A stretch of 45,393 nt of DNA. Source: Candidatus Saccharimonadales bacterium. GTDB taxonomy: Bacteria > Patescibacteriota > Saccharimonadia > Saccharimonadales > EFPC-124. A program made the position numbers and the translations under genes. The DNA lies in contig JBOHNX010000003.1 in assembly GCA_050730875.1 (NCBI GenBank), positions 1 to 45,393 of the forward strand, given 5' to 3'. The notes below the pieces were generated by a model. That model was not told where the DNA came from. It saw nothing but the letters and a program-made list of their open reading frames with translations, and searched no databases. Positions within the stretch are counted from its first letter, which is position 1. Each line of letters opens with the position of its first letter. This document shows positions 1-45,393 of this stretch, one piece after another.

Positions 1-86
1 ATTGAAGTACTGATTACAACAGCCTTTGTCTTTTGCGACTTTAGGTATTCTTTTTTAAGATCGGGAAGAAGGTTTAACTGGATCAT
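1..86 (-). CDS. pilN: type IV pilus assembly protein PilN, first 28 codons only (gene runs off the window)
   Basis: Minus-strand ATG at 86-84 is preceded by AGGAGG (complement of 96-101). It translates MIQLNLLPDLKKEYLKSQKTKAVVISTS. The INLLP-type N-terminus is typical of PilN, and the gene lies directly downstream of pilM. Confidence 0.5.
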   Translation of the reverse strand, partial: MIQLNLLPDLKKEYLKSQKTKAVVISTS

Positions 87-177
87 GAGGCTTCGCCTCC
101 TGGCAGCATTTTAATTTCTAATGGAAAGATCATAGGACTACGTCCTCTGGCAGCATAAAAAATTCCTGATGGAAAAA

Positions 178-1218
178 TCATATCGTTCGCTCCGCCAAGC
201 CTACTGCAACTGCAAATTGTGGCGCAATTTGCATTAAGTTATCGCGCAAACCGCCCGAGTAGCGGACATTGCCCCACGCATTTCCCGCAACAGTTGGGAT
301 GCCGGTTTTTGTTGCGATATATTCCCCGCAAGCTGGAATAGAAAGCGTATAGCCAGACAAAATAATCGAGCTAATTGGAATGTTGGGATACCGAGACTGA
401 AAAAATTTTGCTGATTTTATCACCTCGGCAGCGAACTGCTCGAGCGTCGCATCCAGTGCCTTTAGTACTTGGCCCTCGAGGCGATCTGGGTGAAGGCCAA
501 ACTTCAAGATAAACTGTGTAGCCTGATTAGCGTCGATGTTAAGATTTTGCATTGCAGCTTTTACGAGTGTCTGCATGCCAACTGGGATTGCCCTAATAAG
601 CCGCGGCGCGCCTGCCAGCACAACCACAATATCGGTCGAAAAGTCGCCAAAGTCGATAATCATATGCGCGTCCTTGCTGTGAGCTGGCACTAAGGATCGT
701 ACCAGCGCCAGCGAGTCTGGCTCTAGAGCAACTACATTCAAGCCCAAGCCTTCAATAAGATCCAGCCGCGCTTCGCTAAACTTGTTAGAAACACTTGCAA
801 GGAGCACTTCGTTTTTAGATGGATCACGGAGTGACTTCCCTAGTACAGCCCAGTCAATCTTCACGTCATCGACTGCCATTGGGATAAACTGTTCTGCCTG
901 GTACTTAATAGTGCTCGCCAGTTCTTCGGGTGGTAAATCTGGTAGATCTACGACTGTCGCAAACATTTTGTTAGATGGAATGCCAACCACTACATTGCGC
1001 GAGGCAATACCCGTTTGCGCTAGTAGATTTGTAGTAACATCGCCGAGTCGACGTTGGTCTTCTGGCGCGTCAGACGTCGCGACTTTAATATCTACTGGCG
1101 CTGAACCATACTTAACTAGACTCCAAGAATCACCGCTGGGGCTTAGTTGTACTACCCTCACAGCAGTGGTGCCTATATCAAGTGCAAAGAAATCGCCCAC
1201 CGAAGAAAAAAGCTTCAT
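178..1218 (-). CDS. pilM: type IV pilus assembly ATPase-fold protein PilM
   Basis: 346-aa ORF. The N-terminus FALDIGTTAVRVVQL is an actin/HSP70-like phosphate-1 motif typical of PilM. It is followed by pilN. Confidence 0.85.
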   Translation of the reverse strand: MKLFSSVGDFFALDIGTTAVRVVQLSPSGDSWSLVKYGSAPVDIKVATSDAPEDQRRLGDVTTNLLAQTGIASRNVVVGIPSNKMFATVVDLPDLPPEELASTIKYQAEQFIPMAVDDVKIDWAVLGKSLRDPSKNEVLLASVSNKFSEARLDLIEGLGLNVVALEPDSLALVRSLVPAHSKDAHMIIDFGDFSTDIVVVLAGAPRLIRAIPVGMQTLVKAAMQNLNIDANQATQFILKFGLHPDRLEGQVLKALDATLEQFAAEVIKSAKFFQSRYPNIPISSIILSGYTLSIPACGEYIATKTGIPTVAGNAWGNVRYSGGLRDNLMQIAPQFAVAVGLAERTI

Positions 1219-1263
1219 ACTGACCTCGATTATAGCATAAGCAATTTTGCTACCAAGCCTCTT

Positions 1264-3432
1264 TTAAAAGCGCGGCGGCAACTCATGCACCTCCATCGTT
1301 GTAATTGTTGGCTGGCTGGTCGTATTGAGGGCACTGCGCAGATACATTTCGGAGGTAAAGTTAAAGGTTTCGGCTGGTTGTTTTCGGTCGGCAGGAGTAG
1401 CGCCAGAAGCACCAGCAGTTCGGAATAGATCCAGGTTACGTGCTACTACGGCGCCATTAATTTGTAGTGGCGTATTGCAGATACTGACCGATGCGGGCTC
1501 TGTCTTTGGATAACACGTTAAGAAGGTGTTATGCGCCATAAACAAGCCGTCCATTTGCTGCACGCCGCTTAGTACGCGAATATCGCCGCCCGGGTCACTA
1601 GCACCGCGTCTTACAGACAAAATGACCAGGCTGGGGATTTCTCCGGTTCCATTGTAGCTATTGCTGTAGCGCAGATCGGCATCGATCGTGACGGTGCCAT
1701 TTTCGACTATGTACACTTGGGTGCTGCCGTTAGGCATAGTGCCACGGAAGGTATGATCTCCTTCTATGCGCCTGACGCCGCTAGGTTGACCCCCTACATC
1801 GATCGACGCGGGCATACCCGTGAGACCAACTTGGGTATAGCGACCGAGGTAGTCATTTATACAGTGTTGGGGCGCTCCAAAGTAACCCAGCAGCGACGGA
1901 TCAGGCTCGCTGTTGGCAAAGGTAAGCTGTTTGGCAGCAAAATCTGATGGATCGTTAAGGGCTTTGCTGGCCGAACCAAATTTAGTTATTTTATCGAGTG
2001 CAAATGCACCATACTCGCTCACCGAACCGGCAATCGAGCCGTCCGATAGCTGACGCGCGGTAGTTTGAATCTTTGCATTGTTGTCGCACGCAAGGCTGTA
2101 GAGCGAGAAGTCACCCCCGGCCCATACATCGCCTCCCATGAAGTGAGCATAGGGAGTTTTAGCAATCACTACACAAACTTCTGCACTTGCCCGGAAGCCA
2201 CCGCCTGCGTCTTTTGGATTAATAACGAGTGAGCGACACAGGCGAGTACCCGGCGCTTGGTTGCCGACTACCACCGCTTCAGTAGCTACCTGCGTTGTAA
2301 TGCGTGGCTGGAAGACTTGCGGACATGAATTGCCCGGCGGTACATAGCCTGCATCCGAATTACGATCGGTATCTTGCTGTGGCAATGGGGTATATCCTGG
2401 TGGGCGCTCATTCCCCACTACCTTACAGGTCGTAGGATTTGTCTCGGTTGGGCCATTGTTATAGACCGTATACGTAAAGTTAACAGTGTCGCCCTCCTGA
2501 GCCGAGACCGCATCAGCCTGGACCTGTGGCGTCACCGTAAAATCGGCAATCACCGTCGTACACGCAGGTGCTGCGATTTCCCTGCTCGAATTACTAGAAC
2601 TTGCCGGAGTAAACGCTACTTTTCGACAATATTGCGTACCGACCGGTGTACCTATTGGGACTGTAAACGTTTCGCCATTTACGTACTTCTCTTGGTCATC
2701 GGCAAGACTAGTTGGCCCTCCGTTTGCTAATCGTGCATTGCTTGGATGCACAAGCGTTTCCCACAGGACTCCGTACGCCGCCGATGGTCCTTCATTTCTT
2801 ATATAGTGGCGAAAGGTAACGCTTTGACCAGGGGTGACAGTTGCATCTGAAACGGTCGTTCGGCCTACTATGTTATAGCTCGGGTTGTTCTCCAGAACAC
2901 TCAGGTTACCTACGGGGTTCGCACACGCGCGCCGTATGGAATATCTACCGCCTGAGGCATTGCGAAAAACGATAGCATAATCGGTGCCAGTATCGTAGTA
3001 AAAGGCATCATCCCCACCACTAACGCTATCTTGATAATAGCTATTTACTGAGTAACTTATGCGCACATTCCATTGGATCCAGCCCTGACTACTCGCATAG
3101 CGAACGCGAGCTTCCCATTCGGCAATTTGTGCAGCGGTTGGTGGCAAGTTACGGCTAAGTCCAATCATGGTTTGGATCATAAACGAAGCACCCACCCTAC
3201 TCTGAGTACTACCGCCCAATCGAGCCTTCATCCAGCTAATAAATTCTTCCGTTGTATTTACGGTACTGGGAATGCCGCCACTTATCACATCGTCACCGTA
3301 GTAATCTACTTGATTGCGGAAATAACCACGGTACTCTGAGCGATCGGGTACGCCCGGCCAGGCCTTCACCGAAGCGCCATATCCTATGAAAAACGCGCAA
3401 AGAACCGCAACTAAAAGGAGAAAGCGCTTCAC
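1264..3432 (-). CDS. large secreted protein of unknown function with CARDB/DUF11-like Ig repeats
   Basis: 722-aa ORF with a GTG start overlapping the upstream stop (GTGA). Sec-type signal MKRFLLLVAVLCAFFIGYGASVKA. Repeats such as VTPGQSVTFRHYIRNEGPS and EGDTVNFTYTVYNNGPT. Confidence 0.7.
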   Translation of the reverse strand: MKRFLLLVAVLCAFFIGYGASVKAWPGVPDRSEYRGYFRNQVDYYGDDVISGGIPSTVNTTEEFISWMKARLGGSTQSRVGASFMIQTMIGLSRNLPPTAAQIAEWEARVRYASSQGWIQWNVRISYSVNSYYQDSVSGGDDAFYYDTGTDYAIVFRNASGGRYSIRRACANPVGNLSVLENNPSYNIVGRTTVSDATVTPGQSVTFRHYIRNEGPSAAYGVLWETLVHPSNARLANGGPTSLADDQEKYVNGETFTVPIGTPVGTQYCRKVAFTPASSSNSSREIAAPACTTVIADFTVTPQVQADAVSAQEGDTVNFTYTVYNNGPTETNPTTCKVVGNERPPGYTPLPQQDTDRNSDAGYVPPGNSCPQVFQPRITTQVATEAVVVGNQAPGTRLCRSLVINPKDAGGGFRASAEVCVVIAKTPYAHFMGGDVWAGGDFSLYSLACDNNAKIQTTARQLSDGSIAGSVSEYGAFALDKITKFGSASKALNDPSDFAAKQLTFANSEPDPSLLGYFGAPQHCINDYLGRYTQVGLTGMPASIDVGGQPSGVRRIEGDHTFRGTMPNGSTQVYIVENGTVTIDADLRYSNSYNGTGEIPSLVILSVRRGASDPGGDIRVLSGVQQMDGLFMAHNTFLTCYPKTEPASVSICNTPLQINGAVVARNLDLFRTAGASGATPADRKQPAETFNFTSEMYLRSALNTTSQPTITTMEVHELPPRF

Positions 3433-3983
3433 GGTTGACCCCCAAGGTCACGGATTTTTTGCTCAAGCAAGCGTTTTTCGGCATCACGACGAGGGTTGTT
3501 TTGGTCAATCAACGGTATGGCTTTTTTGTAGAAGTCGATTGCCTCTTGCTTCTTGCCAAGCTGCGCTGCGACATCGCCAAGCAAGTTAAACACTTCGAGC
3601 GTTTGCTTTGTTTCCGATGCCTTAAGGTAGGCGTTGTAGGCTTCTTGCAAATTACCCTGATTTTCGTATGCCGCTCCCTTTTGGATGTAGAGCATGTATC
3701 GATCGTCGTTGCTTATAGATGGATTACTCAGCGCACTATCGGCCTTTTTATTTGCTTCATCGTCTTTACCCTCTACTCGCAGGGCTTGCACTTCCTCGAT
3801 AGTGGCGGGCAGCTTACTACGCTCAAGGGCCGCTTGGTCCTTGCTGGGATCGTCAGATGGTTGGCCACCGTTTTTATTGAGAAACCACTGGGTAGTCAAA
3901 CCTGCCGCCGCAGCTGCAATCAACAACAAAGCAATGCTAACAATAAGAATGATTTTCTTTTTCTTGTTTTTTGCTTTGCCCAT
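3429..3983 (-). CDS. membrane-anchored TPR-repeat protein
   Basis: 184 aa. N-terminal KKKK followed by a TM helix (IILIVSIALLLIAAAAAGL). TPR-like AYENQGNLQEAYNAYLKA and LGKKQEAIDFYKKAI. Confidence 0.75.
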   Translation of the reverse strand: MGKAKNKKKKIILIVSIALLLIAAAAAGLTTQWFLNKNGGQPSDDPSKDQAALERSKLPATIEEVQALRVEGKDDEANKKADSALSNPSISNDDRYMLYIQKGAAYENQGNLQEAYNAYLKASETKQTLEVFNLLGDVAAQLGKKQEAIDFYKKAIPLIDQNNPRRDAEKRLLEQKIRDLGGQP

Positions 3984-4078
3984 AGTTATTGTGTGCTTCT
4001 ACCCTTTAAAAAGCATGTTGCTTACGCTTGTTACTTACTATACGCATAAATCGCTTTGCAACCAATAGCAGAACTCAT

Positions 4079-5854
4079 CTAGTTATTAAAGAAGTTGTAC
4101 ACACGCCGCGAAAGATTGGCAAAATTAGCATATGTCCCACCCTTGCTCATTACTCCTATTATATAGGTCGACTTTGGCCCATACACAATCGCCACGTCGT
4201 GCACATACCCGTTATACCTGCCCACTTTGTTTGCAACGACCGTACCGCGCGGCACTCCAGCCGGTATGCCATCCCGCCAAATTTGGCGTTTCATAAGATT
4301 GAGCAAATAATTAGTGCTATGTTCGCTCATAAGCGTCCTCGAATGCAACCGGAGCAAAAAGTTAGTCTCGTCACGAACGGTTGAATGTTTATCGCCGCCA
4401 TTTTTGTTATTCAAATATGTGGCAGTAAAACCAGCCGCCTTTATCATGGCATCTGCTTTCTCCCATCCTAATAAATTGAGTAAAGAAATTGCGCAAGGGT
4501 TTGTAGAGCGGTGAATCATTTCTTTCAAACAAGCATCGACCGTCCAGCCCATGTCGGTCTTTTGGTTAAAGGTTATTTCGCCGCGGTCTATTTTTGTGAG
4601 CATTGCATAGGCGACAAACATTTTGAATGTACTGGCGGTCACAAAGGGCCTTTCTGGTTGCCACTGAGCGTAACGATTTTGGCCGCCTATTTCCCGCACA
4701 ACCACACCGAATGTGCCGTATGTTTGTCGCTCCCAATCTTCAATTATTGCCTGCAAGCCACTGCTCGCCTGCGAGTAAGTGCGCACATAACTAGCATTTG
4801 GCGGTGCATCAACAACTTGCAAGCCCAACGTATTGCGCGCCAACGGGTTCTTTAGCGCCGTTTCAATTTGCTGGATTGCTTTATCCATAGCAATCGATTG
4901 ACCCTGTGGTGCCGATGTACGGGCGATCTCCTGACCATCAAGCAGCGTTACCGTGATATCCCCTGGGTCAACGCCAATCGCATGGTTCAGCTCTTGGAGG
5001 TACGCTTTCATTGCCTCGTGGTCGAACTGCAGGCTAAGCTGCTTCGATTGCTCATCTTCAACAAATTGTAGCCACGCGCCAACTGCCTTGCGGTCTGGCG
5101 AAAATGCCTGGCCGCGCACTTTTATGCGGAGTTGCTGCGACAGGATTGCTTCAGCCTCGGCCTGTAGCGATTCGAGCTGTTGGCGCGACCGAGCGAATGG
5201 TACATCCTCTGGCTGCAATTGAACTTCGGTATGCGCCGTCACGGGTGCATACCTCACCTGCTGCATAACCGTCTCTAACGTAAATTTGTAGCCATTTTTT
5301 GCATCATCAATATGAACACGACCGTCTTTTACGCTAATCGTGGCATTAAATGCCGCCTGGCTGTCTTCACGGACAATTTGCTCGGCAAAGGCCTGTAGCC
5401 TTTCTTCGTCGGCAATTGCAATGAGCGCTAAATCCTGCGATTGCCAGACATGCAAGGCACCCGAAAATGGTATGAGCCGTTCCCACCACTCATACGCGAG
5501 CATTGCATCGGCCGAAGCCTCGGCATCAATACTCACGCCAGCGCTTTGCCACTTAGTAATCCACTCTCTGCTTGGTGTATGAATGCTCAGCTCACCAGTT
5601 TCGGCGTACTCGGTTAATTGCGCAACAATAGCGACTCGGTCTTTTCCGCCAATGTCGAAACCACCGACGCTAAGCATTGGCAGCGCGCGATCATTTGGAT
5701 ACAAAAATTGTGCAACGACACTCAATGCCGCCAAGATAACCAGGCACACCCCGGCAATATCGAGCACGCGCTGATATTTTTTGAGCCATTTAAGACCTAC
5801 ACTAGCAGAGTAGTGCGCACGATGCCTCTTCGCCGCCACGCTTTTTGTCGTCAT
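4079..5854 (-). CDS. membrane-anchored serine hydrolase with a C-terminal class A beta-lactamase / DD-peptidase-like domain
   Basis: 591 aa with an N-terminal TM helix. SxxK motif STFK, SxN-like STN and KTG-like KVG occur in the C-terminal about 230 aa. Confidence 0.75.
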   Translation of the reverse strand: MTTKSVAAKRHRAHYSASVGLKWLKKYQRVLDIAGVCLVILAALSVVAQFLYPNDRALPMLSVGGFDIGGKDRVAIVAQLTEYAETGELSIHTPSREWITKWQSAGVSIDAEASADAMLAYEWWERLIPFSGALHVWQSQDLALIAIADEERLQAFAEQIVREDSQAAFNATISVKDGRVHIDDAKNGYKFTLETVMQQVRYAPVTAHTEVQLQPEDVPFARSRQQLESLQAEAEAILSQQLRIKVRGQAFSPDRKAVGAWLQFVEDEQSKQLSLQFDHEAMKAYLQELNHAIGVDPGDITVTLLDGQEIARTSAPQGQSIAMDKAIQQIETALKNPLARNTLGLQVVDAPPNASYVRTYSQASSGLQAIIEDWERQTYGTFGVVVREIGGQNRYAQWQPERPFVTASTFKMFVAYAMLTKIDRGEITFNQKTDMGWTVDACLKEMIHRSTNPCAISLLNLLGWEKADAMIKAAGFTATYLNNKNGGDKHSTVRDETNFLLRLHSRTLMSEHSTNYLLNLMKRQIWRDGIPAGVPRGTVVANKVGRYNGYVHDVAIVYGPKSTYIIGVMSKGGTYANFANLSRRVYNFFNN

Positions 5855-6056
5855 GTTTTTTATTTTTCTAAGCTACATAAGCATTATACCCCTTCATAGA
5901 GAGAAAATTAACTGACAAAAGTAGCAGCAGCGCTTAGATTAGCTGCATGAGGAAAACCCTCATAGAAATTCTTATCTTTATAGGTTTTTTGTTTATCGTG
6001 GGGATCGCGATGGTTGGATCGCGTGCTTTGCAAGAAGGCGTTTTTGCGCCCTGGCC

Positions 6057-6329
6057 GTGAAAGTCTACGTGACCGAATTCGACGTAAACATGAACGACCT
6101 ACAGGTAAGCAACGAAGAAAAGCGCACGCGCCAGGCAATTATTTATCACGAAATGTTGCGCGCTTGCATAGAAAGCAAGGTCTGCCCCAGCTTCGCATAC
6201 CTCGGTATTACCGACAAAGAAAGTTGGTATAACGAACTGGGCGTACCGAACGCAATGCCGCTCTTTTTCGACGAAGCCTACCGCCCAAAACCGGCGTTCT
6301 GGGGCATTCGCCAGGCGCTCGAACAGTAA
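6057..6329 (+). pseudogene. C-terminal fragment of a GH10 endo-1,4-beta-xylanase (relic)
   Basis: 90-aa ORF with a GTG start. It contains VTEFDV (GH10 nucleophile motif ITELD-like), GITDKESW and PLFFDEAYRPKPAF (GH10 C-terminal signature). About 250 aa of the catalytic domain are missing upstream. A possible frameshifted remnant extends back to about 5990. Confidence 0.6.
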
Positions 6330-6372
6330 TTAACGTGGTATACTTTAAGTCAGATTCACATAATAAAAACAG

Positions 6373-8358
6373 ATGGTAAAAGACAAAATATCGCGCCTGT
6401 TGGTTGTTGTGCGGGCAAAGCTCCGTAGCTTATTGATGCTACTACCTAATATGTCGCGTAAACAGCTCCTAATTGTCTGTGGTGCTCTATCTGCCTCGAT
6501 CGTTCTTATACATACTGTTCAGTTCTTCTGGCCGCGGAACCAAACTTTTACTTACGCGCAACCGCAAACCTGCTTTTTTAACCCAGTTTTATTCCCCGGG
6601 CTTGTATCGCCACAACCCGGCACAACCTTTCGGCTGAGTCTAACCCCCAACGTTTCGCTTGGTAATTTTCCTATCTTTTCGCACACCACCTGCATTACGG
6701 CCAGCCAGGCGCCCAAAGCCGGCTCCGCCGAAACCGTCAGTCTTTCGCTATTTGGAAATAGCATTTTGAAGAAAAACATCCGCATTACAGCCGATGCTTT
6801 ACCAAAACTACTCGGCCTGGCGATACCCGACCGACCGGTCTCTGTAAAAGATCAGTTGCGTTTTAATCTGAACCAGGCCGATCACGTATTCGGTTACCAA
6901 CTTTCGGCCAATAGCAAACAGGTTGGCTGCAATAAAAATAATAAGCAAGTTGCCTGCGATGTTAGCAAATTAGGTCTAGCCCAAGGAGCAACGTACGAAT
7001 TTACGCTGGAGCGAACTTTTAACGCAAAGTCGGTGGAAACTATTTTTCGGCAATCAGCCAAAACCGTAGAGCCTGTTCAAATTACCGCGTCGACTATTGC
7101 TGGGGGCGAGAAAGTGTATCATGCGCCAACCGAAATCGTGCTCACACTCAATAAACCCGCTTCTTCTGTAAAGAATGTGCGGTTGCAGCGCCTCCAAGCA
7201 AACAACGCGCGCCAAGATCTTAAGATTACCCAAACTCTAAGCGGCGATAAAGTAACCATCAAATTTACCGAAGCGCTGCCGCGCGATGCGCAGTTTGAGC
7301 TGATTATCGAACAAATTGAAGCTCAGGATAACGGCTATCTGCCGGCACCCTACATGCTGCCGTTTTCGACTTCGGGTGGTCCAAAGGTGCTGGGTATTAA
7401 TATTGGCAGCTACAAAGTTGCCCCGAGTAGCAGCTTTACACTTACACTCGATTCTGCCCCAGCAGCCGGACAGGACTTAGCCAAGTTTGTACGGGTCGAA
7501 GTCGGCGGCAGCGCCGCCGCCAGTGCGATTACCCTGCGCGGCAAAAGTATCACCATACATCCAAATACCTCATTGGGCGCCTGCACAACGTTTAGCGTTA
7601 AATTGCTCGACGGCATAAAAAATGAGCATGGCATTAGCGGCGGCTCCGCCTGGCAATTTAATTCGCGCACCCTGTGCCAAGTTGTGACGAGTATTGGCCA
7701 ATCTGTGCAGGGCCGTAGCATTTTGGCCTATCGATTTGGCGGTGGCGGCACCAAAATTATCTTTAGCGGCACCCTGCACGGCAACGAAAAAAGCGCTACG
7801 CATACGCTTAACTCGTGGATTGACTATCTCGAGGCCAACCCCGGACTTATCCCTGGCCATATGGCTATCATCGTCATTCCAAACGTAAACCCAGATGGCT
7901 ACGCAGCCAACACCCGCACCAACGCACATAACGTGGACCTCAACCGCAACTTCGCTGCCAACAACTGGAAATCGGGCGTTACTATGCCTGGTGGCAGTTA
8001 CCTCGAGCAAGGTGGTGGGAGCGCGCCGCTTTCCGAGCCAGAATCGCGCGCACTTGCGAACTACGTTAGTGCCCAAGGCGCCCGGTTAGTACTCTCCTAC
8101 CATTCAATTGGTCCGCTGGTAGCCGCTAACGAATCCGGCGACTCACTGGCAATCGCCAGAACATACGGCTCGAAAGCTGGCTTCCCGGCTTACGGAAACG
8201 ACGCCAGTGGTCAGTTCCACTACGACACCACCGGCGCATTCGAAGATTGGCTACACGACAAGCTCGGCATCCCATGCTTGCTTGTAGAGCTCGAAACCCG
8301 CGGTTTCAACGAATTCAGCGGCCAACGCAGCGCCATGCGCGCCATGTTGCAACTTTAG
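6373..8358 (+). CDS. membrane-anchored M14 zinc carboxypeptidase-like protein (gamma-D-Glu-DAP peptidase type) with N-terminal Ig-like repeats
   Basis: 661 aa with a TM helix near the N-terminus. The C-terminal domain has HGNE (HxxE zinc motif), DLNRNF and LSYHS (third zinc ligand region). Confidence 0.8.
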   Translation: MVKDKISRLLVVVRAKLRSLLMLLPNMSRKQLLIVCGALSASIVLIHTVQFFWPRNQTFTYAQPQTCFFNPVLFPGLVSPQPGTTFRLSLTPNVSLGNFPIFSHTTCITASQAPKAGSAETVSLSLFGNSILKKNIRITADALPKLLGLAIPDRPVSVKDQLRFNLNQADHVFGYQLSANSKQVGCNKNNKQVACDVSKLGLAQGATYEFTLERTFNAKSVETIFRQSAKTVEPVQITASTIAGGEKVYHAPTEIVLTLNKPASSVKNVRLQRLQANNARQDLKITQTLSGDKVTIKFTEALPRDAQFELIIEQIEAQDNGYLPAPYMLPFSTSGGPKVLGINIGSYKVAPSSSFTLTLDSAPAAGQDLAKFVRVEVGGSAAASAITLRGKSITIHPNTSLGACTTFSVKLLDGIKNEHGISGGSAWQFNSRTLCQVVTSIGQSVQGRSILAYRFGGGGTKIIFSGTLHGNEKSATHTLNSWIDYLEANPGLIPGHMAIIVIPNVNPDGYAANTRTNAHNVDLNRNFAANNWKSGVTMPGGSYLEQGGGSAPLSEPESRALANYVSAQGARLVLSYHSIGPLVAANESGDSLAIARTYGSKAGFPAYGNDASGQFHYDTTGAFEDWLHDKLGIPCLLVELETRGFNEFSGQRSAMRAMLQL

Positions 8359-8373
8359 TTGCTCGCCCGGACT

Positions 8374-8487
8374 CTAACTGACCTCAACTGCAAATAAAAT
8401 AATAAGCGCCGCCAAAATACCTATGGCGACAATGACAATCAAAAGCTCGAGGAGCGTAAAACCATCTTGTTTTAGTGAGTTTTTCAC
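8374..8487 (-). CDS. 37-codon prepilin-like mini-ORF (class III signal peptide plus the alpha1-N helix only)
   Basis: Below the ORF-track cutoff. The minus-strand GTG at 8487 translates V/M-KNSLKQDG|FTLLELLIVIVAIGILAALIILFAVEVS-stop. G at -1, F at +1 and E at +5 form the canonical prepilin peptidase/methylation motif. Confidence 0.5.
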   Translation of the reverse strand: MKNSLKQDGFTLLELLIVIVAIGILAALIILFAVEVS

Positions 8488-8578
8488 GTCGTCTCTCGTC
8501 TATTATTAACAATAATAACATCAAAATGCTTGAGCTCAGATCTTTTTTGTTATACTCAAGCCAAGAAGGATAAGCTTC

Positions 8579-9421
8579 ATGAAAAGAAAAAGCTCGGCTA
8601 GCTACTCCGGCTTACGCTACATTCAGCTTTGGCTGGCGGCGGTGGCTTTACTTACTCTTGCCATACCTTTGTACGCTAGTGCCGTCGCCTCTATTTCTCA
8701 GGGTTATGCCTCGAGCGAGAAGCTTCCGCTTGGCGCAATTGTCGGCTTAGAAAAGGATTCTACCGATCGGATCGTTGCCGCCTCGACCAGTAACGTCGAT
8801 AGTATCTTAGGTGTGGTAATCAATGACGGCAGCTCCCCGCTAAGCCTTTCGAATGGCCAGGATAATCAAGTTCAAGTGGCAACAAGTGGAATAACGCCAG
8901 TATTGGTATCGGACATTAACGGCGAGATTTCCCGCGGGGACCAAATCACCGCATCACCGATTAAGGGTGTCGGTATGAAAGCCACGAACAACGTTAAAAT
9001 CGTGGGGATCGCACAAGATAAGCCCAAAAATAGCCCCAACAAGCAGACCTACACCGACGAGGAGGGCAAGGAGCAATCCATAGTTCTGGGAGAAGTGCCT
9101 GTTCTAGTGAATGTTTCCTACTACTTCAAAGAGTCGGAAAAAACGCTCGTTCCTACAGCTATCCAAAAACTAGCCAACGCCATCGCTGGCAAGACAGTTA
9201 ATACTCTTCCAATACTTATTAGTGCGGCGATCTTTTTGATAACGCTTATCGTTGTAGCCAGTATAATCTACTCTATGATCCGTAGCAGTATTATTTCAGT
9301 CGGCCGTAATCCAATGTCGCAGTCGGCGATCTACCGCGATGTTATCCAGCTGTCGGCATTAGTGCTGGGAATTTTAGCAGTCGCCTTAATAGCAATGTAT
9401 TTAGTACTTACAAGGTTTTAA
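8579..9421 (+). CDS. membrane protein of unknown function; first gene of the ATPase operon
   Basis: 280 aa with AAGGA 9 nt upstream. Signal/TM at the N-terminus, a soluble middle, and a C-terminal two-helix hairpin joined by the loop SVGRNPMSQ. The stop lies 1 nt before the next ATG. Confidence 0.7.
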   Translation: MKRKSSASYSGLRYIQLWLAAVALLTLAIPLYASAVASISQGYASSEKLPLGAIVGLEKDSTDRIVAASTSNVDSILGVVINDGSSPLSLSNGQDNQVQVATSGITPVLVSDINGEISRGDQITASPIKGVGMKATNNVKIVGIAQDKPKNSPNKQTYTDEEGKEQSIVLGEVPVLVNVSYYFKESEKTLVPTAIQKLANAIAGKTVNTLPILISAAIFLITLIVVASIIYSMIRSSIISVGRNPMSQSAIYRDVIQLSALVLGILAVALIAMYLVLTRF

Positions 9422-9422
9422 T

Positions 9423-10082
9423 ATGAGTTCTACGTTCTTACAAATATTTCTTCTCTTCAACGTCTTTATAGTCGGAGTATTGGCGGCTATCGCAGTCCGA
9501 CATGCCTACGCCCACTTCCGACCCACGCACCATGCAGCTGAAAAACCGCACCCATCCCCGCAAAGCGCTCACCTGCCCCCTGCAGTCAAAGAACAGCTCC
9601 TCCAGGCTGCCCAAGCCAACTTCCAGAAAGTACTCGACCACTCGGCCGAGGAATTACAGCATGACCTAAAAACCACAACCGAGCAAATGAACAAGCGACT
9701 CACTGAACTTGGTGCCGAAATTATCAGCGACGAGATGAAGCGGTACCGCGCCAGTCTGGATGAACTACGCGCCCAGACAGCAATCACCATTGGAAAGGCC
9801 CAGACAGAAGTCACAACCCATCAAGCTGACCTCGAAGCCAAGATGGCCGAGCGCGAAGCTGAACTGAAGGCCAAATTGGCCGAAGAAATGGAAGCCGAAA
9901 AACAACGCCTCATCCAGCAGATCGATACCAAACTGGCCGATGCGGTCGCCTCATTCCTGATCGAAACCATGCAGCATGACGTCGATTTGGGCGCCCAGAC
10001 TGCCTATCTGACCAAGATGTTAGAAGAGCATAAGGATGATTTTAAACGAGGGGTGGCAGATGAAGTTGCAGCTACCAAATAG
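9423..10082 (+). CDS. atpF: ATP synthase subunit b-like protein (one TM helix plus a long coiled coil)
   Basis: 219 aa. N-terminal TM helix FLQIFLLFNVFIVGVLAAIAV, then an E/K/A-rich helix (EAKMAEREAELKAKLAEEMEAEKQRL). It sits immediately before delta. Assignment is by architecture and position only. Confidence 0.5.
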   Translation: MSSTFLQIFLLFNVFIVGVLAAIAVRHAYAHFRPTHHAAEKPHPSPQSAHLPPAVKEQLLQAAQANFQKVLDHSAEELQHDLKTTTEQMNKRLTELGAEIISDEMKRYRASLDELRAQTAITIGKAQTEVTTHQADLEAKMAEREAELKAKLAEEMEAEKQRLIQQIDTKLADAVASFLIETMQHDVDLGAQTAYLTKMLEEHKDDFKRGVADEVAATK

Positions 10083-10545
10083 CGTCTCCTCGGCACAAGA
10101 CGTGGGCGTGCTCGCGCTTGAGATCAAAGACTTCTCCAAGTGGTTTGCCCACAATGCCATCAAGCAGCGCGTTCACGCCAAGCGCGGTACCCCGCCACCT
10201 GAGGTCTCGCCCGCCGCCATGGAACTGATCCGTAGCTGGAGCGGCAAAAAACAGCTCACTGGACAGATGCTTGATGAGCTGCTAGATGCCTTGGAGCATT
10301 TCAAGCAATCTGCCCCTACGCTCACCGTCACCTTGGCAGCGCCGGCTACAAACAGCGTAAAAGTTGCACTGGTGACGTGGTGCCGAGAGAACATCGCACC
10401 GAATGTGCTCGTCAGTTTCCAGCTCAACACTACTTTGCTTGGCGGCATGGTCTTGCGCTATGGCAGCCGCGTCTTTGACTGGTCATTCAGGCGTCAGATT
10501 CTCGCTGCCCGTGTTAACTTCCCTGAGGTACTACGGCGTGTTTGA
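10060..10545 (+). CDS. atpH: F1 ATPase subunit delta (OSCP)
   Basis: The C-terminus LLGGMVLRYGSRVFDWSFRRQI matches the delta/OSCP signature. I prefer ATG 10060 (GGGGTGG upstream) over the track start at 10036. Confidence 0.7.
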   Translation: MKLQLPNSVSSAQDVGVLALEIKDFSKWFAHNAIKQRVHAKRGTPPPEVSPAAMELIRSWSGKKQLTGQMLDELLDALEHFKQSAPTLTVTLAAPATNSVKVALVTWCRENIAPNVLVSFQLNTTLLGGMVLRYGSRVFDWSFRRQILAARVNFPEVLRRV

Positions 10546-12025
10546 TAACCAGGTTTTCCAGCGCCTAGTTGAGGCCGACAATCTAACTGGCGAAGTAGTG
10601 ACTGCCAACAGCTTTATTATTGAGGTGAAAGGACTTGAAGGTGTTCGCTTGGGAGCCCAGGTGTTGTTCGAAGACGGCCAGCGAGGCTTCGTGCGTGAAG
10701 CCTACGGTGACAAGGTTATTTTGTTCAATATCAATTCCGAAAAAATTGCCCCTGGTACACTGGCTGTCGTTGAAAACGATGTCCTCAGCGTACCTGTTGG
10801 TAAACAATTGGTCGGTCGCGTTATCTCCCCTATGGGTGTGCCGCTTGATGGCAAAGGGGCGATCAAAACGACCGCGACGTCGAGCATTTTCAACCCGGCT
10901 CCGGGTATCATGGCGCGCAGTACACTCAACGAGCAACTGACCAGCGGCGTGAGCGCCGTCGATAGCTTCTTTCCAGTTGTGCTTGGGCAGCGCATCGCTA
11001 TCTTAGGCGATAGTAAGTCTGGTAAAAGTACCTTTCTTAGCCAAATGAGCGCCAGCCAGGAAGGTACCGACCACATCGTCGTTTACGTGCTTATGGGGCG
11101 ACGCAAAGTCGATATCGAACGGCTGCTGTCGGGGCTGCGGGAGTCTGGCGCTATGGAGCATACCATCGTCGTACTGGCCGACATTTTTGACTCGCTCACC
11201 CAAACATATTTGGCTCCATACGCTGCCTGTGCCATGGCCGAACATCTGTGGTATGGCGGAAAGGACGTCATTGTTATGTACGACGACCTCAGTAGCCACG
11301 CCGAGGCATATCGTCAGTTGTCACTGCTCCAGGAAGTCGATCCGGGGCGCGACTCGTATCCAGGTGACATATTCTACGCCCACTCCAGCTTGCTTGAGCG
11401 CGCTGGTAAATTGCGCTCCAATGGCAAAACGCTCACGGCTCTGCCGGTGGTACTTACCCCCAACGACGATGTCACGGCATATCTCTCAACCAGCATTATG
11501 TCGATCACCGATGGTCAGATCATCTTCGACCTAGGCCTCTTTCGCAAAGGCATACGGCCGGCAGTCAACGCCGGTCTGTCGGTATCGCGCGTCGGTGGCC
11601 AAGCCCAGACCACTCGACAAAAGCGTCTGTCGGGCACCCTGTTCAAAACACTCGCCAAGTACCGCCAGGCTGAGGAATTCTCTCACTTTAGCTCACAGCT
11701 TTCCAAAGAAACCCGAATTGACCTGGCGCTCGGAAAATACATCTACAAAGCTTTGCAGCAACCGCCCGAGGAACGCCACACGCTCGTTGAGCAGCAGCTA
11801 CTGCTAGAAACCATCCTGCTCAGCGGCGGCGAAATGGATATCGACATCGCCGGACTGAAAGAATCGATCAAAAAGGTCAATAAAGATGTGAAAGACGAAA
11901 AAGACTTTGACCGGATAGAAACCGAGTTGCTCAAGAAACATGCCGCCAAGATGCTGGCCGAGAAACCAACGGCACCAGACACACCAGAGGCTAAACACGA
12001 GGAGACCGCCCATGCGTCGCGCTAG
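10538..12025 (+). CDS. atpA: F1 ATPase subunit alpha (divergent P-loop)
   Basis: The alpha fold is recognisable (VPVGKQLVGRVISPMGVPLDGKG, DDLSSHAEAYRQLSLL, PGDIFYAHSSLLERA). The P-loop is GDSKSGKST rather than the canonical GDRQTGKT. I chose the start GTG 10538 (GAGG at 10525), overlapping the delta stop; the track start at 10403 lies inside atpH. Confidence 0.85.
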   Translation: MFDNQVFQRLVEADNLTGEVVTANSFIIEVKGLEGVRLGAQVLFEDGQRGFVREAYGDKVILFNINSEKIAPGTLAVVENDVLSVPVGKQLVGRVISPMGVPLDGKGAIKTTATSSIFNPAPGIMARSTLNEQLTSGVSAVDSFFPVVLGQRIAILGDSKSGKSTFLSQMSASQEGTDHIVVYVLMGRRKVDIERLLSGLRESGAMEHTIVVLADIFDSLTQTYLAPYAACAMAEHLWYGGKDVIVMYDDLSSHAEAYRQLSLLQEVDPGRDSYPGDIFYAHSSLLERAGKLRSNGKTLTALPVVLTPNDDVTAYLSTSIMSITDGQIIFDLGLFRKGIRPAVNAGLSVSRVGGQAQTTRQKRLSGTLFKTLAKYRQAEEFSHFSSQLSKETRIDLALGKYIYKALQQPPEERHTLVEQQLLLETILLSGGEMDIDIAGLKESIKKVNKDVKDEKDFDRIETELLKKHAAKMLAEKPTAPDTPEAKHEETAHASR

Positions 12026-12875
12026 TGCCATCGAAAAAGACGCCGCAGAAATCACGACCGTCCAGGACCTGACCGGTGTTTTCGAAAGCCTTGCCAGCAC
12101 CCAGGTCGCGAAGGTCAAAAACAGAGTCGAGCTTTCAAAAGCGTTTTTTCAGCTTATTTGGCAACGCTACAGTTCAATCCGCATCGATCCGAACTCGCGC
12201 ATCACCAACCGAGAGCTTGGCAAGAAGGGCGCCAAAGAACAAGTCTTCGTTATTATTTCAGCCGAAGCAGGCTTAAGCGGCGACATCGACCAACGCTTGA
12301 TCGAGACGATGCTGCAAAATTACGATGCAAAGACGACCGATATTGTCGTGCTCGGCTCACACGGCGCAAGCCAGCTGACACAGCGAGGCATCCCGTTCAT
12401 CCGTTTTTTCCAAGTACCCGAGTCAGACCGCTATATCGATGTTAGTCCGGTCATCGAGGCCATCCAACCCTATTCGCAGACGATCGTTTACTACGAAGAG
12501 TACGTCTCGCTCGGCGTACAAAACATCCAATCGATAGACTTGATTTCCAGTATGCGAACTATGAGTGAAGATGCCGACGAAGATACTATGACGACCGAAG
12601 AGACGATCTTTGAGCCTTCGCTCGATGAAATCGCTGACGAAATGGAAATGACAATGATGACCTTGGCGCTCAGCCAGACGATTCTCGAATCAAGCCTCGC
12701 CCAGTCTGCCAGCCGTTTCAACGCTATGGCCGTTGCCAAAAAGCGTGCCCTTGAGATGCTCTATGACTATACGCTTGAATATCACCGGGCAAAACGCTCT
12801 GAGAGTGACCGCCGGATGCGTGAAGTCATGGTCAGCATCAAGAAAAAACGAAAGATTGCAGGAAAAAAACGATGA
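12012..12875 (+). CDS. atpG: F1 ATPase subunit gamma
   Basis: ATG 12012 with GGAG at 12001. The C-terminal helix SRFNAMAVAKKRALEMLYDYTLEYHRAKRSE is typical of gamma. It lies between alpha and beta. Confidence 0.8.
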   Translation: MRRASAIEKDAAEITTVQDLTGVFESLASTQVAKVKNRVELSKAFFQLIWQRYSSIRIDPNSRITNRELGKKGAKEQVFVIISAEAGLSGDIDQRLIETMLQNYDAKTTDIVVLGSHGASQLTQRGIPFIRFFQVPESDRYIDVSPVIEAIQPYSQTIVYYEEYVSLGVQNIQSIDLISSMRTMSEDADEDTMTTEETIFEPSLDEIADEMEMTMMTLALSQTILESSLAQSASRFNAMAVAKKRALEMLYDYTLEYHRAKRSESDRRMREVMVSIKKKRKIAGKKR

Positions 12876-14260
12876 AAGCTAAAGCCGCCACGAAGAATAC
12901 GGAGGCATCTGTCGGTGTTATTCAGTCACTGCGCGGCCTCATGGTCGAGGTAGCTATTCTTGGTGAGCGCCCTGATGTAAAAGAGCTTTTAAGCGTCGAG
13001 GAGCACCCGGAAGTCTTTTTGGAAGTGAGCTACTTCAAGACCGGCACAGCGGTATGTATTAACCTCGCCAACAGTCAAGAACTGCGCTGCGGGCAAAAGG
13101 TCTCGCGTAGCCACACCAAAGTTACCGTGCCGGTCGGTGCTAAGACCCTGGGCCGAGTGTTTAATGCTTTAGGTGAACCCCTCGACGAAGCTCCAGCAGT
13201 CAATGACAACCGACGCTCGATTACCGAGCCATCGGGCACAAAAAGCTACCGTACTAGTAAAAAGCTGGAGCTGCTCGAAACAGGTTTGAAGGTCATCGAC
13301 TTCCTTACTCCATTCGTCAAAGGCCGCAAGATCGGTATCGTCGGCGGTGCCGGTGTCGGTAAAACTGTGCTTACCATGGAGATGATTCACAACGTGACGC
13401 GTAGCGACAAAAGCCTTTCAATCTACTGCGGTGTTGGTGAGCGTATTCGTGAAGGTAACGAACTGTACGAAACCTTAAAGGACACCAACGTACTGAAAAA
13501 TACGGTCATGTTCTTTGGGCAGATGGACTCGACCCCTGCCATCCGTTCCATGGTTGCTCCCGCCGCCGCCACAGCCGCCGAATATTTCCGTGACGAAGAA
13601 GGCCGCGACATCCTGTTCTTCGTCGACAATATTTATCGCCACATTCAGGCGCTCACCGAACTTTCGACCAACTTGGGACTCATCCCCTCAGAAGGTGGTT
13701 ATTCACCGCTGGTATTTTCAGAGCTACGCCGCTTACAGAATCGCTTGAGCTCGACCGAAAAAGGTACCATTACCTCTGTCCAGGCCGTCTATATCCCAGC
13801 GGACGACCTCTCGGACCCGGCGGTACAAGCAATTTCGCAGCAGCTGGACTCAGTCCTGGTGCTTTCGCGTGCCGTTGCCGAAACTGGCATTCGTCCGGCA
13901 GTTGACCTGCTAAAAACTACTTCCTCACTGCTCACGCCAGAAATCGTCGGCCAGCGTCACTACCAGCTTGCCGGACGCGTGCAGGCTATCATGCAGAAAT
14001 ATGACTCGCTCAAAAACATCATCGCGATCGTCGGCGAAAACGAACTCTCCCCTGCCGACCGTGCAGATTACCAGAATGCCAAAAAACTTATCCAGTTTTT
14101 CGATCAGGACTTTGCTGTCGCCGAGAAATTTACCGGCCGCCCTGGCGAATACTTCACGCTCGAGCAAACACTGGACGGTATCGAAAAGATCTTAAGCGGT
14201 AAACCAGCCGACGAGAAACCCAAGGATGACAAGAAGGAAGAGAAACAGGCTAAGAAATAA
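12872..14260 (+). CDS. atpD: F1 ATPase subunit beta
   Basis: Walker A GGAGVGKTVL, plus DNIYRHIQALTELS and YIPADDLSDPA. ATGA overlap with atpG. Confidence 0.95.
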   Translation: MKAKAATKNTEASVGVIQSLRGLMVEVAILGERPDVKELLSVEEHPEVFLEVSYFKTGTAVCINLANSQELRCGQKVSRSHTKVTVPVGAKTLGRVFNALGEPLDEAPAVNDNRRSITEPSGTKSYRTSKKLELLETGLKVIDFLTPFVKGRKIGIVGGAGVGKTVLTMEMIHNVTRSDKSLSIYCGVGERIREGNELYETLKDTNVLKNTVMFFGQMDSTPAIRSMVAPAAATAAEYFRDEEGRDILFFVDNIYRHIQALTELSTNLGLIPSEGGYSPLVFSELRRLQNRLSSTEKGTITSVQAVYIPADDLSDPAVQAISQQLDSVLVLSRAVAETGIRPAVDLLKTTSSLLTPEIVGQRHYQLAGRVQAIMQKYDSLKNIIAIVGENELSPADRADYQNAKKLIQFFDQDFAVAEKFTGRPGEYFTLEQTLDGIEKILSGKPADEKPKDDKKEEKQAKK

Positions 14261-14262
14261 CC

Positions 14263-14526
14263 ATGAAGCAACCCGAAACCCTCGATCAACTTTCCGTCAT
14301 CGCCCGTGCACCATTCAATATATATTATGAAGGCACCGCCAAAGCCGTATCGGCCATCAACAGAATCGGACAATTTGACATCCTGCCTGGGCATGCCGAT
14401 TTCTTTTCCGTGCTCAGTCCGGGCGATGTCACGATTGAAACCGACTCTGACCCAATAAATTTCAGCGTAGCCAATGGCATCATTACCGTACGCGATAATG
14501 AGGTTATGTTGTTCGTTAATATGTAG
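14263..14526 (+). CDS. atpC: F1 ATPase subunit epsilon (beta-sandwich domain only, no C-terminal helices)
   Basis: 87 aa with DILPGHADFFSVL (ILPGHAP-type motif). It lies directly after atpD. Confidence 0.75.
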   Translation: MKQPETLDQLSVIARAPFNIYYEGTAKAVSAINRIGQFDILPGHADFFSVLSPGDVTIETDSDPINFSVANGIITVRDNEVMLFVNM

Positions 14527-14538
14527 CAGCTAGATGAG

Positions 14539-15570
14539 CTACTGCATCACTATGTAGTCAAATGCGTAGCCGCCAGGACCTAGCGCACCGCTCACTCCGA
14601 TGCTGAAGCCGATAGCACTCCGGTTCACATAAAAATTTCCCCCTATACCAACAGGAGTAATCACGACATGAGGCGTCGTGCCATAACGGCTGCGGAAAGT
14701 CACACTTGCCAGAATGCCGTTACCGGCTCCGGTGCCGGTATTCACAGCTACCGTCCCGGCGGCGTCGTTACCACTAATAGAAGCCGTGCCATTGGAACCG
14801 GCAGCTCCGCCTCGGCTAACCCCAGGTGCCGATCCATGGGTTGTAATGCGTCCGCTAATGTCCAAATTGCTAATCGAAAAGCTTCGTACCGTCAAGGTGC
14901 CGCCCACAGATAAACTGCCAGCTATATTCACGTTATTATTAACGGTCAATAATTGGCCGATAGTCACAGACCCTTGGAGCCGTGTTACTCCTGCGACATT
15001 CATATCTTTACGCAAACTTAAGCTCGACAACGTACCGTCGCCGTTGACATTGAGCTGCTGGACCGAGGTATCGCCAGCCTGGAGCTTTGCCAAACTTGCA
15101 TCCGCAGCTGAGAGCTTATTATTGAGCTTAAGCTCACCAGCAATATTCACATCGCTGGCGGCCATCACTTTACCATTAAAGCGAGAATTAGGGTTAATCA
15201 CGAGCTCTGTCCCTGGATTGCCGACCGGATTTCGGCTTACTCCAAGCTTGTCTAAAGTCTCGGAGCTGAGCGTAACCTCACCCTTTCGCGCTTGAGAATT
15301 GGCGTCGCCTTGGGATTTCATCAAAAAGGCGAAAATACCCGCATTTATTACGAGTATCGCCACAACTACGCTCAAGCCAATAAAGGTGGCTTTGTGGCTC
15401 GGACGATATGTTCCGCGACGCAGCTTTGCGCTCACATTCGACTTGATCTTTGACTTGATCGATGCAACGGGCGTCTCAGGTGCCGGCGTTTTCTCATCAA
15501 CCTGAGGCTTCAATACTTCAGGTGCCGGCGATTCTTTGTCTTTTGGTTCAGAAGATGGGGCTTCCGCCAT
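14539..15570 (-). CDS. membrane-anchored surface protein with beta-helix-like repeats and a C-terminal module shared with the 1061-aa protein
   Basis: 343 aa. Charged N-terminus, TM helix FIGLSVVVAILVINAGIFAFL, and repeats of the type NVNIAGSLSVGGTLTV. It ends ...GGYAFDYIVMQ. Confidence 0.7.
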   Translation of the reverse strand: MAEAPSSEPKDKESPAPEVLKPQVDEKTPAPETPVASIKSKIKSNVSAKLRRGTYRPSHKATFIGLSVVVAILVINAGIFAFLMKSQGDANSQARKGEVTLSSETLDKLGVSRNPVGNPGTELVINPNSRFNGKVMAASDVNIAGELKLNNKLSAADASLAKLQAGDTSVQQLNVNGDGTLSSLSLRKDMNVAGVTRLQGSVTIGQLLTVNNNVNIAGSLSVGGTLTVRSFSISNLDISGRITTHGSAPGVSRGGAAGSNGTASISGNDAAGTVAVNTGTGAGNGILASVTFRSRYGTTPHVVITPVGIGGNFYVNRSAIGFSIGVSGALGPGGYAFDYIVMQ

Positions 15571-15667
15571 CTTTTATACCTCTGTTTACTGCCGATAGTA
15601 TACCGCTTAAGCTTATCATCAAGCAAATCATTTGCATCTTTCTATTATTTCGTCAACAATAGAAACC

Positions 15668-16396
15668 ATGTTAAGCAAGCTAGCTGGACGGGTCGGCTTA
15701 TTTTTAATTCTGACGAGTTGCGTCGCTTTTGTAACAGTCCCCTATGTCCACTCCCTGCAGTCCCCGAATTATAAGTTTGATGAAAGCGCAATCGGCACTG
15801 GTGGTCTGATCCAGTCTAGCTCAGCCAATTTTCAAGCGGACAGTGCAATTGGTGGCCTGGCGATTGGTAACGCAGCTTCTGCCAATTTTCAAGTTGAGGC
15901 TGGGTCTAAAACAACCAACGACCCGGCATTATCATTCGGTATTACTAATGCCAACATTGATCTTGGCAGCTTTACGTCCAGTGGCGCAACGGTAACAACT
16001 GCAACTTTCTTGGTCTCCAACTATACAAGTTATGGCTATGTGGTACAGATTCTCGGTGACCCTCCTAAAAACGGCAACCACACTATCGATGCCATGGCGA
16101 CAACCAGCCCATCACAAGCAGGCATCGATCAATTCGGTATTAACTTAGTAGCCAATACTCTGCCTCTCTCTGTGGGAGCCAATCCGGATAATGGAGACTC
16201 CGGTTTTGGCGAAGCTGCACCTAATTATGGAACATCAAATGAATACCGATATGTCAGCGGTGAAACAATCGCAAGAGCGCCTAAAAGCTCAGGCGTGACC
16301 AACTACACCATAAGCTATTTAGTTAATGTCGAGACCTTAACGCCTGGCGGAAAGTTCACAGCCAACCAAACGCTCATAGTCACGGGTACATACTAA
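15668..16396 (+). CDS. secreted beta-rich subunit, short paralogue of the 372-aa pair
   Basis: I prefer ATG 15668 (MLSKLAGRVGLFLILTSCVAFVTVPYVHS signal). It shares QFGINLVANT and YTISYLVNV...TANQTLIVTGTY with the C-terminal half of the next two genes. Confidence 0.7.
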   Translation: MLSKLAGRVGLFLILTSCVAFVTVPYVHSLQSPNYKFDESAIGTGGLIQSSSANFQADSAIGGLAIGNAASANFQVEAGSKTTNDPALSFGITNANIDLGSFTSSGATVTTATFLVSNYTSYGYVVQILGDPPKNGNHTIDAMATTSPSQAGIDQFGINLVANTLPLSVGANPDNGDSGFGEAAPNYGTSNEYRYVSGETIARAPKSSGVTNYTISYLVNVETLTPGGKFTANQTLIVTGTY

Positions 16397-16469
16397 GACT
16401 GGAGTCTTCTCTATGTCTTACAATCTACTAAATTTTTCCACAACATTGTAAATTTGGTTAAAAAAGGTA

Positions 16470-16498
16470 TTGACCCGTGAAAACGCTCATGCTAAGCT
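16470..16498 (+). promoter_or_regulatory. sigma70-type promoter candidate for the first 372-aa subunit gene
   Basis: TTGACC (16470-16475), 17-nt spacer, TAAGCT (16493-16498). The spacer contains GCTCATG, also present in the promoter of the next paralogue. The A/C-rich leader has no obvious SD. Confidence 0.45.
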
Positions 16499-16538
16499 TC
16501 CCCTAACACCACACTAAAAAACACCTAAAAACAAAAAA

Positions 16539-17657
16539 ATGAAAAAACAACGAAAATCACTCTTAAGAGTATTTAGCGCAGCAATCTTAGTTGCTGCTGT
16601 GTTGGTTCAGGCCCTTTCGCCAACAATGGCCTCGGCTGCTCAAATTACAACCCGCAGCTTGACCCTTCAGGCTGGCGCAACTGATGGCGGTTCGAAGCCA
16701 GGCGGTGTCGTCAACCACTCCTTCCAGTTCACACTGCCCGGCGGCAGTAGCGTCGGCTCGATTAAGTTCGAATACTGTACGCTTGCAAGCGGTACATGCA
16801 CAATGCCAACTGGCCTAGTAACTACTTCGGCCACTCTAGGTACTGAAAGCGGTGCCACCGGCTTCTCAATGGTAAACACCACCAACGGCGCACCTTACTT
16901 AACGCGTGCAGCAGCAGCTATCGGTGCAAACCAAGCAGTTAGCTACCGGCTCGATACCGTCACCAACCCGACCGATACTAATAAGACATTCTATGTCCGT
17001 ATTTCCACCTACGCCTCTATCGATACCACTGGTGCGGAAACTGATACCGGTACTGTCAATGCCAGCACTGCTACGCAAATAGACCTGACCGGTGTTATGC
17101 CCGAATCGCTCGTCTTTTGTACTGGTGGCACTATTAGCCTTACTGGTGGCGTGCCAGACTGTGCTACTGCTAGCAGCGGTGCCATCAACTTTGATCGGCT
17201 CTTCTCTCCTACCGACACGGCTACTGCTACCTCGCAACTGGCTGCTAGTACCAATGCCGGTGCCGGCTACGTCATTGCCGTTCATGGTCCAACACTGACC
17301 TCAGGCGCCAACACAATAACACCCATGAACGCGTCAACCGCTGGTATCCGCGGTACTAGCCAGTTCGGTCTGAACCTGAAGGCTAACACCTCCGCCACTT
17401 CTACCCCGGATGTTGGTACCGAAGTTGCTCCAGCAGCTAACGGCACCAGCTTTAAGGGTCAAGCGGTAGCTGGCTATGATACTGTCGATAGTTTCAAATT
17501 TACATCTGGCGATAGCGTCGCCGACAGTGCCAACGGCGGAGCCGGCGGCACAGATGCCCAGATCTATACAGCTGCTTACATGGTTAATGTTCCTGGTAAC
17601 CAGCCTGCCGGTACTTACGCGACAACACTTACCTACATCTGTACTCCTACATTCTAA
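16539..17657 (+). CDS. secreted major surface subunit candidate (paralogue A)
   Basis: 372 aa with signal peptide ending ASA|AQ. T/S/G/A-rich, no Trp, conserved Cys pairs. C-terminal strand PAGTYATTLTYICTPTF resembles the terminal strand of WxL / SCPU-type beta-sandwich subunits. Confidence 0.8.
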   Translation: MKKQRKSLLRVFSAAILVAAVLVQALSPTMASAAQITTRSLTLQAGATDGGSKPGGVVNHSFQFTLPGGSSVGSIKFEYCTLASGTCTMPTGLVTTSATLGTESGATGFSMVNTTNGAPYLTRAAAAIGANQAVSYRLDTVTNPTDTNKTFYVRISTYASIDTTGAETDTGTVNASTATQIDLTGVMPESLVFCTGGTISLTGGVPDCATASSGAINFDRLFSPTDTATATSQLAASTNAGAGYVIAVHGPTLTSGANTITPMNASTAGIRGTSQFGLNLKANTSATSTPDVGTEVAPAANGTSFKGQAVAGYDTVDSFKFTSGDSVADSANGGAGGTDAQIYTAAYMVNVPGNQPAGTYATTLTYICTPTF

Positions 17658-17684
17658 AGTTTTGAAAACATCCGTGAAAATTTT

Positions 17685-17714
17685 TTGACGGCTGTGTAAT
17701 GCTCATGTTAGAAT
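17685..17714 (+). promoter_or_regulatory. promoter candidate giving a leaderless mRNA for paralogue B
   Basis: TTGACG (17685-17690), 18-nt spacer, TAGAAT (17709-17714). ATG 17721 lies only 6 nt after the -10 element and has no SD. Confidence 0.45.
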
Positions 17715-17720
17715 TCTCAC

Positions 17721-18839
17721 ATGAGAGTGATTGGGAAACGCGTACCTCTGTTGTTAGCTGCTATTGTCTTATTGGCGGCAACGGTCAGTACTGTTTTTCA
17801 AGGGGGGGTTGCCCACGCTGCTCAACTCACACAGCGTAAAATGACCCTTCAGGCCGGCGCTACTGACGGCGGTTCGAAGCCTGGCGGTGTTGTCAATCAC
17901 CTATTTGAATTTACTGTGCCGACTGAAGCAAGCGTCGGCTCAATTAAGTTCGAATACTGTACTACTGCCAGCGGTACGTGCACCACACCAACCGGCGTGG
18001 TGACTACATCTGCTACATTAGGCACCGAGACTGGCGCTAGTGGTTTCTCAATGGTCAACGCCACCAACGGCGCACCACATATAACACGCACAGCAGCCAA
18101 CATCACGGCCGGCACGGCAGTCAGTTATCAACTACAGACCGTCACCAACCCGACTGATACTAACCAGACATTTTTCGTCCGTATTTCTACCTATGCCTCT
18201 ATCGATACCACCGGTGGAGTAACCGACAGCGGTACGGTAACAGCTAGCACAGCTACCCAGATAGAACTGACCGGGACTATGCCCGAATCGCTAATCTTCT
18301 GCGCTGGCGGTACCATAAATACGACCGGGGGCGTGCCTGACTGCAGCACCGCCACTAGTGGCGCTATCAGCTTCAACCAGCTCTTCTCCCCTACCGATAC
18401 CGCGACTGCCACTTCACAAATGGCTGCAAGCACTAATGCAGGCAGCGGCTATAACATAACGGTGACTGGAACGACATTAACTTCCGGTGCAAACACTGTA
18501 ACGGCCATGAGTGCAGCTGCCCTAGGAACTCGAGGTACTAGCCAATTTGGTATGAACCTGAAGGCTAACACCGTACTCACCTCTAACCCAGCAATCGGCG
18601 CCGAAGCTGCACCAGTGGCCAACGGTACAGAGTTTAAGGGTCAGGCTGCGATAGGCTACGATACCGTTGATAACTTCAAGTTTGTGTCTGGCAATAGCGT
18701 GGCCAATAGTGCCAACGGCGGGGCGGGTCCTACAAACGCTCAGATTTACACTACATCCTACATTGTCAACGTTCCTGGTAGTCAACCTGCCGGTACTTAT
18801 ACCACCACCATAACTTATGTCTGCACACCAACTTTCTAG
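17721..18839 (+). CDS. secreted major surface subunit candidate (paralogue B)
   Basis: 372 aa, identical in length to paralogue A and colinear with it. Long identical peptide runs include TLQAGATDGGSKPGGVVNH, VGSIKFEYCT and RISTYASIDTTG. Confidence 0.8.
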   Translation: MRVIGKRVPLLLAAIVLLAATVSTVFQGGVAHAAQLTQRKMTLQAGATDGGSKPGGVVNHLFEFTVPTEASVGSIKFEYCTTASGTCTTPTGVVTTSATLGTETGASGFSMVNATNGAPHITRTAANITAGTAVSYQLQTVTNPTDTNQTFFVRISTYASIDTTGGVTDSGTVTASTATQIELTGTMPESLIFCAGGTINTTGGVPDCSTATSGAISFNQLFSPTDTATATSQMAASTNAGSGYNITVTGTTLTSGANTVTAMSAAALGTRGTSQFGMNLKANTVLTSNPAIGAEAAPVANGTEFKGQAAIGYDTVDNFKFVSGNSVANSANGGAGPTNAQIYTTSYIVNVPGSQPAGTYTTTITYVCTPTF

Positions 18840-18842
18840 CAC

Positions 18843-19877
18843 ATGAGAAAAAGATACACTTTATTGGTCATCACCGGTCTGGGTCTATTAGCGTTATTTA
18901 TTAGCTCGTTTGTTCCTACCTCGCTCGTTTCTGCCCAAGCTAAGCCTAGTGATAGTGGTCAGGCGCTAGAAATCGCGCCGCCTGTCATCAACCTAACGGC
19001 AAATCCCGGCCAGACCATCAAGACTCAGATTAGCCTGCGTGACGTATCGAAAGATAAACTGCTTGTCAAAGGCCAGGTTAACGACTTTACTGCCGCCGGC
19101 GAAGACGGGACTCCAAAGATAATGCTAGAAGACGATGGTAGCGATAATCCTTATTCGCTCAAAGGTTGGATAAGTCCTCTACCCGAATTGACATTGAAAC
19201 CTAAAGAAATAAAAAACCTGCCTATAACCATCAATGTGCCAGCTAACGCTTCTCCAGGCGGATATTATGGCGTGGTTCGCTTCACCGCTACTCCGCCCGA
19301 ACTGGAAGGCACCGGAGTATCCCTGTCGGCCAGTCTTGGCGCCCTGATACTGCTGCGAGTCAACGGTGATGTCAAAGAAGGCCTTACAGTCGAAGAGTTT
19401 TCGGTCAACAAAGATGGTAAATCGGGTTGGCTATTTGAGTCTACTCCTCTGACGTTCATTGAAAGGCTTAAGAACACCGGCAATATTCATGAGCAGCCGA
19501 CCGGCCAGGTAACCATCACTGACATGTTTGGTAGAAAAGTAGCGGCTGTTAACATCAACCTGCCGCCACGGAACATCCTGCCTGGCAGCATCCGTAAGTT
19601 TGAACAACCGCTCGACAGCTCGGTGATCGGCAACAAAATGCTATTTGGCCGCTACCGTGCTGACCTACGCGTTACCTACGGAGATAGCAAACAAGTAGTA
19701 ACTTCCAGCCTGACATTTTGGGTTATCCCTTACCGCTTGATTGGCTTGTCAATCGTAATACTCGTGGGCGGCTTCTTCCTCTTGCGCTTCCTCGTTAAGC
19801 GCTACAACCGCCGCATTATCAACAAAGCAACGGCACAGCAAAATCCACAAGGTCCAAACCGCACAGAACGTAAGTAG
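18843..19877 (+). CDS. two-domain Ig-like surface protein with a C-terminal TM anchor, DUF916/DUF3324-like (WxL-cluster accessory type)
   Basis: 344 aa. Signal peptide, then LEIAPPVINLTANPGQTIKTQISLRDVS...PGGYYGVVRF, a second Ig-like domain, then TM helix LIGLSIVILVGGFFLLRFL followed by a basic tail. This architecture matches CscA-like proteins as I recall them. Confidence 0.55.
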   Translation: MRKRYTLLVITGLGLLALFISSFVPTSLVSAQAKPSDSGQALEIAPPVINLTANPGQTIKTQISLRDVSKDKLLVKGQVNDFTAAGEDGTPKIMLEDDGSDNPYSLKGWISPLPELTLKPKEIKNLPITINVPANASPGGYYGVVRFTATPPELEGTGVSLSASLGALILLRVNGDVKEGLTVEEFSVNKDGKSGWLFESTPLTFIERLKNTGNIHEQPTGQVTITDMFGRKVAAVNINLPPRNILPGSIRKFEQPLDSSVIGNKMLFGRYRADLRVTYGDSKQVVTSSLTFWVIPYRLIGLSIVILVGGFFLLRFLVKRYNRRIINKATAQQNPQGPNRTERK

Positions 19878-19911
19878 TCCGCCCCTGAAGCATAGATGGT
19901 ATAATCAGCGT

Positions 19912-20868
19912 ATGTTGGATTGGCTAAAACTGAGTCACCATGCTCATAGTGGGCGGCTGCGACCGCACGAGCACACCTCGTATCTTCCGCTTGGCCTCTT
20001 ATTGCTCCTAGTAGGTTTTGCCCTAACTGCCTACTCGGTGTCTGCTGCAAGCCCACCGCCCGAGGCGGGCTCGATAGGCTTAACTGGCATCATGCCCGGA
20101 AAACCACCTACCGAAGCAGCTACTATAAAATCGCCGACCAATCAGCAACGTTTTAGTACCTCACCGGTTACCATTACGGGCACTTGCCCCGAAGGCACTC
20201 TTGTAGAACTATTCAAAAACGATATCTTCGCTGGCTCCACTATCTGTGGTAATGCTGGCACATTCTCGCTTGATGTAGACCTCCTGATTGGCCAAAACAC
20301 CCTGATTGCTCGCGTATACGACTCCTTAAATCAGCCTGGCCCGGATTCGAAGGCCGTCACCGTATTCTATGATGCCTTGCCACCTCAGGCCGGACCACTC
20401 GCATCCTTAGACTTCGGCGGCGCACAGCTAGTGTTGAATACTGACGCGGTTTTCCGTGGGGTCTTCCCCGAACAAGAGCTCAACATACCTGTTGATCTCC
20501 TCGGTGGCACACCCCCGTATGCCGTGAATGTTCAATGGGGCGACTCAAACAACAAAGTTGTACCCCGAGGTGATAATGTTAGTTTTAAGGTAGGTCACAC
20601 CTACCGCAAACCGGGAACGTACCAGATTGCCCTTCAGGCCACTGACGCCAAAGGACGTGTGGCCTTCTTGACAGTTGCTGCTATTGTAAACGGCCAAGCA
20701 AGTGCCATCACAGCCGCTGCATTAAACGCAGCAACGCCCAACCAACTTTTGGTTCTTTGGCCAGTGTACACAAGCGCCCTGGCTATTGTGATTAGTTTTT
20801 GGCTGGGTGAACGGCGTGAAAAACACATTCTCCAAGGCCGCGGACCATTGCAGCCTTTACAGGGGTAA
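19912..20868 (+). CDS. bitopic/dual-TM protein with Ig-like and PKD-like domains
   Basis: 318 aa with an N-terminal TM helix (LPLGLLLLLVGFALTAY). PKD-like WGDSNNKVVPRGDNVSFKVGHTYRKPGTYQIALQATDAKG. C-terminal TM helix. Confidence 0.7.
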   Translation: MLDWLKLSHHAHSGRLRPHEHTSYLPLGLLLLLVGFALTAYSVSAASPPPEAGSIGLTGIMPGKPPTEAATIKSPTNQQRFSTSPVTITGTCPEGTLVELFKNDIFAGSTICGNAGTFSLDVDLLIGQNTLIARVYDSLNQPGPDSKAVTVFYDALPPQAGPLASLDFGGAQLVLNTDAVFRGVFPEQELNIPVDLLGGTPPYAVNVQWGDSNNKVVPRGDNVSFKVGHTYRKPGTYQIALQATDAKGRVAFLTVAAIVNGQASAITAAALNAATPNQLLVLWPVYTSALAIVISFWLGERREKHILQGRGPLQPLQG

Positions 20869-20948
20869 AGACCCACAATTTTGTCTGTATTTACCCTAGA
20901 AAATTTTCACTCTAGCGGTTATGCTTAATATAAGATAAACGCTTATGT

Positions 20949-23900
20949 GTGAGGCAATCGGCTTTTATCTTTAATGGGAAGCATGGGTGTTTTAGGTTGT
21001 TAAGTGTTAGTCGCAAATTATTTGCATATGCCATCTTATTGGGTGTTGCTTGCACACTTTTCATACCCACGCCTATTTTGGCTTCCCCGGGCATAAATCA
21101 AGAGATTAATTTCCAGGGCAGATTGCTCAATGCCCAAGGCGCTACAGTCCCAGATGGGAATTATAATATTCAGTTTAAGATATACCAGGATGGTGATGGC
21201 CAGACCGTTGGCAATACCACTGGTACGCCAGCCGGCTCACTAAAATGGACCGAGGATCACCTGAACGCCAACGGCCAAGGTGTACAGGTTAAGAACGGCT
21301 TTATGTCGGTTCAGCTGGGCTCGATCACTGCCTTTGGTTCTAGTATTGATTGGAACCAAGATACTCTTTGGCTTTCAATGAACATCGGCAGTACCAACGG
21401 CACGTGTACCCCCTTCTCCAACTGTACCCCTGACGGCGAGATGACCCCGATGAAACGTTTGTCGTCCATCCCCTACTCGCTTAACTCTGGCTTGTTAGGT
21501 GGTCTCTCCAAATCACAGTTCATCCAGAGCACTACAACTCCTCAGACTGCTAATATTGCCATCCAAAGCAGTAGTGCGAGCAGTATCAGTGCGCTTGTGC
21601 AAGGAGCTACTTCGCAAACCGCCGATATTCTGCAGGTTAAGGCCGATGGTACAGCAGAACCACTACTGGCCGTGAGCGCGAGTGGCGCCGTAAAACTGCG
21701 CAACGCCACCGACTCCGCTACTGCCTTCCAGGTACAGAACGCAGCCGGCACATCCTTATTTACTGTAGACACTACAACCGGAAATGTCAGTGTTGGCGCC
21801 GCCAGCCAGCAGGGGTCATTGGTTATTCACGACGGCAACGGCCAAACTACTACCCTTCAGGCGGGAGATTCCGCAGGCAACCTGACTTTTATACTTCCTC
21901 CGAGCACCGCAGTCCAGGGTGGTCACTGCCTGAAAGACACGACCGGTACTGGGGTTTTGGGCTTCCAGGAATGTTCTACCGGTTCCAGTGCGTTTGTGCA
22001 AGGAGGTAATAGTTTTGGCGCCACCGCAGTACTCGGTACAATCGATGCCAACGCGCTAGAGCTACGCACCAACAACAACACCGTACTGAGCTTTAATGGT
22101 ATAAGTGGCGCAGCGACGCTGCAAAACACTTCAGACTCCTCCAGCGCGCTGAAAGTCAACAATGCCGCAGGTAGCAGCGTCTTGACGGTTGATACAAGCG
22201 CCGGACAAGTAGTCCTAGGCAATGCAAATACGCTCAACGCTTCGTTAGTTTTCCGCAATAACACGAACAGCAACACAACAACCCTAACGGCCGCAGCAGC
22301 GAGCACCAACCAATCCATTGCGATCCCCAATGCGAGCGGAACGGTTTGTCTTACCAGCGGTAACTGTGCTGGTCTTGGTGGTAACGGCGATGTCCTGCAA
22401 GGTGGTAACTCTGTTGGAGCAGCTATTACGATCGGCACCAACGACAACTACAACTTTAGTTTAGAGACGAACAATCAAACTCGCCTAACTGTCGATACGT
22501 CCGGCAATGTTGGTATCGGCGATGCCAGTACTGGCGATCGGTTGTCTGTAACCAGCGCAATTAACAACTCCACGATCTATGTTGACGACGACTTCGACCC
22601 GTCAATCGACAGCGCAGAATGGTCCTCAACCAGCAACGTATCAACAGATACCACTTGTGGTGCCGCCGGTAGCGTTTCTGGCAACGCTTTAAGGTTTAAC
22701 GGCTCCGGTACCCGTAGCGCTGCGACGATTGATATGAACACCGCAAACGGTGGTACTGTATCGTTCTACATTTATTCGTCAAACCAGAGCACCTCAGGCT
22801 GTGAAAGCACAGAAGGTGGCGAAAACATGGCACTGGAGTACTCCAACAATAGTGGTGGCAGTTGGACTGAGATAACAACATATAACCAAAACAGCCAACA
22901 TACAATCTCGAAAATTGATGTCCCTATACCGAGCGGCGCACAAACCTCCGCGACTCGCTTCCGCTGGCGTCAAGTAGCGCACAGCGGCAATAACTTTGAC
23001 AACTGGACGCTCGATAACGTAATCGTTACGACAGTAAACTCCGCTAATACCCCCGCGGCACTCTATGTCTACAACGGTAGTACATCTAGTGAAGTCGATC
23101 TCTTACGAGTAGCCTCGGACATAGGAGGCACCGCCAACATCAAACTCCGCGTTAAAGCAAACGGTGATGTTTTCTCCGACGGCACATATTATGGCGCTGG
23201 CGGCGTGACAGCTGGCTCAGCCGACTTGGCTGAGGTTTATCGTAATAATGATGACGCCCAGCCAGGTGACGTGGTGGTGTTTACTGATTCGCGTACCGTC
23301 GAAAAGTCCAACAAAGCATATCAGACGAGCCTAGCCGGCGTAGTATCAACTAAGCCTGGCTTTACACTAAACGTCAATGAAACCGGCGTGCCGGTTGCCC
23401 TATCTGGGCGCGTACCTGTAAAGGTAAGTGTGGCCAATGGTAGCATCCAAAGGGGCGACTACCTGACCAGTAGCCCGGATGGAAAGGCACAAAAAGCCAC
23501 GGCAGCCGGGCCGACCATCGGAACAGCCCTCGAAGATGCAACCGAAGACGGCACTATCGAAGTTTTCGTACATCTTGGCCACTACGACCCGGTGGATGAA
23601 GCGCTTGCCCAAGACAACTTGTTCGCACTGCAGTCATCCGACACAGCAATGGCGAACCTAAACGTGAGCGGCAACGCCACCGTAGGATCACTGTATGTTT
23701 CGAATAATGCGTATGTCGGCGGCGTGCTCACAGTAGGTACTGCAAAGATTACCGCTACGCTAACCGTAGGTGGCCGTATTATCAGCCAGGGTAAGGCCGT
23801 CACCCCGCAGGCATTGTCGGCTCTAGGCTACGGCGATCAAGCAGCCGACCAATCTGTTGTAGCCAATGGCACTGACACCGCCGGAACTATTACCTTTACA

Positions 23901-24134
23901 ACCGGCGCTGCACCGGTAGGTGGCGAATTAGTAAAGATTGCCTTCAGCGCTCAATACGAAACCGACCCCAGAATCGTTCTAGAGCCGAATAACGCAGAAA
24001 GTGCGCACCTAAAAACGTTCGTTACCAAAACCAAAGACGGTTTCATACTCCACACCACAGAGCCACCTCAAGCCAACCAAACGTATTCGTTTGACTACAT
24101 CATAATAGGTAGCAATGTAGCTGGCACCGAGTAA
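20949..24134 (+). CDS. giant secreted adhesin-like protein
   Basis: 1061 aa. The start is uncertain (GTG 20949 or TTG 20997). Signal-like LLGVACTLFIPTPILASPG and serial beta-rich repeats. A jelly-roll/MAM-like segment (ALRFNGSG...LEYSNNSGGSWTE...FRWRQ...DNWTLDNVIV). A DLAEVY...GDVVVF...GRVPVKV...GDYLTSS module. The C-terminal module is shared with 14539..15570. Confidence 0.75.
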   Translation: MRQSAFIFNGKHGCFRLLSVSRKLFAYAILLGVACTLFIPTPILASPGINQEINFQGRLLNAQGATVPDGNYNIQFKIYQDGDGQTVGNTTGTPAGSLKWTEDHLNANGQGVQVKNGFMSVQLGSITAFGSSIDWNQDTLWLSMNIGSTNGTCTPFSNCTPDGEMTPMKRLSSIPYSLNSGLLGGLSKSQFIQSTTTPQTANIAIQSSSASSISALVQGATSQTADILQVKADGTAEPLLAVSASGAVKLRNATDSATAFQVQNAAGTSLFTVDTTTGNVSVGAASQQGSLVIHDGNGQTTTLQAGDSAGNLTFILPPSTAVQGGHCLKDTTGTGVLGFQECSTGSSAFVQGGNSFGATAVLGTIDANALELRTNNNTVLSFNGISGAATLQNTSDSSSALKVNNAAGSSVLTVDTSAGQVVLGNANTLNASLVFRNNTNSNTTTLTAAAASTNQSIAIPNASGTVCLTSGNCAGLGGNGDVLQGGNSVGAAITIGTNDNYNFSLETNNQTRLTVDTSGNVGIGDASTGDRLSVTSAINNSTIYVDDDFDPSIDSAEWSSTSNVSTDTTCGAAGSVSGNALRFNGSGTRSAATIDMNTANGGTVSFYIYSSNQSTSGCESTEGGENMALEYSNNSGGSWTEITTYNQNSQHTISKIDVPIPSGAQTSATRFRWRQVAHSGNNFDNWTLDNVIVTTVNSANTPAALYVYNGSTSSEVDLLRVASDIGGTANIKLRVKANGDVFSDGTYYGAGGVTAGSADLAEVYRNNDDAQPGDVVVFTDSRTVEKSNKAYQTSLAGVVSTKPGFTLNVNETGVPVALSGRVPVKVSVANGSIQRGDYLTSSPDGKAQKATAAGPTIGTALEDATEDGTIEVFVHLGHYDPVDEALAQDNLFALQSSDTAMANLNVSGNATVGSLYVSNNAYVGGVLTVGTAKITATLTVGGRIISQGKAVTPQALSALGYGDQAADQSVVANGTDTAGTITFTTGAAPVGGELVKIAFSAQYETDPRIVLEPNNAESAHLKTFVTKTKDGFILHTTEPPQANQTYSFDYIIIGSNVAGTE

Positions 24135-24141
24135 ATAGTAT

Positions 24142-24630
24142 TTACTGCTTAACCACAAGGTCGCCCACTACCACTGCCGAACGTTTGTCGTTAGCACATT
24201 TCACTTCGACAGGCCATTTACCAAGCGGAGCTGACCCTGGAACCGTCCAGGTCCAGCTAATAATGCCATATTCGTCAGCAATTTTAGGCTTAAGGCCCGA
24301 ATCGGTGCTCGGCACGTCATTATATTCAACCTTAATTGTGCACTTCGCTTCTGGATTGGTCTTCACCGTGATAGAAGCGTTCTCGCCTGGCATAACGGGC
24401 GACGTCAACATCGTGACCGACGCACCGACAGGCGCATCCGGTGCAAGCCTGGTGGGTTTTATAACGGGAGTCCGTGTGGTTTCGACCGGTGTCTCCACCC
24501 CAAGAGTCTTCTTACTGTTCTGCCCCATAAACCATGTGTAGGCCACGCCTCCCCCAACAAAGAGTATCAAGAGCACCAGTACACTGATTATCGTCAGGTA
24601 TACGGCCTTAGGAATGCGAAATTTAGTCAT
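24142..24630 (-). CDS. membrane-anchored small Ig-like protein
   Basis: 162 aa. N-terminal TM helix VYLTIISVLVLLILFVGGGVAY, then a beta-rich ectodomain. Confidence 0.65.
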   Translation of the reverse strand: MTKFRIPKAVYLTIISVLVLLILFVGGGVAYTWFMGQNSKKTLGVETPVETTRTPVIKPTRLAPDAPVGASVTMLTSPVMPGENASITVKTNPEAKCTIKVEYNDVPSTDSGLKPKIADEYGIISWTWTVPGSAPLGKWPVEVKCANDKRSAVVVGDLVVKQ

Positions 24631-24652
24631 CTTCCGAGCCAGACACTACGGC

Positions 24653-25153
24653 CTACTGTTTTTGACTCTTGTACTTAGTGATAGAATCAGAGACTTTACC
24701 TTCCTTTTTGAGGTTTTCAAAAAACAATATCTGATCTTTACCAATGACCATCTCGTCATCCGGTCCATGGATCTCATTCCCCAGCTTAATCAATTGGACA
24801 TCAGACATCTGCTTATCGGTGGTCTTTTGCGGATTCTGTGGATCTTCTTCTGCTGAACGAGCTTGAAGGTAGAAAATATCAGTCAACTTCATATGAGTAC
24901 CATTGAGATTCTGCAACTTCCCGAAATAAACCTGCCCGTTTGTTAAGAATAAAGCTTGGTACCTATTAGTATCTATCTGTGCGGCTGTGCTGGATTGATA
25001 CAGCAACCAACCAGCAAGTCCTCCAGCAACCAGCAGCACTATCCCAGCTACAATACCAATGAGTACTTTCATTTGCTTGCCGAGGCGCTTTCGGCCATTC
25101 GAGCCCTGTCGCCCCATAGAACCTGGGCCGTTCACGCGTCGTACATCATCCAT
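24653..25153 (-). CDS. membrane-anchored hypothetical protein
   Basis: I prefer ATG 25153 (AGGAG 9 nt upstream) over the track start at 25228. TM helix VLIGIVAGIVLLVAGGLAGWLL. Confidence 0.6.
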   Translation of the reverse strand: MDDVRRVNGPGSMGRQGSNGRKRLGKQMKVLIGIVAGIVLLVAGGLAGWLLYQSSTAAQIDTNRYQALFLTNGQVYFGKLQNLNGTHMKLTDIFYLQARSAEEDPQNPQKTTDKQMSDVQLIKLGNEIHGPDDEMVIGKDQILFFENLKKEGKVSDSITKYKSQKQ

Positions 25154-25333
25154 ACACAATATCTCCTGTACTTTTACCAATATAGTAGTTAGGTTAATCA
25201 TAGCAGAGGTATTACTTTGTGAAAACATGAGTTCGCGGATCTACAAACCCGTCGAACCACTCTGCACAACTTCGTTCACTCAATACAAAGAGACATGTAT
25301 GCAAAAATAAGTCATGGAACCCCTCCTCCCTTC

Positions 25334-25363
25334 TTAAAATACTCCTCACTAATCTGTTACAAT
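25334..25363 (+). promoter_or_regulatory. orphaned native ychF promoter candidate (leaderless)
   Basis: TTAAAA (25334-25339), 18-nt spacer, TACAAT (25358-25363). ATG 25371 lies 7 nt downstream and has no SD. Confidence 0.4.
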
Positions 25364-25370
25364 ACTGTCT

Positions 25371-25397
25371 ATGAGTTCTCTTCAAATCGGCATAGTG
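25371..25397 (+). pseudogene. ychF: original 5' end of ychF (9 codons, MSSLQIGIV) left behind at attL
   Basis: ATGAGTTCTCTTCAAATCGGCATAGTG encodes MSSLQIGIV, matching the YchF N-terminus (M..IGIVGLPNVGKS). The reading frame then hits a stop after 2 more codons, where AT-rich foreign DNA starts. Confidence 0.65.
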
Positions 25398-25500
25398 AAG
25401 TTTTAACTCAACTACCTTTTGAGCTGAAGATTACTATGTCTCCAACAGATAAGGGTAACCGCGGTTACTCAGATGAGTATGTAGAAAGACTGTTACAAAA

Positions 25501-25550
25501 TTGAAAAGCCCCCGATTTTTTCACGCTTTTGGCGCTATGAGATCGGGGGC
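25501..25550 (-). terminator. intrinsic terminator candidate for the hydrolase gene
   Basis: The arms GCCCCCGAT (25508-25516) and ATCGGGGGC (25542-25550) pair. On the minus strand the hairpin is followed by UUUUC. The loop is long (25 nt), with a possible inner GCGC/GCGU helix. Confidence 0.4.
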
Positions 25551-25694
25551 GTGGCCGCTGCAGTCAGCTTGTGGCTGATGAGTGACCTGGATGGAGTGCC
25601 TGGTTCAAGCAACGTCCATGAGTTCTACGAGGATGTTCATCCGTGAGTGTCCCACGAACAACTCTTGCAGAAATAATCAATAATAAGGGTCGCG

Positions 25695-26399
25695 TTACTT
25701 CAAAAGCCAATCGGTAATAACCTCGTAATATTTCGCGATACCGTCTTGTGGATTAGATGGGTCACGGAACGGATGGGCAAAGCCTTCTGCGATATACGTT
25801 TCAGCAGCAAATTCTACCTTATAAATATCTGTTGTGTCAGTTGGAACGCTTTTATCTTCGCCATGTACAACCAAAAGAGTGAGAGGCTGTCCGATTGATT
25901 CTTGCAAGAATAGAGGGTGCTTTTTAAGTGTCTCGGTATTTTTGCGATACTCACGTACTTGCAGTTTATCTATATATTGATGCTGAGTGTAAAAATCCTT
26001 TGGTTCGTAGATCGCAGGAGTTCTCAAAATCAGCTTTTGTACTGCGCGAAACCTCGTAAGATAGGCTGCCATAAAACCGCCATAGCTTGTTCCCATTACA
26101 TGGACAGCACTATCTGGATAATTAGCCTTGATCCAGTCGTAGGCTTTCGTGGCTTCAAATAAATGTTGCGCCGGGATGGTTTCATTCACATTAAGCGGGC
26201 TTTCGCCGTGACCTGAAAAGTCAACAATCAGCGCACTTAGGCCGGTATCCGCGACGACCTTAGCCACGAAATCACTGTTGCTCTTTTTGCTTGAGCCAAA
26301 GCCGACGAAAGTAAGGATAATCCCTCGATTTTTTTCGCCTTCGTGCCAATCCGCTTGGATTGAATAGCCTGTAACTGGAATAGAGATTTGTTTTATCAT
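25695..26399 (-). CDS. alpha/beta-fold serine hydrolase
   Basis: 234 aa with nucleophile elbow GTSYG, plus VVHGEDKSVP and a C-terminal His (GFAHPF). Confidence 0.8.
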   Translation of the reverse strand: MIKQISIPVTGYSIQADWHEGEKNRGIILTFVGFGSSKKSNSDFVAKVVADTGLSALIVDFSGHGESPLNVNETIPAQHLFEATKAYDWIKANYPDSAVHVMGTSYGGFMAAYLTRFRAVQKLILRTPAIYEPKDFYTQHQYIDKLQVREYRKNTETLKKHPLFLQESIGQPLTLLVVHGEDKSVPTDTTDIYKVEFAAETYIAEGFAHPFRDPSNPQDGIAKYYEVITDWLLK

Positions 26400-26464
26400 T
26401 CAGTAAATACTAACATGTAACAGGGGTATGGTCAATCAAGCCAACCTCTGTTAAAGTCATTACT

Positions 26465-26488
26465 ATGAGTTCACTTCAAATCGGTATT
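26465..26488 (+). other. ychF 5'-end mimic carried by the older element, now the left junction of the intact element
   Basis: ATGAGTTCACTTCAAATCGGTATT encodes MSSLQIGI, with three synonymous differences from 25371-25394. The frame is lost after this point. Confidence 0.55.
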
Positions 26489-26737
26489 CACAAGACGCAA
26501 CCATACCATTCGATATAACCTTCTCGATGCCTCCACTAGATAAAAGAACACGAGGTTATACGCCTCAACAGATCAAACAATTACAAGAAACAGTTGGCGG
26601 AGAGTGGTAAAAGGCTATGCTACCACAGGCACTAATAAATTTGGTTCATTATTTTGCTTGATATTAGACTGAGCATCCCTCCACAAATTTTTTTTCCAGA
26701 ATTCAGGTCGAGCAATTTCACCCCACCACACTCACCA

Positions 26738-28216
26738 CTATATTTTTCTTAAAACATTGAACGCTTCAACCATTGCCAGAGTATCTAACTTACAGTATTC
26801 AATCAGATCAGCAAATAGTACTTCTTGATCAATATGATCCTTATCGTCAATGACTGACTGCATCCATAGCCTCTGGGCAGATGCCCCTTCTTGTATACCT
26901 AAAACCTTATACGACAACTGAGGTGCTATTACAGGTAGTACATTTTTAATACTTGCACTTCCACAGAACTTCTTATCAACAAACCACCCTTTAGCAAATG
27001 GAATCATCAGGTCAACAATACGATCATTCACTTGGTTCAGAAATTCGCTATGATCTGAGACGATTTCAGCTAGTAAGCTATTGCACTTCTTCTCGAAACT
27101 CTCATTCCAAACAATTACAGTACCTTCATCGCCTATATGACTTCGTAATGCACCCGCTAATGGTTCACAAGGATTTGTAGCCTCACGATGTAAATATTCA
27201 ACATGTCGAAGATCAGCCTCTGGGCTATCAAGAATATGTAACGAGTACTGAAATGGTAATTGCTGATAAGGTCTTAGACCGTCGAAAGCAGGAACTATAC
27301 CCCCAAGTGTTTCGTAATCTAGAAAATATAATGGGAACTGTAGGTGGCTTAGAAATTCACGTATAGGTTCATGAAGAATTAATTGCTGATCTAACTTAGC
27401 AGCTTGTACTTGTAACGCTTGCTTTGGCGACAACTTATAGTCGTCTGGTATTTCTTGCAACGTGGTAATGCCCGAACTTTCAAATGCTTCAACCTTCGTG
27501 GCATTTAAGCCACACAGATCATAGATAGTGTCTTCTGGTAGATTATTCAGGGATTTATATATATCAAGCCATTCACCAAATGCACCATTCCCTGCCAATG
27601 AAGGAGATAGATCAGGTACTTCTGAGAGCTGCATCGTAGAGAGTGCTTCGTCAACATTAGAGGAGGTATATTCCTTTTTTGCTAGTACTTTCTCAGTCAC
27701 ATCACTGATGATCGAAAACTCTTGAGGATTAATATCACCATTCCGAACATATCCATTGTTCACATGTATTACGAACACGTTCCTTACCTTAAAGCCTGCG
27801 TCTTCGATTACTTTTACTTGGAATGCTAGATCAATAATATGTTCTGGCTTTGCACTAGTACTAGATTTGATTTCATACAGATCAAAAGTCTTATCGGCAA
27901 CCACATCTATCACATCACAGATACATGTTATCTGCCCTGCTAGAAAGCGTGCTTGAAAGATCGTTTTAACTCCACCCAATAGTGCTTCAAGTGTTTGTTC
28001 TGGTAGGGCTAAGTAACTTGCATAATCTGTAAATCCAAGTCTTACACCATTATCGAAATGCTTCTCGGCATAACCTTCAAACAAATTACCTGCATCAAAA
28101 ACTGCCTGAGTATTATCATCAATGTGTGGCAATTTGTCTTTATCATTCTTCTTCAACCATAGCCATGCAGGGTGCTTTAGGTAAAGTAAGTAATCAGATT
28201 TCGACAATAGCATCAT
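26738..28216 (-). CDS. DUF2779-family protein: N-terminal PD-(D/E)xK nuclease plus a C-terminal exonuclease-like domain
   Basis: 492 aa. It starts LSKSDYLLYLKHPAWLWL. D...DLYEIKSS forms a (D/E)xK motif. YFLDYETLGGIVPAFDGLRPYQQLPFQYSLHIL is the hallmark block I associate with DUF2779. Confidence 0.6.
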   Translation of the reverse strand: MMLLSKSDYLLYLKHPAWLWLKKNDKDKLPHIDDNTQAVFDAGNLFEGYAEKHFDNGVRLGFTDYASYLALPEQTLEALLGGVKTIFQARFLAGQITCICDVIDVVADKTFDLYEIKSSTSAKPEHIIDLAFQVKVIEDAGFKVRNVFVIHVNNGYVRNGDINPQEFSIISDVTEKVLAKKEYTSSNVDEALSTMQLSEVPDLSPSLAGNGAFGEWLDIYKSLNNLPEDTIYDLCGLNATKVEAFESSGITTLQEIPDDYKLSPKQALQVQAAKLDQQLILHEPIREFLSHLQFPLYFLDYETLGGIVPAFDGLRPYQQLPFQYSLHILDSPEADLRHVEYLHREATNPCEPLAGALRSHIGDEGTVIVWNESFEKKCNSLLAEIVSDHSEFLNQVNDRIVDLMIPFAKGWFVDKKFCGSASIKNVLPVIAPQLSYKVLGIQEGASAQRLWMQSVIDDKDHIDQEVLFADLIEYCKLDTLAMVEAFNVLRKI

Positions 28217-28219
28217 AAA

Positions 28220-29371
28220 TCAAAACCAGTCCGATAAATCTTCAACAGGTTCTTCGTGCTCTTTAATTCGTTCTAGATTTTCAATCGTAGATGAAAGCTT
28301 ATTGAGTAATTCTGAATATGTCCATATCTCTAGGGTGGAGCCAAGTGAGCGTACTAAATTTTCTCGATTCTGTTTCCAGCGTGCATCATCGCTATGTTTC
28401 CCAATTACAATAATGCACTTTCCTATATGAGCTTGCCCTTTAATTCCTAATTTCTCTAACTCTGCGTCACCTGCTGGCTTTGCTTCAAGGGTACTCTTAT
28501 ACTCTAGAATTTGAGGTACAGCACGTGCTAAATGTTTGTGAATCTGATAAGTGCTAGTAGGATTATTAATGCTGCTAGATTGAGTAACTTCAAATATATC
28601 ATCTGCTGGGCTTTTCAATTCAATAAGCACGTGATCAACGTATTTAGAGCCTACCCTAGTAAGAACATCGAATTTTTTCGAACTCACCGAACCTTCACGC
28701 TGGAAATCAATGTACTCTAGCCCAAAGATCATGCACCTTTGTTGCCTGTACTTGTGGCCGTCTTCATCGAGCCAATTTTGAACATCTGTTTCAGAAGCAT
28801 TTGTCTCGATAAATTCTTCAAGCTTTTCTTTATAACTTTTAAGTAGCCTGATTGTAGATTTAGTTCTTAATAGCTCTGAAACCTCAATTCCTAGTTCATC
28901 TGCCATTTTAATAATCTCATCATTATTAGATGCATTATTCATATATTCCTTTAGCTGATCAGCAGAAATAACATGGTATGAACCGTCAAAATCACCGAAA
29001 TCGATCGTTTCTTTGAACTTAAATAGAAACGCTACCATTCTCCAAAACTCCCGATAACCGTCAGCACCGTCTGAAAACGGTATTCTTCGACTACGTGAGC
29101 TCGCAGGAGCATTTACATCGTTAAACTGATCGTCAACCCTTCGAAAGATTAATCTAGGCTGGTACTTATTGTCAGTGCCTGATCGTTTGAACTCCGTGTC
29201 GCAGACGGTCAAATTATTTCCTTGTGGTGACTTTGCAAGAATAAAGCCTTTGTAAGTTTCACCCGTAGCGTTATTGACTAAGTTGCAATCAAAATGATCT
29301 TGCTGATTTATAGTCAGCGAATCAATATCATTCTCTGGAACTGTTAGGTCGAAGTATCCAGACGTATCCAC
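28220..29371 (-). CDS. Shedu-like (DUF4263) nuclease-domain protein
   Basis: 383 aa with a GTG start 2 nt after the upstream stop and GAGGAG upstream. The C-terminal block FDVLTRVGSKYVDHVLIELKSPADDIF...AVPQILEYKS...KCIIVIGK fits the SduA PD-(D/E)xK core pattern. Confidence 0.55.
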   Translation of the reverse strand: MDTSGYFDLTVPENDIDSLTINQQDHFDCNLVNNATGETYKGFILAKSPQGNNLTVCDTEFKRSGTDNKYQPRLIFRRVDDQFNDVNAPASSRSRRIPFSDGADGYREFWRMVAFLFKFKETIDFGDFDGSYHVISADQLKEYMNNASNNDEIIKMADELGIEVSELLRTKSTIRLLKSYKEKLEEFIETNASETDVQNWLDEDGHKYRQQRCMIFGLEYIDFQREGSVSSKKFDVLTRVGSKYVDHVLIELKSPADDIFEVTQSSSINNPTSTYQIHKHLARAVPQILEYKSTLEAKPAGDAELEKLGIKGQAHIGKCIIVIGKHSDDARWKQNRENLVRSLGSTLEIWTYSELLNKLSSTIENLERIKEHEEPVEDLSDWF

Positions 29372-29373
29372 GT

Positions 29374-31587
29374 CTACTCCTCGTCATCCGTAGTATTACC
29401 GCCGTAGATCTTAAGATCAACCTTAACACTATCGTGTGGGAGATTAAGTGCATCAACTACATTCAGAACAAGCTGACGCTTTGCATTTGTATTTGTACCC
29501 GTATCGATAAAGTAGCCAGTATTGTAAATTTCTCGACTCGAACCAAAAGCTGTGGCGTCAGTCTTAATATACTTAGAGAGCCACTCATCATTTGTGATTG
29601 TATCGACAAAACGATCAGGACTACTCTCGTAAATAGCCTCGATAATCAAGTCGACTGCATCTGCCCATGTAGAAACTGATTCTTTTTTGCCAAAGACTTC
29701 GACAGACTTAATACCCTTACCCTTGAGATCGATGTCGTCGAGTAGATAAACCGATGTGTCCTCCTCGATTGGCTGGAATGAGGTTATGGGTAGTGGCCAT
29801 ATACTATTTAGCTTGGTTAGCCACCATATCTGACGCTCCTTGAGTGTAGCCTCGTTCCACTCGTCCTTTTGCTTAATCCAGTCATTGATTGGCAGTGGAC
29901 TAGCATCGAATCCGACTGCAACACCCTTAACAACAAGTGTTTTCTTGTCTTTATCCTGAAAGCCATTAAAAGCACGATTGGAGTACTCTGAATTGTAGCC
30001 AGTCAAAGTTAGGTTTGCCAACGTGTGCAGATACTCGCTATGAATACGCTCGTAATCTTCGCCTAGCATATTCTTCCAGCTCTGACCGTATTCACCGCTG
30101 TTGATAGTCTGCGGCATGATGTGTTCGATAGTGGGCTGGAAACCGTCTTCAACCATACGACGCAATGTAGCTTTCGACTCTTTGTTCTTGGCATCGGTAG
30201 ATGCTAAAACATAGCACAAGATAGAGTTACCGTGTTGCTCATAAAATGGATAAGTACGTACAGCTAACTCGAAATCATCATTGTTTGGCATCTGGGTTTG
30301 CCCCGTTTGGGTCAAGAAGATGTACTTAAGGACTTCAACGTATTTAGCCTCTTTGTCACGTCGTAAATAATCAAGAGCTTGCTTATGAAGCGACGCCATA
30401 AAACGGTCCACGCTTGTAACGTAGTAATTGACGATTATACGACGAGAGAAATATGACTCAAGTAGCTTGAACACTGTTACTAACTCATCGTCTGTGAGCT
30501 GTCCGTCTGCATGATAGCCAAGTGCTGACATTGCAAATGGAATATAAATATCGACTCTCATGTAGCGTAGTCTGAAAATTGTTTCAGCTATTCCTGCATA
30601 CTGACCAAACTCAGCACTGTTTTTTACCTTACTTGTATCTGCCAACTTCAAAAGTTCATAGAACTTTAGCGATCGCTTAATGTCGCTATAGAACTTATCA
30701 ACCAGCTCTTTCTCCTGTTCATCTCCAACATGTCTACCGAATTGCTTCTTAAACTCTGGATACACTTCAGGTAATTTAATATTCGACTGTTTCTTTGAGA
30801 TAAGGTAGTAACGGAAGAAGTCAGTAATGGGGTCTTTGTCAGTGGCATATAAAGTACGTTCTATAGGTCGCCAGTATTCGTTATAAACGTGATTACGTAA
30901 TTCATCGCCGTTCAGCATAAGGGCGAAATTACGAATCTTATCACCAGCCTCAAGCGGTTTGCCCGTAGAATTAATACTTTCGAAAACACGCTGTGGATTG
31001 TCATCGTTTGCTACCAACGTTAATACAGCAATCTCAAAGTTCTCAAGGCCGTTGATGTATTTGTCTAGCCCAGTCTTATCTGCAAAATACTCACGGAACT
31101 TAGAGTAAACAATATAAACATTATTCTGGTGGTCTTTTTCGAGCTGTGAAGCCTCACCTTTGGCATCAAAAATATGCTGCAATACTTCGTTATCGGTTGT
31201 AACAGTACGTAGCTTTACACGATTATTGTCCATGTCTTTGTTGATTAAGTACTGGTACTCAATCTTTTCAACCGTAGTATCTGGGTCTTCTATCAGTGCT
31301 GGATTCTTCTTAGCGAGGTGGTATATAGCAGAAATCATCAACAAAGAAGTGGTGACACGCTGTTGACCGTCAATAATAGCTCTTGAATAGGCTTTTCCAG
31401 TGTCCTTAACCTGAACGACAGTGCCAAAATAGTGGTTCTTCCCCTTAGCGACACACTCTTCGAGATCACTTAGAAACTCTTCGACATTCGATGTTTGCCA
31501 TGAGTAGGGTCGCTGAAATTCGGGAATTTCGAAGAACATTCCAGGAGTATAAAGAAATTCCTTCATATTACTTTGGGCAAAAATCAT
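29374..31587 (-). CDS. DUF262-DUF1524 (GmrSD/BrxU-like) type IV restriction enzyme candidate
   Basis: 737 aa. IPEFQRPYSW and IIDGQQR are the DUF262 ParB-like NTPase motifs. TIEHIMPQT...HTLANLTL is a DUF1524 His-Me finger. ATGA overlap with the upstream gene. Confidence 0.75.
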   Translation of the reverse strand: MIFAQSNMKEFLYTPGMFFEIPEFQRPYSWQTSNVEEFLSDLEECVAKGKNHYFGTVVQVKDTGKAYSRAIIDGQQRVTTSLLMISAIYHLAKKNPALIEDPDTTVEKIEYQYLINKDMDNNRVKLRTVTTDNEVLQHIFDAKGEASQLEKDHQNNVYIVYSKFREYFADKTGLDKYINGLENFEIAVLTLVANDDNPQRVFESINSTGKPLEAGDKIRNFALMLNGDELRNHVYNEYWRPIERTLYATDKDPITDFFRYYLISKKQSNIKLPEVYPEFKKQFGRHVGDEQEKELVDKFYSDIKRSLKFYELLKLADTSKVKNSAEFGQYAGIAETIFRLRYMRVDIYIPFAMSALGYHADGQLTDDELVTVFKLLESYFSRRIIVNYYVTSVDRFMASLHKQALDYLRRDKEAKYVEVLKYIFLTQTGQTQMPNNDDFELAVRTYPFYEQHGNSILCYVLASTDAKNKESKATLRRMVEDGFQPTIEHIMPQTINSGEYGQSWKNMLGEDYERIHSEYLHTLANLTLTGYNSEYSNRAFNGFQDKDKKTLVVKGVAVGFDASPLPINDWIKQKDEWNEATLKERQIWWLTKLNSIWPLPITSFQPIEEDTSVYLLDDIDLKGKGIKSVEVFGKKESVSTWADAVDLIIEAIYESSPDRFVDTITNDEWLSKYIKTDATAFGSSREIYNTGYFIDTGTNTNAKRQLVLNVVDALNLPHDSVKVDLKIYGGNTTDDEE

Positions 31588-32750
31588 GATTCCTCCTTCT
31601 TATTCGCTACGATCTGCTGTAAATCTTTGCTGTAGTGGTAATCGACAATATCACCGTTCTGAAGCATATTAACCGCCTGTTCGATAGCTAGTAACGGTAC
31701 TGAATACCATTCACTAGGAACGTACTCTCGCCCATCAGGTCCAATAATTGTCAGGTCTACTTTTGCATCTGAAAATATACGATGAATGAAGTGTTCGACT
31801 TTCTGAGGGTTATAGTCACCTGTCAGCACATAACTATCTACTACTTCAACACCTGCCATGAGGTACGTAGGGTCTTTCTCAGCGTCTTTAATGCGGTCTA
31901 CGATGGTTGTTGAGGTAAAGCCAATCTTGTGTAGATCTTTCACGTTCTGAACGGCAGGATCAGCACTCTGTGATCTCAGAATGTATATATAGCCCTTAAT
32001 CTCGTCTTCATCCGTCAGTCTTTTATAAACACTGTCTTCGTGAGCTGGCACAACTGCATAGCCATCTTCATAGAGACGCATTGATAACGAGCGTCGGTAC
32101 ATATTCGATTCTGAACCGTTCTCGTAGATCACTCGAAAACGCTCTTTATTGCGGTCGTATACCCTCTTTTTATCAGTTGCATCTACGATACGCACCATCT
32201 GACCTGCATGAACGTAGTATTTGCCTAGATGAAGTTGTTCAACTGAGACATAACGCTGTAACTTCAATTTACCTTCGCCTAGCAGTCGCTGTTGCTCCTC
32301 AAAACCACTTTTGAAAGAGTCAAAGTCTTCAGCTCGTTTGCGTTCTGCACGTTCTTTTACTGGACGAGGCTTTGAAAGAGCTTCTTTCACCTTAAATATC
32401 TGATCACCAGTGCTACTAAATAAACCGAATGCATCACTTTCAAACAATTCATCAACAGACTTCGGTGCTTCAGGTACTTCTAATAATCCCAATTCATCTA
32501 TCAGTGTCAGTGCTTCAGCTTTGGTCTTATCGGTCCGAATAGAATTCAAGCGAGCCGCTAAAGAAGCTTCGCTAATATCGTTTGATTCAATTTCTGGTAA
32601 ACGATCATTAATCTTAACAAAGTCAGTAATCTGCTGAAATGAAGCAGCCAAACGATCGTCAGCAGTGACAGGAGCTTGTTTCTTCGTCGGAACAAACATG
32701 TGTCCATCACCAGACTCAAACAGCTTTACTAGATCGTCTGATAGGTCCAT
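31584..32750 (-). CDS. GIY-YIG superfamily (T5orf172/MUG113-type) nuclease-domain protein
   Basis: 388 aa. The C-terminal block is KGYIYILRS...LHKIGFTSTTIVDRI...EHFIHRIF...EWYSV. The start shares one nt with the helicase stop (TAATG). Confidence 0.6.
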   Translation of the reverse strand: MDLSDDLVKLFESGDGHMFVPTKKQAPVTADDRLAASFQQITDFVKINDRLPEIESNDISEASLAARLNSIRTDKTKAEALTLIDELGLLEVPEAPKSVDELFESDAFGLFSSTGDQIFKVKEALSKPRPVKERAERKRAEDFDSFKSGFEEQQRLLGEGKLKLQRYVSVEQLHLGKYYVHAGQMVRIVDATDKKRVYDRNKERFRVIYENGSESNMYRRSLSMRLYEDGYAVVPAHEDSVYKRLTDEDEIKGYIYILRSQSADPAVQNVKDLHKIGFTSTTIVDRIKDAEKDPTYLMAGVEVVDSYVLTGDYNPQKVEHFIHRIFSDAKVDLTIIGPDGREYVPSEWYSVPLLAIEQAVNMLQNGDIVDYHYSKDLQQIVANKKEES

Positions 32751-34726
32751 TACTTATTTGTCTCCGTTGCTTTGGTCTGTTGCCATTTAGCATAACGAGC
32801 CGTTAGATATGCCTGTGCTTGAGCTAGGAGCTTTTCATTCTTATCAGTTGCATTTAATGCAGGATATTTACCATTATGAGCTACTACAAATGCTTTGATG
32901 TGCGGAACTAGAGCTAGTGCATCTTCATCGCTCATGTCGATACGTGAACCTGCGATTGTATCTTGTATGACACGGAACACGTCTGTACCGACTTTCTTAG
33001 ATATGACCTCAAATGCATGTTGGAACGGGTTAATTGAGTCAATGAGGTCAATGCTCAACTCGTCGAGATTAACAAAGCTGTTCGCCATCGTAATGAATTT
33101 CTTATTACCGTCTTCTGTAATTTTTGCAGTCTTAAATGCAAGGTTGCTTGCAAGGTACTGTCGAGTTACTTCAACTTCTTCATCACTCAATCCAGGCAAC
33201 TTTTCACGAATAATCTTTGATTGTAGGTGCTTCATATACTCACCCGTATGACCATTAGCGGCCGCACGTTGCACTTGTGTGTCTTGCAGAACAGCAGCGG
33301 TCAGATCTTCAAGTTCTGTAGCTAGAATATGCTTCACACGCTCTGTAGGTGGTTTCTTTAGACCTTTTACAAAGACCTCACCTGCTTTTGCTTTTTGGTC
33401 TGGTGAAGTACGAGGTGTAAACGTAAAGTTCGGTGCAAGTACCTGCTCCATAAGCAATGACGCAGTAATCGCTTTGAGCATGTTATTCACTGAAATTTGT
33501 ATGTCATCACTCGTACCGTTAGGCATAACTATAAGGTTCGTAAACTGTGCATGAGTCTTGTTATAACTATCTCTCGTACAACGTCCAATAATCTGAACTA
33601 TTTCGGTCAGACTTGCCCGATACCCAATCGTAAGAGCTTGTTCACACCACGGCCAGTCAAAGCCTTCTTTAGCCATTCCTAACGCTACGATAATATCTAC
33701 ACCGTCAATATCTTCACGGGCAACTTCACTGAGGTATTTTGTAATTTTCGCACGATGCGTTGGGTCGTCATCGACTAGGTTAGCCACTTTACGAGTCACA
33801 CCATCTTTGTCGATTACAAGCTCAAGACCTGTTTCGCTGTCTTGTGAATCCCATTCGCCTATAATGTCGTAAACCTTTTGAACTTCTTCATGCTTTCCAA
33901 CTTGTGTCGCTTCTTTTGAATTCACATTAGGTATATGAATAATCGTCTTTTTAGTCGTATCAAGCACTGCATCAAGTGCACCATCGTCTAAGTAACTTCC
34001 CTGATAAAAGTGATAACCGATTCCAAGCGTTTCTAGGTAGGTGTAGCCATTAAGCTGTTCATAGTAGGTATACGTGACCTTATCGAATTCTGCTTCATCT
34101 TCTGGTGTCAGAATCGGTACTGCATCGCCACGAAAGTATGAGCCAGTCATCGCAATAATCTGTACGTTCGAATTACGCATAACGTTATGCAATAGATCAC
34201 CTAGACGGCTATTCTCACTCACTGAGACATGATGAAATTCGTCGATAGCTAAAACTGAATCATTAAATGATTCAACATCTAGGTCCTCTGATTCAAAAGC
34301 AAAACGAAGTGTCGCATGAGTACAAACAAGTATCTTGTCTTCGCCATTCATAAAGCGAATGAACGCCTTTACCTTACTTTTATCATCACCTGTCCCTAAA
34401 CAAAGGTTGTTGCGATCTTCGACATCCCAATCAGAGAAGAAGCCCCCTTCACTGAGCGGTACATTTGAGAACGACGAACCAATAGATTTTTCAGGTACGG
34501 CGACAATGACTTTTTTCTTGCCCTGATTCATAAGCTTGTCTAGACCGATATACATTAGTGCTCGTGACTTACCAGATGCTGGCGGTGCTTTAATCAGCAA
34601 GTGATTACTGCTTCTCTTCTCGAATGCCCGACGCTGCATCTCACGCATACCCATTTCATCTGTCTTAGTAGACGCACCAGTCTTATCGTATTTAACGTCG
34701 ATGATATTCAATGTTTCTTCGTTCAT
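32750..34726 (-). CDS. SF2 DExH helicase (type III Res-like ATPase)
   Basis: 658 aa. Walker A PPASGKSRA, motif II AIDEFHH, motif III MTGS and motif VI QIIGRCTRD. ATGA overlap with the MTase stop. Confidence 0.8.
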   Translation of the reverse strand: MNEETLNIIDVKYDKTGASTKTDEMGMREMQRRAFEKRSSNHLLIKAPPASGKSRALMYIGLDKLMNQGKKKVIVAVPEKSIGSSFSNVPLSEGGFFSDWDVEDRNNLCLGTGDDKSKVKAFIRFMNGEDKILVCTHATLRFAFESEDLDVESFNDSVLAIDEFHHVSVSENSRLGDLLHNVMRNSNVQIIAMTGSYFRGDAVPILTPEDEAEFDKVTYTYYEQLNGYTYLETLGIGYHFYQGSYLDDGALDAVLDTTKKTIIHIPNVNSKEATQVGKHEEVQKVYDIIGEWDSQDSETGLELVIDKDGVTRKVANLVDDDPTHRAKITKYLSEVAREDIDGVDIIVALGMAKEGFDWPWCEQALTIGYRASLTEIVQIIGRCTRDSYNKTHAQFTNLIVMPNGTSDDIQISVNNMLKAITASLLMEQVLAPNFTFTPRTSPDQKAKAGEVFVKGLKKPPTERVKHILATELEDLTAAVLQDTQVQRAAANGHTGEYMKHLQSKIIREKLPGLSDEEVEVTRQYLASNLAFKTAKITEDGNKKFITMANSFVNLDELSIDLIDSINPFQHAFEVISKKVGTDVFRVIQDTIAGSRIDMSDEDALALVPHIKAFVVAHNGKYPALNATDKNEKLLAQAQAYLTARYAKWQQTKATETNK

Positions 34727-37539
34727 TTTGTTTTCTCCCTTTCAGTCATTTGCTCGTACAGTGTGAATAGATCTGCAAGTCGCTCTTCATCTGTATTATA
34801 AGGCTTAGAGCGGTACAATTTGTCTACTACAAGATCTAATTCATGGTGAGCTTGGCGTAAATCTTCTGGCATCTTATCGGGATCGTACATTTCAGAGAGT
34901 GTTTTACCAGTATGATTCTGTCGAGTAAATATTACGTTACGAGCTTTCGACGCAACTTCCTTCTCTTCATGCTCCAATAATGGGCGAAGTGGAAACGTAT
35001 TGTATACAAGTGAAGAAGAGTACCTATAATCAGTCTTCAATTTGCCTGATACTGATCTCATCCAAACCATATGCATCCGTGAGCTAATGATTCCAAATAC
35101 ATGTAGAGGGGCTGAGGATAATACAAAAGAGGCGTTATTTACTACCGTCTCTGGCTCGATGTAGCCTATCGGAACGTATTCTCTACGCTCCGATGAAGTC
35201 GATGGAACGATAATCGAATTGTCGGGAGGCATAACAAATTCACGAAACTGATAGGGCTTATTGGCCATGTCTTGAGCACCTTTGTCTTTGCGTCCTAAAC
35301 GGAATTCACGAACTGCATCTACTCGTTCTCTGACGAACTCATATTTGTAAGCCTCTTCGAATTCAGCATCTGAAATCCATAAGCACCATCGAGATTTCTG
35401 ACTTAGGTAATCTTGTCCACTTACAAATTGCTTAATAAATCTATCTAGTCCTGAGTGTTGAGCAACGGCTTTCTGCATAGTGTCTGTGTCAAATATGAGA
35501 TGACCGCCATCTACTGGCTTGCATCCGTATCCCATTCGTGGAATGTGAGATAGAGGCTTAGTACGCTTTATGACTATGGTGTCACTTCCCTCGCTCAAGT
35601 ATGCATTGATGTTGTCTACTTCAGCACGAACCCCGTGATTATATATATACTTCGTTGCCTTCATAGGTGTTCTCAGCCCAATAATTGCTACTGTAACGCC
35701 CGCAACATTACGAGCACCATTTGTCCATTTGAATGAAGTATGTGCAAAACCGATCTCAACATCTTTTTCAAATATATAAGGCCATAGCAATGCTACTTGC
35801 TCACCCTGACAAATTGAATTAGTAGTTACGAACGCTAACTGAGCCTTTGTACCACTTATGTAATCAGCACCTAACTTAAACCACGGAGCGATAAAATCGA
35901 GATTCTTATAATTGCTGAAGTTCTTAAATACACGTGTCATCCCCGCTTTTTGCTTTTGGTCCTGAAGGCTTGAACCTAAGTATGGTGGATTGCCTATCAA
36001 GTAAATCTCATCCCAAGTCTCTTTTTCTAGCTCAAGCTCAAGAGGTTCATCGTCAAAATCTATTAATGCACTCTGTTCTGGTCCTGTCTTAACACCAGAT
36101 TTGTGTGGCACATTCGGGCACACGTCTTTCCAGTCTAGTATCGTCGAATCACCATGAATAATGCTCGCATTATCTTTAAGTGGAATGAGCTTAATCTCTC
36201 TACCAAACTGCTGTTCGAAGTCGATGTTCATTTGATGCTTAGCAAGGTATAGCGAAAGAATTGCTATCTCATGTGGGAAGTCATCTATTTCGATACCGTA
36301 GAAGTTATCTAGCTTAATTCGAGATTCAAGCTTACCTGCTAATTGTTGACGTTTATGCTCGTCACCGTAGACTCGCTCTATGATAGCGTGTTCGATTTTA
36401 CGAAGCTCTTTATAGGCGATAATCAAAAAGTTACCACTGCCACAAGCAGGGTCAAAAATTCTGATCTTGCTGATTCTATCCCAAATTCTTAGAAGTCTCT
36501 GGTCATTGTCATAATACTTATCAAACTCTTCACGTAGCTGATCAAGAAAGAGCGGTTCAATAGTCTTCATGATGTTCGGAACACTCGTATAGTGCTGTCC
36601 GTGACTGCTTCGCTGCTCTTCATCAACAATGCTTTGAAACATAGAACCGAAGATGTCAGGATTGATCTCTGCCCAATTCTGATTACCACAGTCAAGAATG
36701 AGCTTACGTGCTTGAGCGTTAAATTTAGGGATACCAATGCCGTGCTTTTTGGTGTCAAAGATCGTACCGTTGACATATGGGAACTTACTAAACGGACTCG
36801 TAAACCCTGCCTTGTTTTCAGTATCGAGTGCATCAAACAGAGTTATCAAGAAACTGTCTAAATCACTGCCATCGGTTTGGGTGTAATCTTTGATAGCATT
36901 CGTGAACATCGTTTGTTCATCACGACTGAATACTCTGGTGTCTTCTGCGAAGAAACAAAACAATAAACGACTAAAAAATACGTTCAAGTCATGTCTGAAA
37001 TTGCTGTGTGGGTCAGTTAGTTTCGCACGATTGACCTTCTCGATCTCAGCATACAAATCTTTCATCTTATCAGCAGCACGACGATCAGCTACAGCTTCAG
37101 TCTTCTCGTCAGTGATTTCATCGCCTGTCCAACCGTAGAAAAAGTCTACATCACGATCAATGTCACGCAAATTAATATCAAGACGACTGTTCTTTTTTGT
37201 ATCTACAGCTACTAGACGTTCGTAGTCTGAAACAATCAGGTATCTAGGGTTATAGCGAACGACTAACGGGTCTACCGCCAATTCTTCAGCAGTAGAGTGC
37301 AGCTTATTAGCATCAGCTACATGCTTGAAGTAGACTACTCCCCTTTGTAATATTTCATTATCTTTATCTTCAGCAAGATTCAATGATCCTTCACGAAGCT
37401 TTGTGATGGCAGATCGTGCCCGACCGTATGCAGCTAATAGCTCGTAAACGAAGTCGATGTTGTATGTTTCACGGTTGGCAATTTCAGCCACATTATTCTG
37501 TGCTTCTGCAAATGTAAGTCTAGCCATTTTGTTTGCCAA
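34723..37539 (-). CDS. MmeI/PglX-like gamma-class N6-adenine DNA methyltransferase with TRD; N-terminal nuclease motif apparently degenerate
   Basis: 938 aa. Motif I FDPACGSGNFLI and motif IV GNPPYLGS. The N-terminal PRYLIVSDYERLVAVD aligns by eye with MmeI PRYVLVCDFQRFRLTD. Where MmeI has D...EMK, this protein reads VVYFKHV. Confidence 0.75.
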   Translation of the reverse strand: MANKMARLTFAEAQNNVAEIANRETYNIDFVYELLAAYGRARSAITKLREGSLNLAEDKDNEILQRGVVYFKHVADANKLHSTAEELAVDPLVVRYNPRYLIVSDYERLVAVDTKKNSRLDINLRDIDRDVDFFYGWTGDEITDEKTEAVADRRAADKMKDLYAEIEKVNRAKLTDPHSNFRHDLNVFFSRLLFCFFAEDTRVFSRDEQTMFTNAIKDYTQTDGSDLDSFLITLFDALDTENKAGFTSPFSKFPYVNGTIFDTKKHGIGIPKFNAQARKLILDCGNQNWAEINPDIFGSMFQSIVDEEQRSSHGQHYTSVPNIMKTIEPLFLDQLREEFDKYYDNDQRLLRIWDRISKIRIFDPACGSGNFLIIAYKELRKIEHAIIERVYGDEHKRQQLAGKLESRIKLDNFYGIEIDDFPHEIAILSLYLAKHQMNIDFEQQFGREIKLIPLKDNASIIHGDSTILDWKDVCPNVPHKSGVKTGPEQSALIDFDDEPLELELEKETWDEIYLIGNPPYLGSSLQDQKQKAGMTRVFKNFSNYKNLDFIAPWFKLGADYISGTKAQLAFVTTNSICQGEQVALLWPYIFEKDVEIGFAHTSFKWTNGARNVAGVTVAIIGLRTPMKATKYIYNHGVRAEVDNINAYLSEGSDTIVIKRTKPLSHIPRMGYGCKPVDGGHLIFDTDTMQKAVAQHSGLDRFIKQFVSGQDYLSQKSRWCLWISDAEFEEAYKYEFVRERVDAVREFRLGRKDKGAQDMANKPYQFREFVMPPDNSIIVPSTSSERREYVPIGYIEPETVVNNASFVLSSAPLHVFGIISSRMHMVWMRSVSGKLKTDYRYSSSLVYNTFPLRPLLEHEEKEVASKARNVIFTRQNHTGKTLSEMYDPDKMPEDLRQAHHELDLVVDKLYRSKPYNTDEERLADLFTLYEQMTEREKTK

Positions 37540-37812
37540 ATTTTAATAACATATTATGCAATATTGTACCCTAAAAATACCCCTGTAGATAGGTGTAAAT
37601 TCTTGATCTTAATTACACAGCTATTAAGCAGCAATAATTAAGCCCCCTTCCTCCCGTATTCTCCCTGCTTCCTAGCGTCTTTTACGGTTCAAATGAGAAA
37701 TATACCGTCTCTAGCTTTGGGTTATCTCCTACGACCCCTCAGTGCGTCATCGGTAAACCAAAACCCGTTCATCTTTTGCTTATCAAAAACACTGTGCAAG
37801 GCTGCGGAAATT

Positions 37813-37849
37813 TTTTGGCCAGATTTTCGACCTCTCAACGTCTTTTTCC
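37813..37849 (+). repeat. direct repeat copy 1 (37 nt)
   Basis: TTTTGGCCAGATTTTCGACC is identical to 38511-38530. The following 17 nt match with small indels. Confidence 0.8.
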
Positions 37850-37934
37850 GTTACCTACTTGAGCTATTGCGACAAGACCGCCATATATGCGACGTACAAT
37901 GCCATAAATTAGGCATAGTGTATAATAAGAAGTG

Positions 37935-38502
37935 TAATAAGTCAGACTTATACAGAGGCACGTCACGCTGCTAGAGAAGACCGTACAAGGTATAGTATCG
38001 AAGCAAGAGAGGGAGCATAACCCTCAATAACCGTGAAGAAGTAATCTATCGTATAACTAGCGAGGGCAGCAATGGTCTTATGCGGTTGGCGAACAGGTTG
38101 AGCGATGTGTTTGACATTAAAGGTGGTGTCCTTAGACAAGCCCACCCTGTGGTTAAGGGCCAGTGTCAGTGTTGACGGGTTGACGGCCTAACGGCGGGAA
38201 CTATCGACATAACCTCTACTTCTTCAAGAGTAACGTGCAGACAACTTCTGACGCTTGGGGATAGTAGGGGTAGTGTCTCAAAATCTCAGAGCCTTCAACA
38301 AGAACTAAGGTTTTCTGTGACAGTACCTACTCTATCCCGAATCCGAGAAAGCCCAGAATTCTCCGCAAACAGTGAGCGAAGCGAACGGCAAGTAACCGAA
38401 GGTTACGCTACAGATACCCCGAATTAGAACGTGCCAACAAACTCCAAAAAGTCTGACAAAATTCTGGCGTAGCCCCCTGCTGTAATGCCGTTTTTTATTA
38501 GC
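37935..38502 (+). ncRNA. candidate structured non-coding RNA, class unknown; ends approximate
   Basis: About 0.6 kb with stops in all six frames and visibly higher GC than the surrounding island. Helices: 38009-13/38021-25; 38122-26/38142-46; 38258-64/38332-38 plus 38269-77/38319-27, enclosing 38289-95/38307-13 (two G-U pairs on the + strand only); 38392-97/38401-06 (GAA loop). TATAAT at 37920-25 and a T6 run at 38491-96. Confidence 0.3.
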
Positions 38503-38510
38503 TAGCCTTC

Positions 38511-38547
38511 TTTTGGCCAGATTTTCGACCCTCTAACGCTATTTTTC
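38511..38547 (+). repeat. direct repeat copy 2 (37 nt)
   Basis: See copy 1. It abuts the stop codon (38548-50) of the Mrr-domain gene. Confidence 0.8.
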
Positions 38548-39705
38548 TTATTTTTTCGGGTCAATCGTCGGCAGTACCACAGTAATTAGCTCGTCTGTGT
38601 CTTGTTGTGTCCATTGCTTCTTTGTTGCTGGCTCTTGATCTATATCTATGTGATTATCAACTGGCGTAACCACCCCTTCATCATCGTCAGGGATAAGACC
38701 CTCTAGCTTGTGCAGAAGGTTTTTATGGTGCGTTAATATAACGTCCGATCTACGAGCCAATGTTTTAGCGGCATTCGTAAACAAATTATCCGACACGACT
38801 ACGGCATAATCAGTCCTATAGAAGATTCGCCCACTGACAATCTCTTGGACGGCTTTTGTACCTACGGGACGATTAAACAGCTTGCATTGAATAGCAAACG
38901 TCTTACCCTCTTTACTGGCTATAACATCTACACCGTAATCACCGCTACCTCGTGTTCTTTTCGCGCTGAACCCTCTAGCGTGTAGCAGCTTTCTTATGTA
39001 TTCCTCGTACTTGTACGGGTCATTGCCAATGAACTCAATCGGCAACGATGTATTCTTCGACCCCTTGGTTACAGGCTTACTGCTGTACATCGAAAAAAAG
39101 AGCATGAACACTACGCCCGCCAGATGAGTAACCTTCATGGGTCTGTTTGATTGCAAATCACCGTCAAGATTTAGTGTAAGTAGGCTGGCTCTATTAAGGG
39201 GGTCGTCTGAACCATTTTCTACAGAGACACTTACAACACCTTTGCCAACATTTCCATTCAGTGAGTACAGCAGTTCATCATTCATGTGATCGTCCCTACC
39301 GTCCCTAAGTAAACCAGCAACATACTTATCAGCAACAACAGTATCGGTATCTTTGTATTTTATGCCGTATAGATTTTCTGTGATAAAGGGGGGAGCTGGC
39401 AGTAGTGTGAAGCTGAACTCTTTTACCTTTCCACTATCTACAAGCTTATTGAGCGTAGGTAAAACGACTTTATGACTGAAATATATAATCTCTTTATCAA
39501 ACTTATAATCGATAAATTTGTGCCCGTAATCGTCTTCATCTATGTGCTGTTCAAACTTATCCTCTAATATATTCCAGTGCTGTCTCATGGATGCTACGAT
39601 TGCGGTCGTAAGCAGTCTCCAGTCATCATGCAAAGATGTGCGTAGCTGTGCTACTGCCTCATTTTTCTTCGACCTCTTGCTTGAGAATAGCGTTTTTAGG
39701 TTCAT
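38548..39705 (-). CDS. protein with a C-terminal Mrr-type restriction endonuclease domain and an unknown N-terminal region
   Basis: 385 aa. GSGDYGVDVIASKEGKTFAIQCKLF fits the Mrr_cat D...(Q/E)xK core. There is a central hydrophobic stretch, HLAGVVFMLFFSMY. Confidence 0.65.
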   Translation of the reverse strand: MNLKTLFSSKRSKKNEAVAQLRTSLHDDWRLLTTAIVASMRQHWNILEDKFEQHIDEDDYGHKFIDYKFDKEIIYFSHKVVLPTLNKLVDSGKVKEFSFTLLPAPPFITENLYGIKYKDTDTVVADKYVAGLLRDGRDDHMNDELLYSLNGNVGKGVVSVSVENGSDDPLNRASLLTLNLDGDLQSNRPMKVTHLAGVVFMLFFSMYSSKPVTKGSKNTSLPIEFIGNDPYKYEEYIRKLLHARGFSAKRTRGSGDYGVDVIASKEGKTFAIQCKLFNRPVGTKAVQEIVSGRIFYRTDYAVVVSDNLFTNAAKTLARRSDVILTHHKNLLHKLEGLIPDDDEGVVTPVDNHIDIDQEPATKKQWTQQDTDELITVVLPTIDPKK

Positions 39706-39711
39706 CTGGTT

Positions 39712-40182
39712 CTACTGGCAATAACTTGCAATCTCAGCGTTAATACCTGTACCCTTGAGAGCTGTTACTAATGCACTGTAATCTGAATTATTGTCGGTTG
39801 TAGCGAACCACGTTGATCCGTCAGTAACAACTTGATAAGAAGTGCTAATGTAGCCCTGCTCACAAGCTTGCTTGCGTTGATTCAAGCTAGTCTGCCAATT
39901 ACTAGGCTCCTCAAACTTGTATGCAACACCGTTCAAAGTGTAGGTATTGCCATTTATCGGTCCTTCACTACCAGTCGCACCAATCGTAGACAACGCACCA
40001 CTTAACGTAACTGCTGGCGTTTCTTCTTGTTGGGTTTCTTGCGATGAACTGGCTGCATTGTTCGTGCTGTTTGTGGTAGCTGTATTTGTACCACTGTCCT
40101 TCTTAGTCAAGAAGTAAAATGCACCAGCACCTACTACCAGCAAGGCTGCAACTATTGCGATGATTGTTGTTTTGCTTTTCAT
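39712..40182 (-). CDS. small membrane-anchored/secreted protein
   Basis: 156 aa with AGGAG 7 nt upstream. TM helix IIAIVAALLVVGAGAFYFL, then a T/N/S/Q-rich linker and a globular C-terminus with 2 Cys. It ends 6 nt before the Mrr-domain gene. Confidence 0.6.
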   Translation of the reverse strand: MKSKTTIIAIVAALLVVGAGAFYFLTKKDSGTNTATTNSTNNAASSSQETQQEETPAVTLSGALSTIGATGSEGPINGNTYTLNGVAYKFEEPSNWQTSLNQRKQACEQGYISTSYQVVTDGSTWFATTDNNSDYSALVTALKGTGINAEIASYCQ

Positions 40183-40203
40183 ATAATCTCCTATTACTCG
40201 TTA

Positions 40204-40231
40204 TAAAAAAGGACACCTATCTCTAGGTGTC
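40204..40231 (-). terminator. intrinsic terminator (minus strand)
   Basis: Perfect 8-bp stem GACACCTA (40212-19) / TAGGTGTC (40224-31) with a 4-nt loop. On the minus strand it is followed by C-UUUUUU. Confidence 0.55.
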
Positions 40232-40447
40232 TTAGGCCAGCAGCGAATTTGCATCCACTGTTTTCGAGAATAGGTGCCCTGTCTCGAATGCAAATGAAAA
40301 TACGCTACTAACCTAAGACAATTGTTAGTATAACTCATGTCATAACCATATGAACAGAGGCCGTTTTACATACAGCTCACATGTTTATCTGACAGAAATT
40401 TATAAAAAATCGTGCAAAAGCGTGCAAGTTTTCACTGAAGTGTCAGA

Positions 40448-40678
40448 TCAACGGGTTGTAAAAAAAGGCGTGGGTACTTCGCTCTGGTATTTATATGCTT
40501 TGATTATTAATTCTGTGAATTCAGGCTCATTATTCAAATATCGATAGAACGTGTCTCTAGAAATTTTATTCTTACGACAAGTCTCAGCCACTGAAGTATT
40601 TCGCTGAATATCGTCAGCAATGTTAATTAAGGTTAGATAGGTTACCTTGTGCTTACTGCTGATACTCTTTTTGATCAT
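40448..40678 (-). CDS. small HTH protein, phage terminase-small-subunit-like / regulator
   Basis: 76 aa with GAGGAG upstream. NTSVAETCRKNKISRDTFYRYLNNEPEFTELIIKA matches the pattern ...gis..TfYrWl..d.eF... of phage HTH proteins. Confidence 0.45.
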   Translation of the reverse strand: MIKKSISSKHKVTYLTLINIADDIQRNTSVAETCRKNKISRDTFYRYLNNEPEFTELIIKAYKYQSEVPTPFFTTR

Positions 40679-40772
40679 TATTCACTCCTCATTTTTGTTT
40701 CTACCGTCTCTTTTAATTATGACAGATTAAGTATTCTGTAAGATGTTGCGAATAAACTATAATAGTTAGCAA

Positions 40773-41579
40773 ATGAGTGAAAATTCTGACGACGCCAACG
40801 ACTACGCATTAGCAAGAATTCTGAACGAACATTTGATTAAAATACTCGTACTTTTAGATGATCAGAGGGACTTACCAGACTACACAGCCCTTAATCGTAG
40901 TTACGTTTTGCTAGCTAATGAGGTAAAACAAATCTACGCACGCCAACCCAAACTACAAAAGGTAGGTGGAACAATATGCTGGCGAGTAATGAAGAACATT
41001 GAGCTGTTTCATGAAAATATTGGAGAGTACAAATCGTTAGCATATGAATACACACATTCAGGGGCTGACTATGGCGAGGAGCATAACTCAAACGTAAACA
41101 TGCTCTGCATTGAAGCAAATATAGAAAAGCCAGTAATATCGCCACAAATCAAGCAACTTCTAACTGAAGCTGAAAGCAACATCAAAGCTTTCCAGTACGA
41201 ATTAGATAAGACGAACGCTACACTTTCGTTTGAGAAAATTACCATTCCTGTAATAACTATTGGAAATTCATCTTACCGTCTCACTTCGATGCGTAACGGT
41301 ATAACATTTGACCTTATTTCGTATTGTTTCGATAACTTCCCAAATGAACACGTGGGACTGACAACTATCAATAAGTATCTACAGCTAGAAAATCTTGGGA
41401 GACCAAATATAACCAACCTACGTGATAAAATGCGAGGTTCACATTTTGAAGATGAAGGTCCACTCGTACCATTTATCGAAATTTCACCAAGAAAGATAAT
41501 GATTAAGAAATCCACTGCCCTAACAGATGAACAAATCAACTCAATCAAAGCAGTTAGCAAACATTCTTATTCGGATTAA
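40773..41579 (+). CDS. hypothetical protein
   Basis: 268-aa ORF with island-like codon composition. TATAAT at 40758-63, only 9 nt before the ATG. No recognisable motif. Confidence 0.55.
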   Translation: MSENSDDANDYALARILNEHLIKILVLLDDQRDLPDYTALNRSYVLLANEVKQIYARQPKLQKVGGTICWRVMKNIELFHENIGEYKSLAYEYTHSGADYGEEHNSNVNMLCIEANIEKPVISPQIKQLLTEAESNIKAFQYELDKTNATLSFEKITIPVITIGNSSYRLTSMRNGITFDLISYCFDNFPNEHVGLTTINKYLQLENLGRPNITNLRDKMRGSHFEDEGPLVPFIEISPRKIMIKKSTALTDEQINSIKAVSKHSYSD

Positions 41580-41767
41580 CTCGTAGTAAACACACTTCGT
41601 TCGCATTAACTCGGTCTTGACGGGTAAATTTTTTATGGTCTGGGATAATTAGAATAGAAACATTTAAGTTAGAAAACTTGGTGTTCAAAAATTAATTAAA
41701 TCGAACGAAACGGTACAGCAGCATGCTCTATCGGCTTGTTCAGTGCGTCTTTAAGAAAGGACGAAAT

Positions 41768-42058
41768 ATGAGCAAAGAAATAAGAAAAAAGAGTGAAGGT
41801 GTCAGCAGCTTCGATACGGAAGAAGCGGACTTGGCTATGTGGTTGATGAATTCAGGTTACAAGCTAATTTGTATGCACCCTAAAGAAGGAACTCGTCACC
41901 TGATTTACCACTTTGCGATAACAAGCAATATTGAGAAAGCTGTTTCGGATTACTACGAATCGAAAAAAATCAGTGCAACAGATCAATTCATGGCTGCAAT
42001 GAAAAGCACTTTGAAGGCATTCGAGAAGGAGGAGCGTAATGCACGTAAATCCAAATAA
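41768..42058 (+). CDS. small protein, DUF5659-like
   Basis: I prefer ATG 41768 (AAAGGA upstream). DLAMWLMNSGYKLICMHPKEGTRHLIYHFAITSNIEKAVSDYY resembles the DUF5659 pattern as I recall it. Confidence 0.4.
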   Translation: MSKEIRKKSEGVSSFDTEEADLAMWLMNSGYKLICMHPKEGTRHLIYHFAITSNIEKAVSDYYESKKISATDQFMAAMKSTLKAFEKEERNARKSK

Positions 42059-42143
42059 TACCAAAGAGCTCTTAAACTCTAGAAACATTGACTGCCGTGA
42101 GCATGGTGGGGTTGTTAATTTGGAGCAGCCAGAGGCTTAAACA

Positions 42144-42278
42144 ATGGCACGCAAACCCGTACCACCAGTTATGGAATATGAATTCGTCGATGACGGTGAT
42201 ACGAGTGCTGTTGATGAAGCTTTCAATTATTTGTTCGATCGTTACTTCAAAGAATTGGCAGAAAATCCTAAGGAGTAA
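42144..42278 (+). CDS. possible 44-aa acidic protein
   Basis: MARKPVPPVMEYEFVDDGDTSAVDEAFNYLFDRYFKELAENPKE looks more protein-like than the overlapping track ORF 42088..42285. No strong SD. Confidence 0.3.
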   Translation: MARKPVPPVMEYEFVDDGDTSAVDEAFNYLFDRYFKELAENPKE

Positions 42279-42319
42279 TCATTGATATTTATTTATAAAT
42301 GTTTATAATGGAGATTATA

Positions 42320-42511
42320 ATGATAGACAAGAAATATTACACAGTACAGGAAGTTGCCGACTTATTAAAACTTCACTGGCAGAGTGTACTAACCTACATA
42401 AAAAACGGAGAGCTAGAAGCCGTAAAACTCGGTAAGGGTTACCGTATCAGTCAACAAGCTCTGGATTCATTCATAGCAAAACGCACAACCAAAACGAAAG
42501 GAACAAAATAA
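42320..42511 (+). CDS. xis: excisionase-family (MerR-like HTH_17) DNA-binding protein, candidate recombination directionality factor
   Basis: I prefer ATG 42320 (GGAG upstream). YYTVQEVADLLKLHWQSVLTYIKNGELEAVKLGKGYRIS is the classic excisionase-type HTH. TAATG overlap with the recombinase start. Confidence 0.7.
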   Translation: MIDKKYYTVQEVADLLKLHWQSVLTYIKNGELEAVKLGKGYRISQQALDSFIAKRTTKTKGTK

Positions 42512-44214
42512 TGTTGAGAGCGGCACTATATGCTCGTGTGAGCACAGAACTACAAAAAGACGAACAAACTGTCAAAAGCCAGCTATCTGAAGTCAAGAAT
42601 GCAATCATAGATGACGGTAACGCACTTATTGAAAGTTGTGAATACATTGATGAAAGTTGGTCTGGTGCAATACTGGAACGCCCTGCCCTTGATTTAATGC
42701 GTCAAGATGCACGTGAGAGAAAGTTCGATATTTTATACGTGTACGACAAAGGACGTCTAGCTCGAAAGTACGTATACCAAGAAATAGTAATTGAAGAACT
42801 AACCAATTTAGAGATTAAATTTAAGAGCTTGCACGACATTAACGGAAGCACTCCAGAAGAAGTAGTCATGGGCGGTGTTATGGGTCTGTTCCACGAATAT
42901 GAGCGTGTAAAGATTACTGAACGTTTTCGTATTGGTAAGCTCAATAAGGTTCGTTCTGGCAAGCTGCTGGGCTATCAAGCCCCTTACGGCTACGATTACA
43001 TACCTATCAAGGGCAAGGGCTTAGATAAGATCAACGGCAAATTTGTGATCAACGAAGAAGAAGCCAGGGTAGTCAAAATGATTTTCGAATGGATTGGCGT
43101 TGAATGCGTATCAATTAAAGAAGTTATTCGTCGCTTGTACGATCTAGGGATACCGCCTAAGAAACAAAAACGTGACACTTGGACTAATGGTCCAATACAC
43201 CGCATGCTGAAAAATGAAACCTATATCGGTAAGCACTTCTACTACAAGTCTGAGAGCGTAATGACTAAAAACCCTATGGCTAAGACACAGAAGAAGTACC
43301 AACACCGTCATTCAATGAAGGGCAGTCGTAAAACCCGACCACGTGATGAATGGCTAGAGGTAGAAGTAGATCGTATCATCAGTGATGAATTGTTTCAAAA
43401 GGCCAAAGCACAGATTAAAAGCAACGGTAAACTTAGTCAACGCTTCAAGAAAAACCCCTACCTTTTTAGCGGTTTAATATCTTGTCCGTGTGGTGCAAAC
43501 AGAACTGGTGAAGGACAGAATGGTCATTTCTACTACCGTTGTAACGATCGCTTACTGAAATTTCCCAAGCCTCGTTCTTGCTTTGAAGCTGGTGTGAACG
43601 TGCAGGTATTAGACACTGTTGGCTGGGCTAAACTCTGTGAATTAATGACAGACCCTACCCTGTTGCAACAGCAACTTGACCGTTATGCAGAAGAAAAGAA
43701 GCTACTGGCTGGTCAAAGCCCAAAGAAAGATGAATTGAGAATGCAGGTCAAAGCCTTAGAGCAAGAAGAACGTCGCTACGTGAAAGGTTGGGGTCAAGGC
43801 ACGATGTCAGAGACTGTATATACAGATCAGATGAATAGTGTTGCTAGACGCCGTAAGGAGCTTACAGACATGCTTAATAAGCCTGAGGCGGACAAGTTAG
43901 CACAATTACGTGACATTGATTTAGAAACATCTGTAGAACCTTTCAAGCAGTATCTAAGTAATCTCGGCTACGAAGATAAGCTTTTTACTGTAAGGAAGAT
44001 TGTTGATAAAGTAATAGCAACGAAGGAGAACGTAAGAATATGCGGAAAAATACCAGCATATGCTACTTCATTAACTGTAAACAAGGTCGGGTTAGATGTT
44101 GAGCATAGCGATACAAGAGACACAACACAAGCAATTAATCAAGAACAGGTTGGGTTGAATGCTAAGCATTGGCATTGTCGGCCTACCAAACGTAGGCAAA
44201 TCGACGCTGTTTAA
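42511..44214 (+). CDS. large serine recombinase (integrase); its 3' end crosses attR and overlaps ychF
   Basis: 567 aa. AALYARVSTELQ carries the catalytic Ser. Resolvase and recombinase domains, a zinc ribbon (CPCGANRTGEGQNGHFYYRCNDR) and a coiled coil. The last 18 codons lie inside ychF in another frame. Confidence 0.9.
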   Translation: MLRAALYARVSTELQKDEQTVKSQLSEVKNAIIDDGNALIESCEYIDESWSGAILERPALDLMRQDARERKFDILYVYDKGRLARKYVYQEIVIEELTNLEIKFKSLHDINGSTPEEVVMGGVMGLFHEYERVKITERFRIGKLNKVRSGKLLGYQAPYGYDYIPIKGKGLDKINGKFVINEEEARVVKMIFEWIGVECVSIKEVIRRLYDLGIPPKKQKRDTWTNGPIHRMLKNETYIGKHFYYKSESVMTKNPMAKTQKKYQHRHSMKGSRKTRPRDEWLEVEVDRIISDELFQKAKAQIKSNGKLSQRFKKNPYLFSGLISCPCGANRTGEGQNGHFYYRCNDRLLKFPKPRSCFEAGVNVQVLDTVGWAKLCELMTDPTLLQQQLDRYAEEKKLLAGQSPKKDELRMQVKALEQEERRYVKGWGQGTMSETVYTDQMNSVARRRKELTDMLNKPEADKLAQLRDIDLETSVEPFKQYLSNLGYEDKLFTVRKIVDKVIATKENVRICGKIPAYATSLTVNKVGLDVEHSDTRDTTQAINQEQVGLNAKHWHCRPTKRRQIDAV

Positions 44215-45232
44215 TGCCCTAACCGACAATAGTATTTTGGCGGCTAATTATCCGTTTGCGACGATTGAGCCAAACACGGGTATTGTGCCTGTGCCAGACG
44301 AGCGCCTGGAGGTGCTGCAAAAGATGTACGACGCCGCGAAGGTTTTGCCGGCTACAGTCACGTTTGTAGATATTGCCGGTTTAGTCGCAGGTGCTAGTAA
44401 GGGCGAAGGTCTTGGCAATAAGTTTTTAGCGAACATTCGCGAATGTGATGCGATTTGCCATGTGGTGCGGGCATTTGCCGACGACAACGTGTTGCATGTT
44501 GCGAACCGTGTGCACCCTAACGACGATATCGAAATTATCAACACCGAGCTTATTTTGGCAGATATGCAAACGATCGAGCAGCGTCTCGCCAAACTTTCCA
44601 AAGAGGCCAAAGCCGATCCTAAACTCAAACCAAAGCAAGATTACATTCTGCGCCTAAAAGAACATTTGGAGCGCGGTACTCCCCTGCACAAATTGCCGAG
44701 TCTCGACCACGAGCTCATCCGCGACCTGCATTTGCTCACCGCAAAGCCGGTTATTTATGTGTTTAATGTCGATGAAACTACGCTCACCGACGCAGCAAAA
44801 AAGGCTGAACTAATCGCATTGGTTGACCCGGCTCGTGCTATATTTATTTGCGCAAAATTGGAAGAAGAGCTGCGCGATTTAGATGAGGACGATGCCAAAG
44901 AAATGTTAGCAGAGTACGGGCAAACCGAACCAGGCCTACACCAACTTATTAAAGCCGCTTACGACACACTTGGTCTGCAAAGCTACTTAACTGCCGGGCC
45001 AAAAGAAGTGCGCGCCTGGACTATCAAAAAAAGCAGCACTGCCCCACAAGCTGCAGGCGTCATTCATACCGATTTTGAACGCGGCTTTATAGCTGCGCAG
45101 GTCGTCAATTACAAAGATCTCGTTGCCACTGGTTCAGAAGCAGCCGCCAAGGCCGCAGGCAAAGTCGCAACCGTTGGGAAAGACTACGTAATGCAACCAG
45201 ACGATGTCGTCGAATTTAGGTTCAACGTCTAA
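44159..45232 (+). CDS. ychF: ribosome-binding ATPase YchF (first about 7 codons supplied by the element)
   Basis: MLSIGIVGLPNVGKSTLFNALT, FATIEPNTG, DIAGLV.GASKGEGLGN and the C-terminal TGS-like RAWTI...APQAAGVIHTDFERGFI. Confidence 0.95.
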   Translation: MLSIGIVGLPNVGKSTLFNALTDNSILAANYPFATIEPNTGIVPVPDERLEVLQKMYDAAKVLPATVTFVDIAGLVAGASKGEGLGNKFLANIRECDAICHVVRAFADDNVLHVANRVHPNDDIEIINTELILADMQTIEQRLAKLSKEAKADPKLKPKQDYILRLKEHLERGTPLHKLPSLDHELIRDLHLLTAKPVIYVFNVDETTLTDAAKKAELIALVDPARAIFICAKLEEELRDLDEDDAKEMLAEYGQTEPGLHQLIKAAYDTLGLQSYLTAGPKEVRAWTIKKSSTAPQAAGVIHTDFERGFIAAQVVNYKDLVATGSEAAAKAAGKVATVGKDYVMQPDDVVEFRFNV

Positions 45233-45393
45233 CCCGCCCGAGGGCGAATACCTGCTGGCCCACTATGGGTTTGGCGGTGCTGATTTTGCACCACAACTTA
45301 CATTGCAACCAAAAGATGACGCTACTTTTGTGCATTTGCAACCGCGCGACCAAGTGCTCACACTAACGTTCGATACCGAGCAGCGCTATTGCA
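45204..45393 (+). CDS. possible 5' part of a downstream gene (open to the window end)
   Basis: The frame is open from ATG 45204 (overlapping the ychF end) to 45393: MSSNLGSTSNPPEGEYLLAHYGFGGADF... There is no recognisable motif and the start is uncertain. Confidence 0.25.
   Translation, partial: MSSNLGSTSNPPEGEYLLAHYGFGGADFAPQLTLQPKDDATFVHLQPRDQVLTLTFDTEQRYC

What the first reader, a model, noticed from the sequence alone, without database searches (positions are those of the whole stretch)
25334..26610. Two successive junctions each carrying a copy of the ychF start: tandem accretion of related elements at codons 7-9 of ychF
25371 ATGAGTTCTCTTCAAATCGGCATAGTG encodes MSSLQIGIV. 26465 ATGAGTTCACTTCAAATCGGTATT encodes MSSLQIGI with three synonymous changes. 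Both mimic the YchF N-terminus, and both lose the frame right after it. The functional ychF at 44159 starts with a third version, ATGCTAAGCATTGGCATTGTC (MLSIGIV). The simplest reading has three steps. First, the native start and its leaderless promoter (TACAAT 25358) were stranded at attL. Second, an older element supplied the second start. Third, the present element inserted into that start and supplies the third. Both left ends are homologous downstream of the junction. ychF is therefore now transcriptionally dependent on island sequence.
Basis: seen in the sequence. Interest (0 to 1): 0.7.

Follow-up and report, generated by a model that had tools for sequence, protein, structure and literature searches.

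The report
Stacked integration scars at ychF start
Two left-end junctions of serine-recombinase mobile elements sit one after the other in front of the essential-type GTPase gene ychF of a Saccharibacteria genome, and they reveal that the recombinase gene itself is cut in two by integration, so the enzyme has a different tail when the element is in or out of the chromosome.

Summary
ATGAGTTC[T/A]CTTCAAATCGG occurs only at 25371 and 26465 (0.01 expected by chance), and both copies are ychF starts with the conserved Saccharibacteria leaderless promoter.

Both are attL-type junctions of large-serine-recombinase (LSR) elements that cross over at the GG of ychF codon 7. The homologous DNA after each junction encodes the LSR's own C-terminal 36-41 residues (motif PF.L...MP..D...RGY[ST]), in the frame of the LSR gene at 42511-44214. 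That gene spans attP. Integration replaces the tail with ychF DNA read out of frame, and the LSR 3' end supplies the new ychF start (ATG 44159).

Of 120 homologues, 111 end this way and 3 keep the tail. Synonymous changes dominate in the tail.

Junction B plus junction C bound an intact 17.7-kb defence island. Junction A is the scar of an older, different element.

The second start is a host-type arm with its own promoter. It is not the element-type start embedded in a recombinase gene, and its origin is unresolved.

Similar scar arrays occur at ychF in other Saccharibacteria. Tandem accretion is a known process. The split recombinase gene appears undescribed in the papers searched.

The parts
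25334..25363 (+). Stranded ychF promoter of junction A (TTAAAA, 18-nt spacer, TG-TACAAT). The -10 ends 7 nt before ATG 25371, so the transcript would be leaderless.
   Evidence: Promoter scan, 9 of 12 matches with an extended -10 TG. The same T[GC]nTAnnnT motif lies 6-8 nt before the ychF start in 41 of 78 Saccharibacteria loci.
25354..25390 (+). Junction A, host-type (B) arm: the -10 element plus ATGAGTTCTCTTCAAATCGG (MSSLQIG). The crossover GG is 25389-25390.
   Evidence: [quoted passage not shown]
25391..25504 (+). P' arm plus 'tail exon' of an older type-A recombinase element. In the recombinase frame it reads HSEVLTQLPFELKITMSPTDKGNRGYSDEYVERLLQN, with the stop at 25502-25504. This is all that is recognisably left of that element.
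   Evidence: 77.8% identity over 27 residues to the C-terminal tail of the full-length recombinase P0042 (tblastn E = 2.5e-12; C-terminus listed). The same tail occurs at attL in L009, L043 and L047 and in 35 metagenome loci. DNA similarity to other loci stops at about 25504.
25695..26399 (-). Alpha/beta-hydrolase gene (234 aa) lying between the two junctions.
   Evidence: Pfam Hydrolase_4 and Abhydrolase_1. Homologues reach 87% identity. In L130, L131 and L132 (81% identity) it is the divergent neighbour of ychF; in L133 and L134 it has other neighbours.
26400..26446 (.). The hydrolase's own 5' intergenic region and promoter. Homology to the same region in L134 ends at 26446.
   Evidence: (TTGACC, 17-nt spacer, TAGTAT on the minus strand).
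26447..26484 (+). Junction B, host-type (B) arm: CCTCTGTTAAAGT promoter element plus ATGAGTTCACTTCAAATCGG (MSSLQIG). The crossover GG is 26483-26484. This is the left half of the attB used by the present element.
   Evidence: The identical start codons ATGAGTTCACTTCAAAT follow scars in L009 and L129.
26485..26610 (+). P' arm plus tail exon of the present element (type B). It reads YSQDATIPFDITFSMPPLDKRTRGYTPQQIKQLQETVGGEW, with the stop at 26608-26610.
   Evidence: The frame is open and in register with the recombinase ORF across a reconstituted attP. In L102 an E2-type recombinase reads straight into ...ATIPFSLSFEMPPLDKRTRGYLPKYIKELQTTVGGE. L110 5708-5840 is 92% identical in DNA.
26485..44170 (.). 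Present element E2 (about 17.7 kb, about 40% GC against about 50% in the host). Cargo on the minus strand: DUF2779, Shedu SduA, GmrSD-like, T5orf172, DEAD helicase, MmeI-like type IIG restriction-modification enzyme, Mrr-like nuclease. On the plus strand: a 268-aa ORF, DUF5659, HTH_17 and the recombinase.
42299..42511 (+). HTH_17 (excisionase-like) gene abutting the recombinase start. It is a candidate directionality factor or regulator. A strong promoter-like site lies at 42282-42309.
   Evidence: Pfam HTH_17, E = 4.9e-13. Promoter scan, 11 of 12 matches. The same gene order occurs in relatives L085, L087 and L091.
42511..44214 (+). Large serine recombinase gene in its integrated form (567 aa). 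The last 14 codons (44173-44214, after the crossover GG) are ychF DNA read in the -1 frame (...NAKHW|HCRPTKRRQIDAV); the ORF overlaps ychF from ATG 44159, i.e. by 18 codons.
   Evidence: Resolvase, Recombinase and Zn_ribbon_recom domains. The catalytic R-V-S-T motif is invariant. 111 of 120 homologues end with the same ychF -1-frame signature.
44085..44110 (+). Fossil second P arm and ychF-start mimic inside the recombinase 3' end (GGTCGGGTTAGATGTTGAGCATAGCG; ATG 44096 is in frame with ychF and the reading stops at 44156-58).
   Evidence: Read from the sequence. Short homologues P0023, P0026 and P0027 have one copy; others have two or three.
44148..44172 (+). Active P arm, GGTTGGGTTGAATGCTAAGCATT plus GG. 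It encodes ...VGLNAKHW of the recombinase and, in the +1 frame, the replacement ychF start ATG 44159 (MLSI).
   Evidence: There is dyad symmetry with the P' arm of junction B, 14 of 28 positions around GG. The same dual coding is seen in L036, L039, L043, L047, L061 and L063.
44159..45232 (+). Intact ychF (357 aa) with an element-supplied start and first four codons.
   Evidence: It is 61-75% identical to the YchF of 80 loci, mostly Saccharibacteria.

Best explanation
The organism is a Saccharibacteria (Patescibacteria) bacterium. A family of large-serine-recombinase (LSR) elements integrates at the GG of the Gly codon in ...I-G-I-V... at the very start of ychF.

**What each junction is.** Each of the two junctions in 25334-26610 is an attL. 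It consists of a host-type arm (leaderless ychF promoter plus the first 6 codons) joined at GG to an element P' arm.

**What the P' arm encodes.** The P' arm is also coding. It carries the last 36-41 codons of the LSR. The LSR gene lies at the opposite end of the element and reads outward across the attachment site. In the P|P' configuration (excised circle, or an internal junction of an array) the LSR therefore has a conserved, probably disordered tail (PF.L...MP..D..GRGY[ST]). After integration that tail is left behind at attL, and the ORF ends after 14 junk codons of ychF DNA (the 14 that follow the crossover GG, 44173-44214). This part is shown.

**How ychF is kept intact.** The P arm inside the LSR 3' end is dual-coding. 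It always contains an ATG or GTG plus about 4 codons that rebuild the ychF N-terminus, so ychF becomes the last cistron of the HTH_17-LSR operon. The dual coding is shown; the transcription is inferred.

**Order of events (inferred).**
1. An older type-A element integrated at the start now at 25371.
2. Almost all of it was lost, and a host-type promoter-plus-start module (26447-26484) with a hydrolase gene came to lie to its right, re-creating a normal attB.
3. The present 17.7-kb defence island E2 integrated into that attB. This produced junction B (attL) and junction C (attR, 44148-44172).

**Inferred function of the split gene.** The recombinase isoform reports the integration state. The tail-bearing form would be made only from P|P' DNA and the tail-less form only from the integrated copy. 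That could bias integration against excision, or alter stability.
For: **Anatomy**
- The LSR frame is -1 relative to ychF and stays open through both left ends. The two tails are homologous.

**Family-wide pattern**
- 658 homologues were found; the ones that carry a source name are Saccharibacteria or other Patescibacteria.
- 111 of the best 120 end in the ychF -1-frame signature. Three (P0042, P0084, P0117) end in the tail, and their contigs have element DNA on both sides.
- L102 shows an E2-type LSR reading into a type-B tail.

**The tail is translated**
- In 33 distinct metagenome copies, the 8 codons after my search pattern (which the pattern did not constrain) read RGGRGYSD. They show 1500 synonymous against 675 nonsynonymous pairwise codon differences.
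- In the 93 loci searched (about 1.5 Mb; L001-L093 plus the window), the tail motif occurs only at the 11 att junctions, always in the ychF orientation.

**Attachment sites**
- The reconstituted attP is dyad-symmetric around GG (12-15 of 28 positions in five of the six P|P' sites compared; 10 of 28 in L001), whereas the B arms match at 10-11 of 28.
- GG is the only non-palindromic dinucleotide shared by A, B and C in register.

**Element-supplied starts in other genomes**
- L036, L039, L043, L047, L061 and L063.

**The same scar-plus-host-type-start architecture elsewhere**
- L009, L041, L044, L112, L124, L129, L118/L096, and L094 with three successive junctions.

**Lineage evidence**
- L009's stranded start (MSLSIG) is the type found in its own YchF clade, while its functional start is MSSLQI.
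Against: - No empty site or close relative of this host exists in the collections. The best YchF match is 75% and the best match to the flanking gene is 62%. The order of events is therefore inferred from architecture only.
- No circular contig was found. At least one P|P' contig pair (L095/L106) is an array junction rather than a circle. Excision has not been shown.
- AlphaFold gives the tail pLDDT below 50, so there is no structural clue to its role.
- The conserved Met inside the tail means that translation as a separate small peptide from attL transcripts is not excluded.
- Step 2, the origin of the host-type arm B, has no demonstrated mechanism. Canonical LSR chemistry predicts P|P' internal junctions. 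These exist (L095/L106, L102, L110), but junction B is of the B|P' type instead.
Confidence: 0.8

Rival explanations
1. Cassette version of the first reader's step 2. The interval 25391-26484 is one recombinase-less mobile cassette: P' tail, cargo (the hydrolase), and a promoter-plus-MSSLQIG start as its own right arm. It inserted at ychF, re-created an attB-like site, and so invited the next element.
For: - Three independent post-scar starts use identical codons ATGAGTTCACTTCAAAT: window junction B, L009 and L129. In L009 and L129 the stranded start is the common MSLSIG type.
- L009's clade has MS[LV]SIG, so its functional MSSLQI start is foreign.
- A 591-aa gene recurs as the unit tail / gene / intergenic region / host-type arm in several hosts with different arms: L112, L124, L110, L099/L120, L118/L096.
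- Cargo between scars is small and typical of mobile elements: toxin-antitoxin pairs and HTH genes.
Against: - A circle carrying such a cassette would bear an attL-type site (B|P'). LSRs are not known to recombine such a site with attB without a directionality factor (established LSR model, PMC3783163 abstract).
- In L112 the right arm is a 127-nt, 99% copy of the host's own region, including 4 codons of the neighbouring gene. That is far longer than an att site.
- In L044 the final promoter matches that of its relative L051, including the -35 element.
- The hydrolase is the native divergent neighbour of ychF in L130-L132.
- No circular cassette contig was found.
Confidence: 0.35
2. Allelic-replacement version. 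Junction B with its hydrolase neighbour is ordinary chromosomal DNA of this or a related lineage with an empty ychF site. It replaced most of the older element and its attR. The recombination was anchored by homology in ychF and joined illegitimately inside the element, leaving the attL scar A. E2 then integrated normally.
For: - Hydrolase-ychF adjacency occurs in L130-L132.
- The hydrolase's own intergenic homology stops exactly where arm B begins.
- L112 has a 127-nt duplicate of host DNA, with its right copy fused to a different neighbouring gene in the same population.
- Scars retain only 110-300 nt of the element's left end (window, L112, L041).
- Saccharibacteria are thought to take up DNA; this rests on my own knowledge and was not tested here.
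Against: - It requires a rare illegitimate join, yet the architecture recurs often (at least 8 loci).
- It does not explain the recurrence of identical MSSLQI codons in three hosts.
- No recombination tract could be resolved in ychF at the available divergence.
- YchF is less similar (70%) than the hydrolase (81%) between the window and L130.
Confidence: 0.35
3. The two copies are a dispersed or chance repeat unrelated to ychF integration.
For: None beyond the short length of the repeat (41 nt, 80% identity).
Against: - The chance expectation is 0.01.
- Both copies carry the conserved ychF promoter and start.
- Both are followed by a recombinase tail that is otherwise found only at att junctions.
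- There are only two copies in the window.
Confidence: 0.01
4. The conserved left-end ORF is not the recombinase C-terminus. It is instead a separate small gene (starting at the conserved Met, MPPTDRGGRGYS...), expressed from the stranded ychF promoter at attL, for example as a regulator.
For: - There is a conserved Met in most tails.
- The stranded promoter points into it.
- The tail is predicted to be disordered.
Against: - Conservation extends upstream of the Met (TQLPFELKLT) in the same frame, continuously from the crossover.
- L002 has Leu in place of Met.
- Four independent LSR ORFs run into the tail without a stop: P0042, P0084, P0117 and L102.
- The frame register is kept although the P arms differ in length by whole codons.
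Confidence: 0.1

Closest known systems
Tandem accretion of ICEs/IMEs with decayed cis-mobilizable elements (CIMEs), e.g. ICESt1/ICESt3 at fda in Streptococcus thermophilus (reviewed in PMC5704250)
   Same: The three steps match: site-specific integration, decay of the first element, then integration of a second element next to it at the same target gene. The result is successive att junctions. The composite may move as a unit.
   Different: - The known cases use tyrosine recombinases, with a long identical core shared by attP and attB at the 3' end of the target gene.
- Here the enzyme is a large serine recombinase with a 2-bp crossover at the 5' end of the gene.
- The internal junction in the window is B|P' (a host-type arm). 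It is not the hybrid attR-derived site that the model predicts.
dusA-specific integrase islands that insert in the 5' end of dusA and restore it (PMC4482086, listed)
   Same: Integration occurs inside the 5' end of a conserved housekeeping gene. The element supplies a replacement N-terminus, and probably expression signals as well.
   Different: The dusA islands use a tyrosine integrase. The integrase gene does not span attP, and no split recombinase is involved.
Integration-dependent immunity of mycobacteriophages (attP inside the repressor gene; Broussard et al. 2013, as described in PMC9262239)
   Same: attP lies inside a coding sequence, so integration changes the C-terminus of an element protein. 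The integrated and free forms therefore make different isoforms.
   Different: - There the split gene is the repressor, not the recombinase. The integrase is tyrosine-type, and the lost piece is an ssrA-like degradation tag.
- Here the recombinase itself is split. The lost piece is a conserved internal motif that is not -LAA-like.
LSR-encoding pipolins integrated at ychF (PMC11551731)
   Same: ychF is used as an integration site by elements that encode large serine recombinases and carry defence genes.
   Different: These are different elements (they carry piPolB) in different hosts. The passages retrieved by my term search of that paper (only the two that mention ychF; I did not read the whole paper) do not mention a recombinase gene crossing attP or scar arrays.
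Canonical phage large serine integrases (phiC31, Bxb1, A118, TP901-1)
   Same: The domain set matches: resolvase, recombinase, and zinc ribbon with a coiled coil. The attP is about 50 bp and dyad-symmetric with a non-palindromic central dinucleotide. A small gene next to int is a candidate directionality factor.
   Different: As far as I recall, attP in those phages lies outside the int ORF. The library searches found nothing to the contrary. Only the N-terminal domain matches a solved structure by sequence (TP901-1, E = 3.9e-11).

Membership tests
Large serine recombinase (serine integrase) element | N-terminal resolvase catalytic domain with the nucleophilic Ser | tested here: met
   PF00239, E = 9e-26, residues 4-151. 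R9-V10-S11-T12 is invariant in 44 homologues. The TP901-1 integrase N-terminal domain matches at E = 3.9e-11.
Large serine recombinase (serine integrase) element | Recombinase domain plus zinc-ribbon domain with an inserted coiled coil | tested here: met
   PF07508, E = 6e-17. PF13408, E = 2e-4, which is below the gathering score. The Cys ligands C322, C324, C341 and C354 are invariant. The AlphaFold model has long helices at residues 379-451.
Large serine recombinase (serine integrase) element | An attP of about 50 bp that is an imperfect inverted repeat around a non-palindromic 2-bp crossover, with attL and attR as hybrids of P and B half-sites | tested here: met
   12-15 of 28 positions are symmetric around GG in five of six P|P' sites (10 of 28 in L001). 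GG is the last base pair shared between attL and attR in the window and in L009, L043 and L047.
Large serine recombinase (serine integrase) element | Catalysis of attP x attB integration, and RDF-dependent attL x attR excision | not testable with these tools
   No reads and no circular contigs are available. HTH_17 at 42299-42511 is only a candidate RDF.
CIME/ICE-type tandem accretion | First element decayed, lacking recombination genes, but still bounded by att junctions | tested here: inconclusive
   The left junction A is a clear attL. There is no LSR between A and B. The right boundary (B) is a host-type arm, not an attR-type (P|B') site.
CIME/ICE-type tandem accretion | Second element integrated site-specifically into the att site flanking the first | tested here: met
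   Junction B has a type-B tail, junction C has the P arm of the same element, and both share GG.
Integration-dependent isoform switch (attP inside an ORF) | attP lies within a coding sequence, so the integrated and free forms encode different C-termini | tested here: met
   The ORF is continuous across P|P' in P0042, P0084, P0117 and L102. It ends in ychF -1-frame sequence in 111 of 120 homologues.
Integration-dependent isoform switch (attP inside an ORF) | The two isoforms differ in activity or stability | not testable with these tools
   The only evidence is purifying selection on the tail. The tail is predicted to be disordered.

The most novel reading that the evidence does not exclude
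The ychF start of Saccharibacteria may be a recombinase-driven cassette-stacking site, comparable in effect to an integron. LSR elements, LSR-less mini-elements and single-gene cassettes would pile up there as arrays of B|P' and P|P' junctions. The recombinase gene would be deliberately split by attP so that the cell makes a tail-bearing enzyme only from free or array-internal P|P' DNA, and a tail-less enzyme from the integrated copy. The tail-less isoform might have altered site choice, for example the ability to use attL-type sites. That would explain the otherwise non-canonical internal host-type junctions such as 26447-26484.
Probability: 0.3. Interest if true: 0.8.

Novelty: new variant of a known kind. 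Interest (0 to 1): 0.62.

Why it matters
**Directionality control.** Large serine integrases are major genome-engineering tools. Their directionality is normally explained by a separate directionality factor. A whole natural family in which integration itself swaps the enzyme's C-terminus would be a new, built-in way of sensing integration state. It would be directly testable with purified protein with and without the tail on attP/attB/attL/attR.

**Saccharibacteria biology.** These are small-genome epibionts with few described mobile elements. This work shows one hot spot, the first codons of ychF, where defence islands (here Shedu, GmrSD, a type IIG restriction-modification enzyme and Mrr), toxin-antitoxin cassettes and mini-elements accumulate. 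It also shows that expression of a conserved GTPase is handed over to the element.

**Annotation.** The 'variable C-termini' of hundreds of database recombinases are out-of-frame ychF sequence.

Tried and rejected
- **Exact-protein look-ups.** Searches for the flanking 191-aa gene, YchF and the LSR found nothing. The host species is not in the collection, so no empty site could be obtained.
- **Homologues of the 191-aa upstream gene.** The best is 62% identical, and the gene is not syntenic with ychF in 80 genomes.
- **Is 5.9-25.3 kb one large island?** I first considered this, because the conserved neighbours of ychF in relatives map to 178-5854. I rejected it: the region contains genes for the two ATP-synthase alpha/beta-family subunits (10403-12025 and 12872-14260; the ORFs between and beside them were not annotated) and no further scars.
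- **IMG/VR scan with the LSR profile.** No relatives were found.
- **AlphaFold of a tail-bearing LSR.** The tail is low-confidence, so I ran no fold search.
- **Recombination tract in ychF of L009 and the window.** No signal is visible at 65-75% DNA identity.
- **Hidden scars upstream of the other MSSLQ-type genomes (L006, L049, L024).** None were found.
- **Circular contigs among the 36 metagenome loci.** None were found. L095/L106, which first looked like a permuted circle, is a two-LSR array.
- **attL of close E2 relatives (L085-L093).** It lies beyond the 10-kb flanks.
- **Literature.** Nothing was found on Saccharibacteria LSR/ychF elements or on an LSR gene spanning attP.
Full report
**1. 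Observation**

- Junction A: ATG 25371, MSSLQIGIV, then KF-stop.
- Junction B: ATG 26465, MSSLQIGI, then HKTQPYHSI-stop.
- Junction C: ATG 44159, the start of an intact 357-aa YchF (Pfam MMR_HSR1 plus YchF-GTPase_C).

The 20-mer ATGAGTTCNCTTCAAATCGG occurs only at A and B, even with three mismatches allowed. The chance expectation is 0.01. The repeat is 41 nt long (25353-25393 / 26447-26487, 80% identity) and extends upstream of the ATG. No tRNA gene is involved.

**2. Host and native site**

The LSR homologues that carry a source name are from Candidatus Saccharibacteria, Saccharimonadales or other Patescibacteria. The 80 best YchF loci among GTDB representative genomes are mostly Saccharibacteria, at 61-75% identity. 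No closer relative of the host exists in any collection.

In those 80 loci the native ychF start is typically (A)CCTCTGTTAnAAT, then 6-8 nt, then ATGAGTTTATCTATCGG. That is an extended -10 element placed for a leaderless transcript, and 41 of 78 loci fit a strict pattern.

Both A (TCTGTTACAAT; promoter scan hit at 25334-25363) and B (CCTCTGTTAAAGT, with a TGGTCA -35 element) are of this host type.

**3. The present element**

The stretch 26485-44170 (17.7 kb, about 40% GC against about 50% in the host) carries these genes on the minus strand:
- DUF2779
- Shedu SduA
- a GmrSD-like nuclease
- a T5orf172 protein
- a DEAD helicase
- an MmeI-like type IIG restriction-modification enzyme (PADLOC E = 1.6e-287)
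- an Mrr-like nuclease

At the right end, on the plus strand, it carries a 268-aa ORF, DUF5659, HTH_17 and a large serine recombinase at 42511-44214 (Resolvase, Recombinase and Zn ribbon domains).

The LSR ORF does not stop before ychF. It runs 56 nt into it in the -1 frame (...NAKHWHCRPTKRRQIDAV-stop), and the ychF ATG 44159 lies inside it.

**4. What the homologous left ends are**

In the LSR frame, the DNA after A and after B stays open:
- A: HSEVLTQLPFELKITMSPTDKGNRGYSDEYVERLLQN-stop (25502-04)
- B: YSQDATIPFDITFSMPPLDKRTRGYTPQQIKQLQETVGGEW-stop (26608-10)

Joining the right end (C) to the left end (B) at the shared GG gives one uninterrupted ORF.

A search with that reconstructed protein found 658 homologues. 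Of the best 120, 111 end in the signature of ychF read out of frame. Three (P0042, P0084, P0117) instead end in the same tail motif, PF.L...[ML]P..D...GY[ST]. Their contigs (L001-L004) have element DNA on both sides of the site, and the +1 frame across the site reads a ychF-like start. In L102 an E2-type LSR (...DSDTRDTTQHNSDRQVGLDAKHW) continues directly into a type-B tail.

A metagenome scan with a degenerate DNA pattern for the type-A tail gave 35 real loci. In the 8 codons that the pattern did not constrain, the peptide RGGRGYSD is kept. Pairwise codon differences there are 1500 synonymous against 675 nonsynonymous. In the 93 loci held at that point (L001-L093, about 1.5 Mb, plus the window), the tail motif occurs only at the 11 att junctions, always in the ychF orientation.

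Conclusion, shown: the LSR gene spans attP, and the tail is a translated part of it. Integration detaches the tail and leaves it at attL.

AlphaFold places the end of the folded protein near residue 510 and gives the tail pLDDT below 50. It is therefore probably a disordered segment with a short linear motif. Its function is unknown.

**5. Attachment sites**

The reconstituted attP of E2 is GGTTGGGTTGAATGCTAAGCATT-GG-TATTCACAAGACGCAACCATACC. It is dyad-symmetric around GG. Five other P|P' sites were compared the same way: four match at 12-15 of 28 positions and one (L001) at 10 of 28, against about 7 expected by chance.

GG is the only non-palindromic dinucleotide shared in register by A, B and C. 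It is also the last shared position in L009, L043 and L047. The attB used by E2 was ...ATGAGTTCACTTCAAATCGG|CATTGTCGGCCTACC.

The P arm is dual-coding. In every DNA example the LSR residues ...L-[N/D/H/Y/R]-A... embed an ATG or GTG that opens the ychF frame, giving MLSIG, MLAIG, MLTIG, MITIG or VLSIG.

No promoter-like site lies in the LSR 3' end. The nearest strong one is at 42282-42309, in front of HTH_17. ychF is therefore probably the last cistron of the element's HTH_17-LSR operon. This is inferred.

**6. Junction A and the interval between A and B**

A has a type-A tail. It is 78% identical over 27 residues to the tail of P0042, and the P' arm is nearly the same as in L009. It therefore comes from a different subfamily than E2. 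Similarity to other elements ends at the tail's stop codon, and there is no LSR fragment anywhere else in the window. A is a scar.

To its right lie about 190 nt of spacer, then a hydrolase gene on the minus strand with its own promoter region (to 26446), then arm B starting at 26447.

**7. Is B the right end of an older element?**

Right ends of LSR elements, and of the LSR-less mini-elements found here, are P-type. The mini-elements are L043, L097, L111, L113, L115, L117 and L118. They are 1.4-1.6 kb long and end in a conserved TTAACAGATGAAAA...AGGTTGGTTTAAATG.

Array junctions made by canonical chemistry are P|P': L095/L106, L102 and L110. B is neither kind. It is a host-type arm with a host-type promoter, and the LSR frame upstream of it has stop codons.

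The same architecture, a scar followed by short DNA and then a host-type start, recurs in:
- L009, L041 and L044
- L112, L124 and L129
- L118/L096
- L094, with three such junctions in a row

Two explanations remain.

(i) A recombinase-less cassette whose right arm is a promoter-plus-start module.
- Identical MSSLQI codons occur in window junction B, L009 and L129.
- L009's own clade uses MS[LV]SIG.
- A 591-aa gene recurs as the unit tail / gene / host-type arm in several hosts.

(ii) Replacement of most of the old element by chromosomal DNA from a relative with an empty site.
- The hydrolase is the native divergent neighbour of ychF in L130-L132.
- In L112 the duplicated arm is 127 nt, 99% identical, and includes four codons of the neighbouring gene.
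- In L044 the final promoter matches that of its relative L051, including the -35 element.

I cannot decide between these. Neither has a demonstrated mechanism.

**8. Comparison with known systems**

The three-step history (integrate, decay, integrate again) is the accepted accretion model for ICE/IME/CIME arrays (PMC5704250). Several related features are also known:
- restoration of a gene's 5' end by an island, for dusA (PMC4482086)
- ychF as an LSR target, for pipolins (PMC11551731)
- attP inside a coding sequence, for the repressor of integration-dependent-immunity phages (PMC9262239)

I found no description of these Saccharibacteria elements. I also found no large serine recombinase whose own gene crosses attP and loses a conserved tail on integration. 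The library covers open-access papers only.

**9. Verdict**

Tandem accretion itself is an ordinary, known process. The split recombinase gene and the frequency of scar and cassette arrays at this one site are the interesting parts. They are well supported as anatomy and untested as function.

Noticed in passing
window 44085-44110 (and 44111-44147): A second, fossil P arm and ychF-start mimic lies inside the recombinase 3' end. GGTCGGGTTAGATGTTGAGCATAGCG has its ATG at 44096, in frame with ychF, and the reading stops at 44156-58. It is followed by ATACAAGAGACACAACAC, which resembles the P' arm of junction B. At protein level this gives ...KVGLDVEHSDTRDTTQAINQEQVGLNAKHW. Short homologues (P0023, P0026, P0027) have one copy. 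Distant ones (P0109, P0111, P0120) have two or three. The attP region seems to have been duplicated repeatedly in this family.
   Followed up: partly
window 26738-39705 (minus strand): The cargo of the present element is a defence island: DUF2779, Shedu SduA, a GmrSD-like protein (PADLOC Orf5/HEC-06), T5orf172, a DEAD helicase, an MmeI-like type IIG restriction-modification enzyme, and an Mrr-like nuclease. Close relatives of the element (L085, L087, L091) instead carry a 720-aa Toprim primase-like gene, which this copy lacks.
   Followed up: partly
L043:8050-9600; L097, L111, L113, L115, L117, L118: A family of 1.4-1.6-kb recombinase-less mini-elements sits at ychF. Each has a full tail exon at the left. 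At the right is a conserved end (TGGTATTATTAACAGATGAAAA..AGGTTGGTTTAAATG) that keeps the P arm and brings its own promoter-like sequence. They are probably mobilised in trans.
   Followed up: partly
L094:7490-12680; L110:2300-5840; L118:2530-6230; L044:4480-6310: Multi-unit arrays lie upstream of ychF in other Saccharibacteria. L094 has three successive host-type|tail junctions before the final P|B' junction. L110 alternates toxin-antitoxin cassettes with P|P' junctions, and its last junction carries a tail 92% identical in DNA to window 26479-26611.
   Followed up: partly
window 26465-26481; L009:9993-10010; L129:2932-2949: The functional or post-scar ychF start uses the identical codons ATGAGTTCACTTCAAAT (MSSLQI) in three otherwise different hosts. 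The stranded start in L009 and L129 is the common MSLSIG type. MSSLQI-type starts are patchily distributed on the YchF tree.
   Followed up: partly
L112:285-2057, L124, L110:2441-4453, L099, L120, L118:2729-4615, L096: A gene of 591-670 aa with unknown function (it starts MSE[AT]L..) recurs on the minus strand exactly between a recombinase tail and a host-type ychF arm, in several hosts. In L112 its first four codons and 5' region belong to a 127-nt duplicate of host DNA.
   Followed up: partly
window 25619-25645: ATGAGTTCTACGAGGATGTTCATCCGTGA in the spacer after tail A shares its first 9 nt with the start at junction A (ATGAGTTCT). It could be a further decayed ychF-start fragment, or it could be chance.
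   Followed up: no
window 178-5854 versus L066, L006, L077, L005, L130: The PilM-like gene, the DUF11 protein gene and the PG_binding_4/beta-lactamase-like gene at 178-5854 lie within 1.5-8 kb upstream of ychF in relatives. Here they are about 38 kb away. Two ATP-synthase alpha/beta-family subunit genes (10403-12025, 12872-14260; neighbouring ORFs not annotated) and genes for large surface-type proteins (e.g. 20949-24134, Reelin subrepeat B) lie in between. Synteny around ychF is rearranged in this lineage.
   Followed up: partly
L130:5536-6000 (also L131, L132, L053): In contigs where the hydrolase neighbours ychF, the 465-nt spacer ends in ...AAGGGTCAATCATGTCTCTCAGCATAGG. In L053 the homologous stretch reads as a recombinase C-terminus (PVLATSGKVNHVSQHR). 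Some apparently 'native' ychF starts are thus fixed remnants of element P arms.
   Followed up: no
database proteins P0002-P0120: The last 10-20 residues annotated for most recombinases of this family are ychF DNA translated out of frame. P0106 continues for about 50 such residues. Their apparent C-terminal diversity is therefore an annotation consequence of the integrated state.
   Followed up: yes

What the first reader, a model, noticed from the sequence alone, without database searches (positions are those of the whole stretch)
26738..37539. Six start/stop-coupled genes form one minus-strand operon: m6A methylase, helicase and four different nuclease-type proteins
The junctions are ATGA (34723-26), TAATG (32748-52) and ATGA (31584-87), then gaps of 2 nt and 3 nt before the last two genes. 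The fifth gene has an internal GAGGAG SD. No promoter or terminator can fit between any pair, so expression is obligatorily coupled. The order is: MmeI/PglX-like MTase, DExH helicase, GIY-YIG/T5orf172, DUF262-DUF1524, DUF4263 (Shedu-like), DUF2779. Single parts are known: GmrSD/BrxU type IV enzymes, Shedu SduA, and MmeI-family MTases as in BREX PglX. I do not know a described system with this hexad, and DUF2779 is, to my knowledge, not an assigned defence gene. One methylase set against four nuclease folds suggests either layered immunity packed into one transcript or a single multi-component machine.
Basis: partly seen in the sequence, partly recalled or inferred. Interest (0 to 1): 0.85.

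Follow-up and report, generated by a model that had tools for sequence, protein, structure and literature searches.

The report
Stacked defence genes behind YeeABC-type restriction system
The six coupled genes are real, but they are a known three-gene restriction-modification-like system followed by three swappable nuclease genes on a mobile island. They are not one new six-part machine, and the only open lead is the last gene, DUF2779.

Summary
Six minus-strand ORFs (26738-37539) are joined by ATGA, TAATG and ATGA overlaps and by 2-nt and 3-nt gaps. All six domain calls hold.

Genes 1-3 are not new. They are the YeeA(DnmA)-YeeB-YeeC triad described in 2009: an MmeI homologue without the PD-ExK nuclease motif, a DExH helicase and a GIY-YIG/T5orf172 protein. 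In 53 genome loci from many phyla the triad kept the same order and strand wherever the contig reached far enough. Gene 3 also has homologues on 228 plasmid records.

Genes 4-6 are cargo: a GmrSD-type type IV enzyme, Shedu SduA, and a DUF2779 Cas4-like/DEDD nuclease. The full hexad occurs only in two close Saccharibacteria relatives. Even there the modules are mosaic, with identity breakpoints at gene boundaries. In other genomes the same slot holds Thoeris, a UvrD-like helicase, GmrSD-HEPN, ABC-3C or another Shedu.

The operon appears to lie on a roughly 17.7-kb island with a serine recombinase. So "layered immunity in one transcript" is supported and "single machine" is not.

One lead remains. 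DUF2779 recurs as the last gene of many different RM and defence operons: 20 of 46 unbiased loci had such genes directly upstream. It also sits in housekeeping contexts, so its role is unresolved.

The parts
34723..37527 (-). Gene 1: MmeI-family m6A DNA methyltransferase with target-recognition domain, lacking the PD-ExK nuclease motif (YeeA/DnmA class). The ORF can be extended to a TTG at 37539.
   Evidence: All five Pfam MmeI domains. 575 bits to MmeI 5HR4, but the alignment only starts at MmeI residue 102. No conserved D...ExK in the first 98 aa of 43 orthologues. NPPY at residue 513.
34984..35589 (-). Target-recognition domain of gene 1, swapped between close relatives.
   Evidence: Window against L005: N-terminal region 89%, MTase 85%, TRD 36%. 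Against L013: N-terminal region 62%, TRD 81%. DNA identity falls to about 0.5 here.
32750..34726 (-). Gene 2: SF2 DExH helicase (YeeB class).
   Evidence: Pfam DEAD/ResIII. Motifs SGKS52, DEFH162 and QIIGR378. 52% identical over 465 aa to the Acinetobacter Tn2009 'yeeB' remnant.
31584..32750 (-). Gene 3: protein with a C-terminal GIY-YIG/T5orf172 nuclease domain (YeeC class).
   Evidence: Pfam T5orf172/MUG113 at residues 253-362. Conserved full-length family. Homologues on 228 plasmids, annotated as GIY-YIG nuclease.
29374..31587 (-). Gene 4: GmrSD/BrxU-type (DUF262-DUF1524) putative type IV restriction enzyme with a 148-aa C-terminal extension.
   Evidence: Pfam GmrSD_N and GmrSD_C. PADLOC Orf5 and HEC-06. 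DGQQR73 and EHIMP488. The SeqA-like hint in the C-terminal extension is not significant.
28220..29371 (-). Gene 5: Shedu SduA-type PD-(D/E)xK nuclease.
   Evidence: Pfam SduA_C. PADLOC SduA, near full length. D235...E251-x-K253.
26738..28216 (-). Gene 6: DUF2779 protein, an N-terminal Cas4-like PD-(D/E)xK nuclease fused to a C-terminal DEDD/RNase H-like exonuclease.
   Evidence: Pfam PF11074. D101/E115/K117 invariant in the alignment; DYET300-303, Y474 and D478 also invariant there. AF2 mean pLDDT 82.7, with Cas4 4R5Q, SSO0001 and EXO5 as top Foldseek hits. Literature: PMC13621843, PMC3985635.
26551..26567 (-). Terminator-like hairpin after the operon.
   Evidence: It lies inside the island-end segment that is conserved in L001 and L005.
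26480..26611 (.). Conserved island terminus (putative att arm).
   Evidence: 88% identical to L001:19751-19882. In L001 it is directly joined to a sequence like window 44105-44176.
42299..44214 (+). Excisionase/HTH-like gene (42299-42511) and large serine recombinase (42511-44214) of the island. The putative second att junction lies near 44105-44176.
   Evidence: Pfam Resolvase, Recombinase and Zn_ribbon_recom. PHROGs excisionase/DNA-binding. Homologous backbone in L001 and L005.
38548..39705 (-). Mrr_cat restriction-endonuclease-like gene upstream of the operon. It is part of a 2.66-kb insertion (37751-40415) that L005 lacks.
   Evidence: Pfam Mrr_cat, E 1.4e-21. Insertion inferred from blastn against L005.

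Best explanation
The locus is one co-transcribed operon on an integrative island. It strings four separate nucleic-acid defence modules together.

Module 1 (genes 1-3) is the YeeA/DnmA-YeeB-YeeC type I-like restriction-modification system. Gene 1 recognises an asymmetric site through its TRD and methylates one adenine as the self mark. At unmethylated sites it is inferred to recruit the DExH helicase (gene 2) as an ATP-driven motor and the GIY-YIG protein (gene 3) as the cutter. These replace the PD-ExK domain that MmeI itself carries.

Module 2 (gene 4) is a GmrSD-type enzyme, inferred to cut DNA that carries modified bases. It would cover phages that escape module 1 by hypermodification.

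Module 3 (gene 5) is a Shedu nuclease.

Module 4 (gene 6) is a Cas4-like/DEDD dual nuclease of unassigned role.

Shown here: the gene order, the coupling, the domain identities, the intact catalytic motifs, the conservation of the triad, the variability of the cargo and the mosaic history. Inferred: all biochemical activities and the division of labour.
For: Triad: genes 1, 2 and 3 were found in the same order and strand in every one of the 53 genome loci recovered with gene 3 homologues where the contig reached far enough. The loci come from Patescibacteria, Actinomycetota, Bacteroidota, Desulfobacterota, Chloroflexota and Pseudomonadota, and the junctions are typically -8 to +5 nt. The triad also occurs on plasmids. 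It matches the published description of MmeI homologues that lack the PD-ExK motif and are 'invariably' followed by a DEAD helicase and a GIY-YIG protein (PMC2731913).

Genes 4-6 are present together only in L001 and L005. Sliding identity shows the window resembling L001 in genes 1-3 (0.86-0.95), but at 0.55-0.66 in gene 4, 0.81-0.93 in gene 5 and about 0.6 in gene 6. Against L005 the pattern is the reverse.

The slot after gene 3 holds other known systems elsewhere: Thoeris, a UvrD-like helicase, GmrSD_N-HEPN, ABC-3C, SduA and AAA_13. Genes inserted between genes 1 and 2 in other phyla are RhuM, Fic/DOC and AlbA_2. From my own knowledge, these are the classic passengers of type I RM operons.

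TRD swapping is what an active specificity-diversifying RM system would show. All catalytic motifs are intact.
Against: No activity was tested. In B. subtilis the homologous dnmA-yeeB-yeeC cluster restricted neither transformed plasmids nor three phages (PMC7261158, PMC9973331), so restriction by the triad is not established in general. The only positive evidence is a report of increased phage sensitivity after dnmA or yeeB deletion in Vibrio crassostreae, as cited in PMC9973331. Tight coupling (-4 to +3 nt) of genes 4-6 to the triad could still reflect functional dependence that comparative data cannot exclude. GmrSD-type genes recur next to the triad in about 10 of 53 loci.
Confidence: 0.8

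Rival explanations
1. The six proteins form one multi-component machine in which the methylase marks self and the helicase feeds DNA to four cooperating nucleases.
For: All six genes are start/stop-coupled. The same hexad occurs in L001 and L005.
Against: More than 40 loci and many plasmids carry the triad without genes 4-6. GmrSD and Shedu are self-sufficient single-gene systems elsewhere (established knowledge; L047 has SduA after an unrelated triad allele). The modules have discordant histories even among the three hexad carriers.
Confidence: 0.05
2. The triad is a restriction-dead relic and gene 1 acts as an orphan regulatory m6A methylase, as proposed for B. subtilis DnmA. Only genes 4-6 would then defend the cell.
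For: B. subtilis data: no restriction of plasmids or phages (PMC7261158, PMC9973331).
Against: The helicase and GIY-YIG motifs are intact, and all three genes are under strong conservation across phyla. TRDs are exchanged between close relatives. The genes ride on mobile islands and conjugative plasmids. The mBio paper notes that the B. subtilis YeeB and YeeC proteins lack C-terminal stretches present in the Vibrio proteins.
Confidence: 0.12
3. Gene 6 (DUF2779) is not a defence gene. It is a housekeeping or element-maintenance nuclease for repair or recombination, and defence cassettes simply accumulate upstream of it, as at a hotspot next to a conserved gene.
For: The family is very large and strongly conserved in Saccharibacteria: more than 3,400 hits and 72% mean column identity. 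L063 has dnaG-rpoD-DUF2779, L075 has a P-type ATPase upstream, and L061 and L070 share ordinary synteny. The Mycoplasma homologue is quasi-essential (PMC13621843). Only 3 of 80 DUF2779 loci carry the triad.
Against: The association with RM and defence operons recurs in distant lineages and on plasmids. Here and in L001 and L005 the gene lies inside the mobile island.
Confidence: 0.45

Closest known systems
YeeA(DnmA)-YeeB-YeeC cluster of Bacillus subtilis, i.e. the 'second set' of MmeI homologues (Morgan et al. 2009, PMC2731913; Nye et al. 2020, PMC7261158; PMC9973331)
   Same: An MmeI-homologous methylase/TRD without a PD-ExK motif, followed by a DEAD/DExH helicase and then a GIY-YIG/T5orf172 protein, in that order and tightly coupled. 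Found on horizontally acquired, low-GC DNA.
   Different: Here three further nuclease genes are appended to the same operon. The host is a Saccharibacteria-type genome. Function is untested. The B. subtilis version showed no restriction.
MmeI and other type IIG/IIL single-polypeptide RM enzymes (PDB 5HR4)
   Same: Gene 1 aligns with MmeI from residue 102 to the C-terminus (575 bits), including the NPPY methylase and the TRD. MmeI methylates a single strand, which is the expected mode here too.
   Different: The catalytic D70/E80/K82 region is not aligned or conserved. Cleavage must be supplied in trans. PADLOC would nevertheless label gene 1 as type IIG RM.
[quoted passage not shown]
   Same: Methylase-defined self mark plus an ATP-driven motor plus a nuclease. 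For hemimethylating systems, a site-orientation rule is needed to avoid cutting newly replicated self DNA.
   Different: The component families differ: no HsdS/HsdR, no Res, and no AAA+ MtsA/MtsB. The nuclease is GIY-YIG. No orientation rule has been shown for this family.
BREX with embedded BrxU, and Hma systems with embedded candidates (HEC-06 is a DUF262-DUF1524 protein)
   Same: A methylation-based system carries a GmrSD-type type IV enzyme and other cassettes within one operon, giving complementary cover.
   Different: The anchor system here is the YeeABC triad, not BREX or Hma. No PglZ, BrxC or BrxL is present.
Shedu (SduA) and GmrSD/BrxU/SspE-type enzymes
   Same: Genes 5 and 4 match their Pfam and PADLOC models and keep the catalytic motifs.
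   Different: They are translationally coupled to neighbouring genes. Gene 4 carries an extra 148-aa C-terminal domain of unknown fold.
Solo-Cas4 and DUF2779 (MMSYN1_0389, UU173 family)
   Same: A Cas4-like N-terminal nuclease plus a DEDD exonuclease. [quoted passage not shown]
   Different: No CRISPR-Cas component was seen among the genes examined. No function has been shown for any DUF2779 protein.

Membership tests
YeeA/DnmA-YeeB-YeeC triad (MmeI homologues, set 2) | Methylase homologous to MmeI over the MTase, TRD and C-terminal domains | tested here: met
   phmmer against 5HR4: E 3e-171, residues 88-929. Pfam MmeI_Mtase, MmeI_TRD and MmeI_C.
YeeA/DnmA-YeeB-YeeC triad (MmeI homologues, set 2) | [quoted passage not shown] | tested here: met
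   The alignment to MmeI starts after D70/E80/K82. No acidic or lysine column is conserved in residues 1-98 of 43 orthologues. The N-terminal 116 aa has no PDB match.
YeeA/DnmA-YeeB-YeeC triad (MmeI homologues, set 2) | Immediately followed by a DEAD-type helicase and then a GIY-YIG/T5orf172 protein | tested here: met
YeeA/DnmA-YeeB-YeeC triad (MmeI homologues, set 2) | Sequence homology to genes named yeeB and yeeC | tested here: met
   Gene 2 is 52% identical and gene 3 is 40% identical to the Tn2009 genes called yeeB and yeeC in A. baumannii (PMC9258068). No direct alignment with the B. subtilis proteins was made because the sequences were not at hand.
YeeA/DnmA-YeeB-YeeC triad (MmeI homologues, set 2) | m6A on one strand of an asymmetric site; restriction of unmethylated DNA | not testable with these tools
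   Needs methylome data and challenge assays.
MmeI-type single-polypeptide type IIG/IIL restriction enzyme | Conserved N-terminal PD-ExK catalytic residues (MmeI D70, E80, K82) | tested here: not met
BREX (PglX methylase) | PglX-level similarity and neighbouring PglZ, BrxC and BrxL genes | tested here: not met
   NCBIfam BREX PglX models score 17-33 bits against cut-offs of 400-900. No such neighbours were found.
GmrSD/BrxU type IV restriction enzymes | DUF262 (DGQQR) N-terminal domain and DUF1524 His-Me C-terminal domain | tested here: met
   Pfam E 7e-33 and 7e-22. DGQQR73 and EHIMP488. Dependence on modified DNA was not testable.
Shedu | SduA C-terminal PD-(D/E)xK domain (DUF4263) | tested here: met
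   Pfam SduA_C, 8e-11. PADLOC SduA, 1.9e-13 over residues 8-358. D235/E251/K253.
DUF2779 / PF11074 (Cas4-like + DEDD) | PF11074 match, a Cas4-like N-terminal fold with D-ExK, and DEDD residues in the C-terminal domain | tested here: met
   Pfam 5e-38. Foldseek Cas4 4R5Q, E 8e-4, probability 1.0. Invariant D101/E115/K117 and D300/E302/D478/Y474. Similarity of the C-terminal fold to RNase H is only weak.
MANTIS / Gao_RL | AAA+ ATPase MtsA, co-regulator MtsB and helicase-nuclease fusion MtsD | tested here: not met
   No AAA+ gene in the operon; the helicase and the nuclease are separate proteins. The comparison rests on the preprint's description.

The most novel reading that the evidence does not exclude
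DUF2779 (a Cas4-like 5'-3' nuclease fused to a DEDD 3'-5' exonuclease) is a dedicated downstream partner of restriction-type defence operons. It would be an end-processing or clean-up exonuclease that finishes off DNA cut by the upstream system. This would matter most in small genomes, which may lack RecBCD or AddAB. The gap between the RM module and DUF2779 would then be a conserved slot into which other defence cassettes are swapped.
Probability: 0.25. Interest if true: 0.65.

Novelty: new member of a known kind. Interest (0 to 1): 0.4.

Why it matters
The finding matters in four ways.

1. It corrects an annotation trap. Defence-finding tools label gene 1 as a complete type IIG restriction enzyme, although its nuclease motif is missing. 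The PADLOC-DB v2 scan run here returned no match for gene 3 and only weak partial matches for gene 2.

2. The YeeABC-type triad is widespread, including on resistance plasmids, yet it is still mechanistically unsolved. It is negative in B. subtilis and positive in one Vibrio report. The intact, TRD-diversifying version here is a good candidate for reconstitution.

3. The locus shows how defence cassettes are exchanged precisely at gene boundaries inside one translationally coupled operon on a mobile island.

4. It gives a testable lead for a large uncharacterised nuclease family, PF11074.

Tried and rejected
- **E. coli genomes:** megablast of the operon found nothing.
- **RNA genes:** no tRNA genes. 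No Rfam family in the window at gathering thresholds, and none in the 1.1-kb non-coding stretch upstream of gene 1 at E <= 1.
- **Gene 3 fold:** the AF2 model (mean pLDDT 74.7) gave no significant fold match. The middle beta-barrel resembles SH3/Tudor/EF-P-type barrels only weakly.
- **Gene 4 C-terminal domain:** SeqA is the top hit in two searches but is never significant (Pfam E 8.5e-4, below the cut-off; PDB profile E 0.29). A homologue search with this domain returned only four short fragments. I do not claim an m6A reader.
- **Other named systems for genes 1-3:** BREX, DISARM, MADS, type ISP and MANTIS were considered. None fitted the gene content; the tested features for BREX and MANTIS are in the membership rows.
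- **DUF2779 as a fourth component of the triad:** rejected. Only 3 of 80 DUF2779 loci carry the triad.
- **Gene 5-gene 6 pair as a unit:** rejected. It occurs only in the window, L001 and L005.

Full report
**Observation.** The window carries six minus-strand ORFs between 26738 and 37539. Read directly, the junctions are ATGA (34723-26), TAATG (32748-52) and ATGA (31584-87), then a 2-nt gap and a 3-nt gap. A GAGGAG sits in the last codons of gene 4, just upstream of the GTG start of gene 5. Gene 1 probably starts at the ATG at 37527 rather than the TTG at 37539. Promoter-like consensus sites are no more frequent than in shuffled sequence: 21 against 30.1 +/- 6.8. A terminator-like hairpin follows the last gene at 26551-26567.

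**Domain calls.** Pfam supports every call:
- Gene 1 has all five MmeI domains.
- Gene 2 has DEAD/ResIII.
- Gene 3 has T5orf172/MUG113 at residues 253-362.
- Gene 4 has GmrSD_N and GmrSD_C.
- Gene 5 has SduA_C.
- Gene 6 has DUF2779.

PADLOC labels gene 1 as a type IIG REase-MTase (954 bits), gene 4 as Orf5/HEC-06 and gene 5 as SduA. It has no hit for gene 3, only weak partial hits for gene 2, and only a weak Cas4 hit for gene 6.

Catalytic motifs are intact in all six proteins:
- Gene 1: NPPY513.
- Gene 2: SGKS52, DEFH162 and QIIGR378.
- Gene 3: conserved GIY-YIG-region residues.
- Gene 4: DGQQR73 and EHIMP488.
- Gene 5: D235...E251xK253.
- Gene 6: D101/E115/K117 plus D300/E302/D478/Y474.

**Genes 1-3 are a known triad.** Gene 1 aligns with MmeI (PDB 5HR4) at E 3e-171, but only from MmeI residue 102 onward. 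That lies downstream of the catalytic D70/E80/K82. Its first 116 residues match nothing in the PDB. Among 43 orthologues no acidic or lysine column is conserved in the first 98 residues.

This is the 'second set' of MmeI homologues of Morgan et al. 2009. That set lacks the PD-ExK motif and is 'invariably located next to' a DEAD helicase and a GIY-YIG protein, with YeeA-YeeB-YeeC of B. subtilis as the example. The authors proposed a type I-like system using single-strand modification (PMC2731913).

Later work named YeeA DnmA (m6A at GACGAG). It found no restriction of plasmids or of three phages in B. subtilis. It also noted that homologues in Vibrio crassostreae affect phage sensitivity (PMC7261158 and PMC9973331).

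A sequence link to genes carrying these names was tested. Gene 2 is 52% identical over 465 aa, and gene 3 about 40% identical, to the 'yeeB' and 'yeeC' remnants of A. baumannii Tn2009 (PMC9258068). A complete triad sits on a conjugative Providencia plasmid.

**Neighbourhood test.** An alignment of gene 3 homologues recovered 53 genome loci. They came from Saccharibacteria and other Patescibacteria, Actinomycetota, Bacteroidota, Desulfobacterota, Chloroflexota, Pseudomonadota and others. Wherever the contig reached far enough, genes 1, 2 and 3 were present in the same order and strand, usually overlapping by 1-8 nt.

Genes 4, 5 and 6 occur together only in L001 (CP064992.1) and L005, both Saccharibacteria. 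The position after gene 3 is variable. It holds:
- Thoeris (ThsB-ThsA-ThsB) in L007 and L009;
- a UvrD-like helicase in L013;
- a GmrSD_N-HEPN fusion in L018;
- ABC-3C components in L043;
- another SduA in L047;
- an AAA_13 ATPase in L035 and L051.

In Bacteroidota and Desulfobacterota, genes are inserted between genes 1 and 2: AlbA_2/HATPase_c_4, HTH plus Fic/DOC, and RhuM. From established knowledge, these are the usual passengers of type I RM operons.

**Mosaic history.** In 300-nt windows the window sequence compares with its two closest relatives as follows.

| Region | Identity to L001 | Identity to L005 |
|---|---|---|
| Genes 1-3 (non-TRD) | 0.86-0.95 | 0.55-0.79 in genes 2-3 |
| Gene 4 | 0.55-0.66 (0.73 in the 300-nt window spanning the gene 3/4 junction) | 0.85-0.90 |
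| Gene 5 | 0.81-0.93 | 0.87-0.93 |
| Gene 6 | about 0.6 | 0.73-0.85 |

The breakpoints fall at the gene boundaries. The TRD of gene 1 is also exchanged on its own. Against L005 the N-terminal region is 89% identical, the MTase 85% and the TRD 36%. Against L013 the N-terminal region is 62% and the TRD 81%. The modules therefore assort independently even among the three carriers of the hexad.

**Setting.** GC drops from about 0.51 to about 0.41 between roughly 24 and 44 kb. A large serine recombinase (42511-44214) with an excisionase-like gene (42299-42511) lies next to ychF. L001 and L005 share this backbone.

L001:19740-19960 aligns with window 26620-26480 up to a short core. It then continues as window 44176-44105. 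This is what the two att junctions of an element spanning about 26.48-44.14 kb would give. On this reading the whole operon, gene 6 included, rides on a roughly 17.7-kb integrative island. The inference is suggestive, not proven.

**DUF2779.** The literature describes the family as a Cas4-like nuclease fused to a DEDD/RNase H-like exonuclease, with no known function. The JCVI-syn3.0 homologue is quasi-essential (PMC13621843, PMC3985635). An AF2 model (mean pLDDT 82.7) has Cas4 4R5Q (E 8e-4), SSO0001, EXO5 and ACE1 as its top Foldseek hits. RNase H appears only weakly.

Gene 6 homologues lie downstream of the triad, co-oriented, in 11 of the 53 loci; L019 also carries one, but upstream and on the opposite strand. 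Between 0 and 3 variable genes lie between gene 3 and the co-oriented homologues.

The reverse test gave a different picture. Of 80 metagenome loci found with DUF2779, only 3 carry the triad. However, 55 of 75 loci with upstream sequence have a co-oriented neighbour within 100 nt, and these neighbours are highly variable. Across 88 such upstream genes the commonest Pfam and PADLOC families were type I HsdR/M/S, ResIII/SNF2, GmrSD, Thoeris, HerA/SIR2, Eco57I-type methylases, UvrD and MADS.

In the unbiased set, 20 of 46 loci with at least 3 kb upstream had a labelled RM or defence gene among the three upstream co-oriented genes. For 27 of 46, one lay within five genes. Both counts are lower bounds.

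Against a defence role:
- L063 shows dnaG-rpoD-DUF2779.
- L075 has a P-type ATPase upstream.
- L061 and L070 share ordinary synteny.
- The family is very large and unusually conserved.

Two of three plasmid contexts inspected looked defence-like, with SbcCD-like, NERD, AAA and dGTPase genes. The role of gene 6 is therefore open.

**Conclusion.** The operon is best read as layered immunity on a mobile island. It consists of a YeeABC-type type I-like RM module, followed by a type IV enzyme, a Shedu nuclease and a DUF2779 nuclease. The hexad is a lineage-specific stack, not an undescribed system.

The mechanism of the triad remains an inference from domain content and from analogy with type I, type III, type ISP and MANTIS systems. 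In that model the TRD-guided methylase marks self on one strand, the helicase acts as motor and the GIY-YIG protein cuts.

Noticed in passing
window 26480-26611 and 44105-44176; L001:19740-19960: The two window segments lie 17.6 kb apart but are contiguous in L001, joined at a short core (AATACCAATG-like). This suggests att junctions of a serine-recombinase island that carries the whole operon, and a tandem or decayed second element in L001.
   Followed up: partly
window 37751-40415: A 2.66-kb insertion relative to L005. It carries a 156-aa gene (a PHROG of unknown function), an Mrr_cat endonuclease-like gene (38548-39705) and about 0.8 kb of non-coding DNA.
   Followed up: partly
window 37813-37847 and 38511-38545: A 35-nt direct repeat (80% identical), 698 nt apart, brackets a non-coding stretch between the Mrr-like gene and gene 1. 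No Rfam match at E <= 1. Origin unknown.
   Followed up: partly
window 29377-29820 (gene 4 residues 590-737): A C-terminal domain conserved in the Saccharibacteria GmrSD alleles. Its TGYFIDTGTNTNxKR stretch aligns with the SeqA segment TPFWVITNNNTSRKQ. SeqA is the top hit in two searches but below significance.
   Followed up: partly
L007, L009 against L077, L079: The same block, Thoeris (ThsB-ThsA-ThsB)-DUF2779-small ORF (then an FtsK/SpoIIIE-like gene in L007 and L079; a different gene follows DUF2779 in L009), is preceded by the YeeABC triad in L007 and L009. In L077 and L079 it is preceded by a type I RM HsdR gene. The RM module is swapped in front of a constant block.
   Followed up: partly
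L001 (CP064992.1) 5000-10000: In this closest complete genome, genes 1 and 2 are split into several ORFs (405, 180, 81 and 460 aa). These are either frameshift errors of the assembly or pseudogenes.
   Followed up: no
L134 (A. baumannii pZHOU-1) and Tn2006/Tn2009: Truncated yeeB and yeeC remnants of this triad flank blaOXA-23 between ISAba1 copies. The triad is also intact on a conjugative NDM plasmid of Providencia (L135).
   Followed up: partly
L003, L054, L055: A DUF6508 gene (145 aa) occupies the slot between GmrSD and DUF2779 where the window has Shedu.
   Followed up: no
window 16539-18839 and 10403-14260: Outside the island there are two tandem pairs of paralogous ORFs: two of 372 aa, and one of 540 aa with one of 462 aa. 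They were seen in the all-against-all clustering and were not examined.
   Followed up: no

Follow-up and report, generated by a model that had tools for sequence, protein, structure and literature searches.

A Type-1 Shedu nuclease and a predicted dual nuclease of the DUF2779 family as probably independent modules of one restriction-type operon in Saccharimonadia

DNA cut by restriction enzymes is degraded by RecBCD or AddAB. Of 5,499 Shedu genes, 602 are located within restriction-modification (R-M) systems (10.1101/2023.08.10.552793), and SduA, the Shedu nuclease, has been described as a sensor of DNA ends (10.1101/2023.08.10.552762). Both Shedu within restriction operons and two-component Shedu have been reported (10.1101/2023.08.10.552793; PMC12577705), the latter as KELShedu, in which an upstream dsDNA-binding protein, KELA, forms a complex with the DUF4263 nuclease KELB (PMC12577705). 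A nuclease can also assist an immune enzyme that does not depend on it, as the Cas4-family accessory ACE1 boosts interference by a long-A pAgo which itself works alone (PMC12094033).

The DNA analysed here (the window; 45,393 nt of contig JBOHNX010000003.1 from a Candidatus Saccharimonadales bacterium) carries a six-gene operon on the minus strand, on a low-GC island in this Saccharibacteria genome, the extent of the island being defined by GC content and a recombinase only; a 29-nt pattern of the ychF start, with up to 3 mismatches allowed, matched ychF alone and gave no support to a left junction formed by a copy of that start near 26610. The first gene (34723..37539, minus strand, as for all features given here) encodes a 938-aa YeeA/DnmA-type MmeI-like DNA methyltransferase that matches Pfam MmeI_N, MmeI_hel, MmeI_Mtase, MmeI_TRD and MmeI_C (E values down to 2.4e-98) and PADLOC REase_MTase_IIG (E 1.6e-287). 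It overlaps by 4 nt the gene for a 658-aa YeeB-type DEAD/ResIII helicase (32750..34726; Pfam DEAD and ResIII), relatives of which (85-99% identity) hold the same position in loci L002, L003, L022, L023 and L103. A 388-aa YeeC-type T5orf172/MUG113 (GIY-YIG-like) protein follows (31584..32750; Pfam MUG113, E 3.3e-10; T5orf172, E 1.3e-8), and then a 737-aa GmrSD type IV restriction enzyme (29374..31587) with a DUF262 N-domain and a DUF1524 HNH C-domain (Pfam GmrSD_N, E 6.8e-33; GmrSD_C, E 6.6e-22; PADLOC Orf5 and HEC-06). The operon closes with SduA (28220..29371; 383 aa, GTG start) and a DUF2779 protein (26738..28216; 492 aa, ATG start). A preliminary description of this DNA had presented these two genes as a tightly spaced pair at the distal end of a defence operon, and this layout is confirmed: both open reading frames are present, they are the last two of the six genes, and only TTT (28217..28219) separates the SduA stop codon from the DUF2779 start codon (...TGG TTT TGA ttt ATG ATG). 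No obvious Shine-Dalgarno sequence was seen at this junction and a consensus scan found no terminator-like site between the two genes; the stop-start coupling is compatible with stoichiometric co-expression. A terminator-like hairpin approximately 170 nt 3′ of the DUF2779 stop codon (26551..26567) is a candidate operon end, found by consensus scan only, and promoter and terminator scans of the region returned no more sites than expected from shuffled sequence.

The DUF4263 assignment was upheld in HMM and fold searches. SduA scores 42.7 bits against Pfam PF14082 (SduA_C; cut-off 27) over residues 230-356, and is matched by eleven PADLOC SduA models (best E 1.9e-13, aligned residues 8-358). A profile of 34 relatives matches Bacillus cereus SduA (8TI8, E 2e-9), and the best PDB matches of the predicted fold, itself a model of moderate confidence only (pLDDT 71), are 8TI8, 8TI9 and E. 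coli SduA 8PS5 (Foldseek probability 1.0, E 2e-7 to 1e-4). In B. cereus SduA the PD-(D/E)xK motifs I-IV are E204, D249, E264/K266 and Q295 (10.1101/2023.08.10.552793); the corresponding residues here are E194, D235, E251/K253 and Q287, invariant in 34 relatives. The D..ExK of 8TI8 lines up with D235, E251 and K253; for E194 and Q287, the assignment to motifs I and IV is positional. The predicted fold comprises a beta-rich N-terminal domain (residues ~1-125), for which a fold search returned no PDB match, a helical linker (~137-207) and the PD-(D/E)xK nuclease. The N-terminal region of about 230 aa, earlier taken to be unrelated to Shedu, is instead the normal Type-1 layout, the 8TI8 alignment beginning at residue 139. 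By sequence and predicted fold, SduA is thus a standard Type-1 Shedu nuclease.

The DUF2779 assignment likewise proved correct, with a PF11074 score of 130.6 bits (cut-off 23.3; residues 297-422) and the motifs DLYEIKSS, FLDYET and PFQYSLH present as claimed at residues 112-119, 298-303 and 321-327; E115, K117, D300, E302 and F322-S325 are invariant in 35 relatives. The N-terminal half is predicted to be a Cas4/RecB-like PD-(D/E)xK nuclease domain, with D101, E115, K117 and Q133 conserved and with Cas4 8D3L (E 4e-5), 4R5Q, 4IC1, AdnAB, Exo5 and ACE1 as best Foldseek matches of an AlphaFold model (pLDDT 93.6). The fold search with the full-length model matched the N-terminal half only, the Cas_Cas4 HMM gave a weak match below cut-off (E 0.0055), and a DUF2779 profile searched against PDB sequences returned insignificant DnaJ matches only. 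The C-terminal half is predicted to be a DEDDy-type 3′-5′ exonuclease domain, with D300, E302, E375, Y474 and D478 invariant, as in published descriptions of the family (PMC13621843; PMC3985635). The protein was rejected as a Cas4 proper, as it lacks the four Fe-S cysteines (no cysteine of the N-terminal domain is conserved, and C475 is the sole invariant one) and no cas genes lie in the window. The genome encodes a 1109-aa AddA-like protein with UvrD-helicase and PDDEXK_1 domains, and DUF2779 is therefore no substitute for a missing RecBCD or AddAB.

The preliminary description had proposed a candidate two-gene Shedu variant, with a sensor/effector pair or end-processing as examples of the partnership. 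In its strict form, this reading makes SduA and DUF2779 an obligate or stoichiometric pair, either as sensor and effector or as a single complex that both nicks DNA and processes the ends. Among 30 full-length relatives of SduA with enough downstream DNA (window included), DUF2779 lies directly downstream in seven, namely the window, L002, L003, L019, L005, L020 and L007. All seven belong to one 10-member SduA clade, of which three members have no DUF2779, and they represent two operon types, YeeABC-GmrSD-SduA-DUF2779 and Dcm-NgoFVII-Z1-SduA-DUF2779. This recurrence in two backgrounds, the 3-nt spacing and the precedent of KELShedu favour such a pair, but the SduA relatives without DUF2779 include close ones (70-91% identity), and most relatives lie within type I restriction operons (eleven of them in HsdM-HsdS-SduA-HsdR operons) or come last in YeeABC operons without DUF2779, as in L022, L023 and L091. 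This SduA family, which is centred on Patescibacteria, is habitually embedded in R-M operons, mostly of type I and here of YeeABC and GmrSD.

Across 301 Saccharimonadia genomes, PF11074 was found in 85 (28%) and PF14082 in 11, and the two stand side by side in G000 and G185 alone, corresponding to 2 of 92 DUF2779 matches and 2 of 11 PF14082 genes. Nor does SduA predict DUF2779 at the genome level (3/11 versus 85/301), a further point against an obligate pair, and proximity to DUF2779 is about as frequent for GmrSD as for SduA (7/64 versus 2/11 matches). In a sample drawn from Saccharimonadia and seven plasmid records, with neighbours annotated partly from family tallies and BLAST clusters and not by per-protein calls, at least 19 of 40 Saccharimonadia DUF2779 loci are directly preceded by a defence operon in the same orientation, at gaps of -41 to +76 nt and mostly 20 nt or less. 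The upstream systems comprise type IIG (eight loci), type III-like (four), nSTAND3-Mrr (two), GmrSD, AbiP2 RT, YeeABC with Thoeris, and SduA, which is the neighbour in only one of the 40 loci. DUF2779 as a regular neighbour of DUF4263 genes is thus not borne out, whereas its association with defence operons generally is strong. Because the domain assignments hold and DUF2779 is strongly tied to defence operons, neither of the outcomes that would have spoken against the preliminary description (failure of the DUF4263 assignment, or no enrichment of DUF2779 beside DUF4263 or in defence islands) was observed. In Saccharimonadia, DUF2779 typically ends defence operons of many unrelated kinds and is tightly coupled to the gene before it. 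On a plasmid of Aliarcobacter butzleri, the PD-(D/E)xK protein encoded before DUF2779 was considered as SduA-like and rejected (hhalign probability 0.2%).

The phylogeny of DUF2779 also separates the two genes. SduA-linked DUF2779 genes fall into at least four supported lineages, and a monophyletic grouping of them fails the AU test (dlnL 1025, p 1e-4). The window's copy groups with copies from type I and ISP contexts (support 99/95), and its closest relatives (69-77% identity) end type I, type ISP+PIF1+UvrD and type III+GmrSD operons without SduA. In the sister operon L107 (YeeAB-GmrSD-X-DUF2779), the same frame carries a DUF6508 gene in the slot of SduA. Comparison by blastn showed that L007 and L094 share 87.8% identity beginning 16 nt into DUF2779 and have unrelated operons upstream, that the window and L133 or L134 are homologous over DUF2779 only, and that homology between L007 and L109 ends at the SduA end; DNA homology breaks between SduA and DUF2779 in two comparisons, and in a third runs approximately 520 nt into DUF2779. 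These alignments indicate that the cassettes before DUF2779 are exchanged by recombination, with breakpoints at or inside the DUF2779 5′ end. SduA and DUF2779 are thus not co-inherited, and the recurrence of their adjacency is the part of the two-gene proposal that stands; a dedicated pair is very improbable, given that the DUF2779 genes beside SduA are polyphyletic, that DUF2779 follows many unrelated defence genes, that the SduA family mostly lacks it, and that breakpoints fall at the junction. That the adjacency persists in both operon types and with DUF2779 from four lineages could reflect selection for some DUF2779 behind this particular SduA.

It is instead probable that SduA and DUF2779 are independent modules sharing one restriction-type operon, SduA being a standard Type-1 Shedu and DUF2779 a portable, partner-agnostic dual nuclease that closes many unrelated defence operons at the border with housekeeping genes. 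The genes 3′ of DUF2779 encode housekeeping proteins (BipA, sigma-70, TopA and ABC-F), which is equally what would be seen if DUF2779 had no part in defence and were an end-processing nuclease of DNA repair or recombination, possibly with a role in nucleotide salvage, whose 5′ flank serves as a hotspot or homology arm for defence cassettes. That account would also explain why DUF2779 is part of the conserved flank in the comparison of L007 with L094, and it draws on the resemblance of the fold to the repair nucleases AdnAB and Exo5. Two further observations favour it: a defence operon is missing upstream of roughly half of the DUF2779 genes sampled, and JCVI-syn3.0 has a quasi-essential Mycoplasma homologue, MMSYN1_0389 (PMC13621843). 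The family therefore also has non-defence roles. For the copies considered here, however, a role wholly outside defence is unlikely: the family is present in just 28% of Saccharimonadia genomes, whole clades consist of defence-linked copies, the window's copy lies within a low-GC mobile island, and plasmid copies adjoin WYL, ATPase and nuclease genes. Neighbouring defence genes moreover precede DUF2779 in the same orientation, in most cases no more than 20 nt from its start, an arrangement that fits co-transcription.

The patchy distribution of DUF2779, its presence on islands and plasmids, the high diversity of its neighbours and its absence from 50,697 phage records, which also led to rejection of a phage origin, would suit a stand-alone defence gene that clusters in defence islands and acts independently of the genes around it. 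This is less likely still, as a strong bias to the last position, co-directional and often overlapping the preceding gene, would be unusual for mere co-location, and a constitutively active dual exonuclease with neither sensor nor regulator would need a targeting principle.

With SduA and DUF2779 taken as independent modules of one operon, a likely order of action may be proposed. YeeABC and GmrSD would cut foreign DNA, unmodified or modified; SduA would bind the new ends and nick nearby, as shown for E. coli SduA; and DUF2779 would then resect both strands from there, so that the damage could no longer be reversed. Judging from domain content and position, DUF2779 probably resects DNA ends made by the upstream nucleases. 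More tentatively, DUF2779 may be a generic 'finishing' nuclease recruited in cis by immune systems that cut DNA, in Patescibacteria and perhaps also in other phyla, an accessory class absent from the PADLOC v2 models and the literature searched. Its resection of both strands at the breaks of the upstream enzyme would make restriction, GmrSD, Shedu and other systems more efficient, and its conserved coding sequence would double as a homology arm for swapping whole cassettes; we regard this wider proposal as possible, at somewhat less than even probability. The claim of a new two-gene Shedu, which would have added modestly to what is known, does not hold. The pattern behind the pair matters more, namely that an uncharacterised predicted dual nuclease closes varied defence operons whose cassettes are swapped at its start. 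Should DUF2779 truly assist the nucleases encoded before it, many immune systems would have one exchangeable helper in common, and the gene would be a practical marker for new defence cassettes in bacteria of the candidate phyla radiation (CPR, ultra-small).

Among described proteins, MMSYN1_0389 of JCVI-syn3.0 (PF11074; PMC13621843, PMC3985635) shares with the window's DUF2779 a Cas4-like domain and a DEDD domain with Tyr, including the conserved D..ExK and D-E-(D/E)-D residues, but is a quasi-essential chromosomal gene of Mycoplasma; the terminal position in defence operons is described in neither of these papers on the domains of the family. KELShedu likewise places a DUF4263 nuclease and an adjacent gene in one operon, whereas the neighbour here is a predicted dual nuclease encoded downstream, which is not retained along with SduA and is also found behind many other defence genes. 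As in ACE1 with long-A pAgo (PMC12094033) and Cas4 with Cas1-Cas2, a nuclease of Cas4/RecB fold stands beside a DNA-targeting immune enzyme, and by analogy ACE1 gives precedent for an optional helper nuclease such as DUF2779 may be; unlike them, DUF2779 has no set of four Fe-S cysteines, has an extra predicted DEDDy exonuclease domain and is not bound to one partner family. The role proposed for DUF2779, exonucleolytic destruction of restriction-made DNA ends, resembles that of RecBCD and AddAB, from which DUF2779 differs in having no helicase motor. SduA itself is close to Type-1 Shedu in R-M operons (10.1101/2023.08.10.552793; 10.1101/2023.08.10.552762), with which it shares a DUF4263 nuclease with motifs I-IV, the order of N-terminal domain, linker and nuclease, the best sequence and fold matches (8TI8, 8PS5) and the location within R-M operons. 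It differs in a beta-rich N-terminal domain that matches nothing in the PDB, in belonging to a Patescibacteria-centred family, and in a host operon of YeeABC and GmrSD in place of a classical type I-III system. Shedu in these Saccharimonadia is chiefly an add-on to restriction operons, a pattern that fits the idea of Shedu acting on DNA ends created by restriction.

The SduA (Shedu nuclease) and DUF2779 genes are the last two of six minus-strand genes that run head to tail in the window, which lies on contig 3 of a 0.95 Mb Saccharibacteria genome (G000): an MmeI-like methyltransferase (34723-37539), a DEAD/ResIII helicase (32750-34726), a T5orf172/MUG113 protein (31584-32750), GmrSD (29374-31587), SduA (28220-29371) and DUF2779 (26738-28216). 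Successive genes overlap by 4, 1 and 4 nt and are then separated by gaps of 2 and 3 nt; the first three are treated as a putative YeeA-YeeB-YeeC module, for which domain content was confirmed. The SduA/DUF2779 junction reads TGA-ttt-ATG, matching the 3-nt spacing at the end of a defence operon reported in the preliminary description, and a site scan of the junction found no terminator between the two genes. The G+C content drops from ~0.51 to ~0.41 over ~25 kb to 44 kb, and ychF has a gene for a large serine recombinase (42511-44214) immediately beside it, indicating that the ~25-44 kb stretch is a mobile island. Between the operon and an Mrr-domain gene, a ~0.7-kb ORF-free segment is flanked by a 35-nt direct repeat of 80% identity (37813-37847 and 38511-38545). 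The product of the Mrr-domain gene (38548-39705, minus strand) is 385 aa long and carries its Mrr_cat nuclease domain (E 1.4e-21) at the C-terminus, behind an N-terminal region of ~225 aa with no assigned domain; a 156-aa gene (39712-40182), whose product starts with a hydrophobic stretch, ends 6 nt upstream of it.

The earlier DUF4263/Shedu assignment was upheld, with SduA_C scoring 42.7 bits (Pfam cut-off 27), 11 PADLOC SduA models matching, and a profile built from 34 relatives matching Bacillus cereus SduA (8TI8) at E 2e-9. The only significant PDB fold matches of the AlphaFold model, which is of moderate confidence (pLDDT 71), were 8TI8, 8TI9 and Escherichia coli SduA 8PS5. The B. cereus nuclease motifs E204, D249, E264/K266 and Q295 (10.1101/2023.08.10.552793) have counterparts at E194, D235, E251/K253 and Q287, which are invariant across the family. 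The N-terminal ~230 aa, previously considered long and unrelated, are in fact a beta-rich domain (~1-125) followed by a helical linker, the usual Type-1 Shedu plan; N-terminal domains are present in 5,401 of 7,687 Shedu proteins (Gu et al., 10.1101/2023.08.10.552793).

DUF2779 was likewise identified as proposed (130.6 bits, Pfam), and its own (D/E)xK motif, E115/K117, forms part of a conserved PD-(D/E)xK site with D101 and Q133. Conserved columns D300, E302, E375, Y474 and D478 are consistent with a DEDDy exonuclease site, and published accounts of the family agree on the same two nuclease sites (PMC3985635; PMC13621843). The top structural matches of the very confident model (pLDDT 93.6, pTM 0.85) were Cas4 (8D3L, 4R5Q, 4IC1), the AdnAB nuclease domain, human Exo5 and ACE1, an Argonaute-associated protein of the Cas4 family (PMC12094033); the Fe-S cysteines of Cas4 are absent from DUF2779. 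PADLOC v2 contains no DUF2779 model and returned just a weak Cas4 match.

SduA and DUF2779 are modular, mutually independent genes. Among 301 Saccharimonadia genomes, PF11074 (DUF2779) was found in 85 (92 hits) and PF14082 (SduA) in 11. Only two genomes, that of the window and G185, have them side by side, and a third carries both far apart. DUF2779 is therefore no commoner among SduA genomes than in the background (3/11 versus 85/301), which speaks against a dedicated pair. SduA-relative loci were gathered from genomes (16) and metagenomes (70), 86 in total, and 30, window included, were judged on the basis of full-length SduA and sufficient downstream DNA. DUF2779 directly follows SduA in seven (the window, L002, L003, L019, L005, L020 and L007) and is missing there in the others, among them relatives of 91% (L004), 82% (P0013/L091), 74% (L021), 72% (L022 and L023) and 70% (L006) identity. 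The arrangements comprised HsdM-HsdS-SduA-HsdR (11 loci), YeeA-YeeB-YeeC-SduA without DUF2779 (three) and Dcm methylase-NgoFVII-Z1-SduA-DUF2779 (three), neighbour types at both SduA and DUF2779 loci being assigned in part by tallying families and by BLAST clustering; in L013, DUF2779 comes after hsdR, not after SduA. Members of the window's SduA family are carried chiefly inside restriction operons, in agreement with the 602 of 5,499 Shedu genes that sit within restriction-modification (R-M) systems (Gu et al., 10.1101/2023.08.10.552793), and the window's SduA is a further member of a known family in an already known kind of context. In the YeeABC-SduA operons of L022 (6742-8382) and L023 (9143-10786), the gene after SduA (5-nt gap and 1-nt overlap, respectively) encodes 546-547 aa without any Pfam match and is an alternative tail gene in place of DUF2779. 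In L003 (1882-6652), from the complete Saccharibacteria genome CP064992.1, alignments of the YeeA and YeeB homologues are broken into several segments that differ in frame, whereas YeeC, GmrSD, SduA and DUF2779 are each intact, reflecting either methylase/helicase gene decay or assembly indel errors.

DUF2779 itself takes the cap position of defence operons, within a sampling of one class (Saccharimonadia) and a few plasmids. Forty loci were fetched and their ORFs defined with a simple longest-ORF rule; in at least 19, DUF2779 comes immediately after a co-directional defence operon (gaps -41 to +76 nt, mostly ≤20 nt), in keeping with the suggested enrichment in defence islands generally. Upstream systems were type IIG R-M (eight loci, one with an additional GmrSD-like gene), type III-like with ResIII and an N6_N4 methylase (four), GmrSD (two), nSTAND3-Mrr (two), an AbiP2 reverse transcriptase, YeeABC with Thoeris genes, and SduA (one each). 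The last gene ahead of DUF2779 varies (DUF3644, HARE-HTH nuclease, HerA, a weak HEPN match, TIR protein, DUF6508), and the two genes downstream are mostly housekeeping (BipA four times, sigma-70 three, topoisomerase two, ABC-F two), placing the cap at the border with ordinary genes. That DUF2779 is a repair nuclease merely flanking an insertion hotspot is an unlikely reading. Of 64 GmrSD hits, 7 are located no more than 5 kb from DUF2779, a rate similar to SduA's 2 of 11. The nearest homologues of the window's DUF2779 (69-77% identity) close three operons, all without SduA: type I; type ISP with PIF1 and UvrD; and type III with GmrSD-N. Homologous small proteins with no Pfam match are encoded immediately before DUF2779 in L133 (8498-9001, 167 aa) and L104 (8400-8999, 199 aa), one within a type I and the other within a type IIG operon. 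In the accessible text of publications mentioning the family, no description of a cap role was found.

Outside the phylum, no DUF2779 homologue was found among 50,697 phage records, and 29 plasmid records carry one. In five of seven inspected, DUF2779 lies beside or near ATPase, nuclease or WYL genes (SbcCD-like ATPases, NERD protein, WYL regulators, PD-(D/E)xK protein, PLD nuclease, dGTPase); the Helicobacter and Salinibacter records showed no such neighbours. These seven anecdotal records fit a defence or mobile-element setting; that DUF2779 is a stand-alone defence gene is improbable, more so than the hotspot reading. On Aliarcobacter cryaerophilus plasmid pM830MA (L137, 1-13904), a gene for a 954-aa ATP-binding protein comes after SbcD-like and 1192-aa SbcC-like ATPase genes and overlaps at its end with DUF2779, with a dGTPase gene downstream, possibly a defence cluster from a different phylum.

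The strongest point for DUF2779 as a true SduA partner is that every DUF2779-linked SduA copy falls in one 10-member clade, seven with and three without DUF2779. A maximum-likelihood tree of 50 DUF2779 proteins, run with careful settings, distributes the SduA-linked copies over at least four supported, separate lineages. In it the window and L002 proteins (100/100) cluster with copies from type I and type ISP operons (99/95), and the 'SduA upstream' state requires four changes. An AU test rejected a tree uniting the SduA-linked copies, a group named by gene context yet after a quick tree had been seen (lnL difference 1025, p 1e-4). L007 (11165 onward) and L094 (6134 onward) share 87.8% DNA identity over a stretch that begins 16 nt into DUF2779 and takes in the ABC-F and kinase genes after it, whereas their upstream operons are unrelated (Dcm-NgoFVII-Z1-SduA versus type IIG-DUF3644); the 5′ end of DUF2779 behaves like a boundary at which cassettes are exchanged by recombination. 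The Dcm-to-SduA cassette is common to L007 and L109, with DNA homology ending where SduA ends, and the window's match to L133 and L134 is confined to the DUF2779 gene. Between the window and L003, homology reaches ~520 nt into DUF2779 before it falls off, placing that crossover inside the gene. L107 retains the window's frame of YeeA, YeeB, GmrSD and DUF2779, but a DUF6508 gene takes the place of SduA. These patterns fit cassette swapping among operons that end in DUF2779, one homology arm being DUF2779 itself. Given the lack of genome-level co-occurrence, the multiple lineages, the AU result and breakpoints at or near the junction, the dedicated two-gene Shedu variant proposed earlier finds no support, true partnership being the least likely reading of all. 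The L107 slot gene (G187:C1, 8321-8758, minus strand) encodes a 145-aa DUF6508 protein (E 2.6e-32) that may be a defence accessory interchangeable with Shedu.

For the operon's function we infer a relay, drawing on the suggestion that Shedu complements restriction (Gu et al., 10.1101/2023.08.10.552793) and on ACE1, a Cas4-family helper that boosts a defence nuclease that also works alone (PMC12094033). YeeABC and GmrSD would make the first breaks in foreign DNA, SduA would work at the ends so created, and DUF2779 would strip both strands from those ends, its Cas4-like domain taking one strand and its DEDDy domain the other, 3′-5′. Substitution of DUF2779 for absent RecBCD/AddAB fails as stated: the genome encodes an AddA-like helicase-nuclease, a single 1109-aa UvrD-helicase and PDDEXK_1 protein (G000:C1:201943-205272; 5943-9272 in locus L136, minus strand). 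No ORF of ≥300 aa lies directly beside this gene, and the next along encodes a YcaO-nitroreductase fusion. A two-component Shedu does exist in KELShedu (PMC12577705), where the partner gene lies upstream and encodes a protein that binds DNA, unlike the downstream DUF2779.

Follow-up and report, generated by a model that had tools for sequence, protein, structure and literature searches.

A DnmA(YeeA)-YeeB-YeeC-like gene trio in a Saccharibacteria defence island

Three overlapping genes in a Saccharibacteria (TM7) genome encode an MmeI-like methyltransferase (MTase), a separate helicase and a GIY-YIG protein, and we asked whether together they constitute a restriction-modification (RM) system of a new kind or belong to a family that has already been described. 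A preliminary description of the sequence had treated them as a split Type ISP-like module in which the MTase has lost its own nuclease site, and could not assign the arrangement to a characterised RM type. Here, we examine the catalytic residues of the three proteins, the constancy of their association across genomes, and their relation to known systems.

Layout of the locus

The trio is set in a low-GC defence island within the window, by which we mean the whole 45,393-nucleotide stretch that was analysed. The ORF list places three overlapping frames on the minus strand at exactly the coordinates that the preliminary description had given (31584 to 37539). All three genes are intact and together run from 37527 to 31584; they encode a homologue of MmeI (934 aa), a DExH helicase (658 aa) and a T5orf172/GIY-YIG protein (388 aa). 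While the list opens the first frame at a TTG (37539), homologues and the database gene call start the gene at the ATG at 37527, and we therefore use the 934-aa numbering unless noted. The features discussed below are as follows.

34723-37539, minus strand: ORF 1 of the ORF list, 938 aa from TTG
34723..37527, minus strand: yeeA/dnmA-like gene, a 934-aa MmeI-family gamma-class N6-adenine MTase with a target recognition domain (TRD)
37123..37527, minus strand: N-terminal domain of the yeeA/dnmA-like protein (aa 1-135), a relic of the MmeI PD-ExK nuclease domain without catalytic residues
34978..35607, minus strand: TRD (aa 641-850), a hypervariable specificity module (Pfam MmeI_TRD, E 6e-74)
32750..34726, minus strand: yeeB-like gene, a 658-aa SF2 DExH helicase/translocase (Pfam DEAD and ResIII)
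31584..32750, minus strand: yeeC-like gene, 388 aa (Pfam MUG113 and T5orf172)
31596-32003, minus strand: C-terminal T5orf172/GIY-YIG domain of the YeeC-like protein (aa ~250-385)
29374..31587, minus strand: GmrSD-type (DUF262 and DUF1524) gene (Pfam GmrSD_N 7e-33, GmrSD_C 7e-22)

The MTase stop and helicase start overlap by 4 nt, and the helicase and GIY-YIG genes by 1 nt (ORF list). The GmrSD-type gene, which the preliminary description missed, overlaps the yeeC-like gene by a further 4 nt and is followed by two more defence genes on the same strand at spacings of 2 and 3 nt (ORF list, Pfam). GmrSD is probably co-transcribed with the trio. A promoter and terminator scan found such sites to be rarer than in shuffled sequence, and an Rfam search over the whole window returned no match.

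Catalytic residues of the three proteins

All five MmeI domains were detected in ORF 1 by Pfam (MmeI_N 2e-18, MmeI_hel 7e-20, MmeI_Mtase 2e-98, MmeI_TRD 6e-74, MmeI_C 4e-22). The PADLOC model REase_MTase_IIG matched the protein end to end (E 1.6e-287), and phmmer aligned it with MmeI (5HR4) at E 3e-171. A Foldseek search with the full-length model, in which pLDDT is low across the MTase core, likewise gave 5HR4 as best match (E 2.6e-55) and returned only MmeI and other gamma-class MTases, with no domain-level match for the N-domain. The SAM-binding motif FDPACGSGNF (358-367) and the NPPY motif (513-516) are invariant across 35 homologues, and single-strand adenine methylation is the likely activity.

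Because the MmeI nuclease domain is disordered in 5HR4 (PMC4833311), the N-terminus was compared with that of MmeI by sequence instead of structure. The Pfam MmeI_N match spans residues 13-164 (17-168 in the 938-aa numbering), and the phmmer alignment begins at MmeI residue 102 and query residue 92. The preliminary description had recognised an MmeI-like scaffold in a quoted string, PRYLIVSDYERL, and this string is indeed present in the MTase and aligns with PRYVLVCDFQRF of MmeI. It had also read VVYFKHV at the position of the D...ExK catalytic triad, and this segment aligns with ILLIEMK of MmeI, the strand that bears E80 and K82. We aligned 152 family N-termini by MAFFT with MmeI residues 9-215, which were taken from the PDB sequence alignment via a nuclease-positive plasmid homologue. 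In this alignment the catalytic D70, E80 and K82 of MmeI correspond to E58, K68 and V70 here, and MmeI E25 and E51 correspond to R19 and R45. Across the 152 members the E58 column holds E, D or T, the K68 column K or R, and the V70 column V, I or T. The alignment consists mostly of Patescibacteria sequences and its register is uncertain by ~1 residue, but no conserved E-x-K was found within one residue of the D70/E80/K82 register. An intact PD-(D/E)xK site is thus absent from the MTase N-terminus in the 152-sequence alignment, and the earlier reading of a lost nuclease site stands. A Lactobacillus plantarum plasmid protein, a bona fide MmeI-type comparator, retains D...EQK. The AF2 model of the N-domain (pLDDT 82-90) has the order a-a-a-b-b-a-a-b-b-b-a, and many of its residues are invariant across 35 homologues. 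The N-domain is a relic of the MmeI PD-ExK domain, and we propose that it now acts as a docking or regulatory domain.

The helicase (Pfam DEAD 1e-8, ResIII 3e-6) is the most conserved of the three proteins, with 52-58% identity across phyla. Its motifs APPASGKS (47-54), DEFHH (162-166), TGSYF (194-198) and QIIGRCTRD (378-386) are essentially invariant among 52 helicase sequences from many phyla, each residue being identical in at least 90% of sequences. It matched a generic 'DNA helicase' family in PHROGs (E 5e-12) and 265 plasmid records, while PADLOC and NCBIfam gave just weak partial matches (Cas3, PbeA, Dnd restriction helicase). Against all PDB sequences at E≤1 the best match was Cas3 (E 0.007), with no meaningful relative, and the 'split Type ISP' label of the preliminary description accordingly holds as an analogy only.

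In the GIY-YIG protein, Pfam MUG113 (3e-10) and T5orf172 (1e-8) fall within residues 253-362, and the AF2 model shows a helical N-terminal part, a small beta-barrel and a C-terminal T5orf172/GIY-YIG domain. Twenty diverse YeeC-like homologues all retain G253, Y256, E347, W348 and Y349, and conservation among them reaches at least 90% at K275, I276, G277 and R286. The family comprises 279 clusters (50% identity) at E≤1e-30. The protein had no family match in NCBIfam, PHROGs or PADLOC and no meaningful relative among PDB sequences; Foldseek returned just weak EF-P/eIF5A/Tudor-like matches (E > 1e-3) to the middle beta-barrel.

Constant gene order and exchange of the TRD

A search of 185,579 species genomes with a GIY-YIG (YeeC) profile yielded 50 loci from many phyla. 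The order MTase, helicase, GIY-YIG was found in 45 of these, three of which have an MTase gene truncated where the contig stops. Of the other five loci, four are likewise truncated at the ends of their contigs and one (L031) is what a deletion has left. Six contigs reached via MTase homologues carry the same trio. The three genes thus always travel together and in this order. A trio on a Bacillus sp. BD59S plasmid aligns end to end with the proteins of the window (41%, 58% and 33% identity), and another is borne by a plasmid of Moraxella osloensis, a species named by Morgan et al. (2009). Plasmids of A. baumannii carry truncated helicase fragments (51-61% match). Remnants named yeeB/yeeC have been reported beside blaOXA-23 in Tn2006/Tn2009, and we infer that these fragments are the same remnants. 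In other members RhuM, Fic/DOC, AlbA_2 ATPases, DarTG or toxin-antitoxin pairs lie between the MTase and helicase genes. Decay was also seen among relatives: L007 has frameshifts in both MTase and helicase, L031 is reduced as noted above, and L058 has a split MTase.

The constancy of the order bears on what the nuclease gene is. Homing endonucleases and phage genes can carry T5orf172 and GIY-YIG domains, and the yeeC-like gene might on that ground be an independent mobile homing-type gene that adjoins an RM gene by chance. Yet none of the 50 loci holds an intact YeeC-like gene with enough upstream DNA that is without the helicase and MTase, the genes overlap, and a PHROG search with the YeeC-like protein found no match. 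The order therefore argues that the nuclease gene is not a free-standing homing gene, and we regard a chance neighbour as scarcely credible. The 4-nt overlap between the GmrSD and yeeC-like genes raises a related possibility, namely a four-gene system whose effector nuclease is GmrSD and not the GIY-YIG protein. A close GmrSD homologue (55-96% identity) does follow the trio in seven related Saccharibacteria loci (L001, L002, L006, L007, L009, L010 and L011), but it is absent from all other loci, other Saccharibacteria included; L028 and L031 have just a 25%-identical GmrSD-type gene, located upstream. The identity of GmrSD (57% to L007, 96% to L011) does not follow that of the trio, which points to separate modules. 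We consider GmrSD as effector very improbable and reject it as a fourth subunit, a close homologue being missing from most loci; it is an accessory type IV-like nuclease outside the conserved core.

Relatives whose other MTase domains are 64-90% identical share only 32-46% identity in the TRD. At the nucleotide level, positions 34905-35776 have no megablast match to L007 or L011, yet both flanks match. The TRD has thus been swapped between near-identical systems, and such mosaicism is what a subunit selected for new specificities would show. The locus has its own TRD, and hence presumably its own recognition site.

Family, mechanism and known systems

In the account of Morgan et al. (2009), MmeI homologues without PD-ExK "invariably" have a YeeB-like helicase gene and a YeeC-like GIY-YIG gene beside them, and YeeA/YeeB/YeeC would form an enzyme of three subunits resembling type I; YeeA by itself was negative in nuclease assays (PMC2731913). 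Four features of their 'second set' are present here: similarity to MmeI beyond the first ~100 residues, no PD-ExK, a helicase gene next and then a GIY-YIG protein. The arrangement that had seemed unassignable is therefore this set, and neither the architecture nor its three-subunit interpretation is new, both having been described in 2009 (PMC2731913). The locus is very probably an intact member of the DnmA(YeeA)-YeeB-YeeC family, an assignment in which the Bacillus and Moraxella plasmid trios and the A. baumannii helicase fragments stand in for the B. subtilis proteins. What survives of the preliminary description is the loss of the catalytic site and the constant helicase and GIY-YIG partners. 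Membership in BREX or DISARM was considered and rejected, as the NCBIfam BREX MTase model scored 17-33 bits against cut-offs of 400-900 and PADLOC DrmMI and PglX matches were partial; Hma membership was rejected on PADLOC, NCBIfam and locus comparison.

The set has been studied further (PMC7261158; PMC9973331; bioRxiv 10.1101/2021.05.05.442762). B. subtilis DnmA methylates one adenine on one strand of GACGAG (PMC7261158). Deletion of dnmA, yeeB or yeeC left transformation and infection by three phages unchanged, and phage genomes are not depleted in the DnmA motif (PMC7261158; PMC9973331). The dnmA deletion is not toxic, which fits a type I-like dependence on the MTase and equally fits inactivity. 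In Vibrio crassostreae, inactivation of yeeAB restored phage sensitivity, with protection confined to one phage subclade. In the literature we found no biochemistry or solved structure for the helicase or nuclease of the family, and no report of DNA cleavage or ATP hydrolysis by any member.

Taken as a whole, the locus is best explained as a DnmA(YeeA)-YeeB-YeeC member with a type I-like restriction mechanism, a reading to which we give a probability of roughly 70%. The steps of that mechanism, modelled on the proposal of Morgan et al. (2009) and on how type I, III and ISP enzymes work, we favour by a small margin over their being wrong. YeeA would bind a short asymmetric site through its TRD and methylate one adenine on one strand, as DnmA does at GACGAG. 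At unmethylated sites the conserved relic N-domain would recruit or license YeeB, which would translocate along DNA, driven by ATP, and the GIY-YIG domain of YeeC would cut. With one strand alone carrying the mark, cleavage would probably require two unmodified sites or a collision, so that host DNA would escape just after its replication. GmrSD, probably co-transcribed in this lineage, would extend protection to phages with modified DNA. We put at about even the chance that the three subunits form a functional restriction enzyme that depends on ATP and cuts with its GIY-YIG protein, and in which the former PD-ExK surface, its acidic residues replaced by R19, R45 and K68, recruits motor and nuclease. 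The family would then constitute an RM class of its own, with an operon as open to embedded cargo genes as those of type I.

Two other readings concern what the intact trio does. It might defend the cell without type I/ISP-like translocation and cleavage at unmethylated sites, either by BREX/DISARM-like exclusion or by another form of sensing in which the MTase marks self. Its MTase core is common to PglX and DrmMI (partial matches; Foldseek PglX/BrxX), the DnmA motif is not avoided by Bacillus phages, and the Vibrio protection is restricted to a single subclade. We nevertheless judge this unlikely, as PADLOC matched no BREX or DISARM partner (PglZ, BrxC, DrmA, DrmB) among the six operon genes scanned, nor was one seen among the neighbours, the BREX model scored about 32 bits against its cut-offs of 400-900, and an intact GIY-YIG nuclease is always present. 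Somewhat less probable still is that the trio is a relic, in which the MTase serves as an orphan epigenetic regulator and restriction by the helicase and nuclease has ceased, as concluded for B. subtilis, where restriction and phage protection are both absent (PMC7261158; PMC9973331). Some relatives are visibly decayed (L007, L031, L058), but all three ORFs here are intact, helicase and nuclease catalytic motifs are (near-)invariant across phyla, the TRD is exchanged between otherwise near-identical systems, and the Vibrio yeeAB genes protect against phage.

The family is widespread. The prediction that it forms a type I-like enzyme whose cutter is the GIY-YIG protein dates back 17 years, and the genetics conflict, with no effect in B. 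subtilis versus protection in Vibrio. The locus contributes a further member, intact and with all its motifs, from an ultra-small episymbiont, and shows TRD exchange between near-identical motor and nuclease modules. It is not a discovery and leaves the overall picture unchanged; it is of use as a candidate for reconstitution and for annotating a defence island correctly.

Among known systems, the locus is closest to DnmA-YeeB-YeeC of B. subtilis and yeeAB of V. crassostreae 7F1_18. As in those systems, an MmeI homologue that has no PD-ExK and diverges from MmeI over its first ~100 residues comes first, then a DEAD/DExH helicase and then a GIY-YIG/T5orf172 protein, and the setting is a low-GC defence region gained by horizontal transfer. 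The locus differs in its Saccharibacteria host, its own TRD and the GmrSD gene fused into the operon, and its proteins (934/658/388 aa) slightly exceed in length those of the Bacillus plasmid member (881/640/393 aa). Homology to the MmeI family (Type IIL/IIG; E 3e-171 to 5HR4) extends throughout the spacer, MTase, TRD and C-terminal domains, and the N-domain falls in Pfam MmeI_N, but the conserved N-terminal PD-ExK triad of Type IIL members is lost with its ExK residues, and nuclease and motor are supplied in trans. Type ISP enzymes (LlaGI, LlaBIII) likewise combine a nuclease, an SF2 motor, a gamma-class MTase and a TRD for an asymmetric site, and are a plausible functional analogue in translocation and collision; they are, however, single polypeptides with an Mrr-type nuclease, whereas here there are three polypeptides and a GIY-YIG cutter, and Pfam found no Mrr domain in the three proteins. 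As in Type I RM, the subunits are separate, restriction is expected to depend on the MTase/specificity subunit, and operons tolerate embedded cargo genes, as seen in other trio members. Unlike in Type I RM, the TRD is fused to the MTase, and none of the six operon proteins matched an HsdS or HsdR model; the site is expected to be contiguous and asymmetric, with one-strand modification, and the nuclease is a separate GIY-YIG protein instead of the PD-ExK domain of HsdR.

Gene layout of the low-GC island

Between ~25 and 43 kb of the window, GC content falls to 0.37-0.42 vs about 0.50 elsewhere. According to the ORF list, six minus-strand genes within this stretch overlap or are separated by gaps of ≤4 nt, and all six were identified by Pfam and PADLOC. 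The coordinates and peptide strings quoted in the preliminary description were correct.

Genes of the operon and flanking features
37527-34723, minus strand, MmeI-like methyltransferase (MTase), 934 aa
34726-32750, minus strand, helicase, 658 aa
32750-31584, minus strand, T5orf172 (GIY-YIG) protein, 388 aa
31587-29374, minus strand, GmrSD, 737 aa
29371-28220, minus strand, Shedu SduA-like protein, 383 aa
28216-26738, minus strand, DUF2779/Cas4-like gene, 492 aa
38548-39705, Mrr_cat gene, upstream of the first three genes (the trio)
42511-44214, large serine recombinase (Resolvase + Recombinase + Zn_ribbon_recom), close to the island's high-coordinate edge

The MTase ORF reaches 938 aa from a TTG at 37539; the database gene call and homologues begin at the ATG instead. 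The trio's neighbours are other defence genes (Shedu SduA-like, DUF2779/Cas4-like and Mrr_cat), and a DUF2779 homologue lies ≤8 kb from the trio, at varying positions, in at least 13 Patescibacteria loci. The large serine recombinase, which adjoins a YchF GTPase gene, is a candidate for the island's integration module. Upstream of the MTase gene, 1 kb of non-coding DNA holds two copies of a direct repeat 698 bp apart (37813-37847 and 38511-38545; 20 nt exact, TTTTGGCCAGATTTTCGACC; 35 nt at 80%), one of them just past the Mrr gene stop, and this repeat region had no Rfam match.

We compared window 26431-37751 with two Saccharibacteria relatives, L007 (CP064992) and L011. DNA identity to L007 is 90.8% over the helicase and GIY-YIG genes, the GmrSD, Shedu and DUF2779 genes are 85.8% identical to L011, and the part encoding the target recognition domain (TRD; 34905-35776, MTase codons ~584-874) has no DNA match to either. 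Ahead of the MTase gene, the sequence that the window shares with L011 is limited to the nearest ~210 nt. The island is a mosaic, its modules reshuffled among related genomes. For relatives with 64-90% identity in the other MTase domains, the TRD figure is 32-46%, which shows TRD exchange between related systems.

Co-occurrence of the three genes

Contigs that encode MTase homologues (57-81% identity) were looked up in four queries, which gave six loci, all with the trio in identical order and in differing surroundings. We also scanned 185,579 species, one genome per species, with a profile (A1) of 20 YeeC-like proteins, and read the gene content of the 50 resulting loci by tblastn with the window proteins. 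These loci come from Saccharibacteria, other Patescibacteria, Actinomycetota, Chloroflexota, Bacteroidota, Pseudomonadota, Thermodesulfobacteriota, Clostridia and others. MTase, helicase and GIY-YIG genes follow one another in that order in 45 of them (the MTase being cut by a contig end in three); four lack upstream DNA (L020, L022, L037, L041) and one, L031, is a deletion remnant. The possibility that T5orf172 is a stand-alone gene, named in the preliminary description as a refutation, found no support, as no locus with enough upstream DNA has a free-standing intact YeeC-like gene. Co-occurrence of the three genes is obligatory, and the genes are translationally coupled. Close homologues of GmrSD lie after the trio in seven close Saccharibacteria relatives and in no other loci, and GmrSD similarity is uncoupled from trio similarity; GmrSD is therefore an accessory gene rather than a subunit.

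The MTase and helicase genes are separated by further genes in members from Bacteroidota, Pseudomonadota and a Moraxella plasmid. These inserted genes encode RelB/YafQ with a DarT-like DUF4433 protein and a macro-domain protein; SLFN_AlbA_2 and HATPase_c_4 proteins; RhuM; HTH and Fic/DOC; or a PDDEXK_3 protein with an IS200 transposase. Two such proteins had no Pfam match. Type I restriction-modification (RM) operons embed similar cargo genes.

Intervening cargo, by locus
L057, 4268-6618
L040, 4315-5973
L045, 4242-5909
L046, 256-1929
L053, 4339-5997
L047, 2146-3147
L051, 395-2730
L048, L050 and L056, ~4420-5930
L033, 4660-6079

Several relatives are damaged. In L007 (3234-7998, CP064992.1) the MTase and helicase are scattered over several frames, through frameshifts or assembly errors; in L058 (2743-5418) the MTase is annotated in three pieces; and in L031 (7767-8630) the MTase N-terminus runs, as the result of a deletion, directly into the C-terminal half of the GIY-YIG gene. 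Plasmids of Acinetobacter baumannii commonly carry truncated YeeB-like helicase fragments with 51-61% identity to the window protein (hits H58-H66). Remnants named yeeA/yeeB/yeeC are reported to adjoin blaOXA-23 in Tn2006/Tn2009 (PMC9258068), and the plasmid fragments probably represent these. A Methylobacterium currus plasmid (L059, 2467-8199, NZ_CP089299) pairs an MmeI-like MTase with nuclease and helicase in a different way: its MmeI homologue, with an N-terminus that looks nuclease-positive (FIDLFW...LLVEQKS), precedes genes for a phospholipase D family protein and then a Cas3' helicase.

The MTase N-domain and the catalytic motifs

The MTase matches all five MmeI Pfam domains and is covered end to end by the PADLOC type IIG model (E 1.6e-287), and its alignment with MmeI (PDB 5HR4; E 3e-171) begins only at MmeI residue 102. 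Since the crystal structure leaves the nuclease domain of MmeI disordered (PMC4833311), structural comparison with the N-domain was impossible. We therefore recovered MmeI residues 9-215 from a PDB alignment via a homologue that is nuclease-positive, retains D...E-Q-K and is encoded on a Lactiplantibacillus plantarum plasmid, aligned them with 152 non-redundant family N-termini, and checked the conserved MmeI residues listed by Morgan et al.

MmeI residues, window residues (934-aa numbering) and family columns (152 sequences)
E25, R19, R in 137
E51, R45, R in 135
D70, E58, E 62, D 45, T 32
E80, K68, K 131, R 15
K82, V70, V, I or T

Moving the register by one residue produced no conserved E-x-K among the 152 N-termini. 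The N-domain is among the best-conserved MTase regions and is modelled as an alpha/beta domain (pLDDT 82-90). It is not decaying: it is conserved but catalytically stripped.

Methyltransferase, motor and nuclease motifs are all intact. FDPACGSGNF and NPPY are invariant among MTase homologues, and helicase motifs I (APPASGKS), II (DEFHH), III (TGSYF) and VI (QIIGRCTRD) are essentially invariant, with ≥90% identity at each residue across 52 sequences drawn from many phyla. The helicase is the most conserved of the three proteins across phyla (52-58% identity; MTase, 40-46%; nuclease, 32-37%). The T5orf172 protein retains G253-Y-I-Y256, K275-I-G277, R286, H323 and E347-W-Y; in its AF2 model, a helical N-part leads through a disordered linker (109-133) to a small beta-barrel (~160-235) and then to the GIY-YIG domain, and Foldseek gave only weak EF-P/Tudor-like matches for this model. 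Sequence search detected no solved relatives of the helicase or T5orf172 protein.

Family membership and proposed mechanism

The preliminary description took the trio for a split Type-ISP-like module, with a nuclease-dead MmeI-like MTase, a helicase and a GIY-YIG cutter, an arrangement that it could not assign to a characterised RM type. The observation was correct and the functional reading is reasonable, but the arrangement, with the same hypothesis, goes back to a 2009 publication and has been the subject of some genetics. Morgan et al. (2009; PMC2731913) divided MmeI homologues into two sets, one with the PD-ExK motif and the other "invariably" flanked by a YeeB-like DEAD helicase and a YeeC-like protein bearing GIY-YIG motifs. 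All four features of the latter occur here: the MTase resembles MmeI outside its first ~100 residues, it lacks PD-ExK, the helicase is YeeB-like and the GIY-YIG protein YeeC-like. As surrogates for B. subtilis YeeA/YeeB/YeeC we used the trios of a Bacillus sp. BD59S plasmid and a Moraxella osloensis plasmid, which also bears all three genes; the BD59S proteins align end to end with those of the window, MTase N-terminus included (41%, 58% and 33% identity). Membership among MmeI-family REases, Type ISP, Type I, BREX and DISARM was rejected, as each of these classes has a defining feature that the trio lacks. The trio is a new Saccharibacteria member of a known family.

Neither YeeA alone nor the M. 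osloensis homologue alone showed endonuclease activity, and Morgan et al. proposed a type I-like system working with single-strand modification, in which the MmeI-like subunit confers specificity and protection while its N-domain contacts separate helicase and nuclease subunits (PMC2731913). We found no biochemical reconstitution of the family in the literature. In B. subtilis, YeeA (renamed DnmA) makes m6A at GACGAG, and neither growth nor transformation was affected (Nye et al., 2020; PMC7261158); synteny is conserved across species, and the locus, which gave no protection against three Bacillus phages, was called a relic (Fernandez et al., 2023; PMC9973331). These data are compatible with the two main rival explanations, namely defence by a non-classical mechanism in which the methyl mark is read, and a role as a relic or orphan MTase. 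Vibrio crassostreae 7F1_18 regained sensitivity to one phage subclade when yeeAB was inactivated (Piel et al., bioRxiv 10.1101/2021.05.05.442762).

The likeliest mechanism is that of a translocating restriction enzyme of three polypeptides. The TRD would direct binding and hemi-methylation of an asymmetric site, and the N-domain would recruit YeeB at unmodified sites. ATP would then drive translocation, and the GIY-YIG domain would cut, probably only when two sites or two complexes cooperate, because, with a single strand marked, one of the two daughter duplexes carries no mark after replication. The same problem confronts MmeI as well as type III and type ISP enzymes, which solve it by two-site rules.
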